Shown here: in pieces, positions 1 to 64,000 of the stretch | How positions within the stretch are numbered: the stretch's first letter is position 1 | How the letters are laid out: each line of letters begins with the position of its first letter | Assembly: GCA_043802785.1 (NCBI GenBank) | Contig: JAZDKR010000024.1 | Location: 97-64,096, forward strand | Direction of reading: 5' to 3' | Source of the DNA: Elusimicrobiota bacterium | GTDB taxonomy: Bacteria > Elusimicrobiota > UBA8919 | Length of the DNA stretch: 64,000 nucleotides | Made by a program: the position numbers and the translations under genes | The notes under the pieces: generated by a model | Seen by the model: the letters and a program-made list of their open reading frames with translations, nothing else | Told to the model about the DNA's origin: nothing | Databases searched by the model: none

Positions 1-35
1 GAAGAAAAGAACACTATCATAGAACGTATCGTTAT

Positions 36-149
36 CTAACAAATATGCTTATATTCAGCGGCATCCATGTTGTTCCGCAGTTTATCTGCTGCTTTCCACA
101 ATTTTTCCTCAAAACCAAGATTTCCACCATTTGAATTATTTTTTTTCAT
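36..149 (-). pseudogene. hsdM: Relic of a type I restriction-modification methyltransferase (HsdM N-terminal region). Translates to [37 protein letters not shown], then a stop.
   Basis: Matches the canonical HsdM N-terminal motif ([21 protein letters not shown]). Only 37 codons remain; the downstream frames do not continue the protein. Confidence 0.5.
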
Positions 150-187
150 AATTTATTGTATCGGGAACTGAATGTTGCCACATTTAT

Positions 188-272
188 GTAGTCGCCTGAT
201 TTATCAGGCGCCTTGGATTTGTAGTTGCCTCATTTATCGGATACAAGGGCGCTCAATAAATTGAGCAACTAC
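188..272. repeat. About 1.5 tandem copies of a miniature element with GTAGTTGC / GCAACTAC terminal inverted repeats. Core: gcctgatttatcaggc hairpin plus gcgctcaataaattgagcaactac.
   Basis: Near-identical copies at 42366-42417, 45794-45884 and 54819-54870. Shorter relatives at 12238-12268, 16118-16142, 24586-24616, 34002-34023 and 44331-44353. Confidence 0.75.
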
Positions 273-327
273 AATAACGAATGAAACCGTGCAAATAAGT
301 CAGTCGCCGAAAGCGACCTAATTTAAA

Positions 328-633
328 TTAACTTATCACTTTTTTGACTTTGAAAAACCTGTCCTCTTTTTCAGGAGCGTTGGCAATTATATCGTCAGCA
401 TTATTGGATTTTCTCATTTCATCTTCGCGAAAAACATTTTTCATAACAATAGCGTGTGATGTTGGCAAAATATTTTCAGTATCTAATTTATTAAGTTCGT
501 CTATATGCTCCAAAACTACATTTAATTGCCCGGCAAATTTATTCTTTTCATCAGCCGTTAAAGAAAGCCGTGCAAGTTTTGCTACATATTCAACATCTTT
601 TATTGTTATTTTCATTGTTCGCTCCGCGAACAC
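328..633 (-). CDS. gatC: Asp-tRNA(Asn)/Glu-tRNA(Gln) amidotransferase subunit C. The likely true start is the internal MKITIKDVEYVAKLARL, near 615.
   Basis: About 95 aa. The N-terminal DVEYVAKLARLSL and the overall pattern fit the GatC family. Confidence 0.8.
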   Translation of the reverse strand: MFAERTMKITIKDVEYVAKLARLSLTADEKNKFAGQLNVVLEHIDELNKLDTENILPTSHAIVMKNVFREDEMRKSNNADDIIANAPEKEDRFFKVKKVIS

Positions 634-726
634 GCGAATAAACGCTAATCTAACGCTAATTATCGCAAATTATTTGCGTGTATTCGCGTTGCCTTCTATT
701 CGTGTCAATTCGCGTTTGTCAATCCA
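611..726. promoter_or_regulatory. Divergent copy of the phased CGCGAA/ACGCTAA direct-repeat array (member A1), lying between gatC and uvrD.
   Basis: TTCGCG / CGCGAA motifs repeated every 10-12 bp. Related to the arrays at 2921-3012, 3361-3441, 9556-9695, 42478-42550 and 50396-50510. Confidence 0.5.
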
Positions 727-2936
727 GCGTATTTTACCAAAAGTTTTTTCCAGAAGCCGGCGTCAAACTGAACAATAACTTTTGATTCGTCGCCGGAACC
801 AATTGCCTCTAAAATTTTCCCCTCTCCAAACTCCGAATGTTTTATTCGCATACCTTTATAAAAATAACCCGCCTCGCCGTGAACAGACCCAGATTGCACT
901 GCTTCCTGTTGAAAATCTGCCATGGCGGGTTGGTGTCCAATCAGAGTTGCATCTCTAAAAATTGGTTCGCGACACTCTTTTTTGAGTCCTGCCTCCTTCA
1001 CAAATCTTGAAGGAATACACCACCTCAATTGTCCATAAACTCTTCGTTGCGAAGCACCTGAAAGATAAAGATGTTCCTTTGCACGAGTCATCCCAACATA
1101 ACAGAGTCGTCTCTCTTCTTCAAGTTCTTCTAATGAATAAGCGGAATCGCCGACAGGAAAAAGTCCTTCCTCAAGCCCGGTGATAAAAACACACGGAAAT
1201 TCAAGTCCTTTGGCAAGATGAAGTGTTATTAATGTAACAAAGTCCTTTTTTTCGTCCCAAACACCAGCATCGGAAACAAGAGCAATATTTTCAATAAATG
1301 TTGCTAATTTTTTGTCCGGAGAATTCTGTTCAAAATCCACAATTGCCGACACAAGTTCCTGGACATTCTCAATCCTAGAACGCGATTCAATATCGTTTTG
1401 TGCCTCTAAAAGTTGAATGTATCCGGTTTCATCAATTACTATTTTTACAATTTCCGAGCAATGCATATTTTCTTTTTCGGCGAGCATTGAATCAATGAGT
1501 TTAATAAATTTTTCAGCCCTCGGGAGTTGTCCGTTTTGATACATTTCTTTTGCCGACTGATAAAGTGTTAAATTTTTGCAATTTGCCACAGCATTATTTT
1601 CTATTGATGAAAGTGTAACTTTGCCTATGCCTCTGGTTGGTGTGTTGATTATTCTTTTGAAACTGATGCTGTCGGAAGGATTATTGATTAACTTCAAATA
1701 GCCGAGGATATCCTTTACTTCCGCCCGCTCATAAAATCGTTGACTTCCGACGACAATAAAAGGCATTCCGAAACGAGTGAGTGTTTCTTCAAAAATACGC
1801 GACTGTGCATTTGTCCTGTAAAAAACTGCAAAATCAGAAAGCGATTTTCCTTCTGCGAAAATTTGGGATTTTATTTTTTCCGCTACACCTGTTGCCTCGG
1901 CAAATTCGTCCCTGAATTCAGTATAAGATACATCCTCGCCCTGTTGTTTATCTGTCCACAAATGTTTCGGCTTTCTGTGATGATTGTAACCTATCAGTTT
2001 TCCCGCTGTCTCAAGTATGTTTTTGGTAGAACGGTAATTTTGTTCAAGATACACGACGGTTGTTTTCTGGTAATCCCTTTCAAACTCCATAATGTTTCGG
2101 ACATCAGCACCACGCCAGGAATAAATCGTCTGGTCATCATCACCAACAACACAGATATTTTTGTATTTCGCCGCCAAAAGTTTCGTCAAAACATACTGTG
2201 CGTAATTTGTATCCTGATATTCGTCAATCATAATATATTTGAATCTTTCCTGATATTTTTCCAGCACACTTCGTGTGTTTTTAAAAAGTTCCACGGTGTA
2301 CCGTAAAAGATCGCCGAAATCAACAGCATTTGCATCTTCTAATTTCTTTTGATAAAGTTCATAGACATCGGCGACAATTTTTTTTATAGAATCCGGTGTG
2401 GTGTTAGCATGAATACTATACGATTCCGCATCCAAAAGTTTGTCCTTCGCGGATGAAATCATTCCCAAAATTAAAGATGGTTTGAATTTTTCAATATCGT
2501 AATTCAACTCTTTAAGGCAGGTCTCAACTATTTTTTTAGAGTCATTACCATCATAAATTGTAAAATCTTTGCCGAAGGGTCCGACCTGCGAGCCGTCAGG
2601 CAAAGTGTGTGCCGCCTCCATCCGTAAAACCCTTGCACAGAAAGAATGATAAGTGGAAATCCAGACATTAGCTGACGACGAACTGACAAGATTATTAATT
2701 CTCTCTCTCATCTGGGCAGCCGCTTTATTCGTAAATGTCATCGCTAAAACATTCCATGGAGCGATGCCTCCGATTTGAAGAATATGGGCGATGCGATAGG
2801 TGATAACACGGGTTTTTCCGGAACCGGCACCGGCAAGAATTAGAAGCGGTCCCTCGGTACATTTCACCGCATCCTGTTGCTTCGGATTCAAATCATCAAA
2901 AAGGTTCTTCATAAAAACAACGCGAATACACGCCAA
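705..2936 (-). CDS. uvrD: ATP-dependent DNA helicase, UvrD/PcrA family. The likely start is MKNLFDDLNPKQ, near 2912.
   Basis: Walker A motif AGAGSGKT. Full-length UvrD/PcrA architecture, about 735 aa. Confidence 0.9.
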   Translation of the reverse strand: MACIRVVFMKNLFDDLNPKQQDAVKCTEGPLLILAGAGSGKTRVITYRIAHILQIGGIAPWNVLAMTFTNKAAAQMRERINNLVSSSSANVWISTYHSFCARVLRMEAAHTLPDGSQVGPFGKDFTIYDGNDSKKIVETCLKELNYDIEKFKPSLILGMISSAKDKLLDAESYSIHANTTPDSIKKIVADVYELYQKKLEDANAVDFGDLLRYTVELFKNTRSVLEKYQERFKYIMIDEYQDTNYAQYVLTKLLAAKYKNICVVGDDDQTIYSWRGADVRNIMEFERDYQKTTVVYLEQNYRSTKNILETAGKLIGYNHHRKPKHLWTDKQQGEDVSYTEFRDEFAEATGVAEKIKSQIFAEGKSLSDFAVFYRTNAQSRIFEETLTRFGMPFIVVGSQRFYERAEVKDILGYLKLINNPSDSISFKRIINTPTRGIGKVTLSSIENNAVANCKNLTLYQSAKEMYQNGQLPRAEKFIKLIDSMLAEKENMHCSEIVKIVIDETGYIQLLEAQNDIESRSRIENVQELVSAIVDFEQNSPDKKLATFIENIALVSDAGVWDEKKDFVTLITLHLAKGLEFPCVFITGLEEGLFPVGDSAYSLEELEEERRLCYVGMTRAKEHLYLSGASQRRVYGQLRWCIPSRFVKEAGLKKECREPIFRDATLIGHQPAMADFQQEAVQSGSVHGEAGYFYKGMRIKHSEFGEGKILEAIGSGDESKVIVQFDAGFWKKLLVKYAGLTNAN

Positions 2937-3012
2937 TCAAACACAAATATTCGCGAATAATTCGCATTACATTCGCGACCATTCGCGTTGTCTCTTATTC
3001 GCGTTTATTCGC
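2921..3012. promoter_or_regulatory. CGCGAA phased repeat array (A2), directly upstream of the uvrD start.
   Basis: Sequence cgcgaata...attcgcgaataattcgcattacattcgcgaccattcgcgttgtctcttattcgcgtttattcgcgtg. It is the same family as the element at 9556-9695. Confidence 0.6.
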
Positions 3013-3418
3013 GTGCATCTTCCGTAACTATCTCTTTAATCTCTTTAATATCTTTAATCTTTACAACATCGGACATTTTCAATTTTGAAAATTTAACCCC
3101 ATACCGATAAATACCGTCTTTCTCTTCGGCACGCATAATTTCACACATTACTTCCATCGGTATACTCATACGCACAAAAAACGGCTTTTTCTCATCAATC
3201 TTAAAATTGGTTTCAAATGCAATCCCGGTTTTTGATAAATCAAAAACGCAACCCTTTCCACTTAATTCAAGAGTTTCTGCATTGTAAATATCCGCCACAA
3301 TCATCATTGGCAACCGTCTGTGTTTTCTTTTTTCTTTTGACATATTTCCACCTCCGTAAAAGCACGCGAATTTACGCGAATCAAACGCAAATATTCGAGA
3401 ATATTCGCGTTCCTTCAT
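3005..3418 (-). CDS. PilZ-domain c-di-GMP-binding protein. The likely start is MSKEKRKHRRL, near 3343; the residues before it are encoded by repeat A3.
   Basis: Has the PilZ signatures: an RxxxR-like stretch (KRKHRRL) and DLSKTGIAFE (a D/NxSxGG-like motif). Confidence 0.65.
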   Translation of the reverse strand: MKEREYSRIFAFDSRKFACFYGGGNMSKEKRKHRRLPMMIVADIYNAETLELSGKGCVFDLSKTGIAFETNFKIDEKKPFFVRMSIPMEVMCEIMRAEEKDGIYRYGVKFSKLKMSDVVKIKDIKEIKEIVTEDARE

Positions 3419-3441
3419 TCGCGTGTATTCGCGTTTTTCAG
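3361..3441. promoter_or_regulatory. CGCGAA phased repeat array (A3), upstream of the PilZ gene.
   Basis: Sequence acgcgaatttacgcgaatcaaacgcaaatattcgagaatattcgcgttccttcattcgcgtgtattcgcg. Confidence 0.55.
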
Positions 3442-4373
3442 AATTTCACAACGAAACTGCCTTTGGGTCTTGCATGGTCTTTTTTTGCTCTTGATTTCAA
3501 CTCTGCCATTTTTTCACCTATAGCCGATAATGGCGGAAACGGATTTTTTTCGTTTGTAAGAACTCCGATTGAGACGGTCATCAATGGAAAGTTTTTCATT
3601 TTGTCATCTTTGTCACGGGAAGTAATATAGCCCTTTTTCGCATCTTCGTCGTCGTAGTATTGGAAAACTAATTTGTCAAATCTTTTCGTCGCAGTGTTCA
3701 CGACATTATCAACTCTGTCAACCGTGGTAATAAAAATAAAATCGTCACCGCCGATGTGTCCTATAAAATCATTCTGATTACCGGCTTCCTCTATTGCTTT
3801 GATAAGAACATCCGCAGTAAACAAAATTGCCTCATCGCCTTTTTTGAAACCGTATACATCGTTGTATATCTTGAAATTATCAATATCCAGATAGCAAAAA
3901 GCAAAAGATCCTTTTTTGATGAGACGGTCTTTGAACTCTTTCTCAATAAAAAAATTGCCGGGAAGTTTTGTCAAAGGATTGTATCCCATACCTTCCGTAC
4001 GTCTTTCTAATAGCCGATCCATGCGGGCTTTTAACTCCTGCACATTAAAAGGTTTTGACAGAAAATCATCGGCGCCAAGTTCAATTCCTTTTGCTTTTTC
4101 CTCGGGACTTATACGGCTTGCGGTGTATAAAATAATCAGTATCGCAGATGTACGCTGGTTGGAACGAAGACGGCGGCAAACCTCATAGCCAGACATTTTC
4201 GGCATTATTAAATCAAGAAAAATAAGGTCGGGTGTGTACGATTCAAGTTTCTTCAACGCTTCTTCGCCAGATGACGCACCTTCCACAATATACCCGTAAA
4301 TTGATAGTAAAAATTCCATATACACAACAACCGATGAATCATCGTCCACAACAAGAATTTTTTTCTTTTCCAT
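3438..4373 (-). CDS. Response regulator with a receiver domain and a GGDEF domain. The motif reads GGDDF and there is no I-site.
   Basis: N-terminal receiver (VVDDD ... FLDLIMP ... SKP). C-terminal GGDEF fold with HIGGDDFIFI. Confidence 0.75.
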   Translation of the reverse strand: MEKKKILVVDDDSSVVVYMEFLLSIYGYIVEGASSGEEALKKLESYTPDLIFLDLIMPKMSGYEVCRRLRSNQRTSAILIILYTASRISPEEKAKGIELGADDFLSKPFNVQELKARMDRLLERRTEGMGYNPLTKLPGNFFIEKEFKDRLIKKGSFAFCYLDIDNFKIYNDVYGFKKGDEAILFTADVLIKAIEEAGNQNDFIGHIGGDDFIFITTVDRVDNVVNTATKRFDKLVFQYYDDEDAKKGYITSRDKDDKMKNFPLMTVSIGVLTNEKNPFPPLSAIGEKMAELKSRAKKDHARPKGSFVVKF

Positions 4374-4443
4374 AAAATACCCCTATACTGACAATTTTAC
4401 CACAAAGTAGCAGAGAAAGATGACAATATGTTCTTCTCACCCT

Positions 4444-5805
4444 TCACGGCCGTATCAGAATACCATGCACTTTTAATATCTGCATCGCCATCTCAAGAAT
4501 CTCATCTTTTACTATATCTTTTTGCCCTCCGGACACCGTCGTAGATGTTTTTACATCATACCTGCCTGACGGCTCGCCTCGCCCTCTTATCGTCGAGGAT
4601 GGCTGCGAAGCGGGCTGCCGAGCAGGTTTTTTGTCCCTGTCTCTGGCATCCGCAATTTCAGTATCAATCTCCTGTTTTTGAAGTGATATCTCTGCTTCTC
4701 GGCTAACCTCAACAACTATGTCTGGTGTAATGCCGCCTGTTTTCTTTTCTTCGTCACGATGAATACATTTTCCCGACGGTGTGTAATACTTCTGTGTCGT
4801 AAGTCGCAAAGATGACTCGCCTTCCAAAGGAAGCAATGACTGCACGGAACCCTTGCCGAATGACTGCATTCCAACAATAATTCCCCTTTTATTATCCTGC
4901 ATACAACCGGCAACTATTTCACTGCCGGATGCGGAACCTTTGTTGACAAGAACGGCAAGCGGAATATCGGAATATGGAGCCGTAGCATCAGCACGATATT
5001 CATATTTTGGAAACTTTCTGCCCTGTGTATAGACGATAAGTTTGTTTTCGCCGATAAATCTTTTACAGATGTCCGCCGCGGTATTGAGCAGCCCACCTGG
5101 GTCGTTTCTTAAATCAACAATTAGTGACTTCATTCCCTTGCTTTTCAAATCTAACAATGCCTTGTCAAGTTCTTCAATTGTCTTGGCAGTCATCTCGGTA
5201 ATTCTAAAGTATCCGATTGACTCGTCCAACATTTTTGTGCAAGTTACAGTAATAATGGGAATATCCTCACGAGTGATTGTTAAATCAAACGGCTCAGTTT
5301 TTTCCCGAAATATCGTAATTGTAACTTTCGTTCCGGGTTTTCCGCGAAGTTTTTCTACTGCTTTATCCGTTGAAATATCTTTTGCACTTTCGCCGTCAAT
5401 TTTTATAATTTTATCCTCGGGCAAAATTCCCATTCTCCATGCGGGCGTTCCGGGGATAGGTGTGACAACCGTAATCCATCCGTCTTTTGAAGATGTAATT
5501 CTGATGCCGAGCCCTCCGAAATGTCCTTCGGTATGAACCTTCATTTCTTTCGCTTCCTGCGGCTCCATAAACTGTGAATACGGGTCAAGAGTTCTTATCA
5601 TACCGTCGGCCGCACCGTAAATAAGTTTTTTCATATCCGGCTCGTCCACATAACTTTCACGGACATAAACTAATATCTGTGACAAAATTTTTATCTGTCC
5701 GTAAATATCGTCACTGGCAGCTTTTATGGTATCAAATTTGGACAGCGACACACTTATTACAAAAAACAAAACAGCGACAAAAACCCAACCTTTTTTCTTT
5801 AACAT
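4444..5805 (-). CDS. ctpA: C-terminal processing peptidase, family S41 (CtpA/Prc-like), with a PDZ domain. Carries an in-frame repeat insertion near the C-terminus, at about 4555-4626.
   Basis: Signal anchor, PDZ domain, GSASGSEIVAG and a conserved S41 core. The insertion encodes PARQPASQPSSTIRGRGEPSGRYD. Confidence 0.8.
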   Translation of the reverse strand: MLKKKGWVFVAVLFFVISVSLSKFDTIKAASDDIYGQIKILSQILVYVRESYVDEPDMKKLIYGAADGMIRTLDPYSQFMEPQEAKEMKVHTEGHFGGLGIRITSSKDGWITVVTPIPGTPAWRMGILPEDKIIKIDGESAKDISTDKAVEKLRGKPGTKVTITIFREKTEPFDLTITREDIPIITVTCTKMLDESIGYFRITEMTAKTIEELDKALLDLKSKGMKSLIVDLRNDPGGLLNTAADICKRFIGENKLIVYTQGRKFPKYEYRADATAPYSDIPLAVLVNKGSASGSEIVAGCMQDNKRGIIVGMQSFGKGSVQSLLPLEGESSLRLTTQKYYTPSGKCIHRDEEKKTGGITPDIVVEVSREAEISLQKQEIDTEIADARDRDKKPARQPASQPSSTIRGRGEPSGRYDVKTSTTVSGGQKDIVKDEILEMAMQILKVHGILIRP

Positions 5806-5811
5806 TTTATT

Positions 5812-5948
5812 TCCCCCAGTTGGAACAGGGTGTAGGGGATAGTGGTTAGGGGATAGTTAAAATCAACGACTTTTCTACACCCTAAATCCTACCCACTATT
5901 CCCTGTCGTTTAACTACTCCCTACTCCCTATTCCCTACTCCCTGCCTT
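5812..5948. repeat. Hairpin made of GGGGATAG-type tandem units plus the inverted copies (ctactccctattccctactccctgcc).
   Basis: Sequence gggtgtaggggatagtggttaggggatag ... ctacaccctaaatcctacccactattccct. Several GGGG runs. Confidence 0.6.
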
Positions 5949-5949
5949 T

Positions 5950-7194
5950 TTATTTCAGCCACACCAGCGGGTCCTGCGGAACACCATTTTTGCGAAATTC
6001 AAAATACAACGACGCATCCTGCGAATAGACGGAAATACCGACGATACCGATATCTTCACCTTTCTGAATATCCTGCTCCTCTTTAACATTTATCTTGTCA
6101 AGATTACCATAAACCGTGTAAAATCCGCCGGAGTGGTCAATAACAACCATTTTTCCGTACGACTTAAAATCGCCCGCAAACACAACTTTTCCTTTGTCAA
6201 CCGCTGCGATATTTTGTCCGAGCGTTGACCTAATCCTGATTCCATTATTTATAATCCATGTATCAAGTTCCGGATGCTTTTGTTTGCCGAAAGTTACAGT
6301 TAAATTATTCCTTAATTCCGACGGTTCACCGTCAATAGGCCATGATATATTACCTTTCTTTTTTGACATTTTTAATCTTTCTAATTGCTCTTCCTCTTTT
6401 TGTCTAACAGTTTTAGTTGCTTTTTTTTCCAAAAGTTTTATTAACTCTGAAAGCATCGTCTCTGAATCCCGCAAATTTGCAACCTCCTGCTCATAAAAGA
6501 CCAGTTTTTTAACTACGGTTGATAATAATTTTTTTTTTTCTTTTTTTTGTCGTGCGTACAATTGTTCAGAGTTTTTTTTCTTTTCTTCAAGTTCTTTTAA
6601 TCCGTTCATCTCCGTTTCAAGTTTTATTTTAATTGTTTCATATTCCTGAACATTTTTTAGCGTCTGCGTGTAAATAAACAATTTTTGCCGTGCTAAAAGT
6701 TGAAGAAACTTATACTGTTTAACCATATCAGCAGACGAATTTGAAGAAAGTATTATTCTTGCAGGATACTGGTCGGTCATGGGTCTCCCTACACCATATT
6801 TATATGCAAATCTTAATTCTTTTTTAAATATATTTTTCCATCTAACCGTTTCAAATTTTGCAGTTTCTAATTTTAATTTCAGTGCATCAATTGATTTTTG
6901 CTGTTTTTTTATTAGTATTTTTGTTCTGTACAATTCGGCTTTTGTGGTTTCAAGTTTCCTTACAGTATTTTCAAGATGCGTTTCAAGAGATGCCTCTTTC
7001 TTCTTTATGGTTTTTATATTATTTTCTTTATGAGAAATTTCCGACTGAACACCGACAAGTTCTTTTCTACTTTCTTTAATTTTCTGTTTATATTCTTTTA
7101 CCTGTTTATCATAATCGGAAGCATAAAGGGCAGGGGTTAGGGTATAGGGTATAGGGTATAGGAAAAGCAAAAACAATAAAATAAATTTTTTCAT
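5950..7194 (-). CDS. envC: Coiled-coil M23 peptidase-domain protein, resembling the murein hydrolase activator EnvC.
   Basis: Signal peptide, a long coiled coil and a C-terminal M23 domain (VVIDHSGGFYTVYGNL). Lies next to ftsX. The N-terminal LYPIPYTLTP stretch is encoded by (GGGTATAG)3. Confidence 0.7.
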   Translation of the reverse strand: MKKFILLFLLFLYPIPYTLTPALYASDYDKQVKEYKQKIKESRKELVGVQSEISHKENNIKTIKKKEASLETHLENTVRKLETTKAELYRTKILIKKQQKSIDALKLKLETAKFETVRWKNIFKKELRFAYKYGVGRPMTDQYPARIILSSNSSADMVKQYKFLQLLARQKLFIYTQTLKNVQEYETIKIKLETEMNGLKELEEKKKNSEQLYARQKKEKKKLLSTVVKKLVFYEQEVANLRDSETMLSELIKLLEKKATKTVRQKEEEQLERLKMSKKKGNISWPIDGEPSELRNNLTVTFGKQKHPELDTWIINNGIRIRSTLGQNIAAVDKGKVVFAGDFKSYGKMVVIDHSGGFYTVYGNLDKINVKEEQDIQKGEDIGIVGISVYSQDASLYFEFRKNGVPQDPLVWLK

Positions 7195-7195
7195 T

Positions 7196-7552
7196 TTATT
7201 TTCTCAATGCTTTCATAAGCGACGATAACATTTTTCCAATTTCTTCTTGTAAACTGCAAACTTTTACAAAACCTTCTTGACTAATATATCCTAAATCTTT
7301 CGCAACCATAACTTGTGTTTCCAATTCTGCTAACGAACCAAATGCTATTGATAAAAACTGTAAATATTCGCCTGTATATTGCCTCCCATATCCTTCCGCT
7401 ATGTTTGATGGAATTGAAACTGACGCCCTTCGCATCTGCGATGTAAGTCCATATATTTCCGTTTTTGGAAAATCCATTGTGGTTTTATATATCAACAATA
7501 CCAACTGATACGATTTTTGCCAAACTATAAGTTCCCGATAACTCTTAAGCAT
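7196..7552 (-). CDS. Four-helix-bundle protein of the family found in 23S rRNA intervening sequences.
   Basis: About 118 aa. The family motifs (IVWQKSYQL ... IPSNIAEGYGR ... FLSIAFGSLAELETQ) are recognisable. Confidence 0.7.
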   Translation of the reverse strand: MLKSYRELIVWQKSYQLVLLIYKTTMDFPKTEIYGLTSQMRRASVSIPSNIAEGYGRQYTGEYLQFLSIAFGSLAELETQVMVAKDLGYISQEGFVKVCSLQEEIGKMLSSLMKALRK

Positions 7553-7566
7553 ACATTCACTATTCC

Positions 7567-8412
7567 CTATCCCCTATCCCCTGCCTTTTTAATTCTTACC
7601 ACAAGGCATATAATCATCAGAACGATAGAACTTATTATAATTTCCGATTTGCTAAAAAAAACAGGTGTTTTGAAGTTTTGAACGAAAATATGTTCATTCA
7701 TCAGATATAAAATATAAAAGCCAATCCCGCCCCCTATAATAGCGTCTATCATGCCAAAAAAGATTTTTTTATCTCGCATAGCAGACACAGCGAGCGATAA
7801 CGAAACAACTGAAATAACAACAAATATAGCAAAAATTAAGTTCAGCCATCCGATCAAAGTATTGAATGTTTTATTTATAGTTAATAGATTTTCCGCTTCA
7901 ATTGAAGTGTAATAGATATCTTCCACACCGCTGAGTATTTTTATTTCTTCCGCAATTTTTTTTACAATTTCCGGATCTTTTCTCTTTAAGTAAATATCAA
8001 CAGTTGCTGGCAACGGATTTTCTCCAAGAATTTCCATCTGTTTGGCAAACTCGGGATTTTTTCTGAATTCATCCATTGCTTCCGTTTTTGAAGTATATTT
8101 TATTTTGTCAATTATTTTTATATTTTCAATTTTTTTGATAAGTTCGTTTTTCTGATGAACATTTAATTTATCGTCAATAAATGCAACTATTTCAACCCGC
8201 TCGGAAAGTTCGGAAAGATAGTAGGAAAGATTTTTCACGATAAGTGAAAAAAAACCGTAAAACACAACCGAAATTGTAACAAATGCTATAACAAGCAGCC
8301 CCTGCAGATTTCTTTGAAATCTAACCACAGGAGCAGGTGATATTTTTTTCATAACGGACTTCATTGTACCATATTTTAACTGCATGTCAACCAACAACCC
8401 TTCACTCTTCAC
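7567..8412 (-). CDS. ftsX: Cell-division permease-like protein FtsX.
   Basis: FtsX-like topology: one TM helix, a periplasmic domain and three C-terminal TM helices. Sits next to the EnvC-like gene. The C-terminal KAGDRG and the TAG stop are encoded by the GGGGATAG repeat. Confidence 0.65.
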   Translation of the reverse strand: MKSEGLLVDMQLKYGTMKSVMKKISPAPVVRFQRNLQGLLVIAFVTISVVFYGFFSLIVKNLSYYLSELSERVEIVAFIDDKLNVHQKNELIKKIENIKIIDKIKYTSKTEAMDEFRKNPEFAKQMEILGENPLPATVDIYLKRKDPEIVKKIAEEIKILSGVEDIYYTSIEAENLLTINKTFNTLIGWLNLIFAIFVVISVVSLSLAVSAMRDKKIFFGMIDAIIGGGIGFYILYLMNEHIFVQNFKTPVFFSKSEIIISSIVLMIICLVVRIKKAGDRG

Positions 8413-9554
8413 TCTTCACGGACTTCTAACCCAGATATGCACAATTCTGCCGTCTTTTTTGACTTATTTTGCAAATCATCTATAACCGCAAACATTTTCT
8501 CCGAATTGTTCTTATCTATTTTATCCAAAATCTGCGAATATATTTTTTCATTGCTATCGTAAATAGGTTCTCCTATCATCTGTAAAAAGTTTTTAATTTT
8601 CGAATATCGTGGTATCGGAACAAAAGGAATTTTATATTTTACAGCCAGAATTAATCCATGCAACCTCATACTTACTATTATGTAAAGTTTAGAAAATAAT
8701 TCCAAAAGTTGCCCTGTATCATTCCATACAAAAATATCAACCGGAACATTTGTATTATTCTTGATTACATTCAGCAATTTTATATCTTTTGACAACTGAA
8801 ACGGTATGAGAACAACTTCGGCTTTCAAGTTTTTTACAATCAAATCGGACAGTTCGGAAAATACTTGGACATCTTTTTTCCAATTTTTTGTTTTTCTTAA
8901 AATTATCCCAACCATTTGTTTTTTAGGTAGAGAACGGTCTTCTTGGAAATCCGCCAAAGTTTTAATGGTGGGCTTGCCCGCCGATGGTTCAGTGGATAGA
9001 GACCGTTCAATTGAGATGACAGGGTCTAAAGACCCTGTTCTACCTCGTACTTTTAAGCCGAAAACAGGGTCAGCCGTAACAGTAATTTCTTTATTTATTC
9101 CAAAAGATACGAGCAACTTCTTATCTTGCTCCGTTCTTACCGTGATAAAATCAACATTGTTGAAACACTTTTTTATCAAAAAAATATTGAATGAATATCT
9201 AATTTCTCCAATTCCGGTGGCATAAATAAAAACGGTTTTTTTGAAAATTTTTGCGGTTAAAATTATCAAAAGATAATACCACAAACTTAATATGCCTGTT
9301 GTATCCTGAAAAAGTCCGCCGCTGCCTGATAACAGCATTTTACATTTTGCAATTTCCTTGACGATAGAAAAAACATTCCATCTGTTGACGGCACACACAT
9401 TATGCTCATTAGAAGTTTCGTTTGGTGTAGCGGATAAAACGGTAATGTTAACATCCGGCTTGTAAAACCGTAGGTCAGTTATCATTGCCTTGAGAATAAG
9501 TTCATCTCCGGCATTTTTGAAACCATAATAACCGGAGATAAGTATATCAGCCAT
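8409..9554 (-). CDS. csaB: Polysaccharide pyruvyl transferase (CsaB-like). Carries an in-frame repeat insertion at about 8966-9062.
   Basis: N-terminal ISGYYGFKNAGDELIL is typical of the pyruvyl transferase family. Confidence 0.7.
   Translation of the reverse strand: MADILISGYYGFKNAGDELILKAMITDLRFYKPDVNITVLSATPNETSNEHNVCAVNRWNVFSIVKEIAKCKMLLSGSGGLFQDTTGILSLWYYLLIILTAKIFKKTVFIYATGIGEIRYSFNIFLIKKCFNNVDFITVRTEQDKKLLVSFGINKEITVTADPVFGLKVRGRTGSLDPVISIERSLSTEPSAGKPTIKTLADFQEDRSLPKKQMVGIILRKTKNWKKDVQVFSELSDLIVKNLKAEVVLIPFQLSKDIKLLNVIKNNTNVPVDIFVWNDTGQLLELFSKLYIIVSMRLHGLILAVKYKIPFVPIPRYSKIKNFLQMIGEPIYDSNEKIYSQILDKIDKNNSEKMFAVIDDLQNKSKKTAELCISGLEVREE
8966..9062. repeat. Palindromic element with core gaccgttcaattgagatgacagggtctaaagacc, sitting in-frame inside csaB.
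   Basis: The same core is found in reverse orientation inside glnN at about 26085-26150. Both copies read through in frame. Confidence 0.7.
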
Positions 9555-9555
9555 A

Positions 9556-9695
9556 TATCGTCGCTTCGCTCCTACGCGAATAATCGCTAATCAAACGCAA
9601 ATATTCGCGAATATCTGCATTCCATTCACGACCATTCGCATTGTTTTTATTCGCGTGTATTCGCGTGCCACTTATTCGCGTCTATTCGCGTTTTA
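9556..9695. promoter_or_regulatory. CGCGAA phased repeat array (A4), the longest copy, upstream of csaB.
   Basis: Sequence cgcgaataatcgctaatcaaacgcaaatattcgcgaatatctgcattccattcacgaccattcgcattgtttttattcgcgtgtattcgcgtgccacttattcgcgtctattcgcg. Nearly identical to 50396-50510. Confidence 0.65.
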
Positions 9696-11161
9696 ATATA
9701 AATCAAAATTATTCCCAAAATCAAACCTAAAAAAATCCCGTTAAAACTTCTCAAAAGCGAAACAAAAAAAGGAGTGTGTATGTGGCAGAATGTATTAATT
9801 ATTGAAATCTGACCTATAATACCGACGATAAAAAACGGTTTCCACAAACTAACCCCACAGGTAAGTGTGGGGTTAGTTTTGTATTTCAGATAAATTGCCA
9901 ATATCATAAAAGGATGACCTATTAGGAATTCCTTAAATCGTGGTCGGACATAAAATATTTTTTCTAAAAACAGACGAAAATTATCTTCTAAAGGTGTAGT
10001 TGAACCATAATTCCCGGTTCTGATGATATAAAAGCCAACTGCAATCAGTAAAAATCCAATAAAAATTGCTTCGCCATACAAAAGCGGTTTTTTCAGAAAA
10101 TTTTTTAAGTTACTTTTATACAGCAAATAAATTAAACATATCACTGGCAACAAAAAGGATATTTTTACTCCTCTAAATGTTTCAACGCCAAGCATAAAAT
10201 CTTTCGTGGATAAAAGTGATGATATTACTGTGCCTGATAAAAGTGAAAAAACTGTTATGACTGAAAAAATCAAAACGGTTTTTATTACCGAAAACTTCCC
10301 GTTAAAATTGTAACAAAAACATAGTGGTAAAAGACAAATTACCGGCGATATCAGTGCTATAAGAAATGAAAATAATTTTGTTAGTCCAACATATCTTGTA
10401 AGTTTGGGATTTACTTTTCCGATTACTTCGGGTTTGCCAATACAAAATCCGGAATTTTCAAGAATTTTCTTTGATTCTTTAATATATTCAAGAGCATTAT
10501 CAAGCGTTGTTTGGGACAAGTCCAGAATTATTATTCTAACATTTCTTTCAAATGCAGCACGATTTATCTTTTCTCCGATGGAGTCCCATTGGACAAGATT
10601 TTTTTTATAATCGGCATCCCATCTCAACTTAAAAACTCTGTAACCGCTGCCGGAATTTTTAAGTATTTTTTTAACTTCTTCCTGTTTGGCAAATTCAACA
10701 ATTCCGAATGTATAATTAAAATTATCTGGTATTTCGCCATAAAAATCGTCAGATAAAATGACTGCCAAAACATTCGGATTTTTTCTTGGGATTATGGAAA
10801 TATCGCCCTGAACCGAAAAAATAATATCAAGATTCAATTTTGAAACGACTGAAATTTTTTCTGATGAAACGCCAAGATATTTTTCCTGTGGAAATTTTTT
10901 GAATTCTGCATCCCCATTACCTTCGGCAAAAAAATCCTTCGCTTTTTCGTCGGAAATGACAACAGTATTTATTCCAGCAATTCTAAAATCTGTTAATTTT
11001 TCTACACCGAAAAAATCCACTATATCGTCATATTTAACGGCAAGTGCAACAGAATTACCGGACTGCTCGCAAATCCTGTTCTTTAACGGAGTAAATAAAA
11101 TTCCTAACAGAATTAAAAGAAAACCCGTGTAAATTAAGACAATTTTTAAAATTTTTTTCAT
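9647..11161 (-). CDS. Polytopic membrane protein of unknown function, with an N-terminal extracytoplasmic domain and a C-terminal block of about 8 TM helices.
   Basis: Hydrophobicity pattern only. I see no recognisable catalytic motif. Confidence 0.4.
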   Translation of the reverse strand: MKKILKIVLIYTGFLLILLGILFTPLKNRICEQSGNSVALAVKYDDIVDFFGVEKLTDFRIAGINTVVISDEKAKDFFAEGNGDAEFKKFPQEKYLGVSSEKISVVSKLNLDIIFSVQGDISIIPRKNPNVLAVILSDDFYGEIPDNFNYTFGIVEFAKQEEVKKILKNSGSGYRVFKLRWDADYKKNLVQWDSIGEKINRAAFERNVRIIILDLSQTTLDNALEYIKESKKILENSGFCIGKPEVIGKVNPKLTRYVGLTKLFSFLIALISPVICLLPLCFCYNFNGKFSVIKTVLIFSVITVFSLLSGTVISSLLSTKDFMLGVETFRGVKISFLLPVICLIYLLYKSNLKNFLKKPLLYGEAIFIGFLLIAVGFYIIRTGNYGSTTPLEDNFRLFLEKIFYVRPRFKEFLIGHPFMILAIYLKYKTNPTLTCGVSLWKPFFIVGIIGQISIINTFCHIHTPFFVSLLRSFNGIFLGLILGIILIYIKTRIDANKWHANTRE

Positions 11162-12219
11162 CCGAATCGTTTTCGCAATTTGTCGCGGTCTTTTTCTAAA
11201 TCTTGCGGGGTTTTTATGGGGAAAAAACGCTCTTCTCTGTTCACTACAACATATTCTGTTTTAAGAGATGAAGAAATATCGCCGGTAAGTTGTTCAAACT
11301 GCACGACTTTTTTATCTTTAATTTTTTTTTCAATATAATAAAACGGAATATCAAATTTTCTGTTTAATAAATCTGCCTTAAAAATATATGTCGCCGTATT
11401 GAAGACAGAAATCAAATCCTGATTAAAATCCAGCGGAAACTTAAACTGTTCTACAATTTCAAGATGACCGTTCACAATAGCAGGTGTTCCACCTTTATCT
11501 CCTGGATATTTTTCTACAAGTTCTATCGTCATTTCGGAATTTCTGTGAATGTGATAACCAAAAATAAGTTCATCAATAGTTGCGCCAAGATTGTCCACAT
11601 TAGAATACCACAAATGCTCCCCGCCGTTTTTAATGAAATCTGCTAAATGTCCGCTTTGAGAAAACGCAAGGACAAAGTTACCATGTCCCGGTCCATAATA
11701 ACTTTCTATTTCCGACTCCACAAAACTTCCGTCGATATTCAACCGTTTTGCAATAAATTGATTAAAACATTTCAGAGCATCCTTAACTCCAAAATAATTA
11801 TTTTTTTCGAGATGTTCAAAAGTCGCATTTTCAGTTGCATAACTGTTCATCAAATATATCGGAATTTTCACACCATGTTTTTGACTTATTTTTTTTATCT
11901 GCTCTAATTTTATTTGAAGAAAACTTTTGCCATCATAGACCTCAATGATGCATTTGACAACTCCACCAAAACGGGTTGCCATTCCGCCATTAACAATCAC
12001 AATACCAAGTTTACCTCTTTTTATTGCATCAGCACCTATAATTTTTAATTTTTCGTTTTGAGAAATATCTTTTTTTGGATTGAAAAATTTTGTTTCATCG
12101 GGTGATTCTACTTTTACTTTTAGTATATTGTTTTTATCGGAAAATTCACCGGCAAGATATTTTTTTCTCAAATCCTCAAATAATTTTTCGTCGTAATTGT
12201 ATTTTTTTAAAATATCCAT
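11158..12219 (-). CDS. Sugar-1-phosphate nucleotidyltransferase, possibly UDPGP-family (putative UTP-glucose-1-phosphate uridylyltransferase).
   Basis: Glycine-rich nucleotide-binding stretch IVIVNGGMATRFGG. Length 353 aa. Confidence 0.4.
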   Translation of the reverse strand: MDILKKYNYDEKLFEDLRKKYLAGEFSDKNNILKVKVESPDETKFFNPKKDISQNEKLKIIGADAIKRGKLGIVIVNGGMATRFGGVVKCIIEVYDGKSFLQIKLEQIKKISQKHGVKIPIYLMNSYATENATFEHLEKNNYFGVKDALKCFNQFIAKRLNIDGSFVESEIESYYGPGHGNFVLAFSQSGHLADFIKNGGEHLWYSNVDNLGATIDELIFGYHIHRNSEMTIELVEKYPGDKGGTPAIVNGHLEIVEQFKFPLDFNQDLISVFNTATYIFKADLLNRKFDIPFYYIEKKIKDKKVVQFEQLTGDISSSLKTEYVVVNREERFFPIKTPQDLEKDRDKLRKRFG

Positions 12220-12237
12220 TCTAATTTTCTATGAGTG

Positions 12238-12268
12238 CAAGTTAATGCCGACCAAGGTCGGCAACTAC
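12238..12268. repeat. Short GCAACTAC-family element, caagttaatgccgaccaaggtcggcaactac.
   Basis: The same 31 bp occurs at 24586-24616. It overlaps the proB stop codon. Confidence 0.7.
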
Positions 12269-13084
12269 ATCAACATTGTATCTGTCACTTTTAATATCGG
12301 TAAGGAATTTTGTGCACCTCACACGGCCAGAAATTATATCGGAAATGCAAACATTTTTTTTGCCGTTTGCTATGAATGTTATAACACCGGCGGCAGTTGC
12401 AATTTTTGCGGCGTCTATTTTTGATAACATTCCACCGACGGAAAATCCGCAGCCGGCATCGGATGTTGCATAATTTTCAATATCACCTGAAATTTTCCGA
12501 ACCAATAAAATTAGTTCCGAATGTTTATTTTTTTTTGGATTTTCTTTATAAAGACCGTCAACATCAGTAAAAATTACCAGATAGTCAGCGTTCACTTTTG
12601 ATGACACCACCGCCGCGAGTGTATCGTTATCACCGAAATTTATTTCTTCCGTTGCAACCGTATCGTTTTCGTTGATGACAGGAATTACTCCCCATGATAA
12701 AAGTTTTAGAATCGTATTTCTTGTGTTAAGGTATCTGTTTCTATCTTCAAAATCATTTTTTGTAAGAAGTACCTGCGCAACAGATATACCGTATTTGGAA
12801 AAAACACTTGCCCATTTATTCATAAGGCCCACCTGCCCAACGGCAGCAGCGGCCTGTTTAGAAGGTAAATCGGATGGCTTTTTTCTGATGTCTAATTTTA
12901 ACATACCTGTTGCAATAGCACCGGAGGAAACAATAATAACCTCGTTTTTCATGTTGCAAAACGAAGCGATTTCTTCGGCGATTTTAGAGATAACATCCTG
13001 CGATGCAACAAGTCCGCTTCCGACTTTTACGACAACCCTATTCTTCATAATTGAACTCATAACTTCCCACCTTAACCATGTCAC
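12242..13084 (-). CDS. proB: Glutamate 5-kinase, short form without a PUA domain. The likely start is MKNRVVVKVGSG, near 13048.
   Basis: Amino-acid kinase motifs (VVVKVGSGLV ... EVIIVSSGAIATG). Sits downstream of obg, as in the conserved obg-proB arrangement. Confidence 0.75.
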   Translation of the reverse strand: MTWLRWEVMSSIMKNRVVVKVGSGLVASQDVISKIAEEIASFCNMKNEVIIVSSGAIATGMLKLDIRKKPSDLPSKQAAAAVGQVGLMNKWASVFSKYGISVAQVLLTKNDFEDRNRYLNTRNTILKLLSWGVIPVINENDTVATEEINFGDNDTLAAVVSSKVNADYLVIFTDVDGLYKENPKKNKHSELILLVRKISGDIENYATSDAGCGFSVGGMLSKIDAAKIATAAGVITFIANGKKNVCISDIISGRVRCTKFLTDIKSDRYNVDVVADLGRH

Positions 13085-14318
13085 CGGGTTTTATACCTTC
13101 TTCTTTTAGCCGATGCTCAATGCCAATTTTTTTCAGTGTATTCTGAAACCTTCTCTCTGATTCTAATTCTTTAAAATTGGTCATCGCAACAAGGTCAAAA
13201 ACTTTTCTGCCTGTAATTTCAAAAACATTTTCTTTTTTATGATTTATGCTACGAACTATAGAAAATTCTGGCTCGTATTTATACTGAACGCTTTTTATTT
13301 CAACAGGTTTTTCCTCTTTTACCTTCTCAATTTTCTTAAAAATTTCTTCCAGTAACGGTCTTAAACCATCACCAGTTATCGCCGAAATCGGAAAAACGGT
13401 TTTTCTATTTTTTTTCCCGAGTTTAGCGAGAAACATTTTTATCGCTTTTTCTGACGAGGGCATGTCAATTTTATTGATTGCTATAACCTGTAATTTTTTG
13501 GCAAGTTTCAAGGAATACTTTTTCAACTCCTTATTTATCGCGATGTAAGTTGAATAAACATTTTTGTTGTCGTATCCGAAAGCATCAACGATATGAAGAA
13601 GAATTTTTGTCCGTTCTATGTGCCTCAAAAAATCATGACCCAAGCCACGGCCGGAAGCAGCACCGTCAATAAGTCCCGGTATATCAGCAAAAACAAGCAT
13701 TTTGCCGTCCCGCCAAGGCGGAATAACCACGCCCAAATTAGGCGATAAAGTAGTAAAAGGATAATCTGCTATTTTTGGTCTTGCCTGTGATACTTTTGCC
13801 AAAAGCGTTGATTTTCCGGCGTTTGGATAACCTATAATCCCAACATCGGCAATCATTTTAAGTTCAAGTTCAGCCGTGCATTCCTCACCCGGCTGACCTA
13901 ATTCCTTAATACGGGGTGCGGTATTTTTTGACGACTTAAACGAGGCATTGCCTCGCCCTCCGCGACCACCAGCGGCAACAATAATTTCCTGCTGATGTTT
14001 TGTTATGTCCGCTATAATAAGACCATTTTTTTTAACAACGGTACCGAGCGGAACTTTTATTACCAGATTTTCTGCCGACTTTCCATAACAATTTTTGCCC
14101 CTTCCATGTTCTCCTTCTTTTGCCCTGTAATTTGAGTGTCTCTGTAAATCCAAAAGTGTTTTGAAATTTTCATCACCGACAATTAGGATATCACCACCAT
14201 TACCACCGTTCCCGCCATTAGGACCACCAAAAGGTTTAAACTTTTCGCGAAGAAAAGAAAGGCATCCATCACCCCCTTTTCCCGCTTTAATAAAAAGTTT
14301 CGCTTTATCTATAAACAT
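13038..14318 (-). CDS. obg: GTPase Obg/CgtA.
   Basis: Obg fold with the GGNGGNGG glycine-rich N-terminus, G-domain motifs (GYPNAGKST) and a C-terminal OCT domain. Confidence 0.9.
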   Translation of the reverse strand: MFIDKAKLFIKAGKGGDGCLSFLREKFKPFGGPNGGNGGNGGDILIVGDENFKTLLDLQRHSNYRAKEGEHGRGKNCYGKSAENLVIKVPLGTVVKKNGLIIADITKHQQEIIVAAGGRGGRGNASFKSSKNTAPRIKELGQPGEECTAELELKMIADVGIIGYPNAGKSTLLAKVSQARPKIADYPFTTLSPNLGVVIPPWRDGKMLVFADIPGLIDGAASGRGLGHDFLRHIERTKILLHIVDAFGYDNKNVYSTYIAINKELKKYSLKLAKKLQVIAINKIDMPSSEKAIKMFLAKLGKKNRKTVFPISAITGDGLRPLLEEIFKKIEKVKEEKPVEIKSVQYKYEPEFSIVRSINHKKENVFEITGRKVFDLVAMTNFKELESERRFQNTLKKIGIEHRLKEEGIKPGDMVKVGSYEFNYEE

Positions 14319-14410
14319 AAAAAAGACAGAGATTAGGAAAATGGAAATTAGGATATTAGGAAAAATCCAAACCCTAATCTCTCAATCTCCCAATCTCTTA
14401 ATCTCTGTAG
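14319..14410. repeat. Hairpin built from GAGATTAG tandem units and their inverted copies (ccctaatctctcaatctcccaatctcttaatctc).
   Basis: Same family as the repeats at 18000-18030, 25640-25700, 36525-36625, 44365-44390 and 53458-53535. Confidence 0.65.
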
Positions 14411-14538
14411 TTAATCTGTGGTTAATTCTTCAAGAAAACTGCATAGCCACGAATTACACGAAAAACTAATTTCTTTTCTTTTTAATTCGTGAAATTCGTG
14501 GCTGATGTTTTATACTTTCATATGCTTTAAAAAATATT

Positions 14539-14823
14539 TTAAGACGGGCTTATCCCACCACATATGGAGGTGATTGGAATTACGCTTATCTTTTTGCGAT
14601 CGTTAGATACCAATTGAAATTCGAGTTTGCCGGTCACTTTTGCAAAAAGCGTGTCATCTTTTCCTACACCAACATTTAACCCCGCATGATATTTTCTTCC
14701 GCGCTGACGAACAATAATACTTCCAGCCGGAATAACTTCTCCTCCAAAACGTTTTACTCCCAGCCGCTGACCAGCTGAATCGCGACCATTACAACTTGAA
14801 CCCTGAGCTTTTGTATGAGCCAT
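14539..14823 (-). CDS. rpmA: 50S ribosomal protein L27.
   Basis: [10 protein letters not shown]...GVKRFGGE, the L27 signature. Confidence 0.9.
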
Positions 14824-14972
14824 GTTAAAATCAGGGTTTAGGGTTTAGGGTTTAGGGTTTAGGGTTTAGGGGTTAGGGTGTAGTTAAAAGTCATTGACTT
14901 TACTATACCCTATCCCCTACACCCTGCCTCTAACTACACCCTATCCCCTACACCCTGCCTCTCTTATTGTCT
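14824..14972. repeat. (GGGTTTA)5-6 telomere-like tract, capable of forming a G-quadruplex, followed by two copies of a roughly 27-bp direct repeat (ctacaccctatcccctacaccctgcctct).
   Basis: Read directly from the sequence. It lies between rpmA and rplU. Confidence 0.8.
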
Positions 14973-14974
14973 CC

Positions 14975-15268
14975 TTATCCGATTTTTGTAATTTCAATTT
15001 CCGTATAATTCTGTCTGTGTCCGATTGTTTTTTTGTAGCCCTTTTTGGGCCTTTTTTTGAATACGATTATTTTTTTGTCTTTTGTGTTGCCGACTACCTT
15101 ACCCGTTACTTTTGCCGACTCAGTACTGATTTTTTTACCTTTGTCTGAAATAAGAATTGACTTAAACTCAACCGTATCACCGATTTTCTTGTCAAGCAAA
15201 TCCATTTTTATCATCTTACCTTCTTCCACTTTGTACTGTTTTCCACTTGCCTCAATTATTGCATACAT
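14975..15268 (-). CDS. rplU: 50S ribosomal protein L21.
   Basis: MYAIIEASGKQYKVEEG, the L21 signature. It precedes rpmA. Confidence 0.9.
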   Translation of the reverse strand: MYAIIEASGKQYKVEEGKMIKMDLLDKKIGDTVEFKSILISDKGKKISTESAKVTGKVVGNTKDKKIIVFKKRPKKGYKKTIGHRQNYTEIEITKIG

Positions 15269-15280
15269 ATGATTACTCCT

Positions 15281-15352
15281 ATTCAGGATTAAGTCGTAAG
15301 GATTAAGAAGTCAGGATTAAGAATTAAGTAAAAACTTAATCCTGCTTTTTTT
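15281..15352. repeat. GGATTAAG tandem repeat with an inverted copy, followed by a T-run. This forms a terminator-like hairpin on the plus strand.
   Basis: Sequence caggattaagaattaagtaaaaacttaatcctgcttttttt. Confidence 0.6.
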
Positions 15353-15353
15353 A

Positions 15354-16052
15354 TTATATCAAATTGTAAAATTTTGTCAAGTGCCACCAAACAAATTTGT
15401 ATATTGATAATGCAATTGTCCAGGATTCAAAAAAATACCTCTTCAAGGCAATTTTATCCGGTGTTATAAATTTAAGCATAACAACCGCTATAATAATATT
15501 CAGAATTGCTATAATGATATACGAAAAAATTTTACCGGTTTTTCGGACATCCGACTGACCAATTAATAACGACTCTAAAGTTAAAAAAATGTGAAAAGAA
15601 TACGAAAAGCCGACGAAAAAAAACAGCCACTCAACATACCTTGTCCAAATGGACTCCTTCGGAGAAACAGGGAAAGCTAGAGATAGAATATAAAAAATAA
15701 AAATTATTAAAAATGTGTAGATGGGAAAAAAATATGGCGCAAGCGATATTAAAAAATTGCTTTTGGTCGTTACGACGCTTCCATTTTTTGAAGAAACATT
15801 AAATTCTTTAACTTTTCCTCGGAATAAAATTGCCCAAAATGCGTGAGTCAGTTCGTGCCCAAAAACATATAATCTGCCCGGAATAGATTTTACTAAAAAA
15901 ATTGCAAAAAAAATTACAAAACCAGAAAGAAACCACCCTTCTGAAGAGCTTAACGGGAAAAGAGAACTAAACAATTTCCCAAACGATTTCAACAATCCAA
16001 GAGCAAACGGGAACAAAACTACAGCCACTGATAATTTTACAAAACCAACCAT
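15354..16052 (-). CDS. Integral membrane protein with an HExxH motif, a putative membrane zinc metalloprotease.
   Basis: GHELTHAFWA sits within multiple TM helices. I cannot assign a family. Confidence 0.35.
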   Translation of the reverse strand: MVGFVKLSVAVVLFPFALGLLKSFGKLFSSLFPLSSSEGWFLSGFVIFFAIFLVKSIPGRLYVFGHELTHAFWAILFRGKVKEFNVSSKNGSVVTTKSNFLISLAPYFFPIYTFLIIFIFYILSLAFPVSPKESIWTRYVEWLFFFVGFSYSFHIFLTLESLLIGQSDVRKTGKIFSYIIIAILNIIIAVVMLKFITPDKIALKRYFFESWTIALSIYKFVWWHLTKFYNLI

Positions 16053-16117
16053 ACTATTAACAGGTCATCCCGATGTGGCTAAAAGCTGGAGACGGTAGAC
16101 GGAAAACCAATCTGCAA

Positions 16118-16142
16118 ACTGCCTGATAAATTGGGCAACTAC
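16118..16142. repeat. GCAACTAC-family short element. Its terminal gTAGttgc supplies the panC TAG stop.
   Basis: Sequence ctgcctgataaattgggcaactac. Confidence 0.6.
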
Positions 16143-17059
16143 AAATCAACAACTACACAATCTATAAGACGGGTTTTGCCCACGATTACAGCAACTGCGA
16201 TTACAACTTTGCTTTTTATGTATTTTACTTCCTTAAGCGTTTCAGCATCACGAATGTCTATGTAGTCAATTTTATCAACATTTGGTAAAATTCCGCCACG
16301 GCGGATTTTTCCGCCAAAGCGGATCTCCGACAATATTTTTTTCATTTCGGAAATGATTTTTTTCGCTAATTTTACATTCTTATGTTTTATTAAATTTTTT
16401 GCCATTTGCAAAGCAAAAGAAATCGCGAGTGATCTTTTTCTTTCTGCCCCAGTTAGATAGGCATTTCTGCTGGACAATGCAAGTCCGTATTTTTCGCGAA
16501 CCGTCGGACAGGTAATAATTTGAACGGGGAAGTTGAGGTCGGAAACCATTTTTCTAATAATGACCGACTGTTGAAAATCTTTTAATCCGAAATATGCTTT
16601 GTCCGGCTGAACGATATTAAAAAGTTTAGCAACAATAGTTGCAACCCCTTTGAAATGTCCGGGGCGAAATTTTCCACACATTATATCCGACAATTTTTCA
16701 ACCATTATGTAAGTCAGATAATTTTCAGGATACATTTCAGACGGTTCTGGAGCAAAAACCAAATCCACACCTTCATTTTTACATATAGCGATATCTTTTT
16801 TAATTGGTCTTGGATATTTGCTGAAATCCTCTTTAGGACAAAATTGCGTCGGATTTACAAAAATGCTGACGACAACTATATCGGTTTCTTTTCTTGCACG
16901 GCGAATTAAGAAAATATGTCCCTGATGTAAGGCACCCATCGTCGGAATAAAACCAATTTTTTTGTTGTGCTGTTTGAATTTGAGCACTAAATTTTGAATT
17001 GATTTGATACTATGAATTATTTTCATTTTTTTGACACAGAGGACAGCTCTCCGTGCCAT
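16139..17059 (-). CDS. panC: Pantoate-beta-alanine ligase. The likely start is MKIIHSIKS, near 17026.
   Basis: GFIPTMGALHQGHIFLI (the HxGH motif) and the overall PanC family pattern. Confidence 0.85.
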   Translation of the reverse strand: MARRAVLCVKKMKIIHSIKSIQNLVLKFKQHNKKIGFIPTMGALHQGHIFLIRRARKETDIVVVSIFVNPTQFCPKEDFSKYPRPIKKDIAICKNEGVDLVFAPEPSEMYPENYLTYIMVEKLSDIMCGKFRPGHFKGVATIVAKLFNIVQPDKAYFGLKDFQQSVIIRKMVSDLNFPVQIITCPTVREKYGLALSSRNAYLTGAERKRSLAISFALQMAKNLIKHKNVKLAKKIISEMKKILSEIRFGGKIRRGGILPNVDKIDYIDIRDAETLKEVKYIKSKVVIAVAVIVGKTRLIDCVVVDL

Positions 17060-17081
17060 TTCTCTGTGATATCAGTGTCTC

Positions 17082-17993
17082 TTATTTTAAGTATTTTCTG
17101 AAAAATTCGCCGACTCTTCTTTCATATTCAATCGGATTTTTGCTGTGTGATTCCATATGATCAGCATCGGCAACTTCCCAAAACTCCTTTGGTGAACCTG
17201 CAATATTATATAATTTTTTTCCTTCTTCAATAGGAATTCTTTCGTCATTTGCACCGTGAATAAAAAATATCGGACGGGGAGAAATTTTAGAGACAAAATA
17301 TATCGCAGAAAATTTTTCTGGGTTAAAGCCAAGTCGCAACCTCGCAAATAGATATGTCACAGGTAACAGCGGATACTTAGGAACTTTATAAAAAAGTTTG
17401 GCATATCTTGAAACAATATAATTGAAACTTGAAAAAGGGGAATCAACAACTATCGCAGATATTCTATCGTCAATTGATGCGGTTAAAATTGAGATAGCAG
17501 CGCCCATAGACACACCGTATACACCAATTTTTTTTGAGAAGTCAGATTTTTCTTTTTTTAGAAAATCCACTGCACCAATCAGGTCAAGCATTTCCAATTT
17601 TCCGATTGATGTAATAAATCCACCGCTGTCGCCATGATTTCTGAAGTCAAAATACAAGAGGTTATATTTGCGCCTTAGTAAATATATCGTTGATGGAAAA
17701 ATGTCCGCTTTGTTGGTACCCCAACCGTGACAAACAATAATTGTTTTATTAGATTTTTCAGAAGAGCGCGAGTGGATGAACCAGCCGGAAATATCTATAT
17801 CATCGGAAGTTTTGAATTTTACTTTTTCGTAATTCAATCCAAAATCTGCCGGATTGATTTCATTCGCAAGTTTCTTAACTTTTAGTATTAGCGATGAGGA
17901 AAACCATCCCCAAATAAAAAAAAGTAAAACAAAAATGATTACAAAATTAAGAAACGCCGGTATTTTAAGAAATAAAATTTCTTTGATATGCAT
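17082..17993 (-). CDS. Membrane-anchored alpha/beta hydrolase.
   Basis: N-terminal TM helix, GVSMGAA nucleophile elbow, and a downstream Asp and His. Confidence 0.6.
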   Translation of the reverse strand: MHIKEILFLKIPAFLNFVIIFVLLFFIWGWFSSSLILKVKKLANEINPADFGLNYEKVKFKTSDDIDISGWFIHSRSSEKSNKTIIVCHGWGTNKADIFPSTIYLLRRKYNLLYFDFRNHGDSGGFITSIGKLEMLDLIGAVDFLKKEKSDFSKKIGVYGVSMGAAISILTASIDDRISAIVVDSPFSSFNYIVSRYAKLFYKVPKYPLLPVTYLFARLRLGFNPEKFSAIYFVSKISPRPIFFIHGANDERIPIEEGKKLYNIAGSPKEFWEVADADHMESHSKNPIEYERRVGEFFRKYLK

Positions 17994-17999
17994 CGGAAG

Positions 18000-18365
18000 G
18001 ATTGTTGGTAATAAAGATTAGGAGATTAGGAAAAAGAGTTAACTCCTCAAAACCAATTACTACTGCTGTGTCCCTAATTTCTTGACATTTGGCTGTTCCC
18101 GACAAATCGGGGCTCGTGGCAATCTCGGTATTAAAGTCGGGATTGCCTGCCCGACAGCTGTCAGGCGGGCTTCGGGCTTTGCCCTCGCAATGAGGCCGTG
18201 TCACAATTACCGTTTTTTTTGGTTTTGTCATTCCCGCATGTCTTTGGCGGGAATCCATTCTTCGACAATGACACAACTTGCTGGATTCCGTGTCAAGCAC
18301 GGAATGACGGACTTTTCAACAATTATGACACAGCCGCAATGACATGTAAAATATTTTATGCCCCC
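18000..18365. repeat. Cluster of nested palindromic elements spanning about 360 bp with no coding capacity.
   Basis: Motifs gtcattcccgc / cgggaatcc, ggattccgtgtcaagcacggaatgacgg and cgcaatgac. The plus-strand ORFs here (17965-18488) are artefacts of the repeats. Confidence 0.7.
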
Positions 18366-18369
18366 CAAT

Positions 18370-19452
18370 TTACAATTTTTCTTCTTTTCCTTCTTTTTTC
18401 GCCACAGACTCGCCTCGCTGCGAAGCGGGCGAACCTACTTGGTCAGCAGCGGGTATGCCGGCGGCTTTTTCGAATATTGCTTTCTTAATCTCGTCACTAA
18501 TCTTCGGGTTTTCCCTTAAAAATAACTTTGAGTTATCCATCCCTTGACCAAGTTTTTCGCCTTTATATACGAACCAACTACCGCTTTTTTCTATCACTGC
18601 GTATTCAACGCCGGTATCAATAATGCTTCCCTCCTGCGAAATTCCTTCGCCAAAAATCATTTCAAACTCCGTCTGTTTGAAAGGCGAGGCAACTTTATTC
18701 TTCACAACTTTAACGCGAACCCTTGTGCCTATTGCGACATCACCATCTTTAATAGTTGTCACTCGTCTGATATCCATTCGGATTGAGGCATAAAATTTTA
18801 AAGCCAAACCACCTGTTGTAGTTTCGGGATTGCCGAACATAACGCCTATTTTCTGTCTGATTTGATTGATGAAAATTATTGTAGTCTTTGATTTTGATAC
18901 GATGGCGGTAAGTTTTCTGATTGACTGGCTCATAAGCCTCGCCTGAAGTCCCATATGTGAATCACCCATTTCACCTTCAATTTCAGCTCGCGGAGTTAAC
19001 GCTGCAACGGAGTCAATAATAATTATGTCAACTGCATTGCTTCGGACAAGTTTTTCCGTAATTTCAAGTGCCTGCTCACCGGAATCCGGCTGAGAGATAA
19101 GAAGTTTGTCAATATCAACGCCGAGTTTTGTTGCATAAACGGGATCCATCGCATGCTCGGCATCAATATATGCGCAGGTCCCACCCAATTTTTGGGCACT
19201 GGAAATTACCTGAAGGCAAAGCGTGGATTTACCCGACGATTCAGGCCCATAAATTTCAACGATTCGCCCTTTCGGAATTCCGCCGACACCAAGTGCCACA
19301 TCAAGTCCGATAATCCCCGTCGGAATTGCTTCAACTTTTTGATGCGGGCTCTCACCGAGACGCATCACGGCACCTTTTCCGTATTCTTTTTCTATCTGTG
19401 AAAGTGCCAACTCCAACGCCTTTTCCTTGTCCGATTTTTCCGCCTTTGACAT
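18370..19452 (-). CDS. recA: Recombinase RecA. The C-terminal tail contains a repeat-derived segment at about 18400-18470.
   Basis: RecA core ([10 protein letters not shown] and so on). The C-terminal [16 protein letters not shown] is encoded by a ctcgcctcgc...gcgaagcgggc element shared with ctpA. Confidence 0.9.
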
Positions 19453-19625
19453 AAAAACCCCTCCTTTTTTCAGTAGTAAGGATTAAGTTATAAGTTATAA
19501 GAATTAAGAAGTCAGGATTAAGAATTAAGTAGTAAGAATTAAGTAAAAACTTAATCCTTAATCCTTAATCCTTATCATTTACCACTTACCACTTACCACT
19601 TAATCCTACCTTGCCTTATTCTACC
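19453..19625. repeat. Arrays of GGATTAAG / CCTTAAT and CCACTTAC tandem units forming inverted repeats.
   Basis: Sequence aggattaag(n) ... cttaatccttaatccttaatcc ... ccacttaccacttaccactt. Confidence 0.7.
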
Positions 19626-19764
19626 AAGTTTTTCTGTAAAAAACAAGGAAAAAACCTTTATCTACAAACAGATCGCCCCTCGCCAGAGTTCGTCGCCTTT
19701 GGCGTGGCGAAGTCTGACGACGAGGGAGATATAAAGGCCGTAAAGCGTGAAGAACTTTCCAACT

Positions 19765-20694
19765 TTATAACTTTCTTTTCTGTATCTTGTACAGTTCTAA
19801 AAGATTTTTCAAAAGCATAACGGTTGTAGTTGCTCCGACTCCGCCGGGAACGGGTGTGATATAACCTGCCACCTCTTTTGCTTGGTCATATACAACATCG
19901 CCAACTATCCTCATTTTCGGCTTACCGGTTTTTTCATCAATCACAAGGTTGCCTTTTTCATCTTTCATCTGTATTCTGTTTATTCCGACATCTATTACGA
20001 TTGCTCCATTTCTCACCATATCACCTTTTATTAAACCGGGAACTCCGACGGCAACAATAAGTATTTCGGCACGCTTTGTATGACTTGCTAAATCCTTTGT
20101 TGCAATGTGGCATACCGTCGGCGTTGCAGATTCCAAAAGTGAAGAAAGAAGCATAAGTATTACCGGTTTTCCCACTATTTCGCTATGACCGACTATTACG
20201 GCTTCTTTGCCTTTGATATTCTCTCCCGTTGATTTTATGCACTCCATAACAGAAAGTGCGGTGCAGGGGGCAACGGTTGGTTGGACGCCAGCATATAAAA
20301 GTTTGCCAAGGTTTGCTGGTGTAACGCCTTCTACATCTAATTCATCCGGAATTGACATCTGAATTTTCCTTGAATTTATATGACCGGGCAATGGCATCTG
20401 TAAAATTATGCCTGTGATTTTTTCGTCCTGTCCCAATTTTCTAATTTCTGAAATTAAATCATCTTCCGAAATGTTGTTATCCAATTGAACAAGATTGTAC
20501 TCAATACCTACTTCTTCGCAAGATAACTTTTGATTTTTTACATAAACTTTACTAGCGGGGTTTTCGCCGACCTGCACGGCAACAAGAACCGGTTTTCTAC
20601 CCGACTGTCTCTTCAATAATTCCGACAACTCCGATTTAACCTCCGTTTTTATTCTCTCCGCAATAATATTGCCATCAATAATTTTCGCACTCAT
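19765..20694 (-). CDS. folD: Bifunctional 5,10-methylene-tetrahydrofolate dehydrogenase / cyclohydrolase.
   Basis: The MSAKIIDGNIIAERIK start and the overall FolD pattern. Confidence 0.85.
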   Translation of the reverse strand: MSAKIIDGNIIAERIKTEVKSELSELLKRQSGRKPVLVAVQVGENPASKVYVKNQKLSCEEVGIEYNLVQLDNNISEDDLISEIRKLGQDEKITGIILQMPLPGHINSRKIQMSIPDELDVEGVTPANLGKLLYAGVQPTVAPCTALSVMECIKSTGENIKGKEAVIVGHSEIVGKPVILMLLSSLLESATPTVCHIATKDLASHTKRAEILIVAVGVPGLIKGDMVRNGAIVIDVGINRIQMKDEKGNLVIDEKTGKPKMRIVGDVVYDQAKEVAGYITPVPGGVGATTTVMLLKNLLELYKIQKRKL

Positions 20695-21278
20695 AGTTTT
20701 ACCTCAATTTTTTTTATTATTTTCTCATATTTTATTTTTGTTTCTTTCACAAATTCAACATCGTCCATACATTTTAGATTAGCATCTATATTGGATTTTG
20801 CCGATTCAATTCCTGCACGCAAAATTGACACACCGCAGGCGACATCGCTTATCAAATTTTTGTTTCCGATTTCTTTTAGTCGTTCCGCCAAAGTTAAAAC
20901 TCCGACGGATATTTCAAAAATTTTACAGGGAACTGATAACGCATTTTTTAATGCTATTTGGATTTTTTCACTTCTTAAAGTATCCTCTTTTGGCAATTTA
21001 TAGGCATCAGAAAGTTTGATATAGGCAGTAACATCTTCGTCTATGAAAGTTGTAAGTTGTAAGTTATAAGTTGTAAGTTTTCCCTGCATTTCTTTAAGTT
21101 CTGTTTGATGTTCTTCGTATCCCTTTTTGCCGATGGTAAAATTAACAACCATCAAAAGACAGGAGACACCCGTAGCAGAAACCAGAGCAGCGGCACTCCC
21201 ACCACCTGGCGCCGGTAATTTTGCGGACAAGTCGTCTAAATATTCTTTGATTGAACAATCTAAATATTTTTTTCTCAT
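20691..21278 (-). CDS. fchA: Methenyltetrahydrofolate cyclohydrolase / cyclodeaminase-domain protein (FchA-like).
   Basis: LPAPGGGSAAALVSATG is the FTCD_C-type signature. Overlaps folD. Confidence 0.65.
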   Translation of the reverse strand: MRKKYLDCSIKEYLDDLSAKLPAPGGGSAAALVSATGVSCLLMVVNFTIGKKGYEEHQTELKEMQGKLTTYNLQLTTFIDEDVTAYIKLSDAYKLPKEDTLRSEKIQIALKNALSVPCKIFEISVGVLTLAERLKEIGNKNLISDVACGVSILRAGIESAKSNIDANLKCMDDVEFVKETKIKYEKIIKKIEVKL

Positions 21279-21322
21279 ATTAAAATTTGCGACTACAGAT
21301 ACAGCAGAGCTTCGCTCTGCAA

Positions 21323-22921
21323 CTACAATTTTATCATCTTTACATCTTTAACTTCTGGTAGGTTTTTAATCTCGGATAGGATATTATCGGTTATCGGATT
21401 ATCCACATTTACAATAGTAATTGCATCGCCGCCGGCGGTTTTTCTGCCAAGTTCCATCGCTGCTATATTTATGGAGTTTTTGCCAAGTATCATACCTATT
21501 TTGCCGACAACACCGGGTTTGTCCACATTGGTAAAAACAAGGATGTTTTCCGAGAGTTCAACATCAACATAATAATCATTGATTTTTACTATCCGAACAT
21601 CCTTTTTTCCGAAAACGGTTCCTGAAATAATGTTCTCGGACTTTTCCGTTTTCAGTTTTAGAACTATGAGATTTGTAAAGTCCGCTGTTTCAGACACTCT
21701 TGATTCCGAAACTTTTATTCCTTTCTCCTGTGCGATAAACGATGCATTTATAAAATTCAAAAACCCAGTGTCACTTACTGGCTCAAGCACCCCTTTTACA
21801 GCGGCAATTGTCATCGGCGACAGGTCGTATTTTGCAACTTCGCCGGAATATTGTATTTCTATTGATAAAATAGCACCAGACATACTGCCTGAAAACTGCG
21901 ACGCATAAGAACCGAGTTTTTCTGCGAGGTTTATATACGGCTGCATTTTTTGGAGTATATCTGACGGAATAAATGGAAAATTGACCGCATTTCTTATTGT
22001 GCCATTTGTAAAAAATTCATCTAATTGTTTTGAGATTTCAACCGAAACATTTGTCTGCGCTTCCTCAGTTGATGCACCCAAATGCGGGGTCATTATCACA
22101 TTGTTCATCTCAAAAAACGGCGACTCTACAAGCGGCTCTTTTTCAAAAACATCCAGAGCGGCACCCTTTACTTTGCCGGATTTCAGTGTTTCGGCAAGCG
22201 CTTTTTCATCAATAAGTCCGCCTCTCGCACAGTTTATTATTCTGACACCATCTTTCATTTTTCCGATTGTTTCCGCATTTATAAGATATTTTGTCTGCTC
22301 GGTTTTGGGAGTGTGAACCGTTATGTAATCGGACCTTTTGAAAACTTCATCCAACGATACGGAGTCAACTCCAAGTTGCACTGCCCGTTCTTTCGAAACA
22401 AACGGGTCATAAACAAGCACTTTCATACCAAACGCCAATAGCCGTTTTGCAACTTCAATACCGATTTTTCCCAACCCGATAATTCCGACGGTCTTTCCGA
22501 AAACCTCAACGCCGACAAACTCCTTTTTCTTCCATTCACATTTTTTAAGCGATGCGTTTGCCTGCGGAATGTTTCTGGACAGGGAGAGAAGCATTGAAAC
22601 GGTATGCTCGGCAGCGGATATTGTATTACCGCCGGGAACATTCATCACAACAATCCCTTTTTTTGACGCCTCTTTGACATCAATGTTGTCCACACCTGTT
22701 CCGGCACGACCGATAATTTTGAGATTCTTCGCTATGTTCAGAACATCTTTTGTAACTTTTGTTTCGCTTCTTACCAAAAGTCCATCGTAATTTCCGATAA
22801 TCTGTAAAAGTTCTTCCGGTTTAAGCCCTGTTTTGACATCAACCGAAAATTCCGGATTTTTAATAAGAATTTCCACACCCTCATTTGCCAATGGATCAGA
22901 AACAAGAATCTTTTTCATCAC
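21323..22921 (-). CDS. serA: D-3-phosphoglycerate dehydrogenase with a C-terminal ACT domain.
   Basis: 2-hydroxyacid dehydrogenase motifs (GRAGTGVDNIDV, GIIGLGKIG) with an ASB/ACT tail. 532 aa. Confidence 0.85.
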   Translation of the reverse strand: MMKKILVSDPLANEGVEILIKNPEFSVDVKTGLKPEELLQIIGNYDGLLVRSETKVTKDVLNIAKNLKIIGRAGTGVDNIDVKEASKKGIVVMNVPGGNTISAAEHTVSMLLSLSRNIPQANASLKKCEWKKKEFVGVEVFGKTVGIIGLGKIGIEVAKRLLAFGMKVLVYDPFVSKERAVQLGVDSVSLDEVFKRSDYITVHTPKTEQTKYLINAETIGKMKDGVRIINCARGGLIDEKALAETLKSGKVKGAALDVFEKEPLVESPFFEMNNVIMTPHLGASTEEAQTNVSVEISKQLDEFFTNGTIRNAVNFPFIPSDILQKMQPYINLAEKLGSYASQFSGSMSGAILSIEIQYSGEVAKYDLSPMTIAAVKGVLEPVSDTGFLNFINASFIAQEKGIKVSESRVSETADFTNLIVLKLKTEKSENIISGTVFGKKDVRIVKINDYYVDVELSENILVFTNVDKPGVVGKIGMILGKNSINIAAMELGRKTAGGDAITIVNVDNPITDNILSEIKNLPEVKDVKMIKL

Positions 22922-22974
22922 GATATCTACCTCCTTAATTTTTATGTTTTGAGACCATTGAAAAATGCTATTAA

Positions 22975-23045
22975 CAGGTCGTTCCTACGGAACTTTTTAA
23001 CTTTATAACTTTATACTATTAACAGGACGCCCCTAACGGGGCTAA
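22975..23045. repeat. ctattaacagg-plus-hairpin (cgcccctaacggggc) dispersed element, 1.5 copies.
   Basis: Relatives at 16055-16090, 25600-25635, 25705-25740, 28540-28570 and 32445-32490. Confidence 0.6.
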
Positions 23046-23103
23046 ATTCTAACTTTCTAACTACAGATTTCATTATACAAAAAATTATGAGAATTTTCAA
23101 ACA

Positions 23104-23142
23104 AAAAAGCGACTCCGATTTATCGGAGCCGCTTTTTTATCA
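23104..23142. terminator. Bidirectional rho-independent terminator candidate downstream of gdhA.
   Basis: Sequence aaaaaagcgactccgatttatcggagccgctttttt: an A-run, a roughly 11-bp stem with one mismatch, then a T-run. Confidence 0.6.
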
Positions 23143-23167
23143 AAGATATGTTTTGATTTTTTGTGTT

Positions 23168-24523
23168 CTACACAATTCCATATGCAACCATTGCTTTGGC
23201 AACTTTTACAAATCCGGCAATGTTTGCACCCGCTAAATAATCACCTTTACAACCATAACTTTCGGCAGCTTCAAGGCAGGATTTATGTATACTTTTCATA
23301 ATCGCTAAAAGCCGACTGTCAACTTCTTCCCTGGTCCATGAAAGCCGCAAACTATTCTGGCTCATTTCTAAACCGGATGTCGCAACTCCTCCGGCATTAG
23401 TCGCTTTTGCAGGTCCGTACAAAGCACCGTGCGACTGAAAAACTTTTATGGCATCAAGATTTGAAGGCATATTGGCACCTTCTGCAACAGCAATGCAGCC
23501 ATTTTTAACAAGTGCTTCTGCATGGGCTTTGCCAATTTCATTTTGCGTGGCACAGGGCAGAGCAAGGTCAACTTTAAGCCCTCCCTCTTTTATCACATCC
23601 CATACACTCTTCCCTTCAAAGTACTTAACCTTAAATTTGTCCGCATATTCTTTTATTCTACCTCTACGGACATTTTTCAACTCCATAATGAAACTGAGTT
23701 TGTCCTTGTTGATACCTGCTTCATCTATAACGGTACCGTTTGAATCAGAAACGCTTATTACTTTCCCGCCCATCTGATTCACTTTTTCAATCGCATACTG
23801 TGCTACATTTCCGGAACCACTAACCGCGACAACCTTGTCTTTAAGGTCTTTCTTTTGTGTGGCAAGCATCTCGGCAACAAAATATACCAAGCCATAGCCC
23901 GTCGCTTCCGGTCGTATCAAACTTCCACCGTATTCAATACCTTTACCCGTCAAAATACCTTCGTGGGCATTAACAATTTTCTTGTAATAACCGTACATAT
24001 ATCCGATTTCTCTTCCGCCAACACCTATATCGCCGGCGGGGACATCTGTATCAGGCCCGATATGACGGTAAAGTTCTCGCATAAATGCTTGACAGAATCT
24101 CATAACCTCATTATCTGACTTGCCTTTTGGGTCAAAATCGGAACCACCTTTCCCGCCGCCCATAGGCAATGTTGTTAGAGAATTTTTGAATATCTGCTCA
24201 AAACCCAAAAATTTTACAATACTGAGATTGACGGATGGATGAAGACGCAGTCCACCTTTATATGGTCCGATTGCGTTATTAAATTGCACCCGAAAACCTC
24301 TGTTAACTTGCACTTCGCTTTTGTCATCAACCCAGGGAACTCTGAAAATTATTGCTCTATCTGGTTCGACAATTCTTTCGTAAATTTTTGCCTTAACAAA
24401 TTCCGGATGCTTTTCTACCGTTGGTTCCAGTGTATCCATAACCTCAGTTACTGCCTGAATGAACTCCGTCTGATTCCCATCTTTCTGCTGCACTTTTGCA
24501 ATTACATCACTGATAACTGACAT
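23168..24523 (-). CDS. gdhA: Glutamate dehydrogenase, NAD(P)-dependent.
   Basis: GGGKGGSDFDPKGKSD and the overall GDH family pattern. 451 aa. Confidence 0.9.
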   Translation of the reverse strand: MSVISDVIAKVQQKDGNQTEFIQAVTEVMDTLEPTVEKHPEFVKAKIYERIVEPDRAIIFRVPWVDDKSEVQVNRGFRVQFNNAIGPYKGGLRLHPSVNLSIVKFLGFEQIFKNSLTTLPMGGGKGGSDFDPKGKSDNEVMRFCQAFMRELYRHIGPDTDVPAGDIGVGGREIGYMYGYYKKIVNAHEGILTGKGIEYGGSLIRPEATGYGLVYFVAEMLATQKKDLKDKVVAVSGSGNVAQYAIEKVNQMGGKVISVSDSNGTVIDEAGINKDKLSFIMELKNVRRGRIKEYADKFKVKYFEGKSVWDVIKEGGLKVDLALPCATQNEIGKAHAEALVKNGCIAVAEGANMPSNLDAIKVFQSHGALYGPAKATNAGGVATSGLEMSQNSLRLSWTREEVDSRLLAIMKSIHKSCLEAAESYGCKGDYLAGANIAGFVKVAKAMVAYGIV

Positions 24524-24585
24524 ATATTCCTCCTGATAATTTAATTAGTTTCTCTGTTAGTTTTTCAACAGAAACTATTTACACA

Positions 24586-24616
24586 CAAGTTAATGCCGAC
24601 CAAGGTCGGCAACTAC
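24586..24616. repeat. GCAACTAC-family short element, an identical copy of 12238-12268.
   Basis: Sequence caagttaatgccgaccaaggtcggcaactac. Confidence 0.7.
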
Positions 24617-24822
24617 TCTGCCTACATCTTTCAAATTCCAATATGATACAATAAAAAAAGCCATCACACTTTACCAACTCTGGTAAAATTGAGGACCACT
24701 TTGTCGCTCTGGCTGGCTATTATAAATAATTTTTAATTTTTGTCAAGTGTTTTTTTGGTTTTTGTCCAACATTTTACAGGATTATTTAATAAGGTTAGTA
24801 TCGCATAGACAACGAATCGGAG

Positions 24823-25515
24823 TTATTTTTCAAAGTCAGCCATTATCAATATTGCTTCAGCAATCTCTTTCATTGATTTTCGTCTATCCATCGCCTGTTT
24901 TTGAATCATATGGTATGCAGAATCCTCCGACAAATTATTTTTTTTCATTAAAAATCCTTTTGCTCGTTCCACAAGTTTCCTGGTTTCAAGTTCTTCAGAA
25001 ATAACTTTTGTTTTCACCAAAAGTTCTGTGTTTTCAATAACAATTGCTGACTGATTTGCAACTGCTGTTAAAACGTTTTCTTCTTTTTTTGTAAATCTAT
25101 GCGGACTTGATGTATAAACATCTATTGCCCCAATCACTTTCCCTTTTACAACAAGTGGAACACACAATAAGGACACAAGTCCTTCTTTTTTGGCAATCTC
25201 TTTGTATTTGTAAAATTTACTTTTTGATATATTCAAAACTACAATTGGTTTTTTTTCCTTTACAACTTTTCCAGCAATTCCTTCACCTGTTTTCAAAGGC
25301 GGTTTTTTCAGATACTCCTCTGAAATTGATTGTGACGCTTTTATCACAAGTTCTTTTTTTTCATTAAGAAGCATCAGTGAACATATTTTTGAACCAAGTG
25401 CCTGGGCAGTAACTGTAACAATGAGTTTTAATATATCGTCACGGTAAAGTTCCGAAGTTATCGCTTGTGAAATTTTTGCAAGTGCTTTAATTATATTGTT
25501 AGAATCTTTTTTCAT
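24823..25515 (-). CDS. GAF-domain protein with a C-terminal ANTAR RNA-binding domain (antiterminator-type regulator).
   Basis: GAF fold in the N-terminal two-thirds. The C-terminal LVERAKGFLMKKNNLSEDSAYHMIQKQAMDRR matches the ANTAR signature. Confidence 0.7.
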   Translation of the reverse strand: MKKDSNNIIKALAKISQAITSELYRDDILKLIVTVTAQALGSKICSLMLLNEKKELVIKASQSISEEYLKKPPLKTGEGIAGKVVKEKKPIVVLNISKSKFYKYKEIAKKEGLVSLLCVPLVVKGKVIGAIDVYTSSPHRFTKKEENVLTAVANQSAIVIENTELLVKTKVISEELETRKLVERAKGFLMKKNNLSEDSAYHMIQKQAMDRRKSMKEIAEAILIMADFEK

Positions 25516-25594
25516 TTTTGTTTGGTTCCGCAGCCGCTACAAACAGAGCCTGCCTGACGGCAGGCGGGACTACGGGCTTCTTATGTTTTTCTAT

Positions 25595-25780
25595 ACATTT
25601 ATTCTATTAATGGGACGCCCCTACGGGGCTAACATCAGAGATTAAGAGATTGGGATATTAGGAGATTAGGGTTTTGACTTTTCCTAATTTTTATTCCATT
25701 TCTACAAACAGGTCAGCCCGATGGGGCTAAAAATCGTATTGCGTATTGCGTAATTCATAATTCATAATTCATAATTGCCC
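25595..25780. repeat. Composite repeat block: a ctattaa-hairpin element, a GAGATTAAG hairpin, a second hairpin element, then (cgtattg)2(ataattc)4.
   Basis: Read directly from the sequence. Confidence 0.6.
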
Positions 25781-25781
25781 T

Positions 25782-28091
25782 TTAATAGACAAAAAGCATT
25801 TCTCTGTATTTCGGAAGAATCCAGTATTCGTCCCCGGTATGTTCTTCAAGGGCGTCAACCGTTTCCCTTAAATTGTACATCAAAGGAATTATTTCCATGC
25901 AATAGAAATTTGCCTTTTCGTCTTCTCGTTCTATTTTTTCCTTTTTGTCAAGCACGGACTGAAGTTTCTCTGTCTTTTCGTAAAGTTCTACGACAAGTTT
26001 TGAATACATTGAGACAATTTCCGATTCTTTTTTCAGCACTTTGGCATCAATTCCATTTATGCAAGGTAGGACAGCCGAGTAGGTTCGCCTGTGGCGAAGG
26101 TCTTTAGACCCTGTCATCTCGGTTGAACGGTCTAAAGACCGTTCACTACCATTCATTGAAATTCCTAAACATGACCTTAAGTTATTTACCGACTCTGCCA
26201 AAACATTCTGATATTTGACTACTGCGGGAAACACAAGTGTTTTAGCCATCATCAAAACGGTCTCAACTTCTATATTTACAACTTTTATGTACTGCTCAAC
26301 CAATATCGTGTAAATTGATTCTATCTCAACTTCGCTCAGAACATTTAATCTTGTGAAGACATCTTTATTTTTTTTGGTTACAAGGTCTTTCAACGATTCG
26401 GGTGTGGTTTTTTTATTCGGCAATCCGCGTTTTTTTGCTTCTTTTTCCCAGGCAGTATCATAGTTGTTACCTTCAAATCTTATTGGCGCTGTTTCAGTTA
26501 TTAAAGGAATAATCGCTTTTAATACAACCCTGTTAATATCTTTCTCTTTTTTCAGATTATCCTCTATTTCTTTATAGAGGTCGTTCAGAACATCGGCGAC
26601 AATAACATTCAGCGTATAATTTGCCATCGCAATAGAATGTGATGAACCCACCGCTCTGAACTCAAACTTGTTGCCGGTAAACGCAAATGGAGAAGTCCTG
26701 TTTCTGTCGCTAGTGTCTCTATTTATCGTCGGTAATTTGCCGATACCCATATCTATAATTGCCTTATCACTATAATCCGCTTTTTTATTTTTTTCCAGAT
26801 TGTTTAGAATTTCTGTGAGTTGTTCTCCCAGAAATATGGAAATTATCGCAGGTGGTGCCTCGTTTGCACCTAATCTATGGTCATTACCGGCTGTCGCAAC
26901 AGTTGCCCGCAACAAATCAGAATACTTATAAACGGCTTTCATTGTAGCGAGCAGGAAAGTTAAAAACTGCAAGTTTGCATGCGGCGTTTTGCCTGGTTCA
27001 AGTAGATTCGTACCGTCGGAATCCGCCATGGACCAGTTATTGTGCTTTCCAGAACCGTTTATGCCCAAAAACGGTTTCTCGTGCAATAAGAGTGCGAGAT
27101 TGTGCCTGTTTGCAATCTTCTTTAATGTTTCCATTATTATCTGGTTATGGTCGGTGGCAACATTGCTGTCCTCAAACAACGGTGCGATTTCAAACTGTGC
27201 AGGAGCAACTTCGTTGTGCCTTGTTTTCACGGGAATTCCAAACTTAAAAAGTTCTAACTCCGAATCATGCATAAACGCAAGAATTCTTTCCCTGATGCTG
27301 CCAAAATAGTGATCCTCCATTTCCTGACCTTTGGGCGGTTTCGCACCGAATAATGTTCTGCCGGTAATGATTAAATCCGGTCTTCTGTTGTAATATGCTT
27401 TGTCAACCAAAAAATATTCTTGTTCGGAACCCACAGTCGCATAAACCCTGTTTATTTTTTTATTTCCGAAAAGGTGCAATATCTTTACGGCAACTTCACT
27501 TAATCTGTCCATTGAACGCAGAAGCGGCGTTTTTTTATCCAATGCCTCACCCGTATATGATAAAAATACACAGGGAATGCAAAGTGTTGTGCCGTTGACG
27601 GCTTCAACCAAAAATGCCGGCGAGGTGGGATCCCACGCAGTATAACCCCTCGCTTCAAAAGTACTTCTCAACCCACCGCTTGGGAAAGAAGAAGCATCTG
27701 GTTCGCCTTGTATAAGATTGCTTCCTGAAAATCTTTCTATGATTTTACCATCTTTGCTGAAACTCAGAAAACTGTCATGCTTTTCCGCCGTCAAACCCGT
27801 CATCGGATGAAACCAGTGAGTAAAATGTGTCGCACCTCTGCCAATTGCCCATTCTTTCATACCTTGTGCAACTTCTTCCGCTAATATCGGTTCAACTCTC
27901 CCGCCTTCCTTGATTATTTTTTTTAACGCTTCATATGTTTTGTAAGGCAGATGTTTTTTCATTGCCTCGTCGTTAAAAGAGTTCATCCCGTATATTTCCG
28001 AGATAGGTTTCCCTTTCATTTTCGTGCTAATCGTCTGGCATAAATTTCTCTGGTTTGTAATTTCTGAAATTATCTGTTCTCTGTATTGCAT
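25782..28091 (-). CDS. glnN: Glutamine synthetase type III. Carries an in-frame repeat insertion at about 26046-26160.
   Basis: 769 aa. The N-terminal HFTHWFHPMTGLTAEKHDSF and the overall length fit GSIII. The insert encodes MNGSERSLDRSTEMTGSKDLRHRR. Confidence 0.8.
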   Translation of the reverse strand: MQYREQIISEITNQRNLCQTISTKMKGKPISEIYGMNSFNDEAMKKHLPYKTYEALKKIIKEGGRVEPILAEEVAQGMKEWAIGRGATHFTHWFHPMTGLTAEKHDSFLSFSKDGKIIERFSGSNLIQGEPDASSFPSGGLRSTFEARGYTAWDPTSPAFLVEAVNGTTLCIPCVFLSYTGEALDKKTPLLRSMDRLSEVAVKILHLFGNKKINRVYATVGSEQEYFLVDKAYYNRRPDLIITGRTLFGAKPPKGQEMEDHYFGSIRERILAFMHDSELELFKFGIPVKTRHNEVAPAQFEIAPLFEDSNVATDHNQIIMETLKKIANRHNLALLLHEKPFLGINGSGKHNNWSMADSDGTNLLEPGKTPHANLQFLTFLLATMKAVYKYSDLLRATVATAGNDHRLGANEAPPAIISIFLGEQLTEILNNLEKNKKADYSDKAIIDMGIGKLPTINRDTSDRNRTSPFAFTGNKFEFRAVGSSHSIAMANYTLNVIVADVLNDLYKEIEDNLKKEKDINRVVLKAIIPLITETAPIRFEGNNYDTAWEKEAKKRGLPNKKTTPESLKDLVTKKNKDVFTRLNVLSEVEIESIYTILVEQYIKVVNIEVETVLMMAKTLVFPAVVKYQNVLAESVNNLRSCLGISMNGSERSLDRSTEMTGSKDLRHRRTYSAVLPCINGIDAKVLKKESEIVSMYSKLVVELYEKTEKLQSVLDKKEKIEREDEKANFYCMEIIPLMYNLRETVDALEEHTGDEYWILPKYREMLFVY

Positions 28092-28109
28092 TGTTTCGCC
28101 TCCTGTTCA

Positions 28110-28160
28110 GGATTAAGGATTAAGTAGTAAGGATTAAGTTTTTTCTTAATCCTGCCTTTG
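28110..28160. repeat. GGATTAAG hairpin (aggattaag tttttt cttaatcct).
   Basis: Lies between glnB and glnN. Confidence 0.65.
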
Positions 28161-28196
28161 TATTTTATTAAATAAATCTTGGAATGTCAAATTTTT

Positions 28197-28538
28197 TTAT
28201 CTGATTGCTTCACATCCTCTTTCGCCTGTTCTTATTCTGATACATTCTGGCAAATCCAGAATGAAAATTTTACCGTCACCGACATTACCTGTATTCGCAC
28301 CTTTTATTATGGCATCAACCGTCGGCTTAACAAAATTTTCGTTGACGGCAATTTCAAGACGAATCTTCCTCAAAAGGTTTCCCGTTTCTTTTACGCCTCT
28401 GTAAAATTCGGTAACACCTTTCTGTCTTCCGTGACCTAAAACCTCACTTACCGTGATAAGATTAACATCGGCAAGGTAAAGTTCCTTTTTTACCTCTTCC
28501 AATTTGTGTGGCTGAATTATCGCAATTATCAATTTCAT
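28197..28538 (-). CDS. glnB: Nitrogen regulatory protein P-II.
   Basis: 113 aa; the canonical P-II sequence and length (MKLIIAIIQPHKLEEVKKEL ...). Confidence 0.9.
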   Translation of the reverse strand: MKLIIAIIQPHKLEEVKKELYLADVNLITVSEVLGHGRQKGVTEFYRGVKETGNLLRKIRLEIAVNENFVKPTVDAIIKGANTGNVGDGKIFILDLPECIRIRTGERGCEAIR

Positions 28539-28727
28539 TTTTCCTCCTATAATAATGTCACCCCTACGGGGTTATTTGCTTGTGAGCGACTATTAACCTT
28601 TCCACCTTTTAATCGTGGAGCGAAGCAAGAAATTTGTAAGGAACCTCGGTTTGCGACTTATTCGTTCCAGGAGCAAACCGCAGAGCGAGTTCTAACGAGC
28701 GTTTCCGACAAATTTACTTGCGAGCGA

Positions 28728-29311
28728 CTATTCAATCAAAGTATATGCACCCTCTTGATGCTGGGTCAAATCAAGTCCAATTATCTCATCTATTTCGCTT
28801 ACCCTGACGCCGATGGTTAAATCAACCAATTTGTAAATGATAAATGTCATCGCAAAAGTATAGACAACGGTAACACAAACTGTAATTAACTGCATTATCA
28901 ATTGTTTCGGGTTTCCGAAAAAAAGACCGTTGTTGCCCGCTGGATTTATCAATTTTGAAGCAAAAAGACCCGTTGCCAAAGTTCCTAATATGCCGCTGAT
29001 ACCATGCACCCCAAAAGCATCAAGGGAATCGTCATAGCCCAATTTTGGTTTGATAAGACCGACCGCAACAAAACAGATAACACTAGCCGAAAAACCTATC
29101 AGTATAGCCGATATAACGGCGAAAAAGCAAGCGAGTATCCGAATAAAACCCATTGCAAACTCAAAACGCAAAGAACAATAAAGCACTGCATTAAAATGCC
29201 AAGAACATTTTTTCTTCTAACTATTCCTCCGTAAAAAAATGCAAGCCCTGTCGTCATCAACATCACAAACCCAGCCGATATCAAAACAAAAGCAGTATCT
29301 CCAGAATTCAT
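28728..29311 (-). pseudogene. amtB: Ammonium transporter relic. Only the N-terminal roughly 65 residues and the C-terminal roughly 140 residues remain, in different frames.
   Basis: The two ORFs 29099-29311 and 28728-29186 match the Amt N-terminus (GDTAFVLISAGFVMLMTTGLAFFYGGIVRRKNVL) and C-terminus (DAFGVHGISGILG ...). The span is 584 bp against about 1.2 kb expected. Confidence 0.75.
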
Positions 29312-29465
29312 ATTTCCCCCTAAACAAAAAAGTCCCTAATTCCACTTTTCCCACTTTGGAATTAAAGACCTCAATGTCTAACGAAAATTTTCTAACCGAC
29401 TCTGGCTACTATGAGGACTACATCGTCCTTTACTTTAATTATATCAAAAGCAATATAATTTTGCT

Positions 29466-29588
29466 AATGACTAACTTTTAGATGTTTTTCTCTCCAATCC
29501 TGATGAAGAACAATCGCCGCCATAATAACTGCAAAAAGTATTAACATCCCAAGACCAATATAAAGACCAATATCTTCCATATTCATTC
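29466..29588 (-). CDS. Small hydrophobic peptide of 40 aa (MNMEDIGLYIGLGMLILFAVIMAAIVLHQDWREKHLKVSH), translationally coupled to the upstream gene.
   Basis: An aaaggagaa ribosome-binding site and an ATGA stop/start overlap. Has a paralog at 30560-30652 with the conserved C-terminus KEKHLKVSH. Confidence 0.5.
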
Positions 29589-29786
29589 TCCTTTATCAAT
29601 AATGGTTCCAATAATTACAAATATTATCCAAAAACTCGCACCTAAAAATATCCTGATAATATTTAACTCTCCTGCTACAAAAGAGCCCAAAATAATTATC
29701 GCAAAAACAAAGTTGGCTGCGTTAAAAAATGCTTTTGCTAAATTTTCTCTTTGTTTTTTTGTAAAATTCATTCTGAGCATAATCAT
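29583..29786 (-). CDS. Small two-TM membrane protein of about 62-67 aa.
   Basis: Has a paralog at 30646-30858 (TKKQ(R/K)ENLAK(A/V)FFN ...). Preceded by a conserved promoter. Confidence 0.55.
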   Translation of the reverse strand: MIMLRMNFTKKQRENLAKAFFNAANFVFAIIILGSFVAGELNIIRIFLGASFWIIFVIIGTIIDKGE

Positions 29787-29815
29787 ACAAAATTATCAAA
29801 TTTTGTCAACCCCGT
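29787..29815 (-). promoter_or_regulatory. Sigma70-type promoter, TTGACA-N16/17-TATGAT. The -10 element overlaps the start codon, so the mRNA may be leaderless.
   Basis: Minus strand reads ttgacaaaatttgataattttgtatgattatgctcagaatg. Conserved in the copy at 30859-30887. Confidence 0.55.
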
Positions 29816-30077
29816 CAGAAAGAATTCCAAAATTTCTAACGTGGTCAAGTGCTTTTTTGGTTTTCCCGAATGAAAAATCTTTAATCCCACTTTGGAATTA
29901 AAGACCTCAATGTCTGACGAACATTTTCTAACCAACTATGGTTTGTAAACTATTTTTTAACTAATACAAACAAAATATATCTTGTTACATATTCTCACTG
30001 TTGTCATTGCTTCGTTGTCCCGACTTGTCGGGACTCCTCGCAATGACGCTTTGCATCAATTTACTCCCGAGCGACCT

Positions 30078-30420
30078 TCATATTTCTGTTGGTATAACCT
30101 CTTTTGAGCGAAACTCTTTTGGGACATAAATATATCCGGAATATGGTTTTTTTTCTTTAACAACCATTCCGGCAAGACCTTCGCCTATTTTAAGTGGTGG
30201 TTTTTTCAAATACTCATTTGAAATTGACTGGGAAGCCCTGATTACAAGTTCATTGTTTTCATTTAAAAGCATTAACGAACATATCTTGAAACCAAATACT
30301 TCAGCAGTAATTGTTACAATCAATTTAAGGATATCGTCAAGATAAAGTTCTGAAGTTATTGCCTGTGATATTTTAGTGAGTGCCTCTATTCACTTACACT
30401 TTTTTCTTTCATATTTTTTT
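30078..30420 (-). pseudogene. Truncated, frameshifted paralog of the GAF-ANTAR gene at 24823-25515. Only the N-terminal third remains.
   Basis: About 70 percent identity to residues 30-120 of the full gene, plus an upstream stretch in another frame. No ANTAR domain. Confidence 0.7.
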
Positions 30421-30559
30421 CCTCCACAAAATAAAAAATCCTCATACCGTCTTTGGCGGATGGCAACATATCATCCGCCTATGGCATGAGGACTACATCG
30501 TCCTTTACTTTAATTATATCAAAAGCAATATAATTTTGCTAATGACTAACTTTTAGATG

Positions 30560-30652
30560 TTTTTCTTTTCTATTCTGGTTAATAACAATTCCACCGATAA
30601 CCAAAGTAAAAGCTAACGCCACAAAAAATAACAAAGTAATCTCATTCATATC
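30560..30652 (-). CDS. Small hydrophobic peptide of 36 aa, the second copy.
   Basis: MNEITLLFFVALAFTLVIGGIVINQNRKEKHLKVSH. Same coupling arrangement as the first copy. Confidence 0.5.
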
Positions 30653-30858
30653 CCGTCTCCTGTATCAAGTATCACACCAATAATTAAAAACGCAAGAAAC
30701 AATATTACACCAACAATAAATGTAAATAGCGAAAATTTATCTGGCGTGGCGATTTTTCCTATAATAAGGGAAGCAAAAACAATTTGACTTAAATTAAAGA
30801 AAACTTTTGCTAAATTTTCTTTTTGCTTTTTTGTTAATTTCATTTCTGACATAATCAT
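30646..30858 (-). CDS. Small two-TM membrane protein, the second copy.
   Basis: Paralog of 29583-29786. The promoter TTGACA-N17-TATGAT is conserved at 30859-30887. Confidence 0.55.
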   Translation of the reverse strand: MIMSEMKLTKKQKENLAKVFFNLSQIVFASLIIGKIATPDKFSLFTFIVGVILFLAFLIIGVILDTGDGI

Positions 30859-31081
30859 ACAAAATTAAAAAAATTTGTCAAGTACTTTTTTTGAGAGTTA
30901 TTCAGGTTTGTGGCAAAAATATGAAGTTATTAAATTGTCAAGCCAGAAATTTATTGTATCATTTCCGTATCATCATTGTGAGATTGGTATTGTCAAAAAT
31001 AAAATGAAAAAAAAGACTACCACGAAAACACGTCTGACTGCCATGCCTGTCGTCAGCAGGCGTGGCTATGCTTCTATATTT

Positions 31082-31945
31082 TCATATACTTTTTACCAAC
31101 CAAACAGCGTAGCCATCTTTCTTCATCTTGTTTTTTATTTTTTCGCCTGTGAGTTTATTTTTTACAAGTCCGAAAACACAACTTCCACTGCCTGACATCA
31201 ACGAAAATTCCGCACCACTTTCAATCAGTAAGTCCTTAATTTTTTTTATTTCAGGATATAAAGGAAGGACAACATCCTCCAATCTATTAAAATGCTTATT
31301 AAGTATATCACTTTTTTTTGTTTCTGCCAAGCGTGAGTAGACGAATTTTGTTGATATTTGATATGGTGGGATGACGAGCACATACCATTCTGTTTTTCTA
31401 ACTTTAAGCGGTGTAAGTTTATCACCTATTCCTTCTCCAAGACATCTTCCGCCACCGTAGGTAAAAAATGGCACATCGGCACCAATTTTTTTACCGATTT
31501 TTGCAAGTTGATTTTTGTGAAGTTTGAGATTCCACAGTTTATTGAGTCCTATTAGAACTGCAGCAGCATCTGAAGACCCTCCGCCCAGACCCGCACCGAC
31601 GGGAATCTTTTTTTTGATTTTTATTTCAACGGCTTTTTTTATACCACAATGTTTTTCTAATAACTCAACCGCTTTATAAACAAGGTTTTTTTTGTCAGTC
31701 GGTACACCCGGCATATCGCAAAGAATTTTTATTCCGTTGGGGAACAGTCCGTTCGGGACAGTCCCCATTATAAAAATGTCGTCCGACAGCGAGACCTCTT
31801 GAAAAATGGTCTTTATGTTGTGATAGCCGTCTTTCCTTTTGCCCAGAACATCCAAAAAAAGATTTATTTTTGCGTTTGCTTTGATTTTCATTTTTCTACT
31901 ACCATTATTTTTTCTGCGTAATGTCAAAATCAACCAAGAAAACAC
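31082..31945 (-). CDS. ispE: 4-diphosphocytidyl-2-C-methyl-D-erythritol kinase. The likely start is MKIKANAKINLF, near 31891.
   Basis: GHMP kinase motif PVGAGLGGGSSDAAAVL and the N-terminal KINLFL. Confidence 0.85.
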   Translation of the reverse strand: MFSWLILTLRRKNNGSRKMKIKANAKINLFLDVLGKRKDGYHNIKTIFQEVSLSDDIFIMGTVPNGLFPNGIKILCDMPGVPTDKKNLVYKAVELLEKHCGIKKAVEIKIKKKIPVGAGLGGGSSDAAAVLIGLNKLWNLKLHKNQLAKIGKKIGADVPFFTYGGGRCLGEGIGDKLTPLKVRKTEWYVLVIPPYQISTKFVYSRLAETKKSDILNKHFNRLEDVVLPLYPEIKKIKDLLIESGAEFSLMSGSGSCVFGLVKNKLTGEKIKNKMKKDGYAVWLVKSI

Positions 31946-32056
31946 TGAATTATTGAAGCACGAAAAATAATTTATTGCTTTTCTTTCCGTGTCTCTGTTA
32001 TGGAGTTTATCCCGATGTAATATCGAGAGGCCTCTGTGGTAATCTTTTTTTCCATT

Positions 32057-32437
32057 TTATTTTATTTTTTCTATTTCTAACTTATGTTTTTTGGCAAAAA
32101 TTCTAACCGACGGAATTGAAAAAATTAAAAACAAAACACCCGTAAAAAATCCAAAAATTTCCGAATCTTCGGATAAAAAGTACCCACCAAAAATACCGAC
32201 GATAAACATAGCGGAAGGTATTCCGTAAAGTATTGCTGAGATTTTTAAGTTTGAGGGTTCAATTTTAAGAAGAACTTTATCACCAACCTCTGCACCGATG
32301 GTATTTTCAACTTCAAGATACATTTGACCGTCGGAAGATTTTTGACAAACACCGCATTTATGACAAAGTAACTGGCGGGTAAAAGACAATTTCAATTTGT
32401 CGCCTGATATATCAACAACCGTTGCAATTTCTTCCAT
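32057..32437 (-). CDS. rseC: RseC/MucC-family protein (SoxR-reducing-system component).
   Basis: N-terminal cysteine pair, a C-terminal two-TM segment, and a position next to an RnfB-like gene. Confidence 0.6.
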   Translation of the reverse strand: MEEIATVVDISGDKLKLSFTRQLLCHKCGVCQKSSDGQMYLEVENTIGAEVGDKVLLKIEPSNLKISAILYGIPSAMFIVGIFGGYFLSEDSEIFGFFTGVLFLIFSIPSVRIFAKKHKLEIEKIK

Positions 32438-32488
32438 GAAAGGATACTATTAATCCGCCGTGGCGGATTCCTACGGAACTTTACAACT

Positions 32489-33292
32489 TTACAATCCCTT
32501 CTGCTGAATGCACTTTGTCGGGCAAACACTAAAACATTCTCCGAGGTTTTTACATTTTGTGTAATCAAATTTGGCAAGATTGTTTTCTATTGAAATTGCC
32601 TTTTCCGGACATTTTTTCATACATAAAATGCAGGCGATACAACCGACATCACAAACTTGACGAACAGTTTTTCCTTTATCGCGCGATGAGCAGGCAACAA
32701 AAAATCTTTTTTCTCTATGAACAGGTTTTATTAAATTTCTCGGGCATGTTCGAACACATGCACCACAAGCAGTGCATTTTTCCTTATCAACCTCTGGTGG
32801 CAGATTTTCTCTCAATTTTATAGCATCAAAAGAACAGGCACGGACACAATCGCCGAAACCCAAACATCCATAACTACACATCACCGTCCCACCGGAAACT
32901 AGCGCTGCCGACAAACATGTTTGGACGCCATCGTAATTTCCTTTTTGTCTTTTGGAGGAAGTATCTCCACCGCAGTGAATACGGGCAACAATTTTTTGTT
33001 GCGAAATACTTTCAACACCAAAAACTTCTGATATTTTTTTTGATGCATCTTCGCCACCAATGGGGCAAAGTCCTATTTTTGCTCCACCTTCCACAATCCC
33101 TTTTGCATAACTGAGACAACCGGCAAAGCCACACGCACCGCAGTTAGAACCCGGAAGCATCCCGAAAATAATTTCAACCATCGGGTCTGCTTTAACGGCA
33201 AATTTTTTAGATGCAATGGCAAGCCCCACCCCAAGCACAAGCCCGAGCGAACCAAGAACAATAACCGGAATAATTATGAAATTCATTTCCAA
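32489..33292 (-). CDS. rnfB: RnfB-like Fe-S protein (electron-transport complex subunit B family).
   Basis: N-terminal TM helix, CGACGFAGC and multiple CxxCxxC ferredoxin motifs. Confidence 0.7.
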   Translation of the reverse strand: MEMNFIIIPVIVLGSLGLVLGVGLAIASKKFAVKADPMVEIIFGMLPGSNCGACGFAGCLSYAKGIVEGGAKIGLCPIGGEDASKKISEVFGVESISQQKIVARIHCGGDTSSKRQKGNYDGVQTCLSAALVSGGTVMCSYGCLGFGDCVRACSFDAIKLRENLPPEVDKEKCTACGACVRTCPRNLIKPVHREKRFFVACSSRDKGKTVRQVCDVGCIACILCMKKCPEKAISIENNLAKFDYTKCKNLGECFSVCPTKCIQQKGL

Positions 33293-33295
33293 ACT

Positions 33296-33970
33296 TCACC
33301 TCCAAATGAACCAAACAAATAGATAGGATGTGAAAACGGCAACTAATGTGAATGGCAGTCCGATTTTTACGAAATCAAAAAATTTTACGGTATAGCCCTC
33401 TTTTTTTAAGATGCCGCAGGCAACGATATTTGCCGATGCACCTATTGGCGTAATATTCCCTCCGATAGATGCACCTATCAAAAGCCCGAACAAGAATAAC
33501 GACGGACTGACACCAAGATTTGTCGAGACGGACATCGCAACAGGCAACATCGCAGCAAGGTACGGAACATTGTCTATAAACGCCGACAAAAATACAGACA
33601 GAAAAACAATCGCCGTAAAGCCGAGAAATATATTTTGTCCTATCAAACCAGACAGAAATACCTATATTTTTAAAATCCAGCCGTTTAATGTAAGTCCGCC
33701 AACCAAAATAAAAATTGCCATCACATTCCAGTTGATAGCCCAGAAAGCATTTTTTTGTGAAACTGCACCAACCAAAATTAAAATAATTACACTAAGAATT
33801 GAGACCTTTGTTCTTCGGTGGGGAAGTATTACAAAAAGTATGTATGCGAGCAAAAACACAGCAAGAGAAATAAACTCTTTGTTCATAGTAAATCTGATCC
33901 TTTGCGTTTTATCGTCCCATATTTCGTATCTCGTGTAGGGCAAACCTTCAGGTTTGCTTATTGTTCGCAA
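33296..33970 (-). pseudogene. ArsB/NhaD-superfamily permease relic. The N-terminal and C-terminal roughly 100 aa remain; the middle is deleted.
   Basis: Two ORFs (33662-33970 and 33296-33646) match the N-terminus and the C-terminus (IDNVPYLAAMLP ...) of anion-permease-type transporters. About 0.67 kb remain of an expected 1.2 kb. Confidence 0.6.
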
Positions 33971-34022
33971 TGCTGAAGCATTGCCCTACAAACGACACGA
34001 CGCCGAGCAATCTCGGCAACTA

Positions 34023-34583
34023 CTACCGTTTATTGAATAGATTCATTGTCTTCTGAATACCGCTCTCAATAAAAACGGAAACGGCATCAGAAGCCCTCAA
34101 AATCGCCGACTTCATTTTTAACGCTTCTTCTTTCGTAAAATCTGAAAGGACAAAATCAACAGCATCAATATCAGTCCCGGGGCGACCAATGCCTATTTTG
34201 ATACGGCAGAACTCATTTGTGCCGAGCGTTTCAATTATTGATTCCACACCGTTATGCCCGCCGGAAGAACCGCTTTTTCTTATCCTCATCCGCCCAGATT
34301 CAATATCCATATCATCGTGGACGACAATAATATCGCTAAAATCAGGACTACCTGCATGGTATTTTTTTACTAATTGTTTTATCGCCAAACCGCTCCTATT
34401 CATAAACAAGGTCGGTTTTACAATAAGGAAATCATCACACAAGGATATAACCGCGCAATCCTTATATTCCTTCCATTTCAGTGATTTATATTCGGCAAAA
34501 TTATCAAGCACCGCAAAACCTATATTGTGCCTCGTATCTGAATACTTTTTTCCGGGATTCCCCAAACCGACTATAATCTTCAT
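34023..34583 (-). CDS. pth: Peptidyl-tRNA hydrolase.
   Basis: MKIIVGLGNPGKKYSDTRHNIGF. The stop TAG is supplied by a GCAACTAC-family element (34002-34023). Confidence 0.9.
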   Translation of the reverse strand: MKIIVGLGNPGKKYSDTRHNIGFAVLDNFAEYKSLKWKEYKDCAVISLCDDFLIVKPTLFMNRSGLAIKQLVKKYHAGSPDFSDIIVVHDDMDIESGRMRIRKSGSSGGHNGVESIIETLGTNEFCRIKIGIGRPGTDIDAVDFVLSDFTKEEALKMKSAILRASDAVSVFIESGIQKTMNLFNKR

Positions 34584-34609
34584 AATTTATCACACAGAGA
34601 ACACAGAGA

Positions 34610-34735
34610 ACTTCTTAAATCAGAATTAAGACATCAGTAATAAGGATTAAGCCGCTCACCCCGACAAGTCGGGGTTCGCTTTAAGTATTAAGTTTTTTCT
34701 TAATCCTTACAACTTAATCCTTAATCCTGCTTCTG
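34610..34735. repeat. GGATTAAG hairpin element with an embedded ccccgacaagtcgggg hairpin.
   Basis: Read directly from the sequence. Confidence 0.6.
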
Positions 34736-35467
34736 TTATTTCTTTTCTTCTTTCTTGGCAGCAGGAGCAGCAGCTTCTTTTTTCGAGACGGTAGCAGGTT
34801 TTGCTTCCTCGCCTTCCTCGCCTTCCTCGGAGAGTTCCTTCTTACCCTTACTTATTACCTCAGGCTCGGCAGCCGCTTCGCCAACTACGGCACTCGGCGT
34901 AACTTCTTCAAGGATCGTCGGTGATGCAATGTTAACAATTATCTGGTCTGGCGCAATTAGAACTTCAACATCTTTTGACAGAACCAAATCCTTTACAAGG
35001 ACCACATTGCCTATCTCAAGATTTGAAATATCAACTATGATTTTCTCGGGAATATCCAAAGGCAGACACTTCACTTTCAGTTCTCGGACGATGTGTGAAA
35101 GAACACCACCGGACCGAAGGACTCCGGGCGCGGAACCTTCAAGTACGACCGGAATAGAAATCTCAATTTTCTTTTTCATACTGATCTGATAAAAATCAAT
35201 ATGGGAAATCGCTCTGGTTATGATATTTTTTTGAATATCCTTTATCAGAACTGTTTTTGAGGTCTTGTCCGGTATGTTAAGCGAGATTATAACATTATGT
35301 CCCGCCCTTTTAAGCAGTGTTCCAAATTTGGCAGCATCAACGGTAAGAGACATACTTGCCATGTCACCGTAAAGAATCGCCGGAATTTTTCCAGACGCTC
35401 TCAACTTCTTCATTTCACCTTTTGAAACCAATTCCCTTGCCTCTGAATCCAATGTGAATTTTTCCAT
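34736..35467 (-). CDS. rplY: 50S ribosomal protein L25 / general stress protein Ctc, with a low-complexity acidic and lysine-rich tail.
   Basis: Two-domain L25/Ctc pattern. C-terminal EEGEEGEEAKPA...KKEEKK. Confidence 0.85.
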   Translation of the reverse strand: MEKFTLDSEARELVSKGEMKKLRASGKIPAILYGDMASMSLTVDAAKFGTLLKRAGHNVIISLNIPDKTSKTVLIKDIQKNIITRAISHIDFYQISMKKKIEISIPVVLEGSAPGVLRSGGVLSHIVRELKVKCLPLDIPEKIIVDISNLEIGNVVLVKDLVLSKDVEVLIAPDQIIVNIASPTILEEVTPSAVVGEAAAEPEVISKGKKELSEEGEEGEEAKPATVSKKEAAAPAAKKEEKK

Positions 35468-35570
35468 AAAATACCGCTAACCCGACGCAAAACTTACACG
35501 CTAAACCGACGCTAAAATGTTTTGCGTCTGTTCTGCGTTCTTGTTCCGCGTCTGTTTTGCGCTCCTTTTA
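35468..35570. promoter_or_regulatory. ACGCTAAA / GCGTCTGTTTTGCG phased repeat array (B1), upstream of rplY.
   Basis: Related to the arrays at 47156-47232 and 49262-49350. Confidence 0.55.
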
Positions 35571-36509
35571 TCACACAAACAATTCCGACACTGATTTTTC
35601 GTCGTGAATTCTTAATATCGCATCAGCCAGAAGTTTTCCAACGGACAAAACCTTTATCTTTTTTGATTTTGATTTACCGTCTGATATAGAATTGGTAACA
35701 ACCACTTCTTTTACCGACGATTTTTCTATTTTTTCGTAGGCACTACCGGCAAAAATTCCGTGAGCGGCTGTTGCATAAATATCATTTGCACCAGCTTTTT
35801 TCAGTGCTTCAACGGCTTTAGTTAGTGTTCCAGCAGTATCAATCATATCGTCAACTATTATAATGTTTTTGTTTTTTATATCCCCAATAATGTGAATTAC
35901 AGCTGCCTCGTCAGGTGAAAGACGCCTCTTATCTATTATGGCAAGCCCGACTTTCAGTCGCTTGGCAAATGAACGGGCACGCTCAACACCGCCGGCATCA
36001 GGAGATACAACAATAACATCGGACAGTTTTTTCTTTTTGAAATAGTCAACAAGCACAGGACGGACAAACAGATGGTCAACAGGTATATCAAAAAATCCTT
36101 GAATTTGTCCCGCATGTAAATCAAGTGTAAGAATCCTGTTGGCACCGGCAACAGTTATCAAATTGGCAACAAGTTTTGCTGTTATCGGAACTCGCGGCTC
36201 AACTTTTCTGTCCTGACGGGAATATCCGTAATAAGGCATCACAGCCGTAATTCTTCCGGCAGATGCACGACGAAGAGCATCAATGATTATGAGAAGTTCC
36301 ATAAGGTTTTCGTTTGCAGGACTGGAGGTTGGCTGAACTACAAAAGTATCGCAGCCGCGTATGTTTTCCATTATTTTTACACTAACTTCTCCGTCAGGAA
36401 AACGACCTGTTTCCAAAGCACCTGCCGGAACTTTAAGAAAACCACAGACCTCTTTTGTTAAATTGCGATTTGCCGAACCGCTGAAAATTTTTAATTTACC
36501 GTAACTCAT
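35571..36509 (-). CDS. prs: Ribose-phosphate pyrophosphokinase.
   Basis: MSYGKLKIFSGSAN and the overall Prs family pattern. Confidence 0.9.
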   Translation of the reverse strand: MSYGKLKIFSGSANRNLTKEVCGFLKVPAGALETGRFPDGEVSVKIMENIRGCDTFVVQPTSSPANENLMELLIIIDALRRASAGRITAVMPYYGYSRQDRKVEPRVPITAKLVANLITVAGANRILTLDLHAGQIQGFFDIPVDHLFVRPVLVDYFKKKKLSDVIVVSPDAGGVERARSFAKRLKVGLAIIDKRRLSPDEAAVIHIIGDIKNKNIIIVDDMIDTAGTLTKAVEALKKAGANDIYATAAHGIFAGSAYEKIEKSSVKEVVVTNSISDGKSKSKKIKVLSVGKLLADAILRIHDEKSVSELFV

Positions 36510-36524
36510 TGAAACCCTCCGTTA

Positions 36525-36625
36525 ACACCAGAGATTAGGAGATTAAGAAATTATGAGATTAGGGATGAGGCAAAATCTCAATATCCTAATCTCCTAATCT
36601 CCCAATCTCCTAATCTCTCTTTTTT
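36525..36625. repeat. GAGATTAG tandem and inverted hairpin element.
   Basis: Sequence cagagattaggagattaagaaattatgagattaggg ... ctcaatatcctaatctcctaatctcccaatctcctaatctctc. Confidence 0.7.
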
Positions 36626-38172
36626 ATCACCTGTCTCCCTCTCGCAATTGCCAGTTTATTGTCAGGAACATTCTCAGTAATGGTTGAGCCGGCAGCAATC
36701 AAAACCCCTTTTCCTATTTTAATAGGCGCAATGAAATTAGTATTGCTTCCGACGAATGTGGAATCGCCAATTTCCGTTTTATGTTTATTTTTACCGTCGT
36801 AATTACAGGTAATCGTGCCGGCACCTATATTTATATTTTTTCCGAGTGTAGAATCACCGATATATGAAAGATGTGAGACCTTTGTATTTTCACCAATAAT
36901 TGATTTTTTAATCTCCGAGAAATTACCGATGAGAGCGTGCCTTGCTATTTTTGTTTCCTTTCTTATATGAGAAAACGGACCTACTCGGACATCGTCGGCA
37001 ATTTCGGCTCCGCAAACAAAAGATGCCTTTATTTCAACATTTTTTCCGACGATGCAATCCTCAATATAACTAAAAGGTCCAATCGTGCTGCCCGTTTTTA
37101 TTTTCGTTTTGCCTTTGATAATTGTTGAAGGTAAAATAGTGACATCTTTTTCAATCTCAACCGTTTCCTCTATGTGAACTGTCCCGGGATTGACAATCGT
37201 AACGCCGGCGAGCATTAGATTTTTAAGAACCTTTTCTCTGATGTAATTCTCCGCTTGGGCAAGTTCGCATCTGTTATTTATTCCCATAATTTCCTTGAAA
37301 TCCTTAATTTTATAGGCGATAACTTTTTTGCGGGAACCGCTTCGACTTAAAATTGACACAACATCCGTCAGATAATACTCGCCTTTTGAATTATCGTTTT
37401 TTATCTCGCGCAGTGCAGAAAAAAGTTCTTTCGACGAAAAGACATAAATACCTGAGTTGATTTCCTTTATTTTTTTGATTTCATATGAGGCATCTTTTGC
37501 CTCAACAATTGACTTAACCGTTCCATCGATATTTCGGACAATTCTTCCGTAATGCGAAGGATTTTCTATCTCGCAAGTAAGCACTGTCGCAACAGCTTTT
37601 TCTTTTTTGTGAACTGATAGCAATTTGTCAACAGTTTCTTTCGTAAGAAGCGGAACATCACCGGAAAGTATAACCAAATCGCCTGTTCCCTCACAACGGG
37701 ACTCCGCACATTTAACAGCATCACCGGAACCAAGTTGTTTTTCCTGTTCAACAAAAACCACCTGACTAAGAGGTTGTCCGACAACCCCTGTTTTTTGGTT
37801 TTGACCGTCATTCCGTGCTTGACACGGAATCCATTCTCCGACGGTAACACAATTTTCTGAGAGCCTGCCCCGCGCTTTGACACGGGGGACCTTTTGACCA
37901 TTGTCGGACAACCTCCCAAGAGCCGTCATGCTTGCCATTCTATCGCTTATCGCTTTTTTGACAAGTTCTGCTTTGTGCCCTACAACGACAATTTTTTTAT
38001 CAAAACCGTTGTCTATAATTTCAATGACCCTTTCAATAATTGTTTTGCCCAAAATTTTATGAAGAACTTTCGGCGTTTCCGACTTAAACCTTGTTCCTTC
38101 ACCTGCAGCAAGAATAATACAAACAATACTTCCCATAGCAATTGAAATACAATGGAACCACGATGGAGACAC
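36610..38172 (-). CDS. glmU: Bifunctional GlmU (UDP-GlcNAc pyrophosphorylase / GlcN-1-P acetyltransferase). Carries an in-frame insertion of about 60 aa, at about 37764-37947.
   Basis: N-terminal LAAGEGTRFKSETPKVLH, a C-terminal left-handed beta-helix (hexapeptide) domain, and the glmU-prs-rplY-pth synteny. The insert encodes WIPCQARNDG, which is also present in a spurious ORF in the 18000-18365 repeat block. Confidence 0.85.
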   Translation of the reverse strand: MSPSWFHCISIAMGSIVCIILAAGEGTRFKSETPKVLHKILGKTIIERVIEIIDNGFDKKIVVVGHKAELVKKAISDRMASMTALGRLSDNGQKVPRVKARGRLSENCVTVGEWIPCQARNDGQNQKTGVVGQPLSQVVFVEQEKQLGSGDAVKCAESRCEGTGDLVILSGDVPLLTKETVDKLLSVHKKEKAVATVLTCEIENPSHYGRIVRNIDGTVKSIVEAKDASYEIKKIKEINSGIYVFSSKELFSALREIKNDNSKGEYYLTDVVSILSRSGSRKKVIAYKIKDFKEIMGINNRCELAQAENYIREKVLKNLMLAGVTIVNPGTVHIEETVEIEKDVTILPSTIIKGKTKIKTGSTIGPFSYIEDCIVGKNVEIKASFVCGAEIADDVRVGPFSHIRKETKIARHALIGNFSEIKKSIIGENTKVSHLSYIGDSTLGKNINIGAGTITCNYDGKNKHKTEIGDSTFVGSNTNFIAPIKIGKGVLIAAGSTITENVPDNKLAIARGRQVIKKRD

Positions 38173-38190
38173 AATTGAAACGCAATTGTA

Positions 38191-38225
38191 TTTCTACTGT
38201 ATTTCTACTGTATTTCTACAAATTT
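38191..38225. repeat. Tandem repeat (tgtatttctac)3.
   Basis: Direct reading. Confidence 0.8.
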
Positions 38226-38236
38226 CTGACGGTTCT

Positions 38237-38309
38237 CTGGGGAGGATGGATTCGAACCATCGTAATGACGGCTCCAAAGGCCGTTGCCTTACCGCTTGGC
38301 TACTCCCCA
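38237..38309 (-). tRNA. tRNA-Gln (anticodon UUG).
   Basis: Cloverleaf folded by hand. Sequence is TGGGGAGTAGCCAAGCGGTAAGGCAACGGCCTTTGGAGCCGTC...GGTTCGAATCC...CTCCCCA. It resembles the E. coli tRNA-Gln 5' half. Confidence 0.7.
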
Positions 38310-38360
38310 ATTACGCTCCCTCGCCAAAGACGAGTCCGCCTCTGGCAGAAAAGGCCGTTG

Positions 38361-38391
38361 CCTTATCCGCATAAGTGTACTACTCCACAAT
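38361..38391 (-). pseudogene. Degenerate partial copy of the 5' half of tRNA-Gln.
   Basis: aaaggccgttgccttatccgc ... ctactccacaatta compared with the tRNA sequence aaaggccgttgccttaccgcttggctactccccaatta. Confidence 0.5.
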
Positions 38392-38659
38392 TACACCCAT
38401 GTTTCCAATTCCCGTAAAAATCGTTATCTCAACTTATATTCTTCTACCTTTTTCAGACGGTAAAAATCAATTTTCGGCATTTAGTATTTAATAGTATTTG
38501 CTGGTATTTAAAAGTATCTTTTTATCAATTTGTAAGGGCAATCGCAGAATCTATAAAAACAGCCACTTTTTAGAGAACAATTAATACCACTTTATCAACC
38601 TTCTTTATTTTACCCAATTAATTCTCTTTTGTCAATGTTTTTTCAGATTATGCATTATC

Positions 38660-38880
38660 ACAAAATAAGCGATTTCGTCGCAATGATTACAGCGATTTAG
38701 AAAGAACGATTACGGCGATGTTTTGTATCGCTGGTATCGTTGACTTTATCGCTGTAATCAGTATCTCCGCCTTTGGCGGAAGTTTCCGATACAACAAGAT
38801 TACACGGATTTCATGCCTAATGCAGATCCGCCTTCGGCGGAAAGTCCCGACGGTGTTATCCCCGCATAGGCGGATTGATG
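38660..38880. repeat. Noncoding block with three GATTACRGCGAT boxes (two direct, one inverted) and two CCGCC(TTT/TTC)GGCGG hairpins.
   Basis: Direct reading. Iteron- or operator-like arrangement in a 500-bp stretch with no ORF. Confidence 0.5.
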
Positions 38881-38914
38881 ACTTTTTCAACGGTCTGATA
38901 ATAAAAAGAGTAAA

Positions 38915-40438
38915 TCAAATATATCCATTAGATTTTTGCAGTAAAAATAAAAATAAATGCGCTGGTATAATTGCAACATTTTCAAAAAGTACTGTATCTT
39001 TGCTTATTAAGAAATATTTTTTTATTCTATCAAGAGAGGCAATATCTCTTTTTGTAACATTGTTTTGATATTTTACTTCAATAGCTGTAAATTCATCATT
39101 TGTATTTTTATAGAGATAATCGATTTCCCGCGAATCATCATAATATAACCATAAAAATGTTATCATTTCCTTCATAGGAAGCGATTCTTTTGTCATAGAT
39201 ATATGATTCCCAACTATTCCCTCAATCATATTACCTGTAATTGTATCATCTAACAGCATTTCTGAACTTACTTCGTATCCGTCTTTACCTTTCAACCAAC
39301 TGTTCATTGAATAACACAAAAAAGGATCAAAGAAGAATATTTTTTTATCTGCTTTAAGTTTATATGTATTTTTATTTAGGTCATACGCATAGAACATTCT
39401 TACAAGTAATGATTCTCTTAATATCTCTGTATACGATATTACTGTTTTATGGTCGGTACTATTGTTTATTTCATGAGCAACATCATTGAAACTATATCTG
39501 CTTCCTTGTCTCCTTAATACACCACCAATTAATTCTCTCATAGTGTCTTCATTTTTTACCATCCTTGATAAATCTCCTTTTAAAACATCTACATACCGTT
39601 CATATATCTCATTGTTAATTTTTTCTTCTTTTTTCTCGCCAAAATACTTATTTGAAATATATGAATTTATGGATTCCGGATAGCCACCTGTAATAAGGTA
39701 CATTCTAAATAGCATATACAACTCTTTTTGATACGGAAGCAATTTTCTCACTGCATTATTGAATTCTTCATATTTTTCAATATCAGCCGAATTCATACTA
39801 TCTATTTCGCTATAAAATTGTCTTAAAGATGCAATTAAATTGGTATCCTGATTACCGTGCCACTCGTGAATATGGTTAATCTGTAATACAAATTCTCTAA
39901 ATGATAGTGGGAAGAACATTTTTTCATTCCCTTCAATATCTCTACCGGGAAGTCTTTCCTTTTTGCTTTTTATATCCCACGGATTTGAACCAGTGGCGAT
40001 TATTGAGCAGTTTTCAGTTACACCGCTATCAGCAAGAGTTTTAAGTTCTAAATTCCAACTATCAACAGCTGATATTTCATCCAGAAAAATATAGAGTGGC
40101 TTTTTGTCCATTCCAATGTTACTTAAGAAAAACTTAATAGCGTCGCCTAATTCCTTTCTTGTTTTACCTGTTAAATTATCGCATGAAAGATAAAATATGG
40201 ATTTTGGGTCAACATTTTTTTTGTCGATTAATTCCTTTATTGTTTGTTTTATCCAAACAGTTTTCCCTACCTGACGCGGTCCTCTTACAACATAAATATT
40301 TTGAGGTTGAGGATCCATCCAAACTCTGTTAAATGTAATTGGTTTAGAAGCCAATTTCTTTAAATGTGGATCATATAAAGAAAAGTTTTTACCAAATTTC
40401 CACCATAAGTTTGCTTCAGCAATTTCTTGTGTTTTCAT
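38915..40438 (-). CDS. AAA+ ATPase, which I recall as the COG1373-like AAA_14/DUF4143 family.
   Basis: P-loop VVRGPRQVGKT, Walker B FLDEISAV, a TGS motif and a C-terminal ...AIEVK... region. 507 aa. Confidence 0.55.
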   Translation of the reverse strand: MKTQEIAEANLWWKFGKNFSLYDPHLKKLASKPITFNRVWMDPQPQNIYVVRGPRQVGKTVWIKQTIKELIDKKNVDPKSIFYLSCDNLTGKTRKELGDAIKFFLSNIGMDKKPLYIFLDEISAVDSWNLELKTLADSGVTENCSIIATGSNPWDIKSKKERLPGRDIEGNEKMFFPLSFREFVLQINHIHEWHGNQDTNLIASLRQFYSEIDSMNSADIEKYEEFNNAVRKLLPYQKELYMLFRMYLITGGYPESINSYISNKYFGEKKEEKINNEIYERYVDVLKGDLSRMVKNEDTMRELIGGVLRRQGSRYSFNDVAHEINNSTDHKTVISYTEILRESLLVRMFYAYDLNKNTYKLKADKKIFFFDPFLCYSMNSWLKGKDGYEVSSEMLLDDTITGNMIEGIVGNHISMTKESLPMKEMITFLWLYYDDSREIDYLYKNTNDEFTAIEVKYQNNVTKRDIASLDRIKKYFLISKDTVLFENVAIIPAHLFLFLLQKSNGYI

Positions 40439-40591
40439 TGTTTTTTCCTTATTCTAGCGTTATTTAGGTATTGTATTCCCCAAATTCGGCTTATTTTAGG
40501 GAATGCGTTCCCCAAACTATCATTTATTTCTTATTCTATTAAAATAATACTATATTTCAATAAAAAAGTCAATACCTAAAATAGTAATTCA

Positions 40592-40786
40592 GTGAAACAA
40601 CTGGATCATGCAAAATTACAAACTTTATCACTAAAGTTGTCTCGGTATTCAAAATTCGCTCACTCGGAACGCTTAACAAAATTTAACAAAGTTCTGTTAA
40701 CTGATGATAAAATGATTACACAGATTAAAAGCCAAATTACATTCACCCCGTTAGATAAGATTCTCTATCTAACGGGGCAGGAATAA
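40592..40786 (+). CDS. Hypothetical small protein of 64 aa. It is the only non-overlapping plus-strand ORF.
   Basis: ORF only; I see no recognisable motif. Confidence 0.2.
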   Translation: MKQLDHAKLQTLSLKLSRYSKFAHSERLTKFNKVLLTDDKMITQIKSQITFTPLDKILYLTGQE

Positions 40787-40824
40787 ACCCATTTTTTAAC
40801 CTGTGTAATCAGACATCCTTCTCT

Positions 40825-41310
40825 TTATATGATGTCTATAATCTTTTTGATTTTTTCATTTGTTACATGTCCGTAAATATGCCCATCAATCGCTACCACC
40901 GGAGATAGTGCACATTGACCGAAACAAGCAACTGACTTCACGGTAAATTTGTTGTCAGAACTTGTGAAAGATTCACTTTCTTGTGAACTCGTGATTTTTA
41001 ATATAGATTTTATTGAATCTAATAGATTTTTTGCCCCTCTGGTATGACAGGCGGTACCACGACAGACAATAATAGTGTGTTTGCCTTGTGGTTGAGTGTT
41101 AAAAAAAGCATAAAACTTAACTATGCTGTAAAGGAGAGAAAGCGGAATCTTTGAATTTTTTTTTGCTATGTATTCCAGTGTTTCTTTCGGTAAATATTTG
41201 TGCGGGTTAAGTTTTTGAATTTCTTCTAATATCCCTAAAATTTCTCCAGGCTTGCCACGATACTTCAAAATAATTCTATCAATTAATTTTTCGTCTGATG
41301 TTTTATTCAT
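40825..41310 (-). CDS. nuoE: NuoE-like thioredoxin-fold [2Fe-2S] ferredoxin (complex I 24 kDa subunit family).
   Basis: Cysteine quartet CRGTACH ... CFGQCALSPV. Confidence 0.65.
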   Translation of the reverse strand: MNKTSDEKLIDRIILKYRGKPGEILGILEEIQKLNPHKYLPKETLEYIAKKNSKIPLSLLYSIVKFYAFFNTQPQGKHTIIVCRGTACHTRGAKNLLDSIKSILKITSSQESESFTSSDNKFTVKSVACFGQCALSPVVAIDGHIYGHVTNEKIKKIIDII

Positions 41311-41329
41311 TTTATCGTAAAGCGAGGGA

Positions 41330-41548
41330 ATCTTGCTGTGCGTGACTGCGGAGCATCAATTTATAAGGTCATTGCGAGCGTTAGCGCTTTGTGACAGAAG
41401 TTCCCGATAGTACTTGTCATTGCGAGGTGAAACCGCCCGCCAAACTGTTACCGAAATTGTGAAGTATTACACATAGGCGGGTGGCAATCCCATAGCGAGA
41501 TTGCTTCGTCGGTCGCCCGAGGCGACCTCCTCGCAATGACACTTCACC
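41330..41548. repeat. Cluster of CATTGCGAGG / CCTCGCAATGAC palindromic elements.
   Basis: gtcattgcgagcg..., gtcattgcgaggtgaaaccgcccgcc ... cctcgcaatgacac. Relatives at 29990-30075, 44150-44290 and 48270-48312. Confidence 0.7.
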
Positions 41549-42348
41549 CTACTTCTTTCTGTATGCCTCTAAATATGAGTCGCAATAAAGTTGTTTGCCG
41601 AGGAGCAGTTCTGTTGTTATCATTGAATTCATCAATTCTTTATCAAGTGGATTTAAAATTGCAGCGTCAAGTCCTGCCTCCAAAGCCATAACAAGAAATG
41701 TTCTGTCAACGAGCATTCTGTCAAGTGTTCCCTGTGACACATTTGACAAACCCAAAATTGTTTTCGGAGGTGGGTCGCAAATAATTTTACATTGTTTGAT
41801 TGTTTCCAAGACAGCACGGGAATGATCCTGGGCAACATTTACAGGAAGAATAACCGCATCAATATAAAGATTTTCCATCTCAATTCCATACTCCATTGAT
41901 GAGCAACTATATTCGCCGCAATCTCTAACCGTGCTTCTGCATTCGCAGGAACTCCTGACTTAGTCATTGTCAAAGCGATAACTTTTGAGTTGTATTTTTT
42001 TGCAAGAGGAAGAAGAACATCAAGTTTTTCTTTCTGCCCTGAAGTAGAATTCAAAAATGAGCCGGGACCTGCCAATGAAAGCCCTCTTTCCATAACAACT
42101 AATTTTGTCGTGTCAACAGCGAGTGGTTTATCAGTCACTTCACGAATTACCGTAATTAACCATTCCATATCTTTCAATGGATCTATTGATGCTGGTCCCA
42201 CATTTACATCAAGGACATCAGCACCTGCTTCTAATTGTTTTTTCGCAAGTTCCTGAATTATCAGTTTGTTTTTTGTCTGAATTGCTTCACTGACATTTTT
42301 AAACATCCCGTTAATCTTTTCACCGATAATAAGCATAAACACCCCCAT
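41549..42348 (-). pseudogene. Pterin-binding methyltransferase (MeTr/AcsE-like, methyltetrahydrofolate:corrinoid methyltransferase family), split by a frameshift near 41839-41896.
   Basis: N-terminal MLIIGEKINGMFKNVSEAIQ ... LDVNVG and a C-terminal half in the second ORF. The frames overlap by about 58 nt, with no homopolymer at the junction. Confidence 0.6.
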
Positions 42349-42365
42349 TAAAATCCGTGAATCGT

Positions 42366-42417
42366 GTAGTTGCCCGATTTATCGGGCATAAAGGCGCTCA
42401 ATAAATTGAGCAACTAC
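42366..42417. repeat. Complete 52-bp element bounded by terminal inverted repeats, gtagttgcccgatttatcgggcataaaggcgctcaataaattgagcaactac.
   Basis: The two ends, gtagttgc and gcaactac, are inverted repeats of each other. Confidence 0.8.
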
Positions 42418-42477
42418 AAAACTGCGACTACACAAACCATGCAACATTGAAATTCTTCACCTGCGGTGAACCTACTC

Positions 42478-42550
42478 GGCGATACAACAATCTAACGCTG
42501 ATATTCGCAAATATTCGCGTTGTCTCTTATTCGCGTCCATTCGCGTTTTT
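42478..42550. promoter_or_regulatory. CGCGAA phased array (A5), upstream of the MeTr gene.
   Basis: Sequence ctaacgctgatattcgcaaatattcgcgttgtctcttattcgcgtccattcgcg. Confidence 0.55.
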
Positions 42551-44137
42551 TTAGAAGTCAAATGAAATTGTTAAGGCGGCGGCGCCGGCGGAAGGAACTT
42601 TTGTGCTATTAGTGATTTCAACCGTGTCAGATGACATAGCAGCACCTAAATCAATAACAAAGTGGGCGAGCGTTAAACCAAATCCGCCGGTATAGGCAAG
42701 TTTTGAAGATGACTCTGCAAGGTTTTTCATCAAACCACAACGCAGAGCAAGATTAAACCATTTGCTGTTAACCAGATTAAACTCGTTGCCAAGACCCCAC
42801 AGACGGGAATCGTAGCATGGAAGTGGTGTTGAGTTTTTCGTCAAATCAATATCTGAAGCAATCGTCCACCAGTTAAATGGCCACACGGCAACGCCGCCTC
42901 TTACCTGCGGCGATATTTTATATTTTGAACTTTCGCCGTCGGCAATCGCTTCCGCCGGCTGATCAAATTTTGGTGAGTTTATATTTCTCAACAAAAGCCC
43001 AAAATTTGTTTTCTTTCCAAAAAACTTTTTTTGAAGTAAAAACCCCAAATCCAAACCAACGGCATTTGAAGTTTTATAGTTATTTTGCAAATCATCAAAC
43101 GGGTCTACCTCATCATCGGAAAGCACTTTTACTTTGGCATAGCCAACATATCCATTCATATATTTCAGGTTGCCACCGACATAAAGCCCTTTGAAAAATC
43201 CGCTCAGTGTAGTTGTTGATTGAACATAAGGTGCAGAATTACCATAGCCTAACGACGCCTCAAAAACGGATGTGCCGCGAACTGTAAGGTTAGATGTGTT
43301 GTTTTTGTACGAACCAGCAGATGAATCGGTTATCAGTGGTTCTATGTATTCAGTATTGTATTTGTTTATTATTGAGACAGCATCTTTAATTTCATCAGGA
43401 GATAACCCCTCTTCAACAGCGGCGTTAATTAAAGCGTTTGCAATATCCTGTGAATTATACACATCACCAAGTTCAATTCCAAAAACAGTACTTGCCGCAT
43501 TTCCTAAATCACCAATCGTACTTGCTAAATCATCTGCTGATTGCTGTAAATCTGGGTCAGAAAGTGGTGAGCCAAGTCCTACAATCCCTGAAAGGTCAAT
43601 GCCTCCTGTCTCACCAAACGATTTTCCAAGCCCTATATTTTTTATATCAATTTCCGGGTCGCAGCCAAAAGATGTAAAATTATTTACTGAAAATGCAAAA
43701 TGGCTAACACGGATGTTCGCACCCGCAGAAATATCTGATAAAATACCTTTTCCTCCTTTGTTCAATTCGTCAAGTATTTTTACAGAATCAAAAAATGTTT
43801 TTAGTTGACTTAACTCTATTGCTGTCCCGTTTTTTTGTGCTTCTGAAATCTTGGCAAACTGGTCGGCAATTTTAGAAAGACGGTCGGCGGAACCAAGAAT
43901 ATCACCGGTTGCTTCCAACTGAACACCGACGGGCATCTGAACATCTACATCTTTGCCAACACCAAGTCCGGCTGGATTATAATACTGCGTCAGTGCATCT
44001 TCGGCGATTGCAATATATGCCCCGCCCATAGACAGAGGCCGAGTACCGAGAATTTTGAAAGAATCAGCGTAAAGACAGTGAGTGAGAGAGTAAGAAAGTA
44101 AGAGAGTAAGAAAAATTAAACCTAAAATCTTTTTCAT
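42551..44137 (-). CDS. Outer-membrane beta-barrel protein with a FadL/TraF-like N-terminal motif.
   Basis: Signal peptide, LSMGGAYIAIAEDALTQYYNPAGLG, and a C-terminal aromatic residue (...ISFDF). Confidence 0.5.
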   Translation of the reverse strand: MKKILGLIFLTLLLSYSLTHCLYADSFKILGTRPLSMGGAYIAIAEDALTQYYNPAGLGVGKDVDVQMPVGVQLEATGDILGSADRLSKIADQFAKISEAQKNGTAIELSQLKTFFDSVKILDELNKGGKGILSDISAGANIRVSHFAFSVNNFTSFGCDPEIDIKNIGLGKSFGETGGIDLSGIVGLGSPLSDPDLQQSADDLASTIGDLGNAASTVFGIELGDVYNSQDIANALINAAVEEGLSPDEIKDAVSIINKYNTEYIEPLITDSSAGSYKNNTSNLTVRGTSVFEASLGYGNSAPYVQSTTTLSGFFKGLYVGGNLKYMNGYVGYAKVKVLSDDEVDPFDDLQNNYKTSNAVGLDLGFLLQKKFFGKKTNFGLLLRNINSPKFDQPAEAIADGESSKYKISPQVRGGVAVWPFNWWTIASDIDLTKNSTPLPCYDSRLWGLGNEFNLVNSKWFNLALRCGLMKNLAESSSKLAYTGGFGLTLAHFVIDLGAAMSSDTVEITNSTKVPSAGAAALTISFDF

Positions 44138-44149
44138 AAAAACCCCCGT

Positions 44150-44290
44150 TTTTGTTTGTCATTGCGAGGTGAAACCACCCGCCCCAAAGGGGCGAGGCCT
44201 CGCCATATGCGGGTGGCAATCCCAAAAAATAGATTGCTTCGTCCTCCGACTTCGTCGGAGTCCTCGCAATGACAACCAAATTAAAATTTG
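44150..44290. repeat. CATTGCGAGG-family palindromic element pair.
   Basis: gtcattgcgaggtgaaaccacccgcc ... cctcgcaatgacaac. Confidence 0.7.
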
Positions 44291-44390
44291 TGATTACAGC
44301 AGAGAAACCATGCCACTAACACAACGCACGGCGCCCGATAAATCGGGCAACTACATCTGTCTTTCTCTCCTAATCTCCTAATCTCTGCTT

Positions 44391-45884
<1,494 letters not shown>

Positions 45885-45936
45885 AACATAGCCGTTGTCG
45901 TGTAGTTCAAATTCCCTATTCCATATTCCCTACCTA

Positions 45937-47139
45937 CTATCTACTACTTATTGCTTCTTTTAACATTGCCGCTTTATCTGTTTTTTCCCAACTAAACTCG
46001 CTTCTTCCGAAATGCCCGTAAGCAGCCGTCTTCTGATAAATCGGTTTATGAAGTTCAAGCGTTTCTATTATCCCTCTCGGTGTTAATAAAAATATTTCCC
46101 TTACCGCTTTTTCAAGTTTGTCATCGGCAACACCTGTTCCGAGTGAATCAACCATTATTGAAACCGGCTCAGCAATACCAATTGCATATGCTAATTGAAT
46201 TATGCATTTCTCTGCTAAACCTGCGGCAACGATATTTTTTGCGATGTACCTTGACATATAACACGCAGAACGGTCAACTTTCGTCGGATCCTTTCCTGAA
46301 AATGCTCCGCCACCGTGAGGTGCCATACCACCGTAAGTATCAACAATGATTTTTCTGCCGGTCATTCCCGTATCCGACTGCGGACCACCTATTACAAATC
46401 TGCCCGTAGGATTTATGTAACAGTCATTTTTGAAACTGAACTTTTCTAAAAGATTTTTTGGAATTGTAGGAACGATTACCGTCTCAATTATTTCCTCTTT
46501 TGCCCAGTTGGCAAGATTTCCAGTTTTCTTGTCCACGGAATCCTCGGTGTGCTGTGTTGAAATAACTATTTTCTCAACGGAAACTGGTCTGCCATCAACA
46601 TATCTTACTGTAACCTGTGATTTACCGTCGGGACCGATGTATTTCAAAATATTTTTTTTCCTTACTTCCGCAAGCCGCATTGTAAGTTTTTGTGCAAGCA
46701 TTATCGGTAGCGGCATCAATTCTTTCGTCTCGTTACAGGCATAACCAATCATAAGTCCCTGGTCGCCTGCACCTATTTCTTTCCCTTTTCTTCCAACACC
46801 CTGCGAAATATCCGGCGACTGGCGGCCGATTGCATTAAGTATCCCGCAGGTCTGGTAATTAAAACCATATTTCATGTCCGTATAGCCGATGTCTTTGATA
46901 ACGCCGCGCGCTAAATTCTGGACATCAATATAGGCATTAGTGGTTATTTCACCACCGACAATTAAAAGACCGACGGTAATGTATGTCTCACAGGCAACCC
47001 GACACCGAAAATTATTTTTCAACGGCGGGTCATGTCTATAGACCTCATCCAATACTGCATCCGAAATTTGGTCGCAGACCTTATCAGGATGCCCTTCCGT
47101 CACCGACTCCGAAGTGAACACATAATTTCCACTAAACAT
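45937..47139 (-). CDS. metK: S-adenosylmethionine synthetase.
   Basis: [23 protein letters not shown] and the overall MetK pattern. Confidence 0.9.
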
Positions 47140-47155
47140 TTTCTCCCCCTTAAAG

Positions 47156-47232
47156 ACCGCTAAACTGACGCTAAACTTTGAAAACCCGCGAAACTAACGC
47201 GAAATGTTTTGCGTCTGTTTTGCGGTTGTTAG
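47156..47232. promoter_or_regulatory. ACGCTAAA / ACGCGAAA phased array (B2), upstream of metK.
   Basis: Sequence ccgctaaactgacgctaaactttgaaaacccgcgaaactaacgcgaaatgttttgcgtctgttttgcg. Confidence 0.55.
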
Positions 47233-48882
47233 ATTATCACAAATTTTTTCGGCAAAATCAAGTAATTTTTTTGTTTTGCCGAGTGAATCTGTTTCAGAGT
47301 ATGTCCTTAAAATCGGCTCTGTTCCCGACGGACGAAGCAATAGCCAACCTGTCCCGCCAAGGCGGGACGGATCAAAAATTATTTTTATTCCGTCATAGGT
47401 TCTGATTTCCTTGATCCCGCCGAGGCGAGACGCGAATTGCCACGAATTTCCGCCAAAGGCGGACGAATTGGGACGAATTTTTTGTTCAATCTGTTTAACA
47501 AATTCTTGCTTATCAACGGGCTTTGAAAGTTTTATATCTCTTCTTAAATAATATGATTTCCCGAATCTTTTTTGCAAATCATCAACTAACTGTGAAAGTT
47601 TTTTCTTTGTTTGCGAAAGCATCTCGGTAATTAAAAGTGCATTTAAGATACCGTCTCGTTCCGGTATGCTGCCTTTCCATCCGTAACCGCCGGATTCTTC
47701 ACCACCGAGCAAAACATTTTCAGCGAGCATTTTTTCACAAACATACTTGAAACCGACAGGAACCTCTTCAAAAGGGAGACAAAATTTTTTCGCAATTCTT
47801 TCGGAAAGATACCCAAGTGAAATCGCCTGAACAACTTTTCCTTTTATTTTTCTTCCTTCTACAAGATACAACAAAATCAGAGGAAAAACAATATGCGGTG
47901 AAAGATATCTGCCTTTGTCGTCTATAACACCCAAGCGGTCAGCGTCGCCGTCAAAAGCAAAACCTACGGCTGCCCCATTTTTCAATACCACTTTTTTTAG
48001 TTCTGTGAGATTTTTTTCTATCGGCTCGGGATTTACTCCGGCAAATAATGGGTCATGAGAATTATGTATTGAATAAATCTTTGAGATTCTTCGTCCCGTT
48101 ATGCGGGACTCAGAATGACTTTGCGAGTCATTTTTGAATCCGCCACAGACGGACTCAAAAATACCAACGCCGCTTCCATGCATATAATCAAGGACAATTT
48201 TGGATTTTGATGATGGATTCAATCTAACAAGTGATTTCAGATATTTTTTGTAATCGCTGATAATATCCACTCTTCGCGTCATTGCGAGGTCGTCACTGCG
48301 ACCTCGCAATGACAATTGTTGGATATCCTCATTATTAGTTTTGACAGCACTCTTATACAGATGTTTTGAAATTGTATTTATGATTTTTTCCGAAACAGAA
48401 CCTCCGTATTGAAGTTTTATTTTTAGACCGTTCCAGTCGGGCGGATTATGACTTGCCGTTATCATCACCCCAAGACAATTGTTTTTTTTACAAAAAAATG
48501 AGACCGATGGCGAAGTTGCTGCCGTCTGCGAAACCGCCGAATGTATCCCATTCGCAGAAATAACTCTTGCAACATGGAGTGCAAATTTCTCCGAAAGAAA
48601 CCTGTTGTCATACCCGACGATAACGACAGGGGATAGGGGGTAGGGGATAGGGTGTAGCGGCGAATGTAAATTCGCTAAATTTGTCCGCCTAGGCGGACCG
48701 CTACACCCTACTCCCTCCACACTACACTCTGCCTTTATATAATCCGCAATCGCCTGAGCAACTATTCCAACATTCTCAAAGGTAAAGTCCCTTGCAATTA
48801 TCCCGCGCCACCCGTCAGTACCAAACTTAATGGCAGGGGATAGGGGATAGGGGATAGGGGATAGTAGTTTTTGTTTTTCCAT
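47194..48882 (-). CDS. Phosphomannomutase / phosphoglucomutase family enzyme carrying about five in-frame repeat insertions.
   Basis: FGTDGWRG, TASHNP, RPSGTEP. Inserts at about 48834-48870, 48627-48729, 48270-48312, 48069-48132 and 47415-47472. Confidence 0.8.
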   Translation of the reverse strand: MEKQKLLSPIPYPLSPAIKFGTDGWRGIIARDFTFENVGIVAQAIADYIKAECSVEGVGCSGPPRRTNLANLHSPLHPIPYPLSPVVIVGYDNRFLSEKFALHVARVISANGIHSAVSQTAATSPSVSFFCKKNNCLGVMITASHNPPDWNGLKIKLQYGGSVSEKIINTISKHLYKSAVKTNNEDIQQLSLRGRSDDLAMTRRVDIISDYKKYLKSLVRLNPSSKSKIVLDYMHGSGVGIFESVCGGFKNDSQSHSESRITGRRISKIYSIHNSHDPLFAGVNPEPIEKNLTELKKVVLKNGAAVGFAFDGDADRLGVIDDKGRYLSPHIVFPLILLYLVEGRKIKGKVVQAISLGYLSERIAKKFCLPFEEVPVGFKYVCEKMLAENVLLGGEESGGYGWKGSIPERDGILNALLITEMLSQTKKKLSQLVDDLQKRFGKSYYLRRDIKLSKPVDKQEFVKQIEQKIRPNSSAFGGNSWQFASRLGGIKEIRTYDGIKIIFDPSRLGGTGWLLLRPSGTEPILRTYSETDSLGKTKKLLDFAEKICDNLTTAKQTQNISR

Positions 48883-48884
48883 TT

Positions 48885-49256
48885 TTATTGTCCGTGTTTA
48901 TCAGTGTCCCTGCCATAATCGTCTTCCAGACGGACAACATCCCAGACCTCCGGAGTTGAAACCTCCAAAAGTGTTACATCACAAAATTTAGAATGCATCC
49001 TGTGAATTTTTTTCGGCGGGATGACGATAACTGAACCTTCTTTCATTATTTTTTTCTCGGAGCGAAGCGAAGATCCCGCAAAGCGGGATAACTCCATAAT
49101 GTATCTACCCTTTAGCGTGTAAATCGTCTCGTGTTTTATTTTATGATACTGTTTGCTTAAGCGATGACCTTTTTTAATAAAAAGGATTTTGCCCACATAT
49201 TTTTTCGTCTGAGCGAACCACTTTTCATATCCCCACGGTTTTTTGACAATTTTCAT
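48885..49256 (-). CDS. Stand-alone cupin, similar to the mannose-6-phosphate-isomerase type II C-terminal domain. Carries an in-frame repeat insertion at about 49049-49094.
   Basis: KPWGYEKW ... LSKQYH. The insert ELSRFAGSSLRSEKK is encoded by ggagcgaagcgaagatcccgcaaagcgggat. Confidence 0.55.
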   Translation of the reverse strand: MKIVKKPWGYEKWFAQTKKYVGKILFIKKGHRLSKQYHKIKHETIYTLKGRYIMELSRFAGSSLRSEKKIMKEGSVIVIPPKKIHRMHSKFCDVTLLEVSTPEVWDVVRLEDDYGRDTDKHGQ

Positions 49257-49261
49257 AAAGA

Positions 49262-49350
49262 ACCGCTAAACTGACGCTAAACTTTGAAAACCCGCGAAAC
49301 CAACGCTAAATGTTTCGCGTCTGTTTCGCGTTCTTTTTCGCGTCTGTTTT
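49262..49350. promoter_or_regulatory. ACGCTAAA / GCGTCTGTTT phased array (B3), upstream of the cupin gene.
   Basis: Nearly identical to 47156-47232, plus extra gcgtctgtt units. Confidence 0.55.
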
Positions 49351-49356
49351 GCGTTC

Positions 49357-50475
49357 CTATAGTTTGCTGTAACTTTTTATAACTGTTTTGTCGGCAATGG
49401 TGCATCCATCGGTTAAATAAGAATGTTCTTCAATTGTGCAATTTTTGCCAATAACTGATTTTTCAATTTTGCTATTTTTCTGTATTCTTGTGCCGTCTAA
49501 AACTATGCAATCGGATAGAAAACAATTTTCCCCAATTTTAACATTATTTCCTAAACATACATTGCCGGAAATTGTGGTTTTTTCAGATAGTTGGGTATTA
49601 TCACCCACGACAAGATGACCGAAAACTCTTACACTTTTTGCTATTTTTGATTCTTTGCCAATAACATTTTTTTTCATCTGGTTCATCAAATCATTGTGAA
49701 TCTGCAAATATTTTTCCGTAGTCCCAATATCAATCCAGTAAGCAGAATAAATGTAACCATAAAAAGGAATTTTTTTGTTAAGTAATGTAGGGAACAGTTC
49801 CCGCTCGACGGAATAAATAACATCAAGCGGCATTTCCTTGAAAATTTCCGGTTCAAAAATATATGTGCCGGCATTGACAGTATCTACGGTAATCTGGCTA
49901 ATAGATGGCTTTTCCAGAAATTGCAATATCTTTCCGTCTTTTGCCGTCTCAACAAGACCAAAACTTGTGGGGTCTGGAACTCTGATGAGGGAAACAGTCA
50001 CCTTTGATTTTTTTTTCTTGTGGAATTGTACAAGTTTTGCCAGATTAATTTCCGTCAGAACATCCCCGTTGAAAATAATAACGGAATCGTCCACAAATTT
50101 TTCGGCATTTTTAATTGCGCCACCAGTCCCAAGAGGCGTTTTCTCAACAGCATATGATATTTTGACACCGAATTTTTTACCATCACCGAAATATTTTTTA
50201 AACTCCGACGGTAAATAAGCCATGCAAAGAATAATGTCTTTTATTCCGTACTTTTTGAGAAGTTCTATCTGATACAAAGAAAACGGTTTGTTGAGCACGG
50301 GCAACAACGGTTTTGGAGTGTTGCAAGTCAATGGTCTAAGCCGCGTGCCAAATCCGCCAATAAGAATTATTGCTTTCATAGTTCGCTCACTCCGTTCACT
50401 CACACGCGAATTTACGCTAATTCCCGCTTCGGCGGGACTAATATTCGCGAATATCTGCGTTCCATTCGCGACCAT
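49357..50475 (-). CDS. Mannose-1-phosphate guanylyltransferase (GDP-mannose pyrophosphorylase) with a left-handed-helix C-terminus. The likely start is MKAIILIGGFG, near 50379.
   Basis: MKAIILIGGFGTRLRPLT...PKPLLP, the nucleotidyltransferase signature. Confidence 0.75.
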   Translation of the reverse strand: MVANGTQIFANISPAEAGISVNSRVSERSERTMKAIILIGGFGTRLRPLTCNTPKPLLPVLNKPFSLYQIELLKKYGIKDIILCMAYLPSEFKKYFGDGKKFGVKISYAVEKTPLGTGGAIKNAEKFVDDSVIIFNGDVLTEINLAKLVQFHKKKKSKVTVSLIRVPDPTSFGLVETAKDGKILQFLEKPSISQITVDTVNAGTYIFEPEIFKEMPLDVIYSVERELFPTLLNKKIPFYGYIYSAYWIDIGTTEKYLQIHNDLMNQMKKNVIGKESKIAKSVRVFGHLVVGDNTQLSEKTTISGNVCLGNNVKIGENCFLSDCIVLDGTRIQKNSKIEKSVIGKNCTIEEHSYLTDGCTIADKTVIKSYSKL

Positions 50476-50510
50476 TCGCGTTGTTTTTATTCGCGTTTAT
50501 TCGCATTTTC
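50396..50510. promoter_or_regulatory. CGCGAA phased array (A6). The core is almost identical to 9556-9695.
   Basis: Sequence atattcgcgaatatctgcgttccattcgcgaccattcgcgttgtttttattcgcgtttattcgc. Confidence 0.65.
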
Positions 50511-51534
50511 TAAAATAGTCAACTGTTTTCTTCAAGCCGTCGCTGAATTTAATTTTTGCCGACCAGCCGAGAATTTTTTTCGCTTTTCTCACATCAAGCG
50601 AACTTTTGAATAACTCGCCAGTCCTCTGATATTCATATACTGGTTTTTGAGAATATCCTGTTATTTTTGAAAGTTCGTAAAAAAGTTGGTTTACCGACTC
50701 TGTCTTTCCGGTTCCTATATTAAAAATTTCGTTTTCGCCTTTGATAAGTGCAATCAAATTCGCATTGACGATATCTGAAACAAAAACATAGTCACGCATC
50801 TGCTCGCCGTCGCCAAAAATATTTACACAGCCCTTCCTTAAGGTCTTTTGAGGAAGGGCTGGGTTTACCTGCTCATTCGCCAGAATTCTGTTGATGAAAA
50901 TCGTCACAACACCCGCTTCGCCGCGAGGGTCCTGACGGGGTCCGTAGACATTGCCATACCTTAAAGCAGTGTATTTTAATCCAGATATTTTTGCGTAATA
51001 ATTAAGATAATACTCAACTGACCGTTTTGCAATTCCATATGGCGAAAGTGGTTCGGGGGTTTTGTTTTCCGTCGGTGACTCTCCACGACGAGTTCCACAT
51101 TCACCATACATCACACCACCACTGGATGCAAAAATGAATTTTTTCACACCGTACCGGACAGAGTTTTCCAAAAGATTTATTGTTCCCAGAATGTTTGTCG
51201 TCGCATCAAATATCGGGTCGGCAACTGATTTTCTCACATCTATCTGTGCAGCGTGATGATTTACAATATCCGGCTTTTCCGTCTCAAATATCTGCATAAT
51301 CCGTTTTTTATTCGTGATGTCTGTGTTGTAAAATTTTGCTTTCGGATTTAAGTTTTCTTTTCTGCCAGTAATTAAATTATCAACAACAATCACACTATGC
51401 CCCTGTTGAATATAAGCATCTACAATATTTGAACCAATAAACCCCGCCCCACCTGCTACTAAAATTTTTAATCCCATTATTGAGGTTGAATCTCCATAAA
51501 TTTTAATTTCCATACTAAAAAAATTGCTTCCCAA
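50497..51534 (-). CDS. NAD-dependent epimerase/dehydratase (SDR family). The likely start is MGLKILVAGGAGFIGS, at 51477.
   Basis: Rossmann GxxGxxG and the YxxxK catalytic pair. Confidence 0.7.
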   Translation of the reverse strand: MGSNFFSMEIKIYGDSTSIMGLKILVAGGAGFIGSNIVDAYIQQGHSVIVVDNLITGRKENLNPKAKFYNTDITNKKRIMQIFETEKPDIVNHHAAQIDVRKSVADPIFDATTNILGTINLLENSVRYGVKKFIFASSGGVMYGECGTRRGESPTENKTPEPLSPYGIAKRSVEYYLNYYAKISGLKYTALRYGNVYGPRQDPRGEAGVVTIFINRILANEQVNPALPQKTLRKGCVNIFGDGEQMRDYVFVSDIVNANLIALIKGENEIFNIGTGKTESVNQLFYELSKITGYSQKPVYEYQRTGELFKSSLDVRKAKKILGWSAKIKFSDGLKKTVDYFRKCE

Positions 51535-52307
51535 ATAATATTTTTCGAAATCTTGGATTTGCCAATCGATCTATCGGCAAAAAATATAGGGTACTCAAAA
51601 ATTTTATATCCGAGTTTGTGTGCCCTGTATTTCATTTCTATCAAAAATCCATAACCCTCTGACTTCACTTCGTCAAGATTTATATTTTCCAGCACTTTAC
51701 GACGGAAACCCATAAAACCAGATGTGCAGTCATTAACAGGCATACATAAAACTGTTTTCGCATACAAATTCCCCAGACGGGATATTATTTTTCTATGGAC
51801 GGGCATTGAATTACAACCGCCTTTTACATAACGAGAACCGACTACTAAATCATAACTTTTGAGTTTTTTTAGGAACCCCAAAAAACATTCCGGGTTATGG
51901 GAAAAATCTGCATCCATAGTAAAAATAAAATCAAAATCTCTTACCAAAGCCCACTTAAATCCTTGAATGTATGCTGTCCCAAGTCCAAGTTTTTTTTCAC
52001 GATGAATAATTTCTAATTGAGATTGCGAAGATTGTTCCAATTCTGTCATATGAGATTGCTTCGTCGTCCCGATCTTATCGGGACTCCTCGCAATGACACT
52101 TTGTGCCGCTTTTAACCCTTCCGATATCTCTCCCGTTCCGTCGGGCGAATTATCGTCAATGATTAAGAGATTGAGATCGCCCGCCACACGGATCGGCGAG
52201 TCCGCCTTTGGCGGAAGATTGAGAACTTGGTCAACAATCTTTTCTATATTTTCTCTCTCGTTATATGTCGGGATTATAATCAAAACTTTACTTTTTTTTA
52301 GTGACAT
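51477..52307 (-). CDS. GT2 glycosyltransferase, polyprenol-phosphate mannosyltransferase-like. Carries two in-frame repeat insertions at about 52175-52214 and 52040-52105.
   Basis: IIIPTYNEREN ... DDNSPDGT. The inserts encode PPKADSPIRVAGD and ...ARSPDKIGTTKQSHMTEL... Confidence 0.7.
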   Translation of the reverse strand: MSLKKSKVLIIIPTYNERENIEKIVDQVLNLPPKADSPIRVAGDLNLLIIDDNSPDGTGEISEGLKAAQSVIARSPDKIGTTKQSHMTELEQSSQSQLEIIHREKKLGLGTAYIQGFKWALVRDFDFIFTMDADFSHNPECFLGFLKKLKSYDLVVGSRYVKGGCNSMPVHRKIISRLGNLYAKTVLCMPVNDCTSGFMGFRRKVLENINLDEVKSEGYGFLIEMKYRAHKLGYKIFEYPIFFADRSIGKSKISKNIIWEAIFLVWKLKFMEIQPQ

Positions 52308-53436
52308 ATTTTAATGTTTTCTTTGAATAATTGTAATAAGAAATATGCGGGCGACCTTGTTTATCAAGCATTATGGATGTATCAAATCCGACAATACCTT
52401 CGGCATCAATCGTCTGAATTTTCCATTCAGAACCCGTCCAGTAAGCATATTTAAGGTCAGAGTTGCCATAATACGAAACGTGCGGAGTCACATCAGGCAA
52501 CTTTGCATCCAGAGTTATTGATGTATATTCACCAACATAACCTTCACTGTCAACCGTCTGGATAGCCCATGCAGAACCAGTCCAGTGAGCATATTTTAAA
52601 TCCCTATTGGTAGCATCATAATATGCTATATGCGGAAAATTATTGCTATCAACCACTATGGAACTATCTTCACCAACTTCACCTGTTGAATCAACCGTCT
52701 GAATATCCCACGAAGAACCAGTCCAACGAGCATATTTTAAATCACCGTTGGTAGAATCATAATATGCTATATGCGGAAAATTATTGCTATCAATCGCGAT
52801 GGAGGTGAACTTGCCTACCGCACCGGCTGAATCAACCATCTGAATATTCCACGAAGAACCAGTCCAATGAGCATACTTTAAGTCGCCGTTGGTAGAATCA
52901 TAATATGCTATATGTTTGAAATCGTTACTAACCGCTATGGAACTATCTTCACCGACTTCGCCTATTGAATCAACCGTCTGAACATCCCACGATAAACCAT
53001 CCCAACGAGCATACTTTAAATCCTTGTTGGTAGAATCATAATACGCTATATGTGAAAAATTGCTACTGACTGCTATAGATGTGAACTTGTATGTTTCACC
53101 GTTAGACGGAGTATATTGTTTTTCCCAAGAATTGCCTGTCCATTTAAGATACCCTACACCTTTTTTGCTACAAAACGAAAGATTAGGAAAATCATTACTA
53201 TCAAGGCACATTGAAGCATACTCTCCTTCTTCATCACTTTCTGAAGTAAGCGTTTGGATATCCCAGCCGTCAACTGGCAAAGATACCACCACTTTTTCGT
53301 CTGTTAGATTTACATTTAATCTTCTTTCCGACTCACAATAAAGGCAGGAAGTGGTAAGTAGTAAGTGGTAAGTGGTAAGGATTAAGAAGGCAGAATTAAG
53401 TAACTTGTTCATCTGTACAATCTGTAATTTTCTCAT
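52288..53436 (-). CDS. Secreted protein made of about 6 tandem repeats of roughly 46 aa (YYDSTNGDLKYA[HR]WTGSSW.IQTVDS.G.VG..SSI ... PHIA).
   Basis: Signal peptide. At the DNA level this is a tandem unit of about 138 bp with high identity. Confidence 0.6.
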   Translation of the reverse strand: MRKLQIVQMNKLLNSAFLILTTYHLLLTTSCLYCESERRLNVNLTDEKVVVSLPVDGWDIQTLTSESDEEGEYASMCLDSNDFPNLSFCSKKGVGYLKWTGNSWEKQYTPSNGETYKFTSIAVSSNFSHIAYYDSTNKDLKYARWDGLSWDVQTVDSIGEVGEDSSIAVSNDFKHIAYYDSTNGDLKYAHWTGSSWNIQMVDSAGAVGKFTSIAIDSNNFPHIAYYDSTNGDLKYARWTGSSWDIQTVDSTGEVGEDSSIVVDSNNFPHIAYYDATNRDLKYAHWTGSAWAIQTVDSEGYVGEYTSITLDAKLPDVTPHVSYYGNSDLKYAYWTGSEWKIQTIDAEGIVGFDTSIMLDKQGRPHISYYNYSKKTLKYVTKKK

Positions 53437-53535
53437 TTTTTTTCCTCCTCCATTAACGACAGAGATTAGAGATTAGAGAATTAGAAAAATCCTTAATCAC
53501 TTAATCACTCAATCTCTTAATCTCCAATCTCTGCC
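53340..53535. repeat. GGTAAGT/GGATTAAG and GAGATTAG hairpin elements flanking the start of the repeat protein.
   Basis: Direct reading. Confidence 0.65.
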
Positions 53536-53537
53536 TT

Positions 53538-54866
53538 TTATTCTCCATCCTCTACATACGACAGTCCAATAAAAAAAGTAATCGGTAATAATATACGCGC
53601 GGTCGTTAAATTATTCTCAAAAAAACCGGCAATCATCAGCATTATGATAGAATACCCAACAGCAAGGTTTAGTGTGCATCTAACACTTCCTTTTTCAGCC
53701 ATCCGTGCACGCTTAAACGCCATTATGGAATTGCCAAACCAAAACAGGACAAAAAGAATTAAACCAATTAAACCCTCGCTAACACCGACATTCAGATATG
53801 TATTATGCGGATGTCCCTTGAGTACATTTAATATATCTTTTTCACTACTTCCCCCTTTATAACACCTGGAAACAATCCATAATAACGGATATTGCTCCTT
53901 TTCCTTTTCAAAATATACTTCTACCTCTTTCCCCCAATTTTCATAGCCGACACCAATTATAGGATGGTTTTTCATTATTTTCAATGCTGTTCCCCACATC
54001 CATAATCGCTCAACATTACTTAAATTTTCTTTCGTATCAAATATACTTATAATTCTACTTTTTATGCTGAAAGAATACTTAAATATACCAATAAACAAAA
54101 GGAAAATCAATCCGGTTCCTAATATGAACCATTTTATTTTTTTTCTCAATAGTATCAATAGTACCGTCAATAAAGTTGCTACATAATATGTTCTTGATCC
54201 ATTCAAAAGAACCGCAATAAAATTAAGCAACGTCAAAACAAATAAACCAACTTTTATTTTCACATTTTCATTAGAATAACAAAAAAATATAAAAGATACT
54301 ATTGCTATTATACTGTAATACCCTCCGGTGTGTAAAAAATTCCTGAAATTCAAACCGATAAATCTGCCGTTTATAAACGGTTGGTTTTTCAAAAATGGAT
54401 AATCAAAATGAAAAATATGCTGTAAAATCCCCAGCAATACAACAAAAGAAGCAACAACCAAAGTAGAATAAACGATTACTTTTATTTTCTTGATATGTAA
54501 CTGCGGAATAACAAAATACGGAAGATGATCCCAAAATTTCCCTCCGTATTTAATCCAATTTGAAGGATTAAAAAAAACTCTCATTGCACGCCAAAAATAA
54601 AGAAAAAGCAGCGGCAACCCTTCCCAACTGGAAAAAAACTTCTTTCCCAACACGAGATTTATTAAAACAATTAAAAGCAGCAAGCCCAGAATAATATTAG
54701 TAACAGCAATTGAGATTGATGTACTTACACCATAAATAACAAGAAGTATAAATATCGTATCGGTAAATATTTTTTTGTCAGTCAGAATGTTTTTCATATC
54801 TATTTTGTCAACTAAATTGTAGTTGCCTGATTTATCAGGCATAACATCGCCCAATAAATTGGGCAA
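53538..54866 (-). CDS. O-antigen ligase/polymerase family membrane protein. The likely start is MKNILTDKK, near 54797.
   Basis: About 10 TM helices and a periplasmic loop with HPHNTYLNVGVSEGLIG. The reported N-terminal 23 residues are encoded by a miniature element. Confidence 0.65.
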   Translation of the reverse strand: MPNLLGDVMPDKSGNYNLVDKIDMKNILTDKKIFTDTIFILLVIYGVSTSISIAVTNIILGLLLLIVLINLVLGKKFFSSWEGLPLLFLYFWRAMRVFFNPSNWIKYGGKFWDHLPYFVIPQLHIKKIKVIVYSTLVVASFVVLLGILQHIFHFDYPFLKNQPFINGRFIGLNFRNFLHTGGYYSIIAIVSFIFFCYSNENVKIKVGLFVLTLLNFIAVLLNGSRTYYVATLLTVLLILLRKKIKWFILGTGLIFLLFIGIFKYSFSIKSRIISIFDTKENLSNVERLWMWGTALKIMKNHPIIGVGYENWGKEVEVYFEKEKEQYPLLWIVSRCYKGGSSEKDILNVLKGHPHNTYLNVGVSEGLIGLILFVLFWFGNSIMAFKRARMAEKGSVRCTLNLAVGYSIIMLMIAGFFENNLTTARILLPITFFIGLSYVEDGE

Positions 54867-54870
54867 CTAC
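54819..54870. repeat. GTAGTTGC/GCAACTAC miniature element. It supplies the TAG stop of the capD-like gene.
   Basis: Sequence gtagttgcctgatttatcaggcataacatcgcccaataaattgggcaactac. Confidence 0.8.
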
Positions 54871-56721
54871 TTGTCTATATTCGCGGGGGCATAATTGGGA
54901 ACCATTTCTTTTAATTTAAGAATGATTTTTTCCTCGTCCATTATAACAGCAAAATGCTCCAGTTCCCTTATATCTTTCCTGATTTTAGATGGGTCAAGAT
55001 TTTCAGGAGTGGTTACATATATTTTTCTATGCTTTGTAATTTTATCTTTTTCTTTGTCCAAAAGTATTTCTTCGTAAAGTTTTTCGCCGGGACGAAGTCC
55101 AACATATTTAATTGAAATATCTTTGTCTAATTTAAGCCCCGAAAGAGCAATAAGGTTTTTTGCCAAATCAACAATTTTTATCTGCTCACCCATATCCAAA
55201 ATAAAAATTTCGCCGACGCCAGAACCCATCGCACCCGCCTGTAGGACAAGTTGCGCCGCCTCGGGAATACTCATAAAATATCTTCGAACATCCGGGTGAG
55301 TTACCGTTACAGGTCCGCCATCCTCAATCTGTTTTTTGAACAATGGAATTACGCTGCCTGTTGAACCGAGAACATTTCCGAAACGAACCGCTATAAACTT
55401 TGTTTTGCTGAACCCTGCTTTTGCCTGCAAAATTTTCTCCGCAACCCTCTTTGTTGCACCCATAACATTTGCTGGATTGACTGCTTTATCGGTAGAAATA
55501 AGAACAAACCGTTCAACTTTGTAATGATGTGAGGCATAAATTAAATTTCTGGAACCAATAATATTATTTTTTATCGCCGAGACCGGATTTTCTTCCATCA
55601 GAGGAACATGCTTATGCGCTGCAGCGTGAAAAACGACATCCGGCCTGTAAGTAAAAAATATGTGCCTCAATAACCCGACATCCTTTATATCTCCAATTAT
55701 TGTCTTATATTTCAATTGGGGATAGAGGGTGGAAAATTCAACTCCGAGATAATAAACATAATTTTCGTGGTTATCCAAAAGAATCAAAAGTTCAGGCGAA
55801 AATTTCACTATTTGCCGACACAACTCCGCACCAATTGAACCACCGGCACCGGTGACCAAAACCCGTTTGTTTCTGATGTAGGAACTTATTTCCGTTTCGT
55901 CTATTTTTACCGATTCCCTGCCCAACAAATCATCCGGCTGAACTTTGCGCGGCTTCACTTCAAGATGCCCGGATATTATTTTATCAAACCCTGGAACGAT
56001 TTTTATATTTGCATCCGTCATCTCGCAATACGAAAGAATGTCTCTTATTGCTTCGCCTTTCACAGACGGTATTGCCAAAATTATTTCTTCAACATCGTAT
56101 TTTGAAACCACATCAGGAATAATTTTTCTGCCACCGAAGATTTTCAAACCGAATATAGAATGCCTTTTTTTGGCAGTGTCGTCGTCAATAAAACCGACTA
56201 TATTCAAGCCAGCGAGCAAATTATTCTGACACTCCCTCAAAACCGCTATTCCCGCCTGACCCGCACCGACAATCAGAACATTCTTTTTTTTTTGTTGTCA
56301 GTGATTCCTTGAATCTTTCTCTTATTAAACGGGTAAAAAACCTGACACCCGATACAAAAACAGTGCACAAAATAAAGTCAATTATGAAAACGGAACGAGG
56401 AAATCCGAAAAAAGTATGATAAAAAAATACGGTTGCAGCGAAAACGACATTAGCAAGAAAATTAGCGAGTATTATATCCCATAAATCGCCAATACTTACA
56501 TATCTCCACAAACCTGTGAACAGTCCGAAAAAATAAAAGAAAAGAAGTTTTATGATAATCAAAAACGGAAGAGTTCTTAAAATAACTTGCCAGTTTTCAG
56601 GAAAAAATGTAAATTCAAACCGAAGATAAAACGCCGAGATATATGCAATAATGATCAGGCACAAATGAAGCAGCACAATCAGAGGCCTTCGTAAATTAAC
56701 TATTATTTTTTTTATGTTCAT
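54867..56721 (-). pseudogene. CapD/WbpM/PglF-like membrane-anchored polysaccharide dehydratase, split by a +1 frameshift at an A10 tract (56284-56293).
   Basis: The N-terminal ORF (56221-56721) has 4 TM helices. The C-terminal ORF has the SDR dehydratase domain. The alternative frame across the tract reads KNVLIVGAGQAGIAVLRECQ. A9 would restore the reading frame. Confidence 0.75.
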
Positions 56722-56745
56722 ATTGAAATTATTTGATAAGATTTT

Positions 56746-57336
56746 TTAATGCTGAACACCTTCTTTTCTAATAACCTTCAGAACAGTCAAAAGAATGATG
56801 TAAATATCAAAAACAAAAGAGCGGTGATTGAAGTAATACTCTTCAAAAGAAACTTTTACGGGAATTGGTAAGTCATCTCTTCCATTTATCTGTGCCCAAC
56901 CGGTAACTCCAGGAATCAGGTTATGAATATTTTTTTTAGTTCGTAATGCCACCAGATCATCCTGATTAAATAACGCAGGACGAGGACCAACAAAACTCAT
57001 ATCGCCCTTAAGGACATTAAATATCTGAGGAATTTCATCAATGCTGTATGCACGCAAGAACTTTCCGATTGAGGTCAAGTAAATTTCTGGATCCTTCATT
57101 AAGTGAGTTGCCAATTGAGGAGTATCAATTTTCATAGTCCTGAATTTAGCCATTTTGAAAATACAATTGTTCCTGCCAATACGATTTGTCCAGAATATAA
57201 CCGGTCCTTTGGAAGATAATTTAATTGCCGCGGCAATAACCAGCATAGGGATACTAAATAAAACTATCAAAACCAAAACCAATATTAAATCAAAAATGCG
57301 CTTTATCATCACATGCAGCTTCAGAAATTGCATCAA
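56746..57336 (-). CDS. Bacterial sugar transferase (initiating phosphoglycosyl transferase, PglC/WbaP C-terminal type). The likely start is MIKRIFDL, near 57309.
   Basis: SIDEIPQIFNVLKGDMSFVGPRP. Confidence 0.8.
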   Translation of the reverse strand: MMQFLKLHVMIKRIFDLILVLVLIVLFSIPMLVIAAAIKLSSKGPVIFWTNRIGRNNCIFKMAKFRTMKIDTPQLATHLMKDPEIYLTSIGKFLRAYSIDEIPQIFNVLKGDMSFVGPRPALFNQDDLVALRTKKNIHNLIPGVTGWAQINGRDDLPIPVKVSFEEYYFNHRSFVFDIYIILLTVLKVIRKEGVQH

Positions 57337-57385
57337 AGATAAGTGGTTACAAAAGAAATATTATTTTTCAGAATGCCAAGAATAT

Positions 57386-58522
57386 CTAAGACAAAAGTTC
57401 GGGTAGTCGCCTTAGCGCATCTTCTATGGGAAGAATTGAAATTTTGCCATCTCTCATTTCACGACTACCTCCATATACAAAATATGCCTTTGACATATGG
57501 TAATCTGCAAGAAAAGACTTTAACCCTTTTAACATGCCCCCTGAAATCCTATTAGTTCGTTTAATCTCAAAAACACAAATCCCTTTATCCCCGTATAACA
57601 CAAAATCCACTTCCGCATTGTCAGCCGTCCTCCAATAGTATATTTTATATCCTAGCCCGTAATCGGTATTTGCGGCATTGAGTTCTTGGAAAAGAAGCGT
57701 CTCGAGACTGATGCCTTCTATTTCTTCGGGCATATCCAAAGGGCCCGCAGGCCTTAAAGTGCGGTAAACTCCCGCGTCAAAAAAATAGAATTTAGGATGA
57801 CCAATCATACGTCTCTTTGCTTTTTTGACAAAAACAGGCACCCTGTAAGCCATAAGCAACTCTTCTAATATTAAAAAGTAACTTTCCACAACCTTGCGAT
57901 CAACGGAACACTCCCTGGCAACCGACGAGATATTAAGGATTGATCCTTGCGAAAAACTTGCTGCTTCAAGGAAACGGGCAAATCCCGCTAAATTTCTGGT
58001 TAAGCCCTCCTGTTGTATTTCCTCTTCCAGATAGGTCTTTACATAACTCTCAAGATATGCCTTTGGATCTTTTTCCATATAAACACTGGGCAACTGTCCA
58101 TATTTAAGCGAATGCCCTAAATTAAAATCTTTACCTAATTCCGATACAGTGAGCGAATGCATATAATAGGTAAGGGCGCGGCCGGCCAGTAAATTTTGTC
58201 CTTTTCTCTTTATCTTTCGCGCATTTGAGCCGGTTAAAATAAATTTATATTTATATTTCTCTATCAAGCGGTGAACCTCATTCAATAGTTCGGGCACTCT
58301 TTGTACTTCATCTATAATAATCCAGTCCTTAAAACCTTCAGGGATTAAGTTTTCTAGCCGTTGCGGATTAGCCAGAAGGTTATTAAAAAGCTCCGCCTCT
58401 AATAAATCCACATATACAGCTTTGGGAAAAGCAGACTTTACCCACGTGGTCTTACCTGTGCCTCGCGGACCAAATAAGAAGAAACTTTTACCTTCAGGCG
58501 AGTGAATTAATCTGGAATACAT
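57386..58522 (-). CDS. AAA+ ATPase (COG1373-like, AAA_14/DUF4143), the second copy in the window.
   Basis: GPRGTGKTT ... IIDEVQRVP ... TGSNA. Confidence 0.55.
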   Translation of the reverse strand: MYSRLIHSPEGKSFFLFGPRGTGKTTWVKSAFPKAVYVDLLEAELFNNLLANPQRLENLIPEGFKDWIIIDEVQRVPELLNEVHRLIEKYKYKFILTGSNARKIKRKGQNLLAGRALTYYMHSLTVSELGKDFNLGHSLKYGQLPSVYMEKDPKAYLESYVKTYLEEEIQQEGLTRNLAGFARFLEAASFSQGSILNISSVARECSVDRKVVESYFLILEELLMAYRVPVFVKKAKRRMIGHPKFYFFDAGVYRTLRPAGPLDMPEEIEGISLETLLFQELNAANTDYGLGYKIYYWRTADNAEVDFVLYGDKGICVFEIKRTNRISGGMLKGLKSFLADYHMSKAYFVYGGSREMRDGKISILPIEDALRRLPELLS

Positions 58523-58568
58523 AGTTCCATTTTACACATATTTTTGGAGTTGTCAAGAGTAAAATTAT

Positions 58569-59534
58569 TCATGTCAATGTCATTCCTCTAACCGTCGCCT
58601 TAATCCCCTCTTCAATGGTAAAAGGTGGTTCCCAGCCAAGCATATTTCTAATTTTACTGCTGTCAACAAGAAGAGTTCCTGTTAATTTCTCCAGCTCTTC
58701 TGCCTTTCCCGCAATCCTACACAGCGCCTTCAAAATACACGAATGCAAAGAAAATAAAACTGCCTTTTTATTCATCGCAAAAGCGAGCATCTTTATTAAA
58801 TCCGGAGTAGAAATATCCTGCCCATCGCTTACCAAAAAAGTCTCGCCTGCTGCCAGCGGATGAGTAACGCAAGTAATAATAGCATCCACCAAATTGCCGA
58901 GGTAAAGAAAACTATGTAAATTCTTTATTTTGCCCAAAGGAAGCGGAATCCTCTTTTTAATTAGATGCATAAGACGGGAAAAATTCCCCGGAGCGTTTGG
59001 GCCATAAACTAATGGCGGTCGTAAAATTACAACTTCCATCCCGGTATTTTTTGCCGCCTTACGCAAGGTTTGTTCAGCCTCCCATTTTGAAACAGCATAC
59101 GCGCCAACCGGATTAGGAATATTATTTTCGGTAAAAGGTTTTCTATCGGTAAATTCCCCATTTACGCCGATTGAGCTAATATAAATGAACTTATGCACAC
59201 CTGCCCGAGCACATGCTATAGCAAGACATTCAGTTCCCAAAACATTAACCCGATGATATACAGAAGCTGGATCACTTTCTTGTTCATCCATTACATGTGC
59301 CCGGCCAGCTAAATGAATAACAAAATCAATATTTTTAAGTGCATTTGTCCAATCGGTTGACTCATTTATATCTCCCACCTGAATATAATCATCAGCCCCA
59401 GTGACATCATGTGCATTATTACGTACAGCCCCTCGGACAATATATCCTTTTTCTTTTAAAGTAGCACACAGATTACGGCCAATAAATCCATTTGCTCCCG
59501 TTACAAGCACTTTTTTACGCTTATCTATTTCCAT
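58569..59534 (-). CDS. NAD-dependent epimerase/dehydratase (SDR).
   Basis: VLVTGANGFIGRNL, YAVSK. Confidence 0.7.
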   Translation of the reverse strand: MEIDKRKKVLVTGANGFIGRNLCATLKEKGYIVRGAVRNNAHDVTGADDYIQVGDINESTDWTNALKNIDFVIHLAGRAHVMDEQESDPASVYHRVNVLGTECLAIACARAGVHKFIYISSIGVNGEFTDRKPFTENNIPNPVGAYAVSKWEAEQTLRKAAKNTGMEVVILRPPLVYGPNAPGNFSRLMHLIKKRIPLPLGKIKNLHSFLYLGNLVDAIITCVTHPLAAGETFLVSDGQDISTPDLIKMLAFAMNKKAVLFSLHSCILKALCRIAGKAEELEKLTGTLLVDSSKIRNMLGWEPPFTIEEGIKATVRGMTLT

Positions 59535-59564
59535 TAAGCAACCTATTCTTCTGTCTTCTACCCT

Positions 59565-60824
59565 CTACCCCTGCCTGACATCTTCACGAGCACTCTCACA
59601 ATTCTTTCGGCAACCTTTCCCAATCCACTTCTCAAATTGTGCCAATAAAACATCCCGCGTAAAATGCTTCTCAAAATACGCCCGTCCCCGTAAACCCATT
59701 TCTTTTCGTTCTGCACCAGTAAGATTAAACATCTTTAAAACACACTCTGAGAGCGCCACATAGTCATCAGCAGGACACGAAAATCCCGCTCCCGATTCCT
59801 GGATCACCTTTGCCCCGTCTCCGTCAAGACACGCCAGAATCGGACGGCCGCATGCCATATACGACTGGATCTTCGCCGGAAGCGTAAGGGCAAATATAGG
59901 ATCTCTTTTTAGGCTAACCAACAACACATCAGCCAAGGCAAAATAACCCGACATTGTCTCTACAGGACGCTTCCCTAGAAGATGCACAGTATTCTCTAAT
60001 TTACGCAGCCGGACCTGCTCTTCTACCCAAGGCTTCATCCGGCCATCTCCGATAATAATCCAATGGATATCTGAAAATTTCTTTAATTTTTCTGCGGCTT
60101 CGATAATTGTTTTAAAGCCCTGCGCGGCGCCGATATTTCCCGCAAACATAATACGAAAACCAGAAAACATTTCTCGACTTTCCGCTGAGTTTTCATTAAC
60201 AGCAACAATTTTATAATTATCCTCTGCCCATTGCGGCCAATAATTAATCTTCGATTCATCAATACCCATTTCCTTAATCCGCCCTACAAAACCGGGGGAG
60301 GAAACAAGAATCTGATCACAACGTTTATAGATAAAATATACAATTTTTTTTACTACGCTCAAAAATAAAGATGACTTAATAGCACCTACGGCAGAAATAG
60401 ATTCAGGCCATAAATCTAAGACATATAAGACTAACTGGACTTTACGAATTTTCCTTAAGACGATAGAGGGTATAGCCATGAGAATCGGCGATATACCATA
60501 TACAAATATAACATCATATTTTTGACTACAAACAAATGGAACAAGCAATGATCCAAATATAACAAAAGACAAATAATTAAGAACTAGATTAAAATTTCCA
60601 CCTTTTCCTCGTGGAATAAGCGGAACACGAATTACCTGAGCTCCGCAATAGTTTTGACGTGTATTTTTGAAAAAATTATAACCGGAGTAAAATTTGCCGT
60701 CCGGATAATTTGGTATTCCGGTTAGGACAGTAACTTGATGCCCTTTTTGTACTAACCCTGTACTTATATCATTAACCCGAAAGTTTTCCGGCCAAAAATA
60801 TTGAGAAACTATTAAAATCCTCAT
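59565..60824 (-). CDS. GT4 glycosyltransferase (WbuB-like).
   Basis: MRILIVSQYFWPENFRVNDIS ... GT4 C-terminal domain. Confidence 0.7.
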   Translation of the reverse strand: MRILIVSQYFWPENFRVNDISTGLVQKGHQVTVLTGIPNYPDGKFYSGYNFFKNTRQNYCGAQVIRVPLIPRGKGGNFNLVLNYLSFVIFGSLLVPFVCSQKYDVIFVYGISPILMAIPSIVLRKIRKVQLVLYVLDLWPESISAVGAIKSSLFLSVVKKIVYFIYKRCDQILVSSPGFVGRIKEMGIDESKINYWPQWAEDNYKIVAVNENSAESREMFSGFRIMFAGNIGAAQGFKTIIEAAEKLKKFSDIHWIIIGDGRMKPWVEEQVRLRKLENTVHLLGKRPVETMSGYFALADVLLVSLKRDPIFALTLPAKIQSYMACGRPILACLDGDGAKVIQESGAGFSCPADDYVALSECVLKMFNLTGAERKEMGLRGRAYFEKHFTRDVLLAQFEKWIGKGCRKNCESAREDVRQG

Positions 60825-60838
60825 AAAAGTAAAATATC

Positions 60839-61879
60839 CTATTTTATGACATCTATATTGGCGCTACTAATGCCCGGGCCAAATTTTGCTGAACGTTTAA
60901 TGTTTTCCAAGTTACTTTTCATCCAGTTTATAGTAATCTTTAATCCTTCATCAAAATCCATGCTTGATTTATAACCAATAATCTTGTTGGCCTTATCTGT
61001 ACTTGCCAATAACCGATCTTTGGTATCCCATTTTCTTTTTGAACCAATTATAATTTCGGATTTACTTCCGGAATATTCTACTATTTTCTCTGCCAAATAA
61101 CCAATCTCAATTTCCCTGCCCCCAGAAAGATTATATGCTTCGCCGATTGCTTCTTTACAATACCCAGAACGCAATAGAGCATCAACCAAATCTAAAACCC
61201 AAGCAAAATCACGAGTAGCATGAGGATTACCGGTTATAACCAAAGGTTTTCCTAACAAAGCCCAGTAAATAAAATTAGGAATTACGTTACGATACTGACC
61301 GGGTACTTCTCCCGGCCCGTAACTATTGAAAAATCTTGTCTTAACTACGGGTAAATCATAATGATGATAAAAAAAGTTACAGTAAAGTTCGCCTAACATT
61401 TTAGTAATCTGATAAGGAGTAGTATGAAATAGAGACATCTGATCCTCTGTAAGCGGTAATTTGCCATGACTACCATAAATTGAACAACCTGAACTGGCGT
61501 ATACAAAACGTTCGACTTTTTCTGACATACTTGCAAATTGAAGTGTACGTAAAATGCCAAGACCATTTACTTCCAAATCTTTTTCCGGATAATCAAGAGA
61601 GTTTTGATTGGCAAAAAGAGCAGCCAAATGAAAAACAATTGTCGGCTTTAAATTGAACACCCTCTTAAGTTCATTTTGATCAACCACACTTCCTTTAATA
61701 AACTGGATATTCCTTTCATTAGGAATACTCCATAATTCAGCGCTAGATAAATCATCTAAAACTATAATTCTCTCTGCTTCCAACGCGCTTAACGCCCTAA
61801 TAAGATTGCATCCGATTGCTCCGGCACCACCGGTTACCAAAACAGTTCTCCCTTTATAGTAAGATTTATACTTATCCAT
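60839..61879 (-). CDS. NAD-dependent epimerase/dehydratase (SDR).
   Basis: VLVTGGAGAIGCNL ... YQITK. Confidence 0.65.
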   Translation of the reverse strand: MDKYKSYYKGRTVLVTGGAGAIGCNLIRALSALEAERIIVLDDLSSAELWSIPNERNIQFIKGSVVDQNELKRVFNLKPTIVFHLAALFANQNSLDYPEKDLEVNGLGILRTLQFASMSEKVERFVYASSGCSIYGSHGKLPLTEDQMSLFHTTPYQITKMLGELYCNFFYHHYDLPVVKTRFFNSYGPGEVPGQYRNVIPNFIYWALLGKPLVITGNPHATRDFAWVLDLVDALLRSGYCKEAIGEAYNLSGGREIEIGYLAEKIVEYSGSKSEIIIGSKRKWDTKDRLLASTDKANKIIGYKSSMDFDEGLKITINWMKSNLENIKRSAKFGPGISSANIDVIK

Positions 61880-61906
61880 TATTTTCTCCTTTTATATTCC
61901 CGACTT

Positions 61907-62926
61907 TTATTTTCCATGCACCTTCCGCATCCACGCTACATACCTCCGAACGCCTTCTTTGATATCAATTTGAGGATTATGCCGTAAATCTCTGCGGCTT
62001 TTACTAAAGTCAACCAATTTCACACGAGTAGTAAAATTCTCCTCTCCTTTATATAGAGCGAGCGACTTATCGGCTTTAGTTTCTTTCAAAATAATTTCAG
62101 CAAGCTCTTCAACGCTGATTCCCCAATCTTCCTTTCCTCCTATATTATAAACTTCTCCGGGAATAAAGTTGTCTACGATGTTTGCAAAAGTTCGACAGGT
62201 ATCTTCTACATAATCAAAAATACGCATATGTCCACGATAAACGGTAAATTTTAACCCATGCAAACAACTATATACTATAATGGGAATCACACCCCGATAA
62301 CGGCTATAATATTCATGCGGCCCATAACAGCCAACCGGCCTAACCCGCACAGTCTCAGTATTAAACATTATCTCGGAGTTTAAACACTGCAATTCTCCTG
62401 CCCACTTTGATATCGCGTAGTCATTCATCTGTTTTATTGCAACTTTCTCCATTACATCTTCGGTCATCAATTTATCATAATCACCATAAACTTCAGCGCT
62501 ACTGAAAAAAATCATGCGAAAATGATGGATTTCCTGAAGACGAAGCATGTTTTTAGTGCCGATGACATTAGTCCGCCAAAGATTCTCATAGTGATCTTCG
62601 CCATTCCAACGGCCATACTCAGCCGCTAAATGGTACACATAATCAAATTTATGATTGCGAAAAATCCAATCCATCTGCTGATAAATTCCTGTATCAGCCT
62701 TGAAGTGTTTAGGGTCTGCTCCCTGAAGTATGTCGCAGGTCCAGACATCATGCCCGCGTGTGCGTAATTCAGAGACCAGATTTGTCCCGATAAAACCTAA
62801 CCCGCCGGTAACTAAAATTTTTAACATGGCTTCATTTCTCCTTTGCTTAAATTTCTTCTGCCGCGCGCATATATTGAACAGTTCGCTTAATTCCGGTTTT
62901 AAAATCATACGGTAAAGGTGCCGCAA
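61907..62926 (-). CDS. NAD-dependent epimerase/dehydratase (SDR). The likely start is MLKILVTGGLGFIGTN, near 62827.
   Basis: Rossmann motif, YAISK. Confidence 0.65.
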   Translation of the reverse strand: MRHLYRMILKPELSELFNICARQKKFKQRRNEAMLKILVTGGLGFIGTNLVSELRTRGHDVWTCDILQGADPKHFKADTGIYQQMDWIFRNHKFDYVYHLAAEYGRWNGEDHYENLWRTNVIGTKNMLRLQEIHHFRMIFFSSAEVYGDYDKLMTEDVMEKVAIKQMNDYAISKWAGELQCLNSEIMFNTETVRVRPVGCYGPHEYYSRYRGVIPIIVYSCLHGLKFTVYRGHMRIFDYVEDTCRTFANIVDNFIPGEVYNIGGKEDWGISVEELAEIILKETKADKSLALYKGEENFTTRVKLVDFSKSRRDLRHNPQIDIKEGVRRYVAWMRKVHGK

Positions 62927-63825
62927 TATCCATAATCGGCTGAAGATTAAACATATATTCCGTGCGGATGTTATTAAGCCTGAAGCTGGTTAAGGGAAAC
63001 TTTTTCCATCCCAAAGATTTAACTACATCCCCGCTTTTTGCTACTAATTTAACGGACCAAAGCGGTAAATGGCGGATTTTTCTTACCCCTAACACCGATT
63101 GGACTTCATTGGCAAATTCGTACAAGTCTACCGGAGGGCTATCCCCTAAATAAAAAACTTTTCTGTCTACCTTCTCAACCGAAGCCAAAAGTAATTGCTG
63201 AATTTGATAAACCATATTTTCCACATACCCCATTGACCTTTTATAATGCCCTGAGCCGATATGAAAATACCAATTACGAGATACTGACTGAAAAAAGTTT
63301 TTGTAAGGTTCTTGTGCATACGGCCCCCAGACTGAAATCGGCCGGATGATTGTCCATGTATAAGGTAAATCCTTCGCCGAACGGACAATCTGTTCTCCAC
63401 GAACCTTGCTTTGTCCGTACAATGTAGTAGGATTATATTCACTATCATCTTTAGGAATATACCCCATTTTGCAGACAAGCAGTGATGAAGTAAATATAGC
63501 ACGCTCAACAGACGGCACTTCCCGCAAAATCCGCACAATACTCTCCACCCCATTTATATTTGCCGCAAAATCACTTAATAGTTTCTCATCCAATACAGTT
63601 TAAAATAACTTCCGGTTTAGTTTTACCAAAAACCTTTTCAAGATTAGGAAAATTCAATACGTCAATATTTTCTATCACCTGATTCGCGTTTTTAAGCAAA
63701 TTAAAATTCTCATAATCATCACGGCAACCTCGGATTGTAGCATATGTCTTGGGAAAACGAACAGACAAATATTGCCACAATTGATGACCAAGCATTCCGC
63801 TTGCGCCTAAAATTATTATGCGCAT
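62847..63825 (-). pseudogene. SDR-type sugar nucleotide reductase/epimerase, split by a frameshift at about 63586-63593.
   Basis: The N-terminal ORF MRIIILGASGMLG (Rossmann fold) and the C-terminal ORF with YGQSK overlap by 8 nt in different frames. Confidence 0.55.
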
Positions 63826-64000
63826 TATCTGTCCTTCCTACGAAAATCCTCTACCCAATTATTTAGGGTCTACTGAAAAATTGTTTTACTCTTAAGTTTG
63901 CGTTAGTATATCAGTAAAGATTCTGTCATTTTCCATCTTTTCTGTTGATAACTCGCTTCGCTTTTGTTAGATTCTTGTCATAGCTGTTGATAAGTTCATC

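Follow-up and report, generated by a model that had tools for sequence, protein, structure and literature searches.

The stretch of DNA analysed here, 64,000 nt in length (the window), contains three copies of a dispersed, non-coding palindrome, family B, every one of them at a junction between genes. In our view family B is probably a hairpin repeat akin to REP/BIME elements and MITEs, co-transcribed with its neighbours and tolerated at these junctions, perhaps as a stabiliser or processing site of mRNA, and not a gene-specific regulator. Family B is a further version of already known intergenic hairpin repeats. The window, whose G+C content is 38%, comes from the metagenome-assembled genome of an uncultured Elusimicrobiota bacterium. 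All window genes of at least 100 aa with a Pfam match lie on the minus strand, so that mRNA sense corresponds to the reverse complement of the sequence as given; the copies of families A and B, and the codons and Shine-Dalgarno sequences located next to B, are likewise on the minus strand.

The elements measure about 75–105 nt. B1 (47156–47232) lies between the PMM gene and metK, B2 (49257–49356, first delimited as 49262–49350) between an NTP-transferase gene and a cupin gene, and B3 (35468–35570) between prs and the L25/Ctc gene (rplY); they score 78, 107 and 117 bits, respectively, against the covariance model described below. Pairwise identity among the three is 85–94%. A sequence-only reading of this region had put B1 and B2 at about 90% identity over 70 bp, and the match proved to be better, with 47156–47224 and 49262–49330 aligning over 69 nt at 94% identity and without a gap. 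Both copies carry an irregular, non-repetitive segment, CTTTGAAAACCC, inside this alignment. The third copy proposed upstream of rplY is B3, and repeat comparison also tied its positions 35511–35537 to B1 and B2.

On the plus strand, family B units read CGC[T/G]AAAC in the left half and GTTT[T/C]GCG in the right half. Because these are reverse complements, what had been described as an array of direct repeats is in each copy a single dyad, or hairpin. On the mRNA strand the 11-nt unit is GACGC-r-AAAC-a on the 5′ arm, with its complement on the 3′ arm (CGCGAAAC/GUUUCGCG in the window), and units are spaced 11–12 nt apart, in agreement with the phasing of 10–12 bp first reported. The dyad takes in the whole element, from the termini ACCGCTAAAC...GTTTTGCGGT (ACCGC...GCGGT) inwards. 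B2 has 4 units per arm, and one of its arms contains a two-unit tandem duplication of 23 nt (49304–49353, comprising 49304–49330 and 49327–49353) that is absent from B1. In the alignment, unit numbers are unequal between the two arms and among copies; together with the 23-nt duplication, this indicates slippage as the source of length change. The bare 8-mer ACGCKAAA, 9 of whose 11 matches lie inside the three B elements, is not significantly enriched (11 matches vs. 6.1 expected; 6 of 100 shuffles reach 11). The long B alignments, unlike the 8-mer, are far above chance.

The RNA-structure and covariation check suggested by the sequence-only reading was carried out and came out in favour of a folded element. 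Minimum free energies on the sense strand were −27.5, −39.4 and −39.5 kcal/mol for B1, B2 and B3, with z-scores of −2.8, −5.1 and −5.7. The opposite (plus) strand folds too (z −4.9 to −6.2, with −4.9 for B1). The stem consists of 4–5-bp helices (GACGC/GCGUC and AAAC/GUUU) split by single mismatches, with about 24–38 pairs in all, and the complementarity of the arms continues through the linkers between units. It is a simple repetitive helix in which no conserved internal loop or junction was found. An ungapped inverted-repeat finder did not detect these gapped hairpins. The consensus structure derived from an alignment of B1–B3 with the copy in the relative contig L081 contains 25 pairs, 6 of which show changes on both sides.

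Mismatches in the arms were also considered as a sign of the molecule on which pairing is selected. In a strand-symmetric arm alignment of 30 curated hairpins, mismatches on the mRNA strand numbered 108 for G·U and 59 for A·C (p = 2e-4); the corresponding 20 and 15 within family B by itself do not differ significantly. The G·U excess favours, weakly, selection on RNA pairing of the hairpins. Fourfold-degenerate sites on the mRNA strand have more T than A, so that a mutational strand bias may explain much of the excess. A census of local folds on the sense and antisense strands (173 vs. 53) was discarded, as it is confounded by the G+U-rich coding sequence.

Each B copy fills the whole spacer between two same-strand genes. 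The distance from the closing of the stem to the upstream stop codon, and likewise to the downstream start codon or Shine-Dalgarno sequence, is 0–8 nt. The gaps at B1, B2 and B3 measure 54, 100 and 103 nt, and the flanking genes are all on the minus strand; copies upstream of metK and the cupin gene thus do sit in very short gaps, as had been stated. At B1, the PMM ORF extends 39 nt into the element, whose truncated 5′ arm (as transcribed) encodes the final 13 residues of PMM; the PMM stop codon (TAG, 47194–47196) also lies inside B1. The tail encoded in this way (..TTAKQTQNISR) is missing from homologues. A Shine-Dalgarno sequence (GGGGGAG, 47143–47149) and the metK ATG (47137–47139) follow, starting 7 nt past the 3′ base of B1. 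At B2, the NTP-transferase stop codon (TAG, 49357–49359) abuts the 5′ base and the cupin ATG (49254–49256) abuts the 3′ base, with no Shine-Dalgarno sequence between hairpin and start; the N-terminus (MKIVKKPWG) of the cupin, a mannose-6-P-isomerase-like protein, is kept in relatives. The NTP-transferase ORF of the window has 372 aa vs. 340 aa in relatives. At B3, the prs stop codon (TGA, 35571–35573) and a Shine-Dalgarno-like AAGGAG (35562–35567) are on the 5′ side, and the L25/Ctc ATG (35465–35467) comes 7 nt after the 3′ base.

The predicted stems of B2 and B3 include the start-codon region, and in B3 pairing is predicted between the region of the prs UGA and that of the L25 AUG. B2, B3 and the L081 copy have an A-rich 5′ flank and a T-rich tail complementary to it, with 5 T in the 8 nt past the stem; B1 has 4 T. 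A split Shine-Dalgarno arrangement, in which the hairpin would separate a 5′ Shine-Dalgarno sequence from a 3′ AUG, was considered as a possibility and not taken as the mechanism; it fits B3 (AAGGAG) and, weakly, B2 (AGGA) and L081 (AAGAAA).

The same junctions were then compared in relatives. Relative contigs were reached via protein matches (L081/L082, L083, L084, L085 and L086, and also L132–L135). Concatenated MetK, AhcY and NTP-transferase proteins are 87–89% identical to those of the window in L081 and L083–L085 and 80% identical in L086, and gene order is conserved. An exact look-up of the window MetK and PMM proteins in the contig index gave no match, a MetK scan of genome contigs gave a best relative of at most 66% identity, and a DNA scan of metagenomes with AAATGTTTYGCGTCTGTTYYGCG returned 0 matches. 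A metagenome scan with L25 yielded distant homologues only and was swamped by the low-complexity pattern EEGEEGEE.

The NTP-transferase–cupin junction provides an occupied and an empty state of the same site. In L085 the stop and start codons overlap as ATGA (AAACTATGAAAAT). In the window and in L081 the junction reads AAACTAT, a hairpin of about 100 nt, and TATGAAAAT, with the hairpin inserted exactly at the L085 overlap point; the insert brings a new stop codon and retains the ATG. L086 has a hairpin of another family and unit at the identical point. Comparison with the empty L085 site reveals a possible target-site duplication (TAT...TAT) at this junction, and none is evident at B1 or B3. 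The PMM–metK junction is more varied still, being occupied by family B in the window, in L083 by what remains of a B 5′ arm, by hairpins of the AGGATTAAG type in L081, the GGAAGTGG type in L084 and the family A type in L086, and in L085 by a 30-nt spacer only, where TTAAGGAGGAGGGAAAATG is the same as in the window and no hairpin is present. The prs–L25 junction of L134 is likewise a 15-nt spacer with no hairpin. Family B is thus polymorphic for presence and absence at orthologous sites, L085 and L134 being empty and the window, L081 and L133 occupied. The Shine-Dalgarno sequence of the prs–L25 junction lies 5′ of the hairpin in the window and 3′ of it in L133, and the two insertions may therefore differ in ancestry.

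The L081 hairpin at the NTP-transferase–cupin junction aligns with B1–B3 over its full length and folds at −46 kcal/mol (z −6.8), its unit being CACGGAAC/GUUCCGUG rather than that of the window. B2 and this positional counterpart are 64–72% identical. Fourfold-degenerate sites of the flanking genes are 51–63% identical, which indicates that the element has drifted almost at the silent-site rate while its fold was retained. A covariance model trained on the four copies found two copies outside the training set, in L133 (E 1.2e-7) and L135 (E 6.3e-7). The former is the prs–L25 hairpin, with a unit of the L081 type and a mini-hairpin nested in one arm; the latter lies between a transporter gene and an H+-PPase gene and has a third variant of the unit, CGCAAAG/CUUUGCG. 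The variant CRCGGAAC is common to the L081 (NTP-transferase–cupin) and L133 (prs–L25) copies. Pairs of B copies from different lineages are 72–81% identical, at the same junction or not, vs. the higher identities among the window copies given above. B copies therefore cluster by genome and not by site, which points to gene conversion among copies or to spread after the lineages had split. The retention of pairing through near-neutral divergence suggests either a benefit to the host or correction of one arm by the other; a purely selfish model does not explain it.

The sequence-only reading had regarded family B and a second family, A, as modular variants of one regulatory cassette. Family A is represented in the window by six hairpins with the units ACGCGAAT/ATTCGCGT: at 632–715 (E 0.93 against the B model), 2920–3014 (z −4.7; 22.5 bits), 3364–3434 (E 0.16), 9574–9691 (z −5.3), 42474–42546 (partly decayed, z −1.5) and 50404–50496, the last between an epimerase gene and the NTP-transferase gene and with a mini-hairpin nested at 50422–50437. 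L084 has a family A hairpin at the same epimerase–NTP-transferase junction (4505–4589; E 0.018 against the B model). The presence of CGCGAA in both families was confirmed. Both are also built alike, one arm carrying tandem units of 10–11 nt (ACGC[G/T]AA..) and the opposite arm the complementary units, and hairpins of relatives contain intermediate units: CACGAAT in L085 and L086, CACGGAAC in L081 and L133, and CGCAAAG in L135. Family A hairpins are the next-best matches of the B covariance model after the B copies themselves, at E-values of 0.015–0.9 over 234 kb, which are marginal. A common origin of the two families is plausible from these resemblances, if only marginally supported. The regulatory part of the proposal, a cassette of phased direct repeats upstream of particular genes, found no support: the genes downstream of B1, B2 and B3 (metK, the cupin gene and L25) are functionally unrelated, and the junctions are empty or hold other hairpins in relatives.

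Families A and B belong to a larger set of hairpins. About 19 hairpins of tandem-unit design were found in the window, with at least five unit types, both in spacers and in frame inside genes, and 13 of 23 spacers folded had z-scores of −2.8 or below. Unit types beyond B include ACGCGAAT (family A, six copies), AGGATTAAG, AGAGATTAGG and GGGGATA/GGGTTTA. A separate family, TGTAGTTGCC.., carries GTAG, and some other hairpin families of the window use 7-nt units. The PMM gene has 562 aa vs. 463–481 aa in relatives free of inserts, the difference being made up of in-frame, hairpin-encoded inserts, which are low-complexity peptides derived from tandem units. What follows most hairpins of this design is an A-rich stretch or a Shine-Dalgarno sequence rather than a U-tract. 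A strict detector, which called tandem exact 6-mers on one side with their complements in tandem on the other, gave densities per 100 kb of 4.7 for the window and 6.3 for relatives, compared with 0.31 for 650 kb from other phyla and 0 for the 164 kb taken from further metagenome loci. Tandem-unit hairpins occur in this Elusimicrobiota clade at about 15–20 times the frequency seen in the other loci examined. With at least five unrelated unit types in one architecture, the common denominator is intramolecular pairing and not a shared binding motif.

One hairpin of the window encloses a gene. A PF05635/TIGR02436 four-helix-bundle gene (‘23S rRNA intervening-sequence protein’, 7196–7552) forms the loop of a hairpin with arms of the GGGGATA heptamer type; its termini are GGCAGGG...CCCTGCC, and the arms extend into the flanking FtsX and M23-peptidase genes. 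In an unrelated contig (L136), a PF05635 gene has the same layout between a purQ-like gene and purF, with 34-nt arms that are 79% complementary. Hairpins with the same GGCAGGG...CCCTGCC termini and no gene occur in the window at 5815–5949, 14820–14970 and 48615–48745, and the gene-bearing and gene-less heptamer hairpins look like an autonomous/non-autonomous pair. No partner gene of the PF05635 type is associated with family B. In the literature searched, no earlier description of such hairpins in Elusimicrobia, or of mobility of the PF05635 gene, was found.

From these observations, the history of a family B element may be pictured as follows. Transposition or gene conversion would copy or homogenise the elements as DNA, and slippage would alter the number of units. 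As no transposase or RAYT gene was seen among the scanned window ORFs and no clear target-site duplication was found, mobility of family B is something that we infer; insertion sequences, too, were absent from the window and from the relative loci that were fetched. The element would be transcribed within the operon mRNA, where its stem would bridge the two ends of the junction and preserve coupling of termination and reinitiation. Closure of the stem so near to the stop codon and to the start codon or Shine-Dalgarno sequence, by which the ends are held together, may be why family B is tolerated in such tight junctions, and a self-contained stem of this kind would explain how an element could insert into an ATGA overlap and leave coupling unbroken. 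After insertion it probably blocks 3′ exonucleases and/or offers an RNase III-type processing site, through which mRNA segments would be stabilised or set apart from one another, by analogy with REP/BIME and Correia elements (PMC3116915, PMC10969869).

A related explanation makes the RNA function primary and the repeat character secondary, the hairpins serving the host either by terminating or attenuating between cistrons or as RNase III processing signals, the latter comparable to the intercistronic sites of phage T7 or the stems of rRNA intervening sequences. This is possible, although we hold it to be unlikely. In its favour, pairing is retained while the sequence diverges at about the synonymous rate, the stems of 24–38 bp are sufficient for RNase III, which cleaves Correia hairpins (PMC10969869), and a protein gene of the 23S-rRNA-intervening-sequence type sits within a hairpin of the same design; the A-rich 5′ flank and the run of T past the stem in B2, B3 and L081 also fit. 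Close relatives, however, do without the element at the same junctions, and the same hairpin types also occur inside coding sequences. Terminator-like sites are not enriched (14 vs. 16.4 expected), most such hairpins precede a Shine-Dalgarno sequence or A-rich stretch and not a U-tract, and an efficient terminator just before the L25 or metK start would be polar, since no significantly promoter-like sequence precedes the gene. The stem of family B is long, A+U-rich and bulged, and a terminator scan did not call the B copies; the element lies inside conserved gene strings, abutting the next start, and not at the end of a transcription unit.

We give little credence to a wider proposal, namely that the clade keeps a system of tandem-unit palindromes, A and B included, copied and homogenised by a dedicated machinery that recognises hairpins. 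The elements would then behave at the RNA level as intervening sequences that bridge stop and start codons and/or are excised by RNase III, and for the heptamer families the TIGR02436 cassette would be the candidate machinery.

It is quite improbable that the palindromes grew in place, through slippage of units and copying of one arm from the other by fold-back or template switching, with no transposition between sites. Arms that are tandem arrays, the two-unit duplication of B2 that B1 lacks, unit numbers that vary between arms and copies, and the many unrelated unit types would all be expected from such growth. Independent growth cannot, however, yield the 69 nt at 94% identity shared by B1 and B2, CTTTGAAAACCC included, nor does it agree with the finding of family B in several lineages and at no fewer than three unlinked junctions.

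Gene-specific cis-regulation, with family B forming a riboswitch, attenuator, thermosensor or autoregulatory protein site in the leader RNA of metK, the cupin gene or rplY, is very unlikely. The elements do lie immediately upstream of start codons, with the start region drawn into the predicted stems of B2 and B3, and metK and ribosomal-protein genes are often leader-regulated. Against this, in the 64 kb only a tRNA-Gln reaches the Rfam gathering score, so that the suggested 5′ UTR element is none of those known to Rfam; the three downstream genes are unrelated in function, and in relatives they are preceded by no hairpin or by an unrelated one. A simple helix in which neither loop nor junction is conserved offers no pocket for a ligand.

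Hardly credible, too, is the idea that the phased 11-bp units are sites at which a nucleoid protein or transcription factor binds the DNA. The unit period is close to one helical turn, co-changing arms would also be expected if a dimeric protein had co-evolved with its site, and BIME/REP elements bind IHF and gyrase. In contrast to iterons and transcription-factor arrays, however, the direct copies are all on one arm of family B and the inverted ones all on the other, making up one dyad in which the linkers are complementary as well, and the arms co-change between lineages. The five or more unrelated unit sequences would require as many cognate proteins, and the places in which the elements are found are not promoters but the interior of operons, between coupled genes and inside coding sequences. 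A chimeric fold-back or another artefact of assembly or amplification, for which the metagenomic source of the genome might speak, is excluded for practical purposes by homologous hairpins at matching junctions in assemblies made independently, from different samples and by different pipelines (NCBI, JGI, ENA and Logan), and by intact flanking ORFs.

Two familiar classes of element were also considered and rejected. Family B does not represent a CRISPR. Integron attC sites resemble it as imperfect palindromes of 60–140 bp between promoterless same-strand ORFs, with scarcely any spacer and with structure conserved above sequence. The flanks of family B are syntenic housekeeping genes and not cassettes, the window has no integrase gene, and the termini GCAAAAC/GTTTAGC (mRNA strand) fail the purine/pyrimidine pattern of the core sites, RYYYAAC/GTTRRRY.

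Several known systems resemble family B in part. REP and REPIN copies are extragenic and number tens to hundreds per genome; of family B, 64 kb contain three copies, all at gene junctions. REP sequences have proposed roles in mRNA stabilisation and, near the stop codon, in translation. Like these elements, family B consists of short non-coding palindromes in gene gaps, often within operons and presumably co-transcribed, and its dispersed copies form a population in one genome, with vertical persistence and lineage-specific master sequences. It differs in that the arms are tandem 11-nt units which are not themselves palindromes, where a REPIN has two short REP palindromes with a spacer between them, and in that it fills junctions up to the stop and start codons. 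The 5′ GTAG/GTGG motif is also missing from family B, GTAG being present only in the separate TGTAGTTGCC family. REP, BIME and REPIN sequences are proteobacterial and go with a cognate single-copy gene for a REP-associated tyrosine (Y1) transposase, RAYT, that the repeats flank (PMC3116915, PMC3337134); family B belongs to the phylum Elusimicrobiota, and no RAYT gene was seen among the window ORFs scanned.

Bacterial MITEs that fold as RNA hairpins, including Correia, ERIC, RUP, BOX and SPRITE elements, have been reviewed (PMC10969869). With these, family B has in common its terminal inverted repeats, the lack of coding capacity, a length of about 100 nt and presence/absence polymorphism at orthologous sites. 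Transcripts of MITEs form stable stem-loops, and effects of MITEs on host mRNAs through RNase III or RNase E are known (PMC10969869); SPRITE elements are terminator-like, as is family B with its A-rich and T-rich flanks. The difference is that family B is wholly one dyad of tandem units, where a MITE holds unique sequence within its terminal inverted repeats, and that neither a clear target-site duplication nor, in the loci examined, a parent insertion sequence was seen. Rickettsia palindromic elements (RPEs) are about 150 bp long and encode a conserved peptide (PMC10969869). Hairpins of the same design as family B lie in frame in housekeeping genes of this genome and would be translated with them, much as RPEs are, and B1 supplies the end of the PMM ORF; family B itself is seen only at gene junctions.

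STRR sequences are intergenic tandem arrays of 7-nt units, often arranged as inverted pairs, with tiny nested hairpins and a lineage-specific distribution. The hairpins of the window, which are likewise intergenic, lineage-specific, inverted arrays of short units with nested hairpins, recall these cyanobacterial heptamer repeats and the small dispersed repeats, reportedly the work of Mazel in 1990 and of Elhai in 2008; the unit of family B is 11–12 nt and not a heptanucleotide, and the phylum is a different one. With 23S rRNA intervening sequences that carry a PF05635/TIGR02436 ORF, the gene-bearing hairpins of the window and L136 share a long stem of terminal inverted repeats that brackets the insert, but they are inserted between protein-coding genes and not in rRNA.

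For annotation, these hairpin elements inflate ORFs and create false N- or C-terminal extensions, as in the PMM tail and the NTP-transferase ORF, and they could pass for regulatory arrays. The heptamer-hairpin/PF05635 link is a testable lead on the function of widespread, uncharacterised four-helix-bundle genes. Family B illustrates how arms can stay complementary while the sequence of a repeat drifts, and its junctions appear to be a natural experiment in which a stem-loop of about 100 nt is placed into overlapping stop and start codons without breaking operon expression. Family B is moderately interesting alone and more so as part of the clade-wide set of hairpins; if these hairpins prove to be processed, or to bridge translational coupling, they would amount to a lineage-wide punctuation of polycistronic mRNA in a poorly known phylum.

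Hairpin repeats encode five or more in-frame inserts, among them those at 48615-48745, 48278-48315 and 47352-47367, in the PMM gene, which adjoins metK on the minus strand across the first copy of family B (the ~100-nt palindromic hairpin repeat with 11-nt units). The PMM reading frame (47194-48882) is still open and specifies 562 aa, as compared with 463-481 aa in relatives without these inserts. In the PMM of relatives, inserts differ and occupy other loops. Hairpin-encoded, in-frame insertions of this kind resemble the palindromic elements of Rickettsia.

The segment at 48278-48315 belongs to a hairpin family, GTCATTGCGAGG...CCTCGCAATGAC, also observed at 41380-41548, 44150-44290 and about 30040-30090. 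These hairpins are located in spacers as well as within the PMM gene, and they also occur in spacers of L081, a contig from a related member of the Elusimicrobiota that carries a family B hairpin. Mini-hairpins of 15-16 nt with the form TCCCGC-loop-GCGGGA were found three times in the window (47352-47367, 49074-49088 and 50422-50437), versus 0 expected by chance. Two of the three lie within coding sequences and the other lies within one arm of a hairpin of family A, the nearest related repeat family; a similar mini-hairpin is nested in the family B hairpin of L133, another related contig. A distinct repeat family, TGTAGT[C/T]GCC-hairpin...GAGCAACTACA, was observed at 187-274, 42365-42419, 45792-45886 and 54818-54872. 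Its sequence includes GTAG, a motif that typifies REP elements; its copies form inverted doublets, as REPINs do.

The NTP-transferase ORF, as listed (49357-50475), encodes 372 aa, while its orthologues have 340 aa and are thus ~32 codons shorter. The extra codons arise because the ORF reads into a family A hairpin; the gene itself probably begins near 50379. Genes are apparently split or truncated at 41549-42348 and 33296-33970. The pterin-binding methyltransferase gene in the window consists of two ORFs and appears to be broken, and the CitMHS transporter is represented by a fragment only, where relatives carry a 425-aa gene.

At 7125-7595, the loop of a hairpin holds a minus-strand gene (7196-7552) for a PF05635/TIGR02436 four-helix-bundle protein ('23S rRNA intervening-sequence protein'). 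The arms are GGGGATA-type heptamer arrays with the termini GGCAGGG...CCCTGCC, and they extend into both flanking genes: the FtsX gene at its 3′ end and the M23 peptidase gene where it encodes the signal peptide. A matching layout is present on an unrelated contig, L136, between purQ-like and purF genes, with arms at 1436-1497 and 1861-1897.

Several duplications were also observed. A repeat of 141 nt (47 codons) occurs four times in tandem at 52501-53061, its copies 78-86% identical, within an ORF (52288-53436) that matches DUF7253 weakly. Fifteen nucleotides of the minus-strand tRNA-Gln (38236-38310), at 38277-38291, are exactly duplicated at 38351-38365; this copy could have been left behind by an integration or a duplication. 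A ~1.07 kb duplication at 29411-30881, whose copies are 83-87% identical, adjoins a truncated ammonium-transporter gene (28728-29186) and contains small hydrophobic ORFs together with a promoter copy. Near-consensus sigma-70 promoters are found in four copies, all on the minus strand (15352-15383, 24718-24749, 29781-29812 and 30853-30884). The promoter at 15352-15383 reads TTGACA, 17 nt, TATAAT and is directly followed by a tandem-unit hairpin, one whose arms are tandem arrays of short units; hairpins therefore begin 5′ UTRs as well.

Follow-up and report, generated by a model that had tools for sequence, protein, structure and literature searches.

As described in PMC3733652, CGTC/TGTC-tagged REPs consist of an unpaired tag, a stem that starts with AT and a 3-nucleotide (nt) tail, and they are frequently found as dimers. 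The CGTC families published there have an uninterrupted stem of 8 to 9 bp and a loop of 4 to 5 nt. Copies are found inside genes, including the Rickettsia elements RPE-4 (= CGTC-4) and RPE-6 (= CGTC-1), and Di Nocera, De Gregorio and Rocco (2013) report no dedicated transposase for these REPs (PMC3733652). In-frame fusion of such elements into proteins is also already known (PMC10969869).

Here we describe a 64,000-nt stretch of DNA (the window) from an Elusimicrobiota metagenome-assembled genome (MAG), in which a GT2 glycosyltransferase gene and several of its neighbors carry short palindromes in frame. The phenomenon itself is known from Rickettsia and other bacteria; the elements described here add members to it from a new lineage, and their density is unusually high. 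As with Rickettsia RPE, the in-frame palindromes lie in unrelated housekeeping genes, are read in several frames, and are deemed compatible with the fold of the host protein; the R. conorii phosphomannomutase carries an RPE too, like the PMM gene of the window. The two systems differ in sequence and in host, a free-living Elusimicrobiota MAG as opposed to an obligate intracellular alphaproteobacterium, and also in size, the classic RPE-1 being about 150 bp long compared with 15 to 50 nt for the window elements. GTAG REPs and REPINs, which are mobilized by RAYT, resemble the window elements in being short hairpins that bear an unpaired tag of four nucleotides and often form dimers, but the elements in the GT2 gene lack the GTAG tag. 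Genuine GTAG-type REPs are present in the window as well; none of the 24 ORFs scanned there matched RAYT/Y1_Tnp. Finally, the Thermomicrobium roseum palindromes CCGSSCC-N3,4-GGSSCGG share with the smaller elements of the window a short GC stem, a 3- to 4-nt loop, many copies, and nested inserts. In T. roseum, according to PMC3733652, the palindrome is the target and the GTAG REP the guest, whereas in the window the mini-hairpin stands alone or is itself the guest in a REP shell.

Results

The product of the host gene matches PF00535 (Glycos_transf_2) with an E value of 2e-26 and a score of 93.3 bits (cut-off, 23.3), and contains the motifs PTYNEREN and IIDDNSPDGT. It is 100% identical to NCBI entry MFH0947870.1, which is named 'polyprenol monophosphomannose synthase [Elusimicrobiota bacterium]' and comes from a 64,096-bp contig of an Elusimicrobiota MAG. 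The protein retains every column that is invariant across 24 aligned homologues, D51, D52, and D132-A-D134 among them. An AlphaFold2 model had a mean pLDDT of 82 with a confident core, and a Foldseek search with this model returned the DPMS structures 5mm1/5mlz as the best solved matches (E 1e-16), followed by ArnC and GtrB. The model confirmed a predicted GT-A fold with DPMS as the nearest solved structure and with the DXD and the N-terminal DD conserved. Judged by its intact ORF, its PF00535 match, its best structural match, and its two motifs, the gene is what the original prediction had called it, a GT2 gene of the dolichol-phosphate-mannose-synthase type, and this putative polyprenol-phosphate mannosyltransferase gene looks functional.

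Homologues are mostly 229 to 247 amino acids (aa) long, and the alignment placed the extra length of the window's protein after QVLNL and after GLKA; both segments are missing from most of 23 homologues. Residues 67 to 90 have no counterpart in the sequence of DPMS 5mlz. Comparison with DPM1/GtrB-type sequences had been proposed as a check, and it showed the segments to be extra relative to most homologues, to solved DPMS, and to the syntenic relative introduced below. Both sites are length-variable across the family. In the AlphaFold2 model, insert 1 (residues ~31 to 44) lies between the helix at 18 to 29 and the strand at 45 to 51, and insert 2 (residues ~67 to 97) follows the helix at 58 to 74 and precedes the strand at 98 to 102, which makes both of them alpha-to-beta connecting loops of the GT-A fold. 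They were modeled as low-confidence coil, with a mean pLDDT of 62 at residues 31 to 40 and values below 50 at residues 75 to 93. The alpha-to-beta connections of Rossmann-like GT-A folds face opposite the nucleotide-sugar site, and we infer that the inserts sit on the face away from it. The suggestion that such elements are tolerated in coding DNA is supported here, given the intact ORF, the conserved invariant columns, and the placement of the inserts in low-confidence loops.

Table 1. Palindromic elements and related features of the window (positions are those of the window)
Feature	Position	Strand	Remarks
GT2 polyprenol-phosphate mannosyltransferase gene, host of the inserts	51477-52307	(-)	Intact ORF, 276 aa
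Site-1 insert, 40 nt	52176-52215	(-)	Encodes (L)PPKADSPIRVAG(D); not in most homologues nor in L128
Mini-hairpin TCCGCCTTTGGCGGA, 6-bp stem, 3-nt loop	52201-52215		First family of the original prediction; hairpin on either strand
Imperfect GC-rich hairpin, second in the site-1 insert (ATCGCCCGCCACACGGATCGGCGAG)	52176-52200		Found by folding
Site-1 insert with 9-nt flanking direct repeats AGATTGAGA	52168-52224		Repeats at 52168-52176 and 52216-52224
Site-2 element, sense TGTC-ATTGCGAGGAG-(GC hairpin)-CGACGAAGCAAT-CTC	52052-52098	(-)	Encodes (S)VIARSPDKIGTTKQS; not in L128 or DPMS 5mlz
Inner hairpin GTCCCGAT-CTT-ATCGGGAC	52066-52084		Center of the site-2 element
Third extra segment, 33 nt	52018-52050	(-)	Encodes approximately HMTELEQSSQS; placement ambiguous owing to repeat
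Same element as at site 2, in frame in adenosylhomocysteinase gene	44545-44591	(-)	Other frame; 16-residue peptide
Perfect palindrome with 15-bp stem, GTCATTGCGAGGTCG..CGACCTCGCAATGAC, PMM/PGM gene	48278-48313	(-)	Third frame, read as SLRGRSDDLAMT
Variant element GTC-ATTCT-GAG-(TCCCG..CGGGA)-CGAAGAAT-CTC, PMM/PGM gene	48085-48126	(-)	Not in L128
GC-rich mini-hairpins, 3' part of PMM/PGM gene	47351-47368, 47449-47463		Imperfect hairpin near 47405
Two intergenic TCCGCC-TTY-GGCGGA copies	38766-38780, 38827-38841		Between gene 38915-40438 and tRNA 38237-38309
Intergenic tail-to-tail dimer	41418-41545		ATTGC-shell element plus second type GTCATTGCGAGGTGAAACC.CCCGC..GCGGGTGGCAATCCCA
Second copy of the same tail-to-tail dimer	44160-44275		Adenosylhomocysteinase-TraF spacer
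Single intergenic ATTGC-shell copy	30003-30048		

The mini-hairpin of site 1 belongs to a dispersed family. CCGCC-N3-GGCGG occurs four times in the window (38767, 38828, 47450, and 52202) versus 0.01 expected from shuffles, and all four sites share the 15-nt core TCCGCC-TTY-GGCGGA, in either orientation. The hairpin family reported earlier thus stands with four exact copies, the one at 47450 among them, and the site near 47350, which had been counted with them, represents a variant (GTCCCGCCAAGGCGGGAC) whose loop has 4 nt. The whole peptide PPKADSPIRVAGD had also been ascribed to the CCGCC hairpin; that hairpin gives only LPPKAD, and the rest comes from the adjoining 25 nt (52176 to 52200). 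This adjoining hairpin had no second copy in the window at up to three mismatches. Of 129 loci fetched, just two, the window and L129, contained exact TCCGCC-N3-GGCGGA. GC-rich perfect hairpins as a whole gave 49 matches in the window (about 33 distinct) versus about 5 expected. The host genome has a GC content of 38%, and GC hairpins stand out strongly in it.

The empty site 1 of homologue P0003 is a (CTCAAT)n array. The 9-nt repeat that flanks the site-1 insert is therefore probably part of a pre-existing array of this kind, older than the insert. In other homologues the same two loops hold other inserts (P0007, P0008, P0014, P0015, P0030, and P0033). Site 1 of P0008 is occupied by a GTAG-tagged REP and site 1 of P0033 by a TCCGCC hairpin whose loop holds a further, nested hairpin; site 2 of P0033 carries two tandem TCCGCC-N3-GGCGGA units.

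The second element had been described as a cattgc/gcaatg element about 25 codons farther on, and it does start 27 codons after D44. Its outer part, or shell, comprises a (C/T)GTC head that is unpaired, a stem of ATTGC/GCAAT, and a CTC or CCA tail around a variable GC-rich center, for a total of 33 to 50 nt. The five paired positions are followed by an unpairable stretch of 6 to 7 nt, in which conserved GAGGAG lies opposite CGACGAA so that Watson-Crick pairing is impossible, and then by a center of 10 to 26 nt, often a nested hairpin; in the minimal form of the element the center has a stem of only 2 bp. ATTGCTTCGT-N10-26-CCTCGCAATGAC occurs exactly four times in the window (30006, 41500, 44233, and 52055) versus 0.00 expected, and the adenosylhomocysteinase gene holds a fifth copy, at 44548, that differs by one mismatch. 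Together with two variants this makes seven shell-type copies in 64 kb, four of them inside genes, and two dimers. The central stems differ among copies and still pair (TCCCGAC/GTCGGGA, GTCGCC/GGCGAC, CTCCGAC/GTCGGAG, and, twice, TCCCGAT/ATCGGGA), and the stem of the inner hairpin of the site-2 element recurs at 44559 to 44577 with a different loop.

The copies in the GT2 and adenosylhomocysteinase genes and those at 41500 and 44233 have the tag TGTC, and the copy at 30006 and the alphaproteobacterial ones have CGTC. Window copies have a CTC tail; in most high-GC genomes it is CCA. Five of the six shell frames are free of stop codons. Translated in three different frames, the shell-type elements yield VIARS..TKQS (GT2), CHSEES..DEAIS (adenosylhomocysteinase), and SLRG..LAMT (PMM), and therefore the peptide sequence itself is not what is conserved. 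In all window copies with the ATTGCTTCG arm the tag lies on the coding strand. Nearly all genes of the region are on one strand.

It had been proposed that two repeat families entered the gene. Both segments are indeed copies of dispersed repeats, but the families are not fully independent, because the unit nested in the center of the cattgc/gcaatg element is of the GC mini-hairpin type. Further stems of the window begin similarly, with (G)TCC(C)G... The accompanying proposal of two independent insertions needs amending on two counts: there are three extra segments, and the site-2 element was not an independent acquisition of this genome, as homologues P0002 to P0005 share it at the same junctions. 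A 9-nt direct repeat of the element tail, TGAGATTGC (52018 to 52026 and 52051 to 52059), delimits the third segment, and P0002 has a different insert, of 21 nt, at the same end of the element.

We compared the region with its syntenic relative L128 (GCA_016218625.1), whose proteins show 73 to 93% aa identity to those of the window. L128 shares the gene order GT2, epimerase, NTP-transferase, cupin, PMM, MetK, adenosylhomocysteinase, and TraF; it has one additional ORF without annotation after GT2 and two such ORFs between MetK and adenosylhomocysteinase. Both GT2 inserts are missing from L128, and so are eight others: four in PMM, two in adenosylhomocysteinase, and one each in epimerase and cupin. 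MetK has none. Nine of these 10 window-specific inserts fold as stable hairpins (-9.6 to -28.7 kcal/mol), and the tenth, 45 nt of PMM at 47431 to 47475, contains the TCCGCC hairpin. All of them keep the reading frame. At the position of its element, adenosylhomocysteinase shows a 22-residue gap relative to PDB 7o5l and a 20-residue gap relative to L128, and the mini-hairpins of PMM/PGM (47351 to 47463) likewise correspond to gaps relative to PDB 1tuo and to L128. In the equivalent of the dimer-bearing spacer, the dimer shells of L128 are the same and their centers differ. Comparing these copies, shells appear to stay fixed while centers turn over, and hairpin loops seem to take nested hairpins. 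A scan of all 10 inserts for target-site duplications gave no consistent repeat; one had a flanking repeat longer than chance, and this repeat sits in the pre-existing hexamer array described above. An origin as DDE-type miniature elements (MITEs) was rejected, since a fixed-length target-site duplication was not seen over the 10 inserts. None of the 24 window ORFs scanned encodes a Y1/HUH or DDE transposase.

Among GT2 homologues, P0002 to P0005 carry the site-2 element at the same position, and its presence at this site is reproduced in independent assemblies (ENA, JGI, NCBI, and Logan). The shell is about 90 to 100% identical among the carrier genes, versus 52 to 60% at third codon positions elsewhere. 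The centers range from GC-GAA-GC in P0005 and GTCCC-ACA-GGGAC in P0004 to a decayed hairpin in P0002. In a neighbor-joining tree, the grouping of the carrier alleles into one clade found no support (0 of 100 bootstraps). P0002 looks mosaic, P0014-like overall and P0003-like beside the element. A single gain followed by recombination, repeated gain, and precise loss are all compatible with this distribution.

A scan for the shell with one genome per species gave at least 120 matches. Among the matches listed, its 22 specified bases are found in about 15 phyla and in genomes of 31 to 71% GC. The carriers listed include Bradyrhizobium and other Alphaproteobacteria, Gammaproteobacteria, Patescibacteria, Chloroflexota, Planctomycetota, Zixibacteria, Verrucomicrobiota, Bacteroidota/Ignavibacteria, Myxococcota, Bacillota, Armatimonadota, Fibrobacterota, Elusimicrobiota, and others. 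Of the 53 copies that the matches listed include from genomes below 55% GC, 44 lie outside ORFs of at least 200 codons and 9 inside. With respect to flanking genes, the orientation in other genomes is unbiased (17 sense and 13 antisense in 3' regions). IMG/VR contains 72 contigs with the shell element. Among these is a genuine phage fragment, in which six copies lie between structural genes; the 10 ORFs scanned on it encode only structural proteins and an HTH protein, with no mobilizing enzyme among them.

Set against the CGTC/TGTC REPs as described in the available part of PMC3733652, the site-2 element has the same unpaired (C/T)GTC head, an ATT...AAT stem, and a 3-nt tail, and alphaproteobacterial copies read CGTCATT...AATCCA. 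The window elements are likewise dispersed, single or in dimers, with some translated copies in genes and a range of several phyla, and no transposase was seen near them among the 24 window ORFs scanned. The site-2 element departs from the described geometry, as it lacks the uninterrupted stem and short loop of those families; the dimers of the window are tail to tail, an arrangement that is rare in the same source. The peptides given there for four CGTC families (VIPAKAGI, VIPGLDPGIH, VIPWLDHGI, and others) do not match VIARS..TKQS, HCEE..DEAI, or SLRG... We therefore treat the site-2 element as a putative CGTC-like family, set apart by geometry and peptides and uncatalogued in the available part of PMC3733652. 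Rfam returned only the tRNA at gathering thresholds, and permissive thresholds added sub-threshold snoRNA noise. A literature search for the literal strings CATTGCGAG, GTCATTGCGA, ERSDEAI, and LRFARND gave only primers or no match.

Discussion

We consider it probable that the elements are selfish or neutral miniature REP-like palindromes, and that the reading frame, stop codons, and the tolerance of loops have filtered their copies in genes. Under this explanation, 15-nt TCCGCC-N3-GGCGGA hairpins and 33- to 50-nt shell elements would spread through the genome and land anywhere. A genic copy would survive only if its added length keeps the reading frame, if the frame in use lacks a stop codon, and if the peptide lies in a dispensable, solvent-exposed loop. 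In GT2, the element would simply be translated as a disordered loop, and a peptide across VIARSPDKIGTTK, if detected, would demonstrate translation of the inserts. Because regular target-site duplications are absent from the 10 inserts and hairpin loops receive nested hairpins, the spread probably depends on hairpins in single-stranded DNA, by analogy with REP/RAYT or IS200-type systems. Pure neutrality would not predict the conservation of the shell, which from the alignments may mean nucleotide constraint, gene conversion, or recent reinsertion.

That conservation also invites a different explanation, in which the hairpins are functional nucleic acids under selection in place, such as mRNA stabilizers, RNase barriers, translation-pause sites, or single-stranded DNA motifs to which a conserved host factor binds, and their coding effect is incidental. 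The shell is near-invariant across GT2 homologues whose synonymous sites are near saturation, the same 22 bases recur across some 15 phyla and 31 to 71% GC among the matches listed, and the centers vary between copies but pair. The purine-rich strand could, in our reading, form tandem sheared G.A pairs. The sequence GCGAAGC is a very stable DNA mini-hairpin, and the P0005 copy contains it. The tag strand is always sense in the window, which could mean a role at the RNA level, but we rejected orientation bias as a sign of such a role because the 17 sense and 13 antisense copies in 3' regions of other genomes show none. Selection in place is also at odds with the patchy occurrence of the element among close homologues, the lack of an Rfam family match, and a minimal form whose center has a 2-bp stem only, and the genic positions fall in loops whose length is variable in any case. 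Altogether we regard this explanation as unlikely.

It had also been suggested that the elements are targeted to coding DNA or, by extension, to specific sequences within it. Site 1 has taken three different inserts in three lineages (the window, P0008, and P0033), each adjoining an AATCT-containing direct repeat, and the left junction of P0033, AATCT|TCCGCC, is the same as that of the window; four of the seven shell-type copies of the window are within genes; and the carrier GT2 alleles do not form a clade. However, at a coding density of roughly 90%, estimated from the ORF map, random insertion would strike genes more often than observed, and elsewhere most copies (44 of 53) lie outside long ORFs. 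A notable flanking repeat adjoins just one of the 10 inserts and lies in the (CTCAAT)n array, and REP-bearing GT2 alleles share both junctions, which suggests one ancestral insertion followed by recombination. The differing inserts in the same two loops are explained equally well by a selection filter on dispensable loops. With intergenic copies predominating elsewhere and no consistent target-site duplication, we do not retain the suggestion of targeting, which appears very unlikely.

We give almost no credence to the segments being ordinary loop extensions, ancestral segments lost elsewhere, or assembly artifacts with a coincidental likeness to repeats: both sites do vary in length across the family and the window does come from a MAG, but the exact multi-copy matches are far above chance (4 versus 0.01 and 4 versus 0.00), nine of the 10 window-specific inserts are palindromic and the tenth contains the TCCGCC hairpin, every insert preserves the frame, and the same element occupies the same site in the ENA, JGI, NCBI, and Logan assemblies.

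A bolder extension of these observations is that the ATTGCGAGGAG...CGACGAAGCAAT shell could be one extremely conserved element of about 15 phyla (among the matches listed) and of phages, whose purine strand adopts a special non-Watson-Crick structure recognized by widespread machinery and whose loop serves as a preferred landing site for small GC hairpins. We hold this to be doubtful; if true, the shell would be a pan-bacterial mobile or functional nucleic-acid motif, and the in-frame decoration seen in Elusimicrobiota would be a by-product.

Returning to miniature REP-like palindromes filtered by loop tolerance, the findings extend in-frame palindromic decoration, best known before from the RPEs of Rickettsia and from a small number of genomes rich in REPs, to a free-living bacterium of a candidate phylum. 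Ten hairpin inserts in five of seven neighboring housekeeping genes, relative to L128, represent a high density. The clade offers a natural experiment on which loops tolerate 5 to 26 extra residues, covering the GT-A, adenosylhomocysteinase, phosphohexomutase, and Rossmann epimerase folds. For annotation, the inserts lengthen proteins and yield the recurrent strings VIARS..TKQS, HCEE..DEAI, and LLR..ARND. The part most worth following is the CGTC-like repeat shell, which many phyla and phages share, together with its mode of spread.

Repeat families in intergenic and coding DNA

Tandem repeats of 7 nt were abundant in the intergenic DNA of the window, where those of the AGGATTA, GAGATTA, and GGGGATA types were organized in inverted blocks. 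The same heptamers extended into coding DNA, as in the PMM/PGM gene, where they are read as PIPYPLSP (~48631-48645), and heptamers were also present in coding DNA in the GT2 homologue of comparison locus L125, as (GCAGATT)x4. GTAG-tagged REP-like hairpins (TGTAGTTGCCTGATTTATCAGGCA and relatives) made up a distinct family, frequently arranged as inverted pairs; a GTAG-type REP (L125, ~5076-5114) lay in frame at site 1, the first insert position, of the GT2 homologue P0008.

Repeats and possibly broken genes in the window
Feature	Window positions
Duplicated block pairs	25246-25492 / 30144-30390; 29411-29536 / 30486-30611; 29722-29809 / 30794-30881
Possible broken genes	41549-42348; 28728-29186; 33296-33646
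Heptamer tandem repeats	19469-19607; 36530-36618; 14826-14969; 5820-5956; 48620-48743; 48828-48864
GTAG-tagged REP-like hairpins	187-274; 42365-42419; 45792-45886; 54818-54872

In the syntenic relative L128 (GCA_016218625.1), a tail-to-tail REP dimer (10657-10760) lies downstream of the called start of the TraF_2 gene, so that it would be translated within the signal-peptide region. The equivalent dimer in the window (44160-44275) stands immediately upstream of the start codon.

Neighboring and possibly broken genes

The gene at 52288-53436, upstream of the GT2 mannosyltransferase gene, encodes a product with at least four tandem repeats of ~47 aa each, with 141-nt DNA repeats at 52501-53061, and its sole domain match was a weak one to DUF7253. 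Comparison loci L121 and L122 have a counterpart at the same position, where a third locus (L126) has an unannotated ORF of 372 aa. Elsewhere, a bAvd-like 23S rRNA intervening-sequence protein (PF05635, E 2e-40) is encoded at 7196-7552, amid housekeeping genes. Three further genes are possibly broken: a Pterin_bind domain is divided between two overlapping ORFs, an ammonium transporter is represented by a C-terminal piece only, and a CitMHS transporter likewise by a piece only. Repeats inserted out of frame could account for this.

The ATTGC-shell element in phages

The intergenic copy of this REP-like palindrome (30003-30048) is surrounded by longer duplicated blocks with 77-87% identity. Beyond the window, at least one copy of the element was present on each of 72 IMG/VR contigs in all. 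One of these, IMGVR_UViG_3300035179_000834, is a genuine phage fragment encoding a capsid protein, an SPP1-type portal, and an SU10 adaptor, and has six copies between genes (at 3118, 5885, 8086, 8541, 9231, and 13241). Phages could carry the ATTGC-shell element between lineages.

Follow-up and report, generated by a model that had tools for sequence, protein, structure and literature searches.

A frameshifting A10 tract in a predicted PglF/WbpM-type dehydratase gene of an Elusimicrobiota surface-polysaccharide cluster, possibly a recent slippage allele

Frameshifts at poly(A) tracts of insect endosymbionts are reportedly rescued by polymerase infidelity, in work attributed to Tamas and colleagues in 2008 and also in Blochmannia vafer. 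In surface-polysaccharide genes, the closest described cases are the O-antigen genes wbeL (A8) and manA (A9) of V. cholerae O1, whose poly-A runs slip under phage selection (Seed et al. 2012, PMC3441752). The tract is conserved there across all 37 O1 strains; phage selection yielded frameshift variants, and manA was shown to revert (PMC3441752). In C. rodentium, slippage at the A11 tract of tssM1 restores the reading frame at about 20% (PMC4256274). Genome-wide, RNA polymerase slippage rises exponentially with run length, and +1 insertions dominate in A/T runs (PMC5574713). Frameshifting at poly-A runs of O-antigen genes and its rescue by transcription are both on record, and the locus described here opens no new question. 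As for the enzyme family concerned, the signature TDKxnMx3K marks the WbpM/PglF class of nucleotide-sugar dehydratases (review, PMC8987622).

The gene that we examined lies in a stretch of 64,000 nucleotides from an Elusimicrobiota genome, which as a whole we call the window. It encodes, as judged from its sequence, a putative membrane-anchored UDP-GlcNAc 4,6-dehydratase of the PglF/WbpM type. The gene, its diagnostic motifs and its two immediate neighbours are placed as follows.

54867 to 56721, minus strand: whole predicted PglF/WbpM-type UDP-GlcNAc 4,6-dehydratase gene, 617 aa with an A9 tract
56250 to 56267, minus strand: GAGQAG glycine-rich motif of the first Rossmann-like (CoA_binding_3) domain, starting 6 codons after the tract
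55830 to 55850, minus strand: GAGGSIG NAD(P)-binding motif of the catalytic SDR domain, residues 291-297, intact
55449 to 55493, minus strand: TDK...MGATK (TDKxnMx3K) catalytic signature of the PglF/WbpM class, TDK at residues 410-412 and MGATK at 420-424, intact
56746 to 57336, minus strand: small Bac_transf phosphoglycosyl transferase gene (PglC/WbaP-C-terminal type), lying directly upstream and reading in the same operon direction
53538 to 54866, minus strand: Wzy_C gene (O-antigen ligase/polymerase family), abutting the dehydratase stop codon

When one A is removed in silico, the repaired 617-aa protein matches Pfam CoA_binding_3 at residues 78-243, a match that runs across the junction, and the Polysacc_synt_2 SDR domain at residues 287-570 (E 2e-117). 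The two domains are continuous only in this repaired form and lie in two frames as sequenced. Four hydrophobic N-terminal segments (about residues 5-40, 44-73, 80-102 and 104-130) align with those of relatives. The best solved relative is the catalytic domain of C. jejuni PglF (5bju_A, E 1.5e-89, residues 258-602), and matches to the NCBIfam models PseB and FnlA fall under their equivalog cut-offs, as expected for a different subclass. The domains and the structure match therefore agree with the CapD/WbpM-like membrane dehydratase named in a preliminary description of this DNA. In the repaired form, the architecture matches that of PglF (C. jejuni, PDB 5BJU), WbpM (P. aeruginosa) and CapD, in which four TM helices are followed by a Rossmann-like linker domain and then by the SDR catalytic domain; the TDK...Mx3K signature, in which Met replaces the catalytic Tyr, is likewise shared, and so is the presence of a small phosphoglycosyl transferase and Wzy_C as neighbours. 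Unlike in those systems, the reading frame is interrupted here. The predicted enzyme would supply a surface polysaccharide with its 4-keto-6-deoxy-HexNAc precursor.

The transferase, dehydratase and Wzy_C genes stand among glycosyltransferases and several SDR sugar-modifying enzymes, and the locus is a surface-polysaccharide (O-antigen-like) cluster. The adjacency of transferase and dehydratase recurs in relatives L001 and L002, and Wzy_C is also the downstream neighbour in L001-L004. A DegT-type aminotransferase stands beside the dehydratase in L001 and L003; in the window, none adjoins the gene. Nearly all genes of the window lie on the minus strand.

The interruption falls at a homopolymer. 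On the plus strand, positions 56284-56293 are exactly T10, in the context ...CATTC TTTTTTTTTT GTTG..., and because the dehydratase gene is on the minus strand, the sense strand reads ACA-A10-G. The tract and the two open frames that meet at it are the following.

56284 to 56293, minus strand: A10 homopolymer at which the frame changes; a length of A9 or A12 would restore the frame
56221 to 56721, minus strand: upstream ORF of 166 aa (NCBI hypothetical protein MFH0947874.1), ending in the stop TAA at 56221-56223
54867 to 56297, minus strand: downstream frame of 476 open codons (NCBI MFH0947873.1), bounded upstream by TGA at 56298-56300

Residues 1-146 of the upstream ORF are an authentic N-terminus, comprising the four hydrophobic TM segments and a linker ending in ...RERFKESLTTKKK. 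What follows is an out-of-frame tail of 20 residues (23 with KKK) before the TAA, so that the ORF closes with ...KKKECSDCRCGSGGNSGFEGVSE and the premature stop comes 22 codons past the A tract. The downstream frame begins, directly after its bounding stop, with QQKKKNVLIVGAGQAGIAVLRECQNN... and stays open to the stop at 54867; it encodes KKKNVLIVGAG..., the rest of CoA_binding_3 and then the Polysacc_synt_2 catalytic domain. The 457-aa ORF listed for this region is the same frame counted from an internal TTG at 56240. The 457-aa ORF is identical to NCBI MFH0947873.1 and the 166-aa ORF to MFH0947874.1 (Elusimicrobiota MAG, locus tag prefix V1833_); these two proteins, annotated separately, are halves of one gene.

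Deleting one A (A9) in silico gives a product of 617 aa and adding two (A12) one of 618 aa, so the frame is restored by -1 nt or +2 nt, which amounts to shifting the reading frame by +1/-2. The preliminary description had read both the membrane ORF and the alternative frame accurately. Its placement of the frameshift at the A tract is borne out by an alignment to 16 intact relatives, which changes frame exactly there, at ...ESLT(T/V)K(K/R)KNVLIVGAG, and the protein of about 620 aa that it expected from nine As is the 617-aa product.

The repaired protein aligns end to end with intact relatives, the closest of which come from groundwater and other metagenomes and are uninterrupted proteins of 613-620 aa with 86-88% identity. 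Among the best 120 homologues, all except the A10 gene are single full-length proteins or contig-end fragments. Two truncated homologues, P0141 and P0140, were considered as a second split at the same site and rejected; P0141 diverges after RERTKID and has no K run.

The tract itself is confined to the sequenced lineage. In relatives, the linker is encoded as AAAAAGAAAAAT, AAAAGGAAAAAT or AGAAAAAAGAAT, with the three basic residues written AAA-AAG-AAA, AAA-AGG-AAA or AGA-AAA-AAG, and the Lys codons of every readable relative are interrupted by AAG, AGG or AGA. Counting A runs in the 45 nt before the Rossmann motif, we find that the longest is at most 6 in all 135 homologous loci with a locatable linker, which represent other species rather than strains. 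The genome has 38% GC, and AAA makes up 81% of its Lys codons. The linker of relative L006 (ATA AGA AAA AAG AAT) illustrates how short the path may be, as one AGA-to-AAA transition would give A9 and one slip A10. From these codons, the A tract appears to be a lineage-specific accident of Lys/Arg codon choice. Exact-product look-ups with both ORFs and two neighbouring genes returned no conspecific copies, and the protein clusters of both ORFs are singletons. Full-length and N-terminal protein searches gave no match above 88% identity across the junction; a single 92% fragment, found by the full-length search only, does not include the junction. Neither 5.8 billion protein clusters nor GTDB genomes nor JGI metagenomes contained a conspecific protein or contig, and the two last yielded other species only.

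How unusual the A10 tract is within its own genome was judged from 357 homopolymers of the window (A/T runs of at least 6, G/C runs of at least 5). It is the second-longest of them and the only one in which a change of length joins the two halves of a single domain; the three others that were flagged fall where one gene gives way to another. Among the remaining 356 runs, 43 of them of length 8, not one breaks a gene internally, and four 9-mers and an A8-G-A11 are in frame within intact ORFs. Pervasive homopolymer error in the assembly is thereby rejected, since a single run among the 357 breaks a gene internally.

These counts bear most directly on the possibility of an assembly or base-calling artefact, in which the true tract is A9 (or A12), the 617-aa (or 618-aa) gene is intact and the consensus miscounts its longest run types. 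We consider this explanation a serious one, albeit rather unlikely. Homopolymer length is a classic weak point of long-read consensus, the source is a metagenome-assembled genome of which one contig is known, and the break falls at the second-longest run in a dehydratase gene that is otherwise perfect and strongly constrained. Two other genes of the window carry isolated frameshifts that are possibly consensus indels. Against an error-prone assembly stand the 43/43 runs of length 8, the four of length 9 and the one of length 11 that are all in frame within ORFs; on the other hand, the runs of at least 9 that serve as controls number only six, which counts against reading the extra A as real and recent. 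The direction of the apparent error is also unfavourable to an artefact: compared with A9 the run is over-called, and errors in long reads tend to make runs shorter.

The remaining lesions of the window are relevant to the same question. It holds four or five other broken or remnant genes, none of them at a long homopolymer.

Ammonium-transporter (Amt) remnant, without about 210 internal residues
CitMHS/ArsB-type permease gene with an in-frame TAG, covering half of the profile only
GAF fragment
Pterin_bind gene with a frameshift at a site that is not a long homopolymer; Pfam match continuous when fused
62847 to 63825: SDR epimerase gene of the same polysaccharide cluster with a frameshift not at a repeat; Pfam match continuous when fused

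The large internal deletion and the in-frame stop are not of the types that sequencing errors produce, which argues against the artefact here too, and real gene loss does occur in this genome. The Pterin_bind and SDR epimerase frameshifts, at 41,895 and 63,590, could be real or artefactual; if both were assembly indels, the prior for an error at the A10 tract would rise. An in-frame TGA at 33296 was also considered as a lesion and set aside, as it is the true stop before an RnfB-like gene.

The dehydratase gene itself shows no second stop or indel, and all of its motifs are preserved. Compared pairwise with its six closest relatives, the repaired gene has a dN/dS of 0.08-0.13 (Nei-Gojobori), the same range as among intact relatives, and a three-point calculation from the pairwise distances places the terminal-branch dN/dS at about 0.07. 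Relaxed selection was rejected, as neither the pairwise values nor the terminal-branch estimate shows it, with the reservation that dS is about 0.9-1.1, close to saturation, and that a relaxation of very recent date would not show. The frameshift is either very recent, or not real, or the gene stays functional despite it; purifying selection up to the present fits a truly intact A9 gene and a gene that is functional as A10 equally well.

The best explanation, in our assessment, is that the extra A is a recent, real slippage allele at a lineage-specific hot spot, reversible and probably leaky via RNA-polymerase slippage, although our confidence in it stops somewhat short of an even chance. The Lys-rich cytoplasmic linker (TTKKKN) would have come to be encoded in this lineage by an uninterrupted A9, which is the length of an RNA:DNA hybrid and may act as a hot spot for polymerase slippage, and the sequenced allele would then have gained one A. 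At the DNA level, A10 would be an OFF allele that yields the four-helix membrane anchor followed by 20 junk residues. The event would be recent because the rest of the gene has not decayed, and the length of the tract should make the allele intrinsically reversible through replication slippage. It is also probably leaky, since RNA polymerase slippage would yield a minority of A9 or A12 transcripts and with them full-length enzyme; as rescue requires -1 or +2 rather than the favoured +1 insertion, this leak may be small or modest. That the A10 tract is mechanistically a slippage-prone, reversible site had been proposed before and is upheld here. Nothing that we see indicates that the tract is kept by selection as a switch.

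Selected devices, whether for phase variation or for recoding, are improbable when taken jointly. In the case of phase variation, selection would keep the A tract so that the population switches its surface polysaccharide ON (A9) and OFF (A10, A8) by slipped-strand mispairing, for example under phage pressure. Such a switch is consistent with an in-gene tract in a surface-glycan operon where a change of ±1 toggles the frame, and with purifying selection on the gene, by which the ON state matters. There is direct precedent in the poly-A tracts of O-antigen genes (PMC3441752). The resemblance to V. cholerae wbeL and manA is real in mechanism, which there is slipped-strand mispairing, and extends to a coding poly-A run in a surface-polysaccharide gene in which a one-base change truncates the protein soon after. 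Unlike in V. cholerae, the Elusimicrobiota tract occurs in no relative, and only one allele is known, which is out of frame. The second broken gene of the cluster, the SDR epimerase at 62847-63825, is a hint that the locus is still varying, but its lesion is not at a repeat.

The distribution of A runs in the window also speaks against a maintained switch. In 50 intact window genes, sense-strand A runs of at least 9 number 5 versus 10.8 expected from synonymous-codon shuffles (P about 0.01, within the window only), while 8-mer A runs are in excess (32 versus 20.7 expected) and KKK is broken up by AAG in 13/15 cases. Such depletion is the pattern expected if runs of RNA:DNA hybrid length are costly, and it is the opposite of contingency-repeat enrichment. 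The other runs of at least 9 lie in housekeeping genes (M23 peptidase, UDPGP, amino-acid kinase, 2Fe-2S thioredoxin-like and NTP-transferase genes). With the tract absent from every relative examined (no run longer than 6 in the 135 loci), we regard phase variation as quite improbable. Of the candidate phase-variation switch in the preliminary description, the toggling tract in a surface-polysaccharide gene stands; a maintained contingency locus is not supported, given the absence of the tract in relatives, the depletion of long runs, the lack of a stimulatory structure and the non-homopolymer lesions of other broken genes.

If the gene were instead recoded, it would work as A10, with a set fraction of transcripts (by RNA polymerase realignment) or of ribosomes (by a +1 slip on AAA-G or by poly-A sliding) restoring the frame. 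Two products would result, the 166-aa membrane anchor and the full enzyme, as in C. rodentium tssM1, where about 20% of the product is frameshifted and both products are needed (PMC4256274). Several features suit this explanation: the run of 10 is no shorter than the RNA:DNA hybrid, the premature stop follows soon after it, and purifying selection acts on a gene that has no second lesion. The locus resembles tssM1 and the endosymbiont cases in having a genomic frameshift at a long A run within an otherwise intact, constrained gene, with a stop few codons downstream, a run long enough for RNA polymerase realignment and other pseudogenes in the host genome. It is unlike tssM1 in that it is known from DNA alone, that rescue needs -1 or +2 nt, a change different from the favoured +1 insertion, and that the site is conserved in no relative. 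When 60-140 nt around the tract were folded, no stimulatory RNA structure was found beyond that of shuffled sequences (z -0.5 to +0.3), and no well-placed Shine-Dalgarno-like element was noted near the tract on reading the sequence; a scan for promoters and terminators stayed at background level. Without flanking structure above shuffled controls, only the run itself could suggest programmed recoding. AAA-G could permit a +1 ribosomal slip, with no stimulator seen. A single genome, moreover, cannot demonstrate that the shifted state is selected, and we consider recoding very improbable.

A specific form of this idea takes A10 as the selected working state, in which a fixed low ratio of full-length enzyme to free four-helix anchor throttles the supply of O-antigen precursor. 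We hold it to be very doubtful. If true, it would be tssM1-like recoding in a glycan pathway, and we know of no such case in a glycan pathway or in the Elusimicrobiota phylum.

A functional split gene is the least probable of these explanations and highly improbable. Here, a soluble C-terminal enzyme would be made from the internal TTG at 56240, overlapping the end of the upstream ORF, and only membrane anchoring would be lost. The catalytic domain and its motifs are intact, the 457-aa product is annotated as a protein at NCBI, and the C-terminal region of WbpM without its membrane part is fully active in vitro according to a review passage citing Creuzenet and Lam 2001 (PMC8987622). The sole canonical start, however, is this TTG, which removes the GAGQAG strand of the first Rossmann-like domain, and on reading the sequence we see no convincing Shine-Dalgarno upstream of it. 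The homologues also speak against a split, the best 120 being otherwise single full-length proteins or contig-end fragments.

Returning to the slippage allele that we favour, its consequences follow from the position of the enzyme, the first committed one on the way to a 6-deoxy-HexNAc surface sugar. Provided that the extra A is genuine, this groundwater-type Elusimicrobiota bacterium has in its dominant population an OFF or strongly throttled allele, and its O-antigen or glycan would change, and hence its susceptibility to phages and predators. A single synonymous-like change (Arg/Lys, AGA to AAA) would then have created a slippage hot spot that subsequently fired. Premature termination in the dehydratase gene may possibly also exert polarity on Wzy_C directly downstream. 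For the annotation of metagenome-assembled genomes, the locus is a caution, as one gene has been annotated as two proteins.

Among the 50 intact genes of the window, A runs of nine or more on the sense strand are depleted when compared to synonymous shuffles (5 observed vs. 10.8 expected), while A 8-mers in the same genes are enriched (32 observed vs. 20.7 expected). The switch from excess to deficit is sharp, with a cut-off that equals the length of the RNA:DNA hybrid. The longest homopolymer in the window lies within a T11, C, T8 tract on the plus strand (6529-6548), which reads as A8-G-A11 on the sense strand, remains in frame and encodes RQKKEKKKLL within an intact 414-aa coiled-coil protein. 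Judged by eye, this protein looked like a candidate M23/EnvC-type peptidase.

Besides the dehydratase gene, we observe other broken or partial genes:

62847-63825, minus strand: broken SDR epimerase/reductase gene of the dehydratase's polysaccharide cluster, in two ORFs (79 aa and 248 aa)
41549-42348, minus strand: broken Pterin_bind gene (methyltransferase/FolP-like), frameshift of the 1-nt deletion type
33296-33970, minus strand: CitMHS/ArsB-type permease gene upstream of an RnfB-like gene, with an in-frame TAG at 33662-33664
28728-29311, minus strand: ammonium transporter remnant adjoining glnB (28197-28538)

The SDR gene is frameshifted near 63590, at a site that is not a homopolymer (ATTGGATGAGAAA), and its joined halves give an unbroken match to the Pfam Epimerase profile (positions 1-235). 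The Pterin_bind gene is frameshifted at about 41895-41900 (CATCAATGGAG), and its joined product matches Pterin_bind positions 24-243 without a break. The permease covers only the first half of its family profile (1-183 of 336) and is probably a pseudogene remnant. The ammonium transporter remnant, which is surrounded by a nitrogen cluster of P-II, GS type III, GAF-ANTAR and GDH genes, consists of a 70-aa ORF corresponding to profile positions 1-59 and a 152-aa ORF corresponding to positions 271-399, and thus, roughly 210 residues are absent. Few genes occupy 29239-30858, which includes a GAF-domain fragment (30078-30323). A pair of small ORFs, one of 67-70 aa (weakly DUF6722-like) and one of 36-40 aa, is present twice (29464-29786 and 30539-30858); the flanks of the two copies are also repeated, and both plus-strand ORFs end in ...EDYIVLYFNYIKSNIILLMTNF.

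Upstream of the phosphoglycosyl transferase gene, the window carries:

57386-58522, minus strand: AAA_14/DUF4143 ATPase gene, with a 321-aa SDR gene on one side and that of the phosphoglycosyl transferase on the other

In the relatives L001 and L003, the corresponding stretch contains a DegT aminotransferase; no DegT gene was found among the part of the window's ORFs that was scanned.

Almost every credible gene of the window (1-64000) is encoded by the minus strand; the plus strand is T-rich (T 20893 vs. A 18730). One further minus-strand gene encodes a small protein:

7196-7552, minus strand: 118-aa protein matching 23S_rRNA_IVP / bAvd-like

This family of four-helix bundles includes DGR accessory proteins among its members. 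The gene is flanked by those of an M23 peptidase (a by-eye candidate) and an FtsX-like protein.
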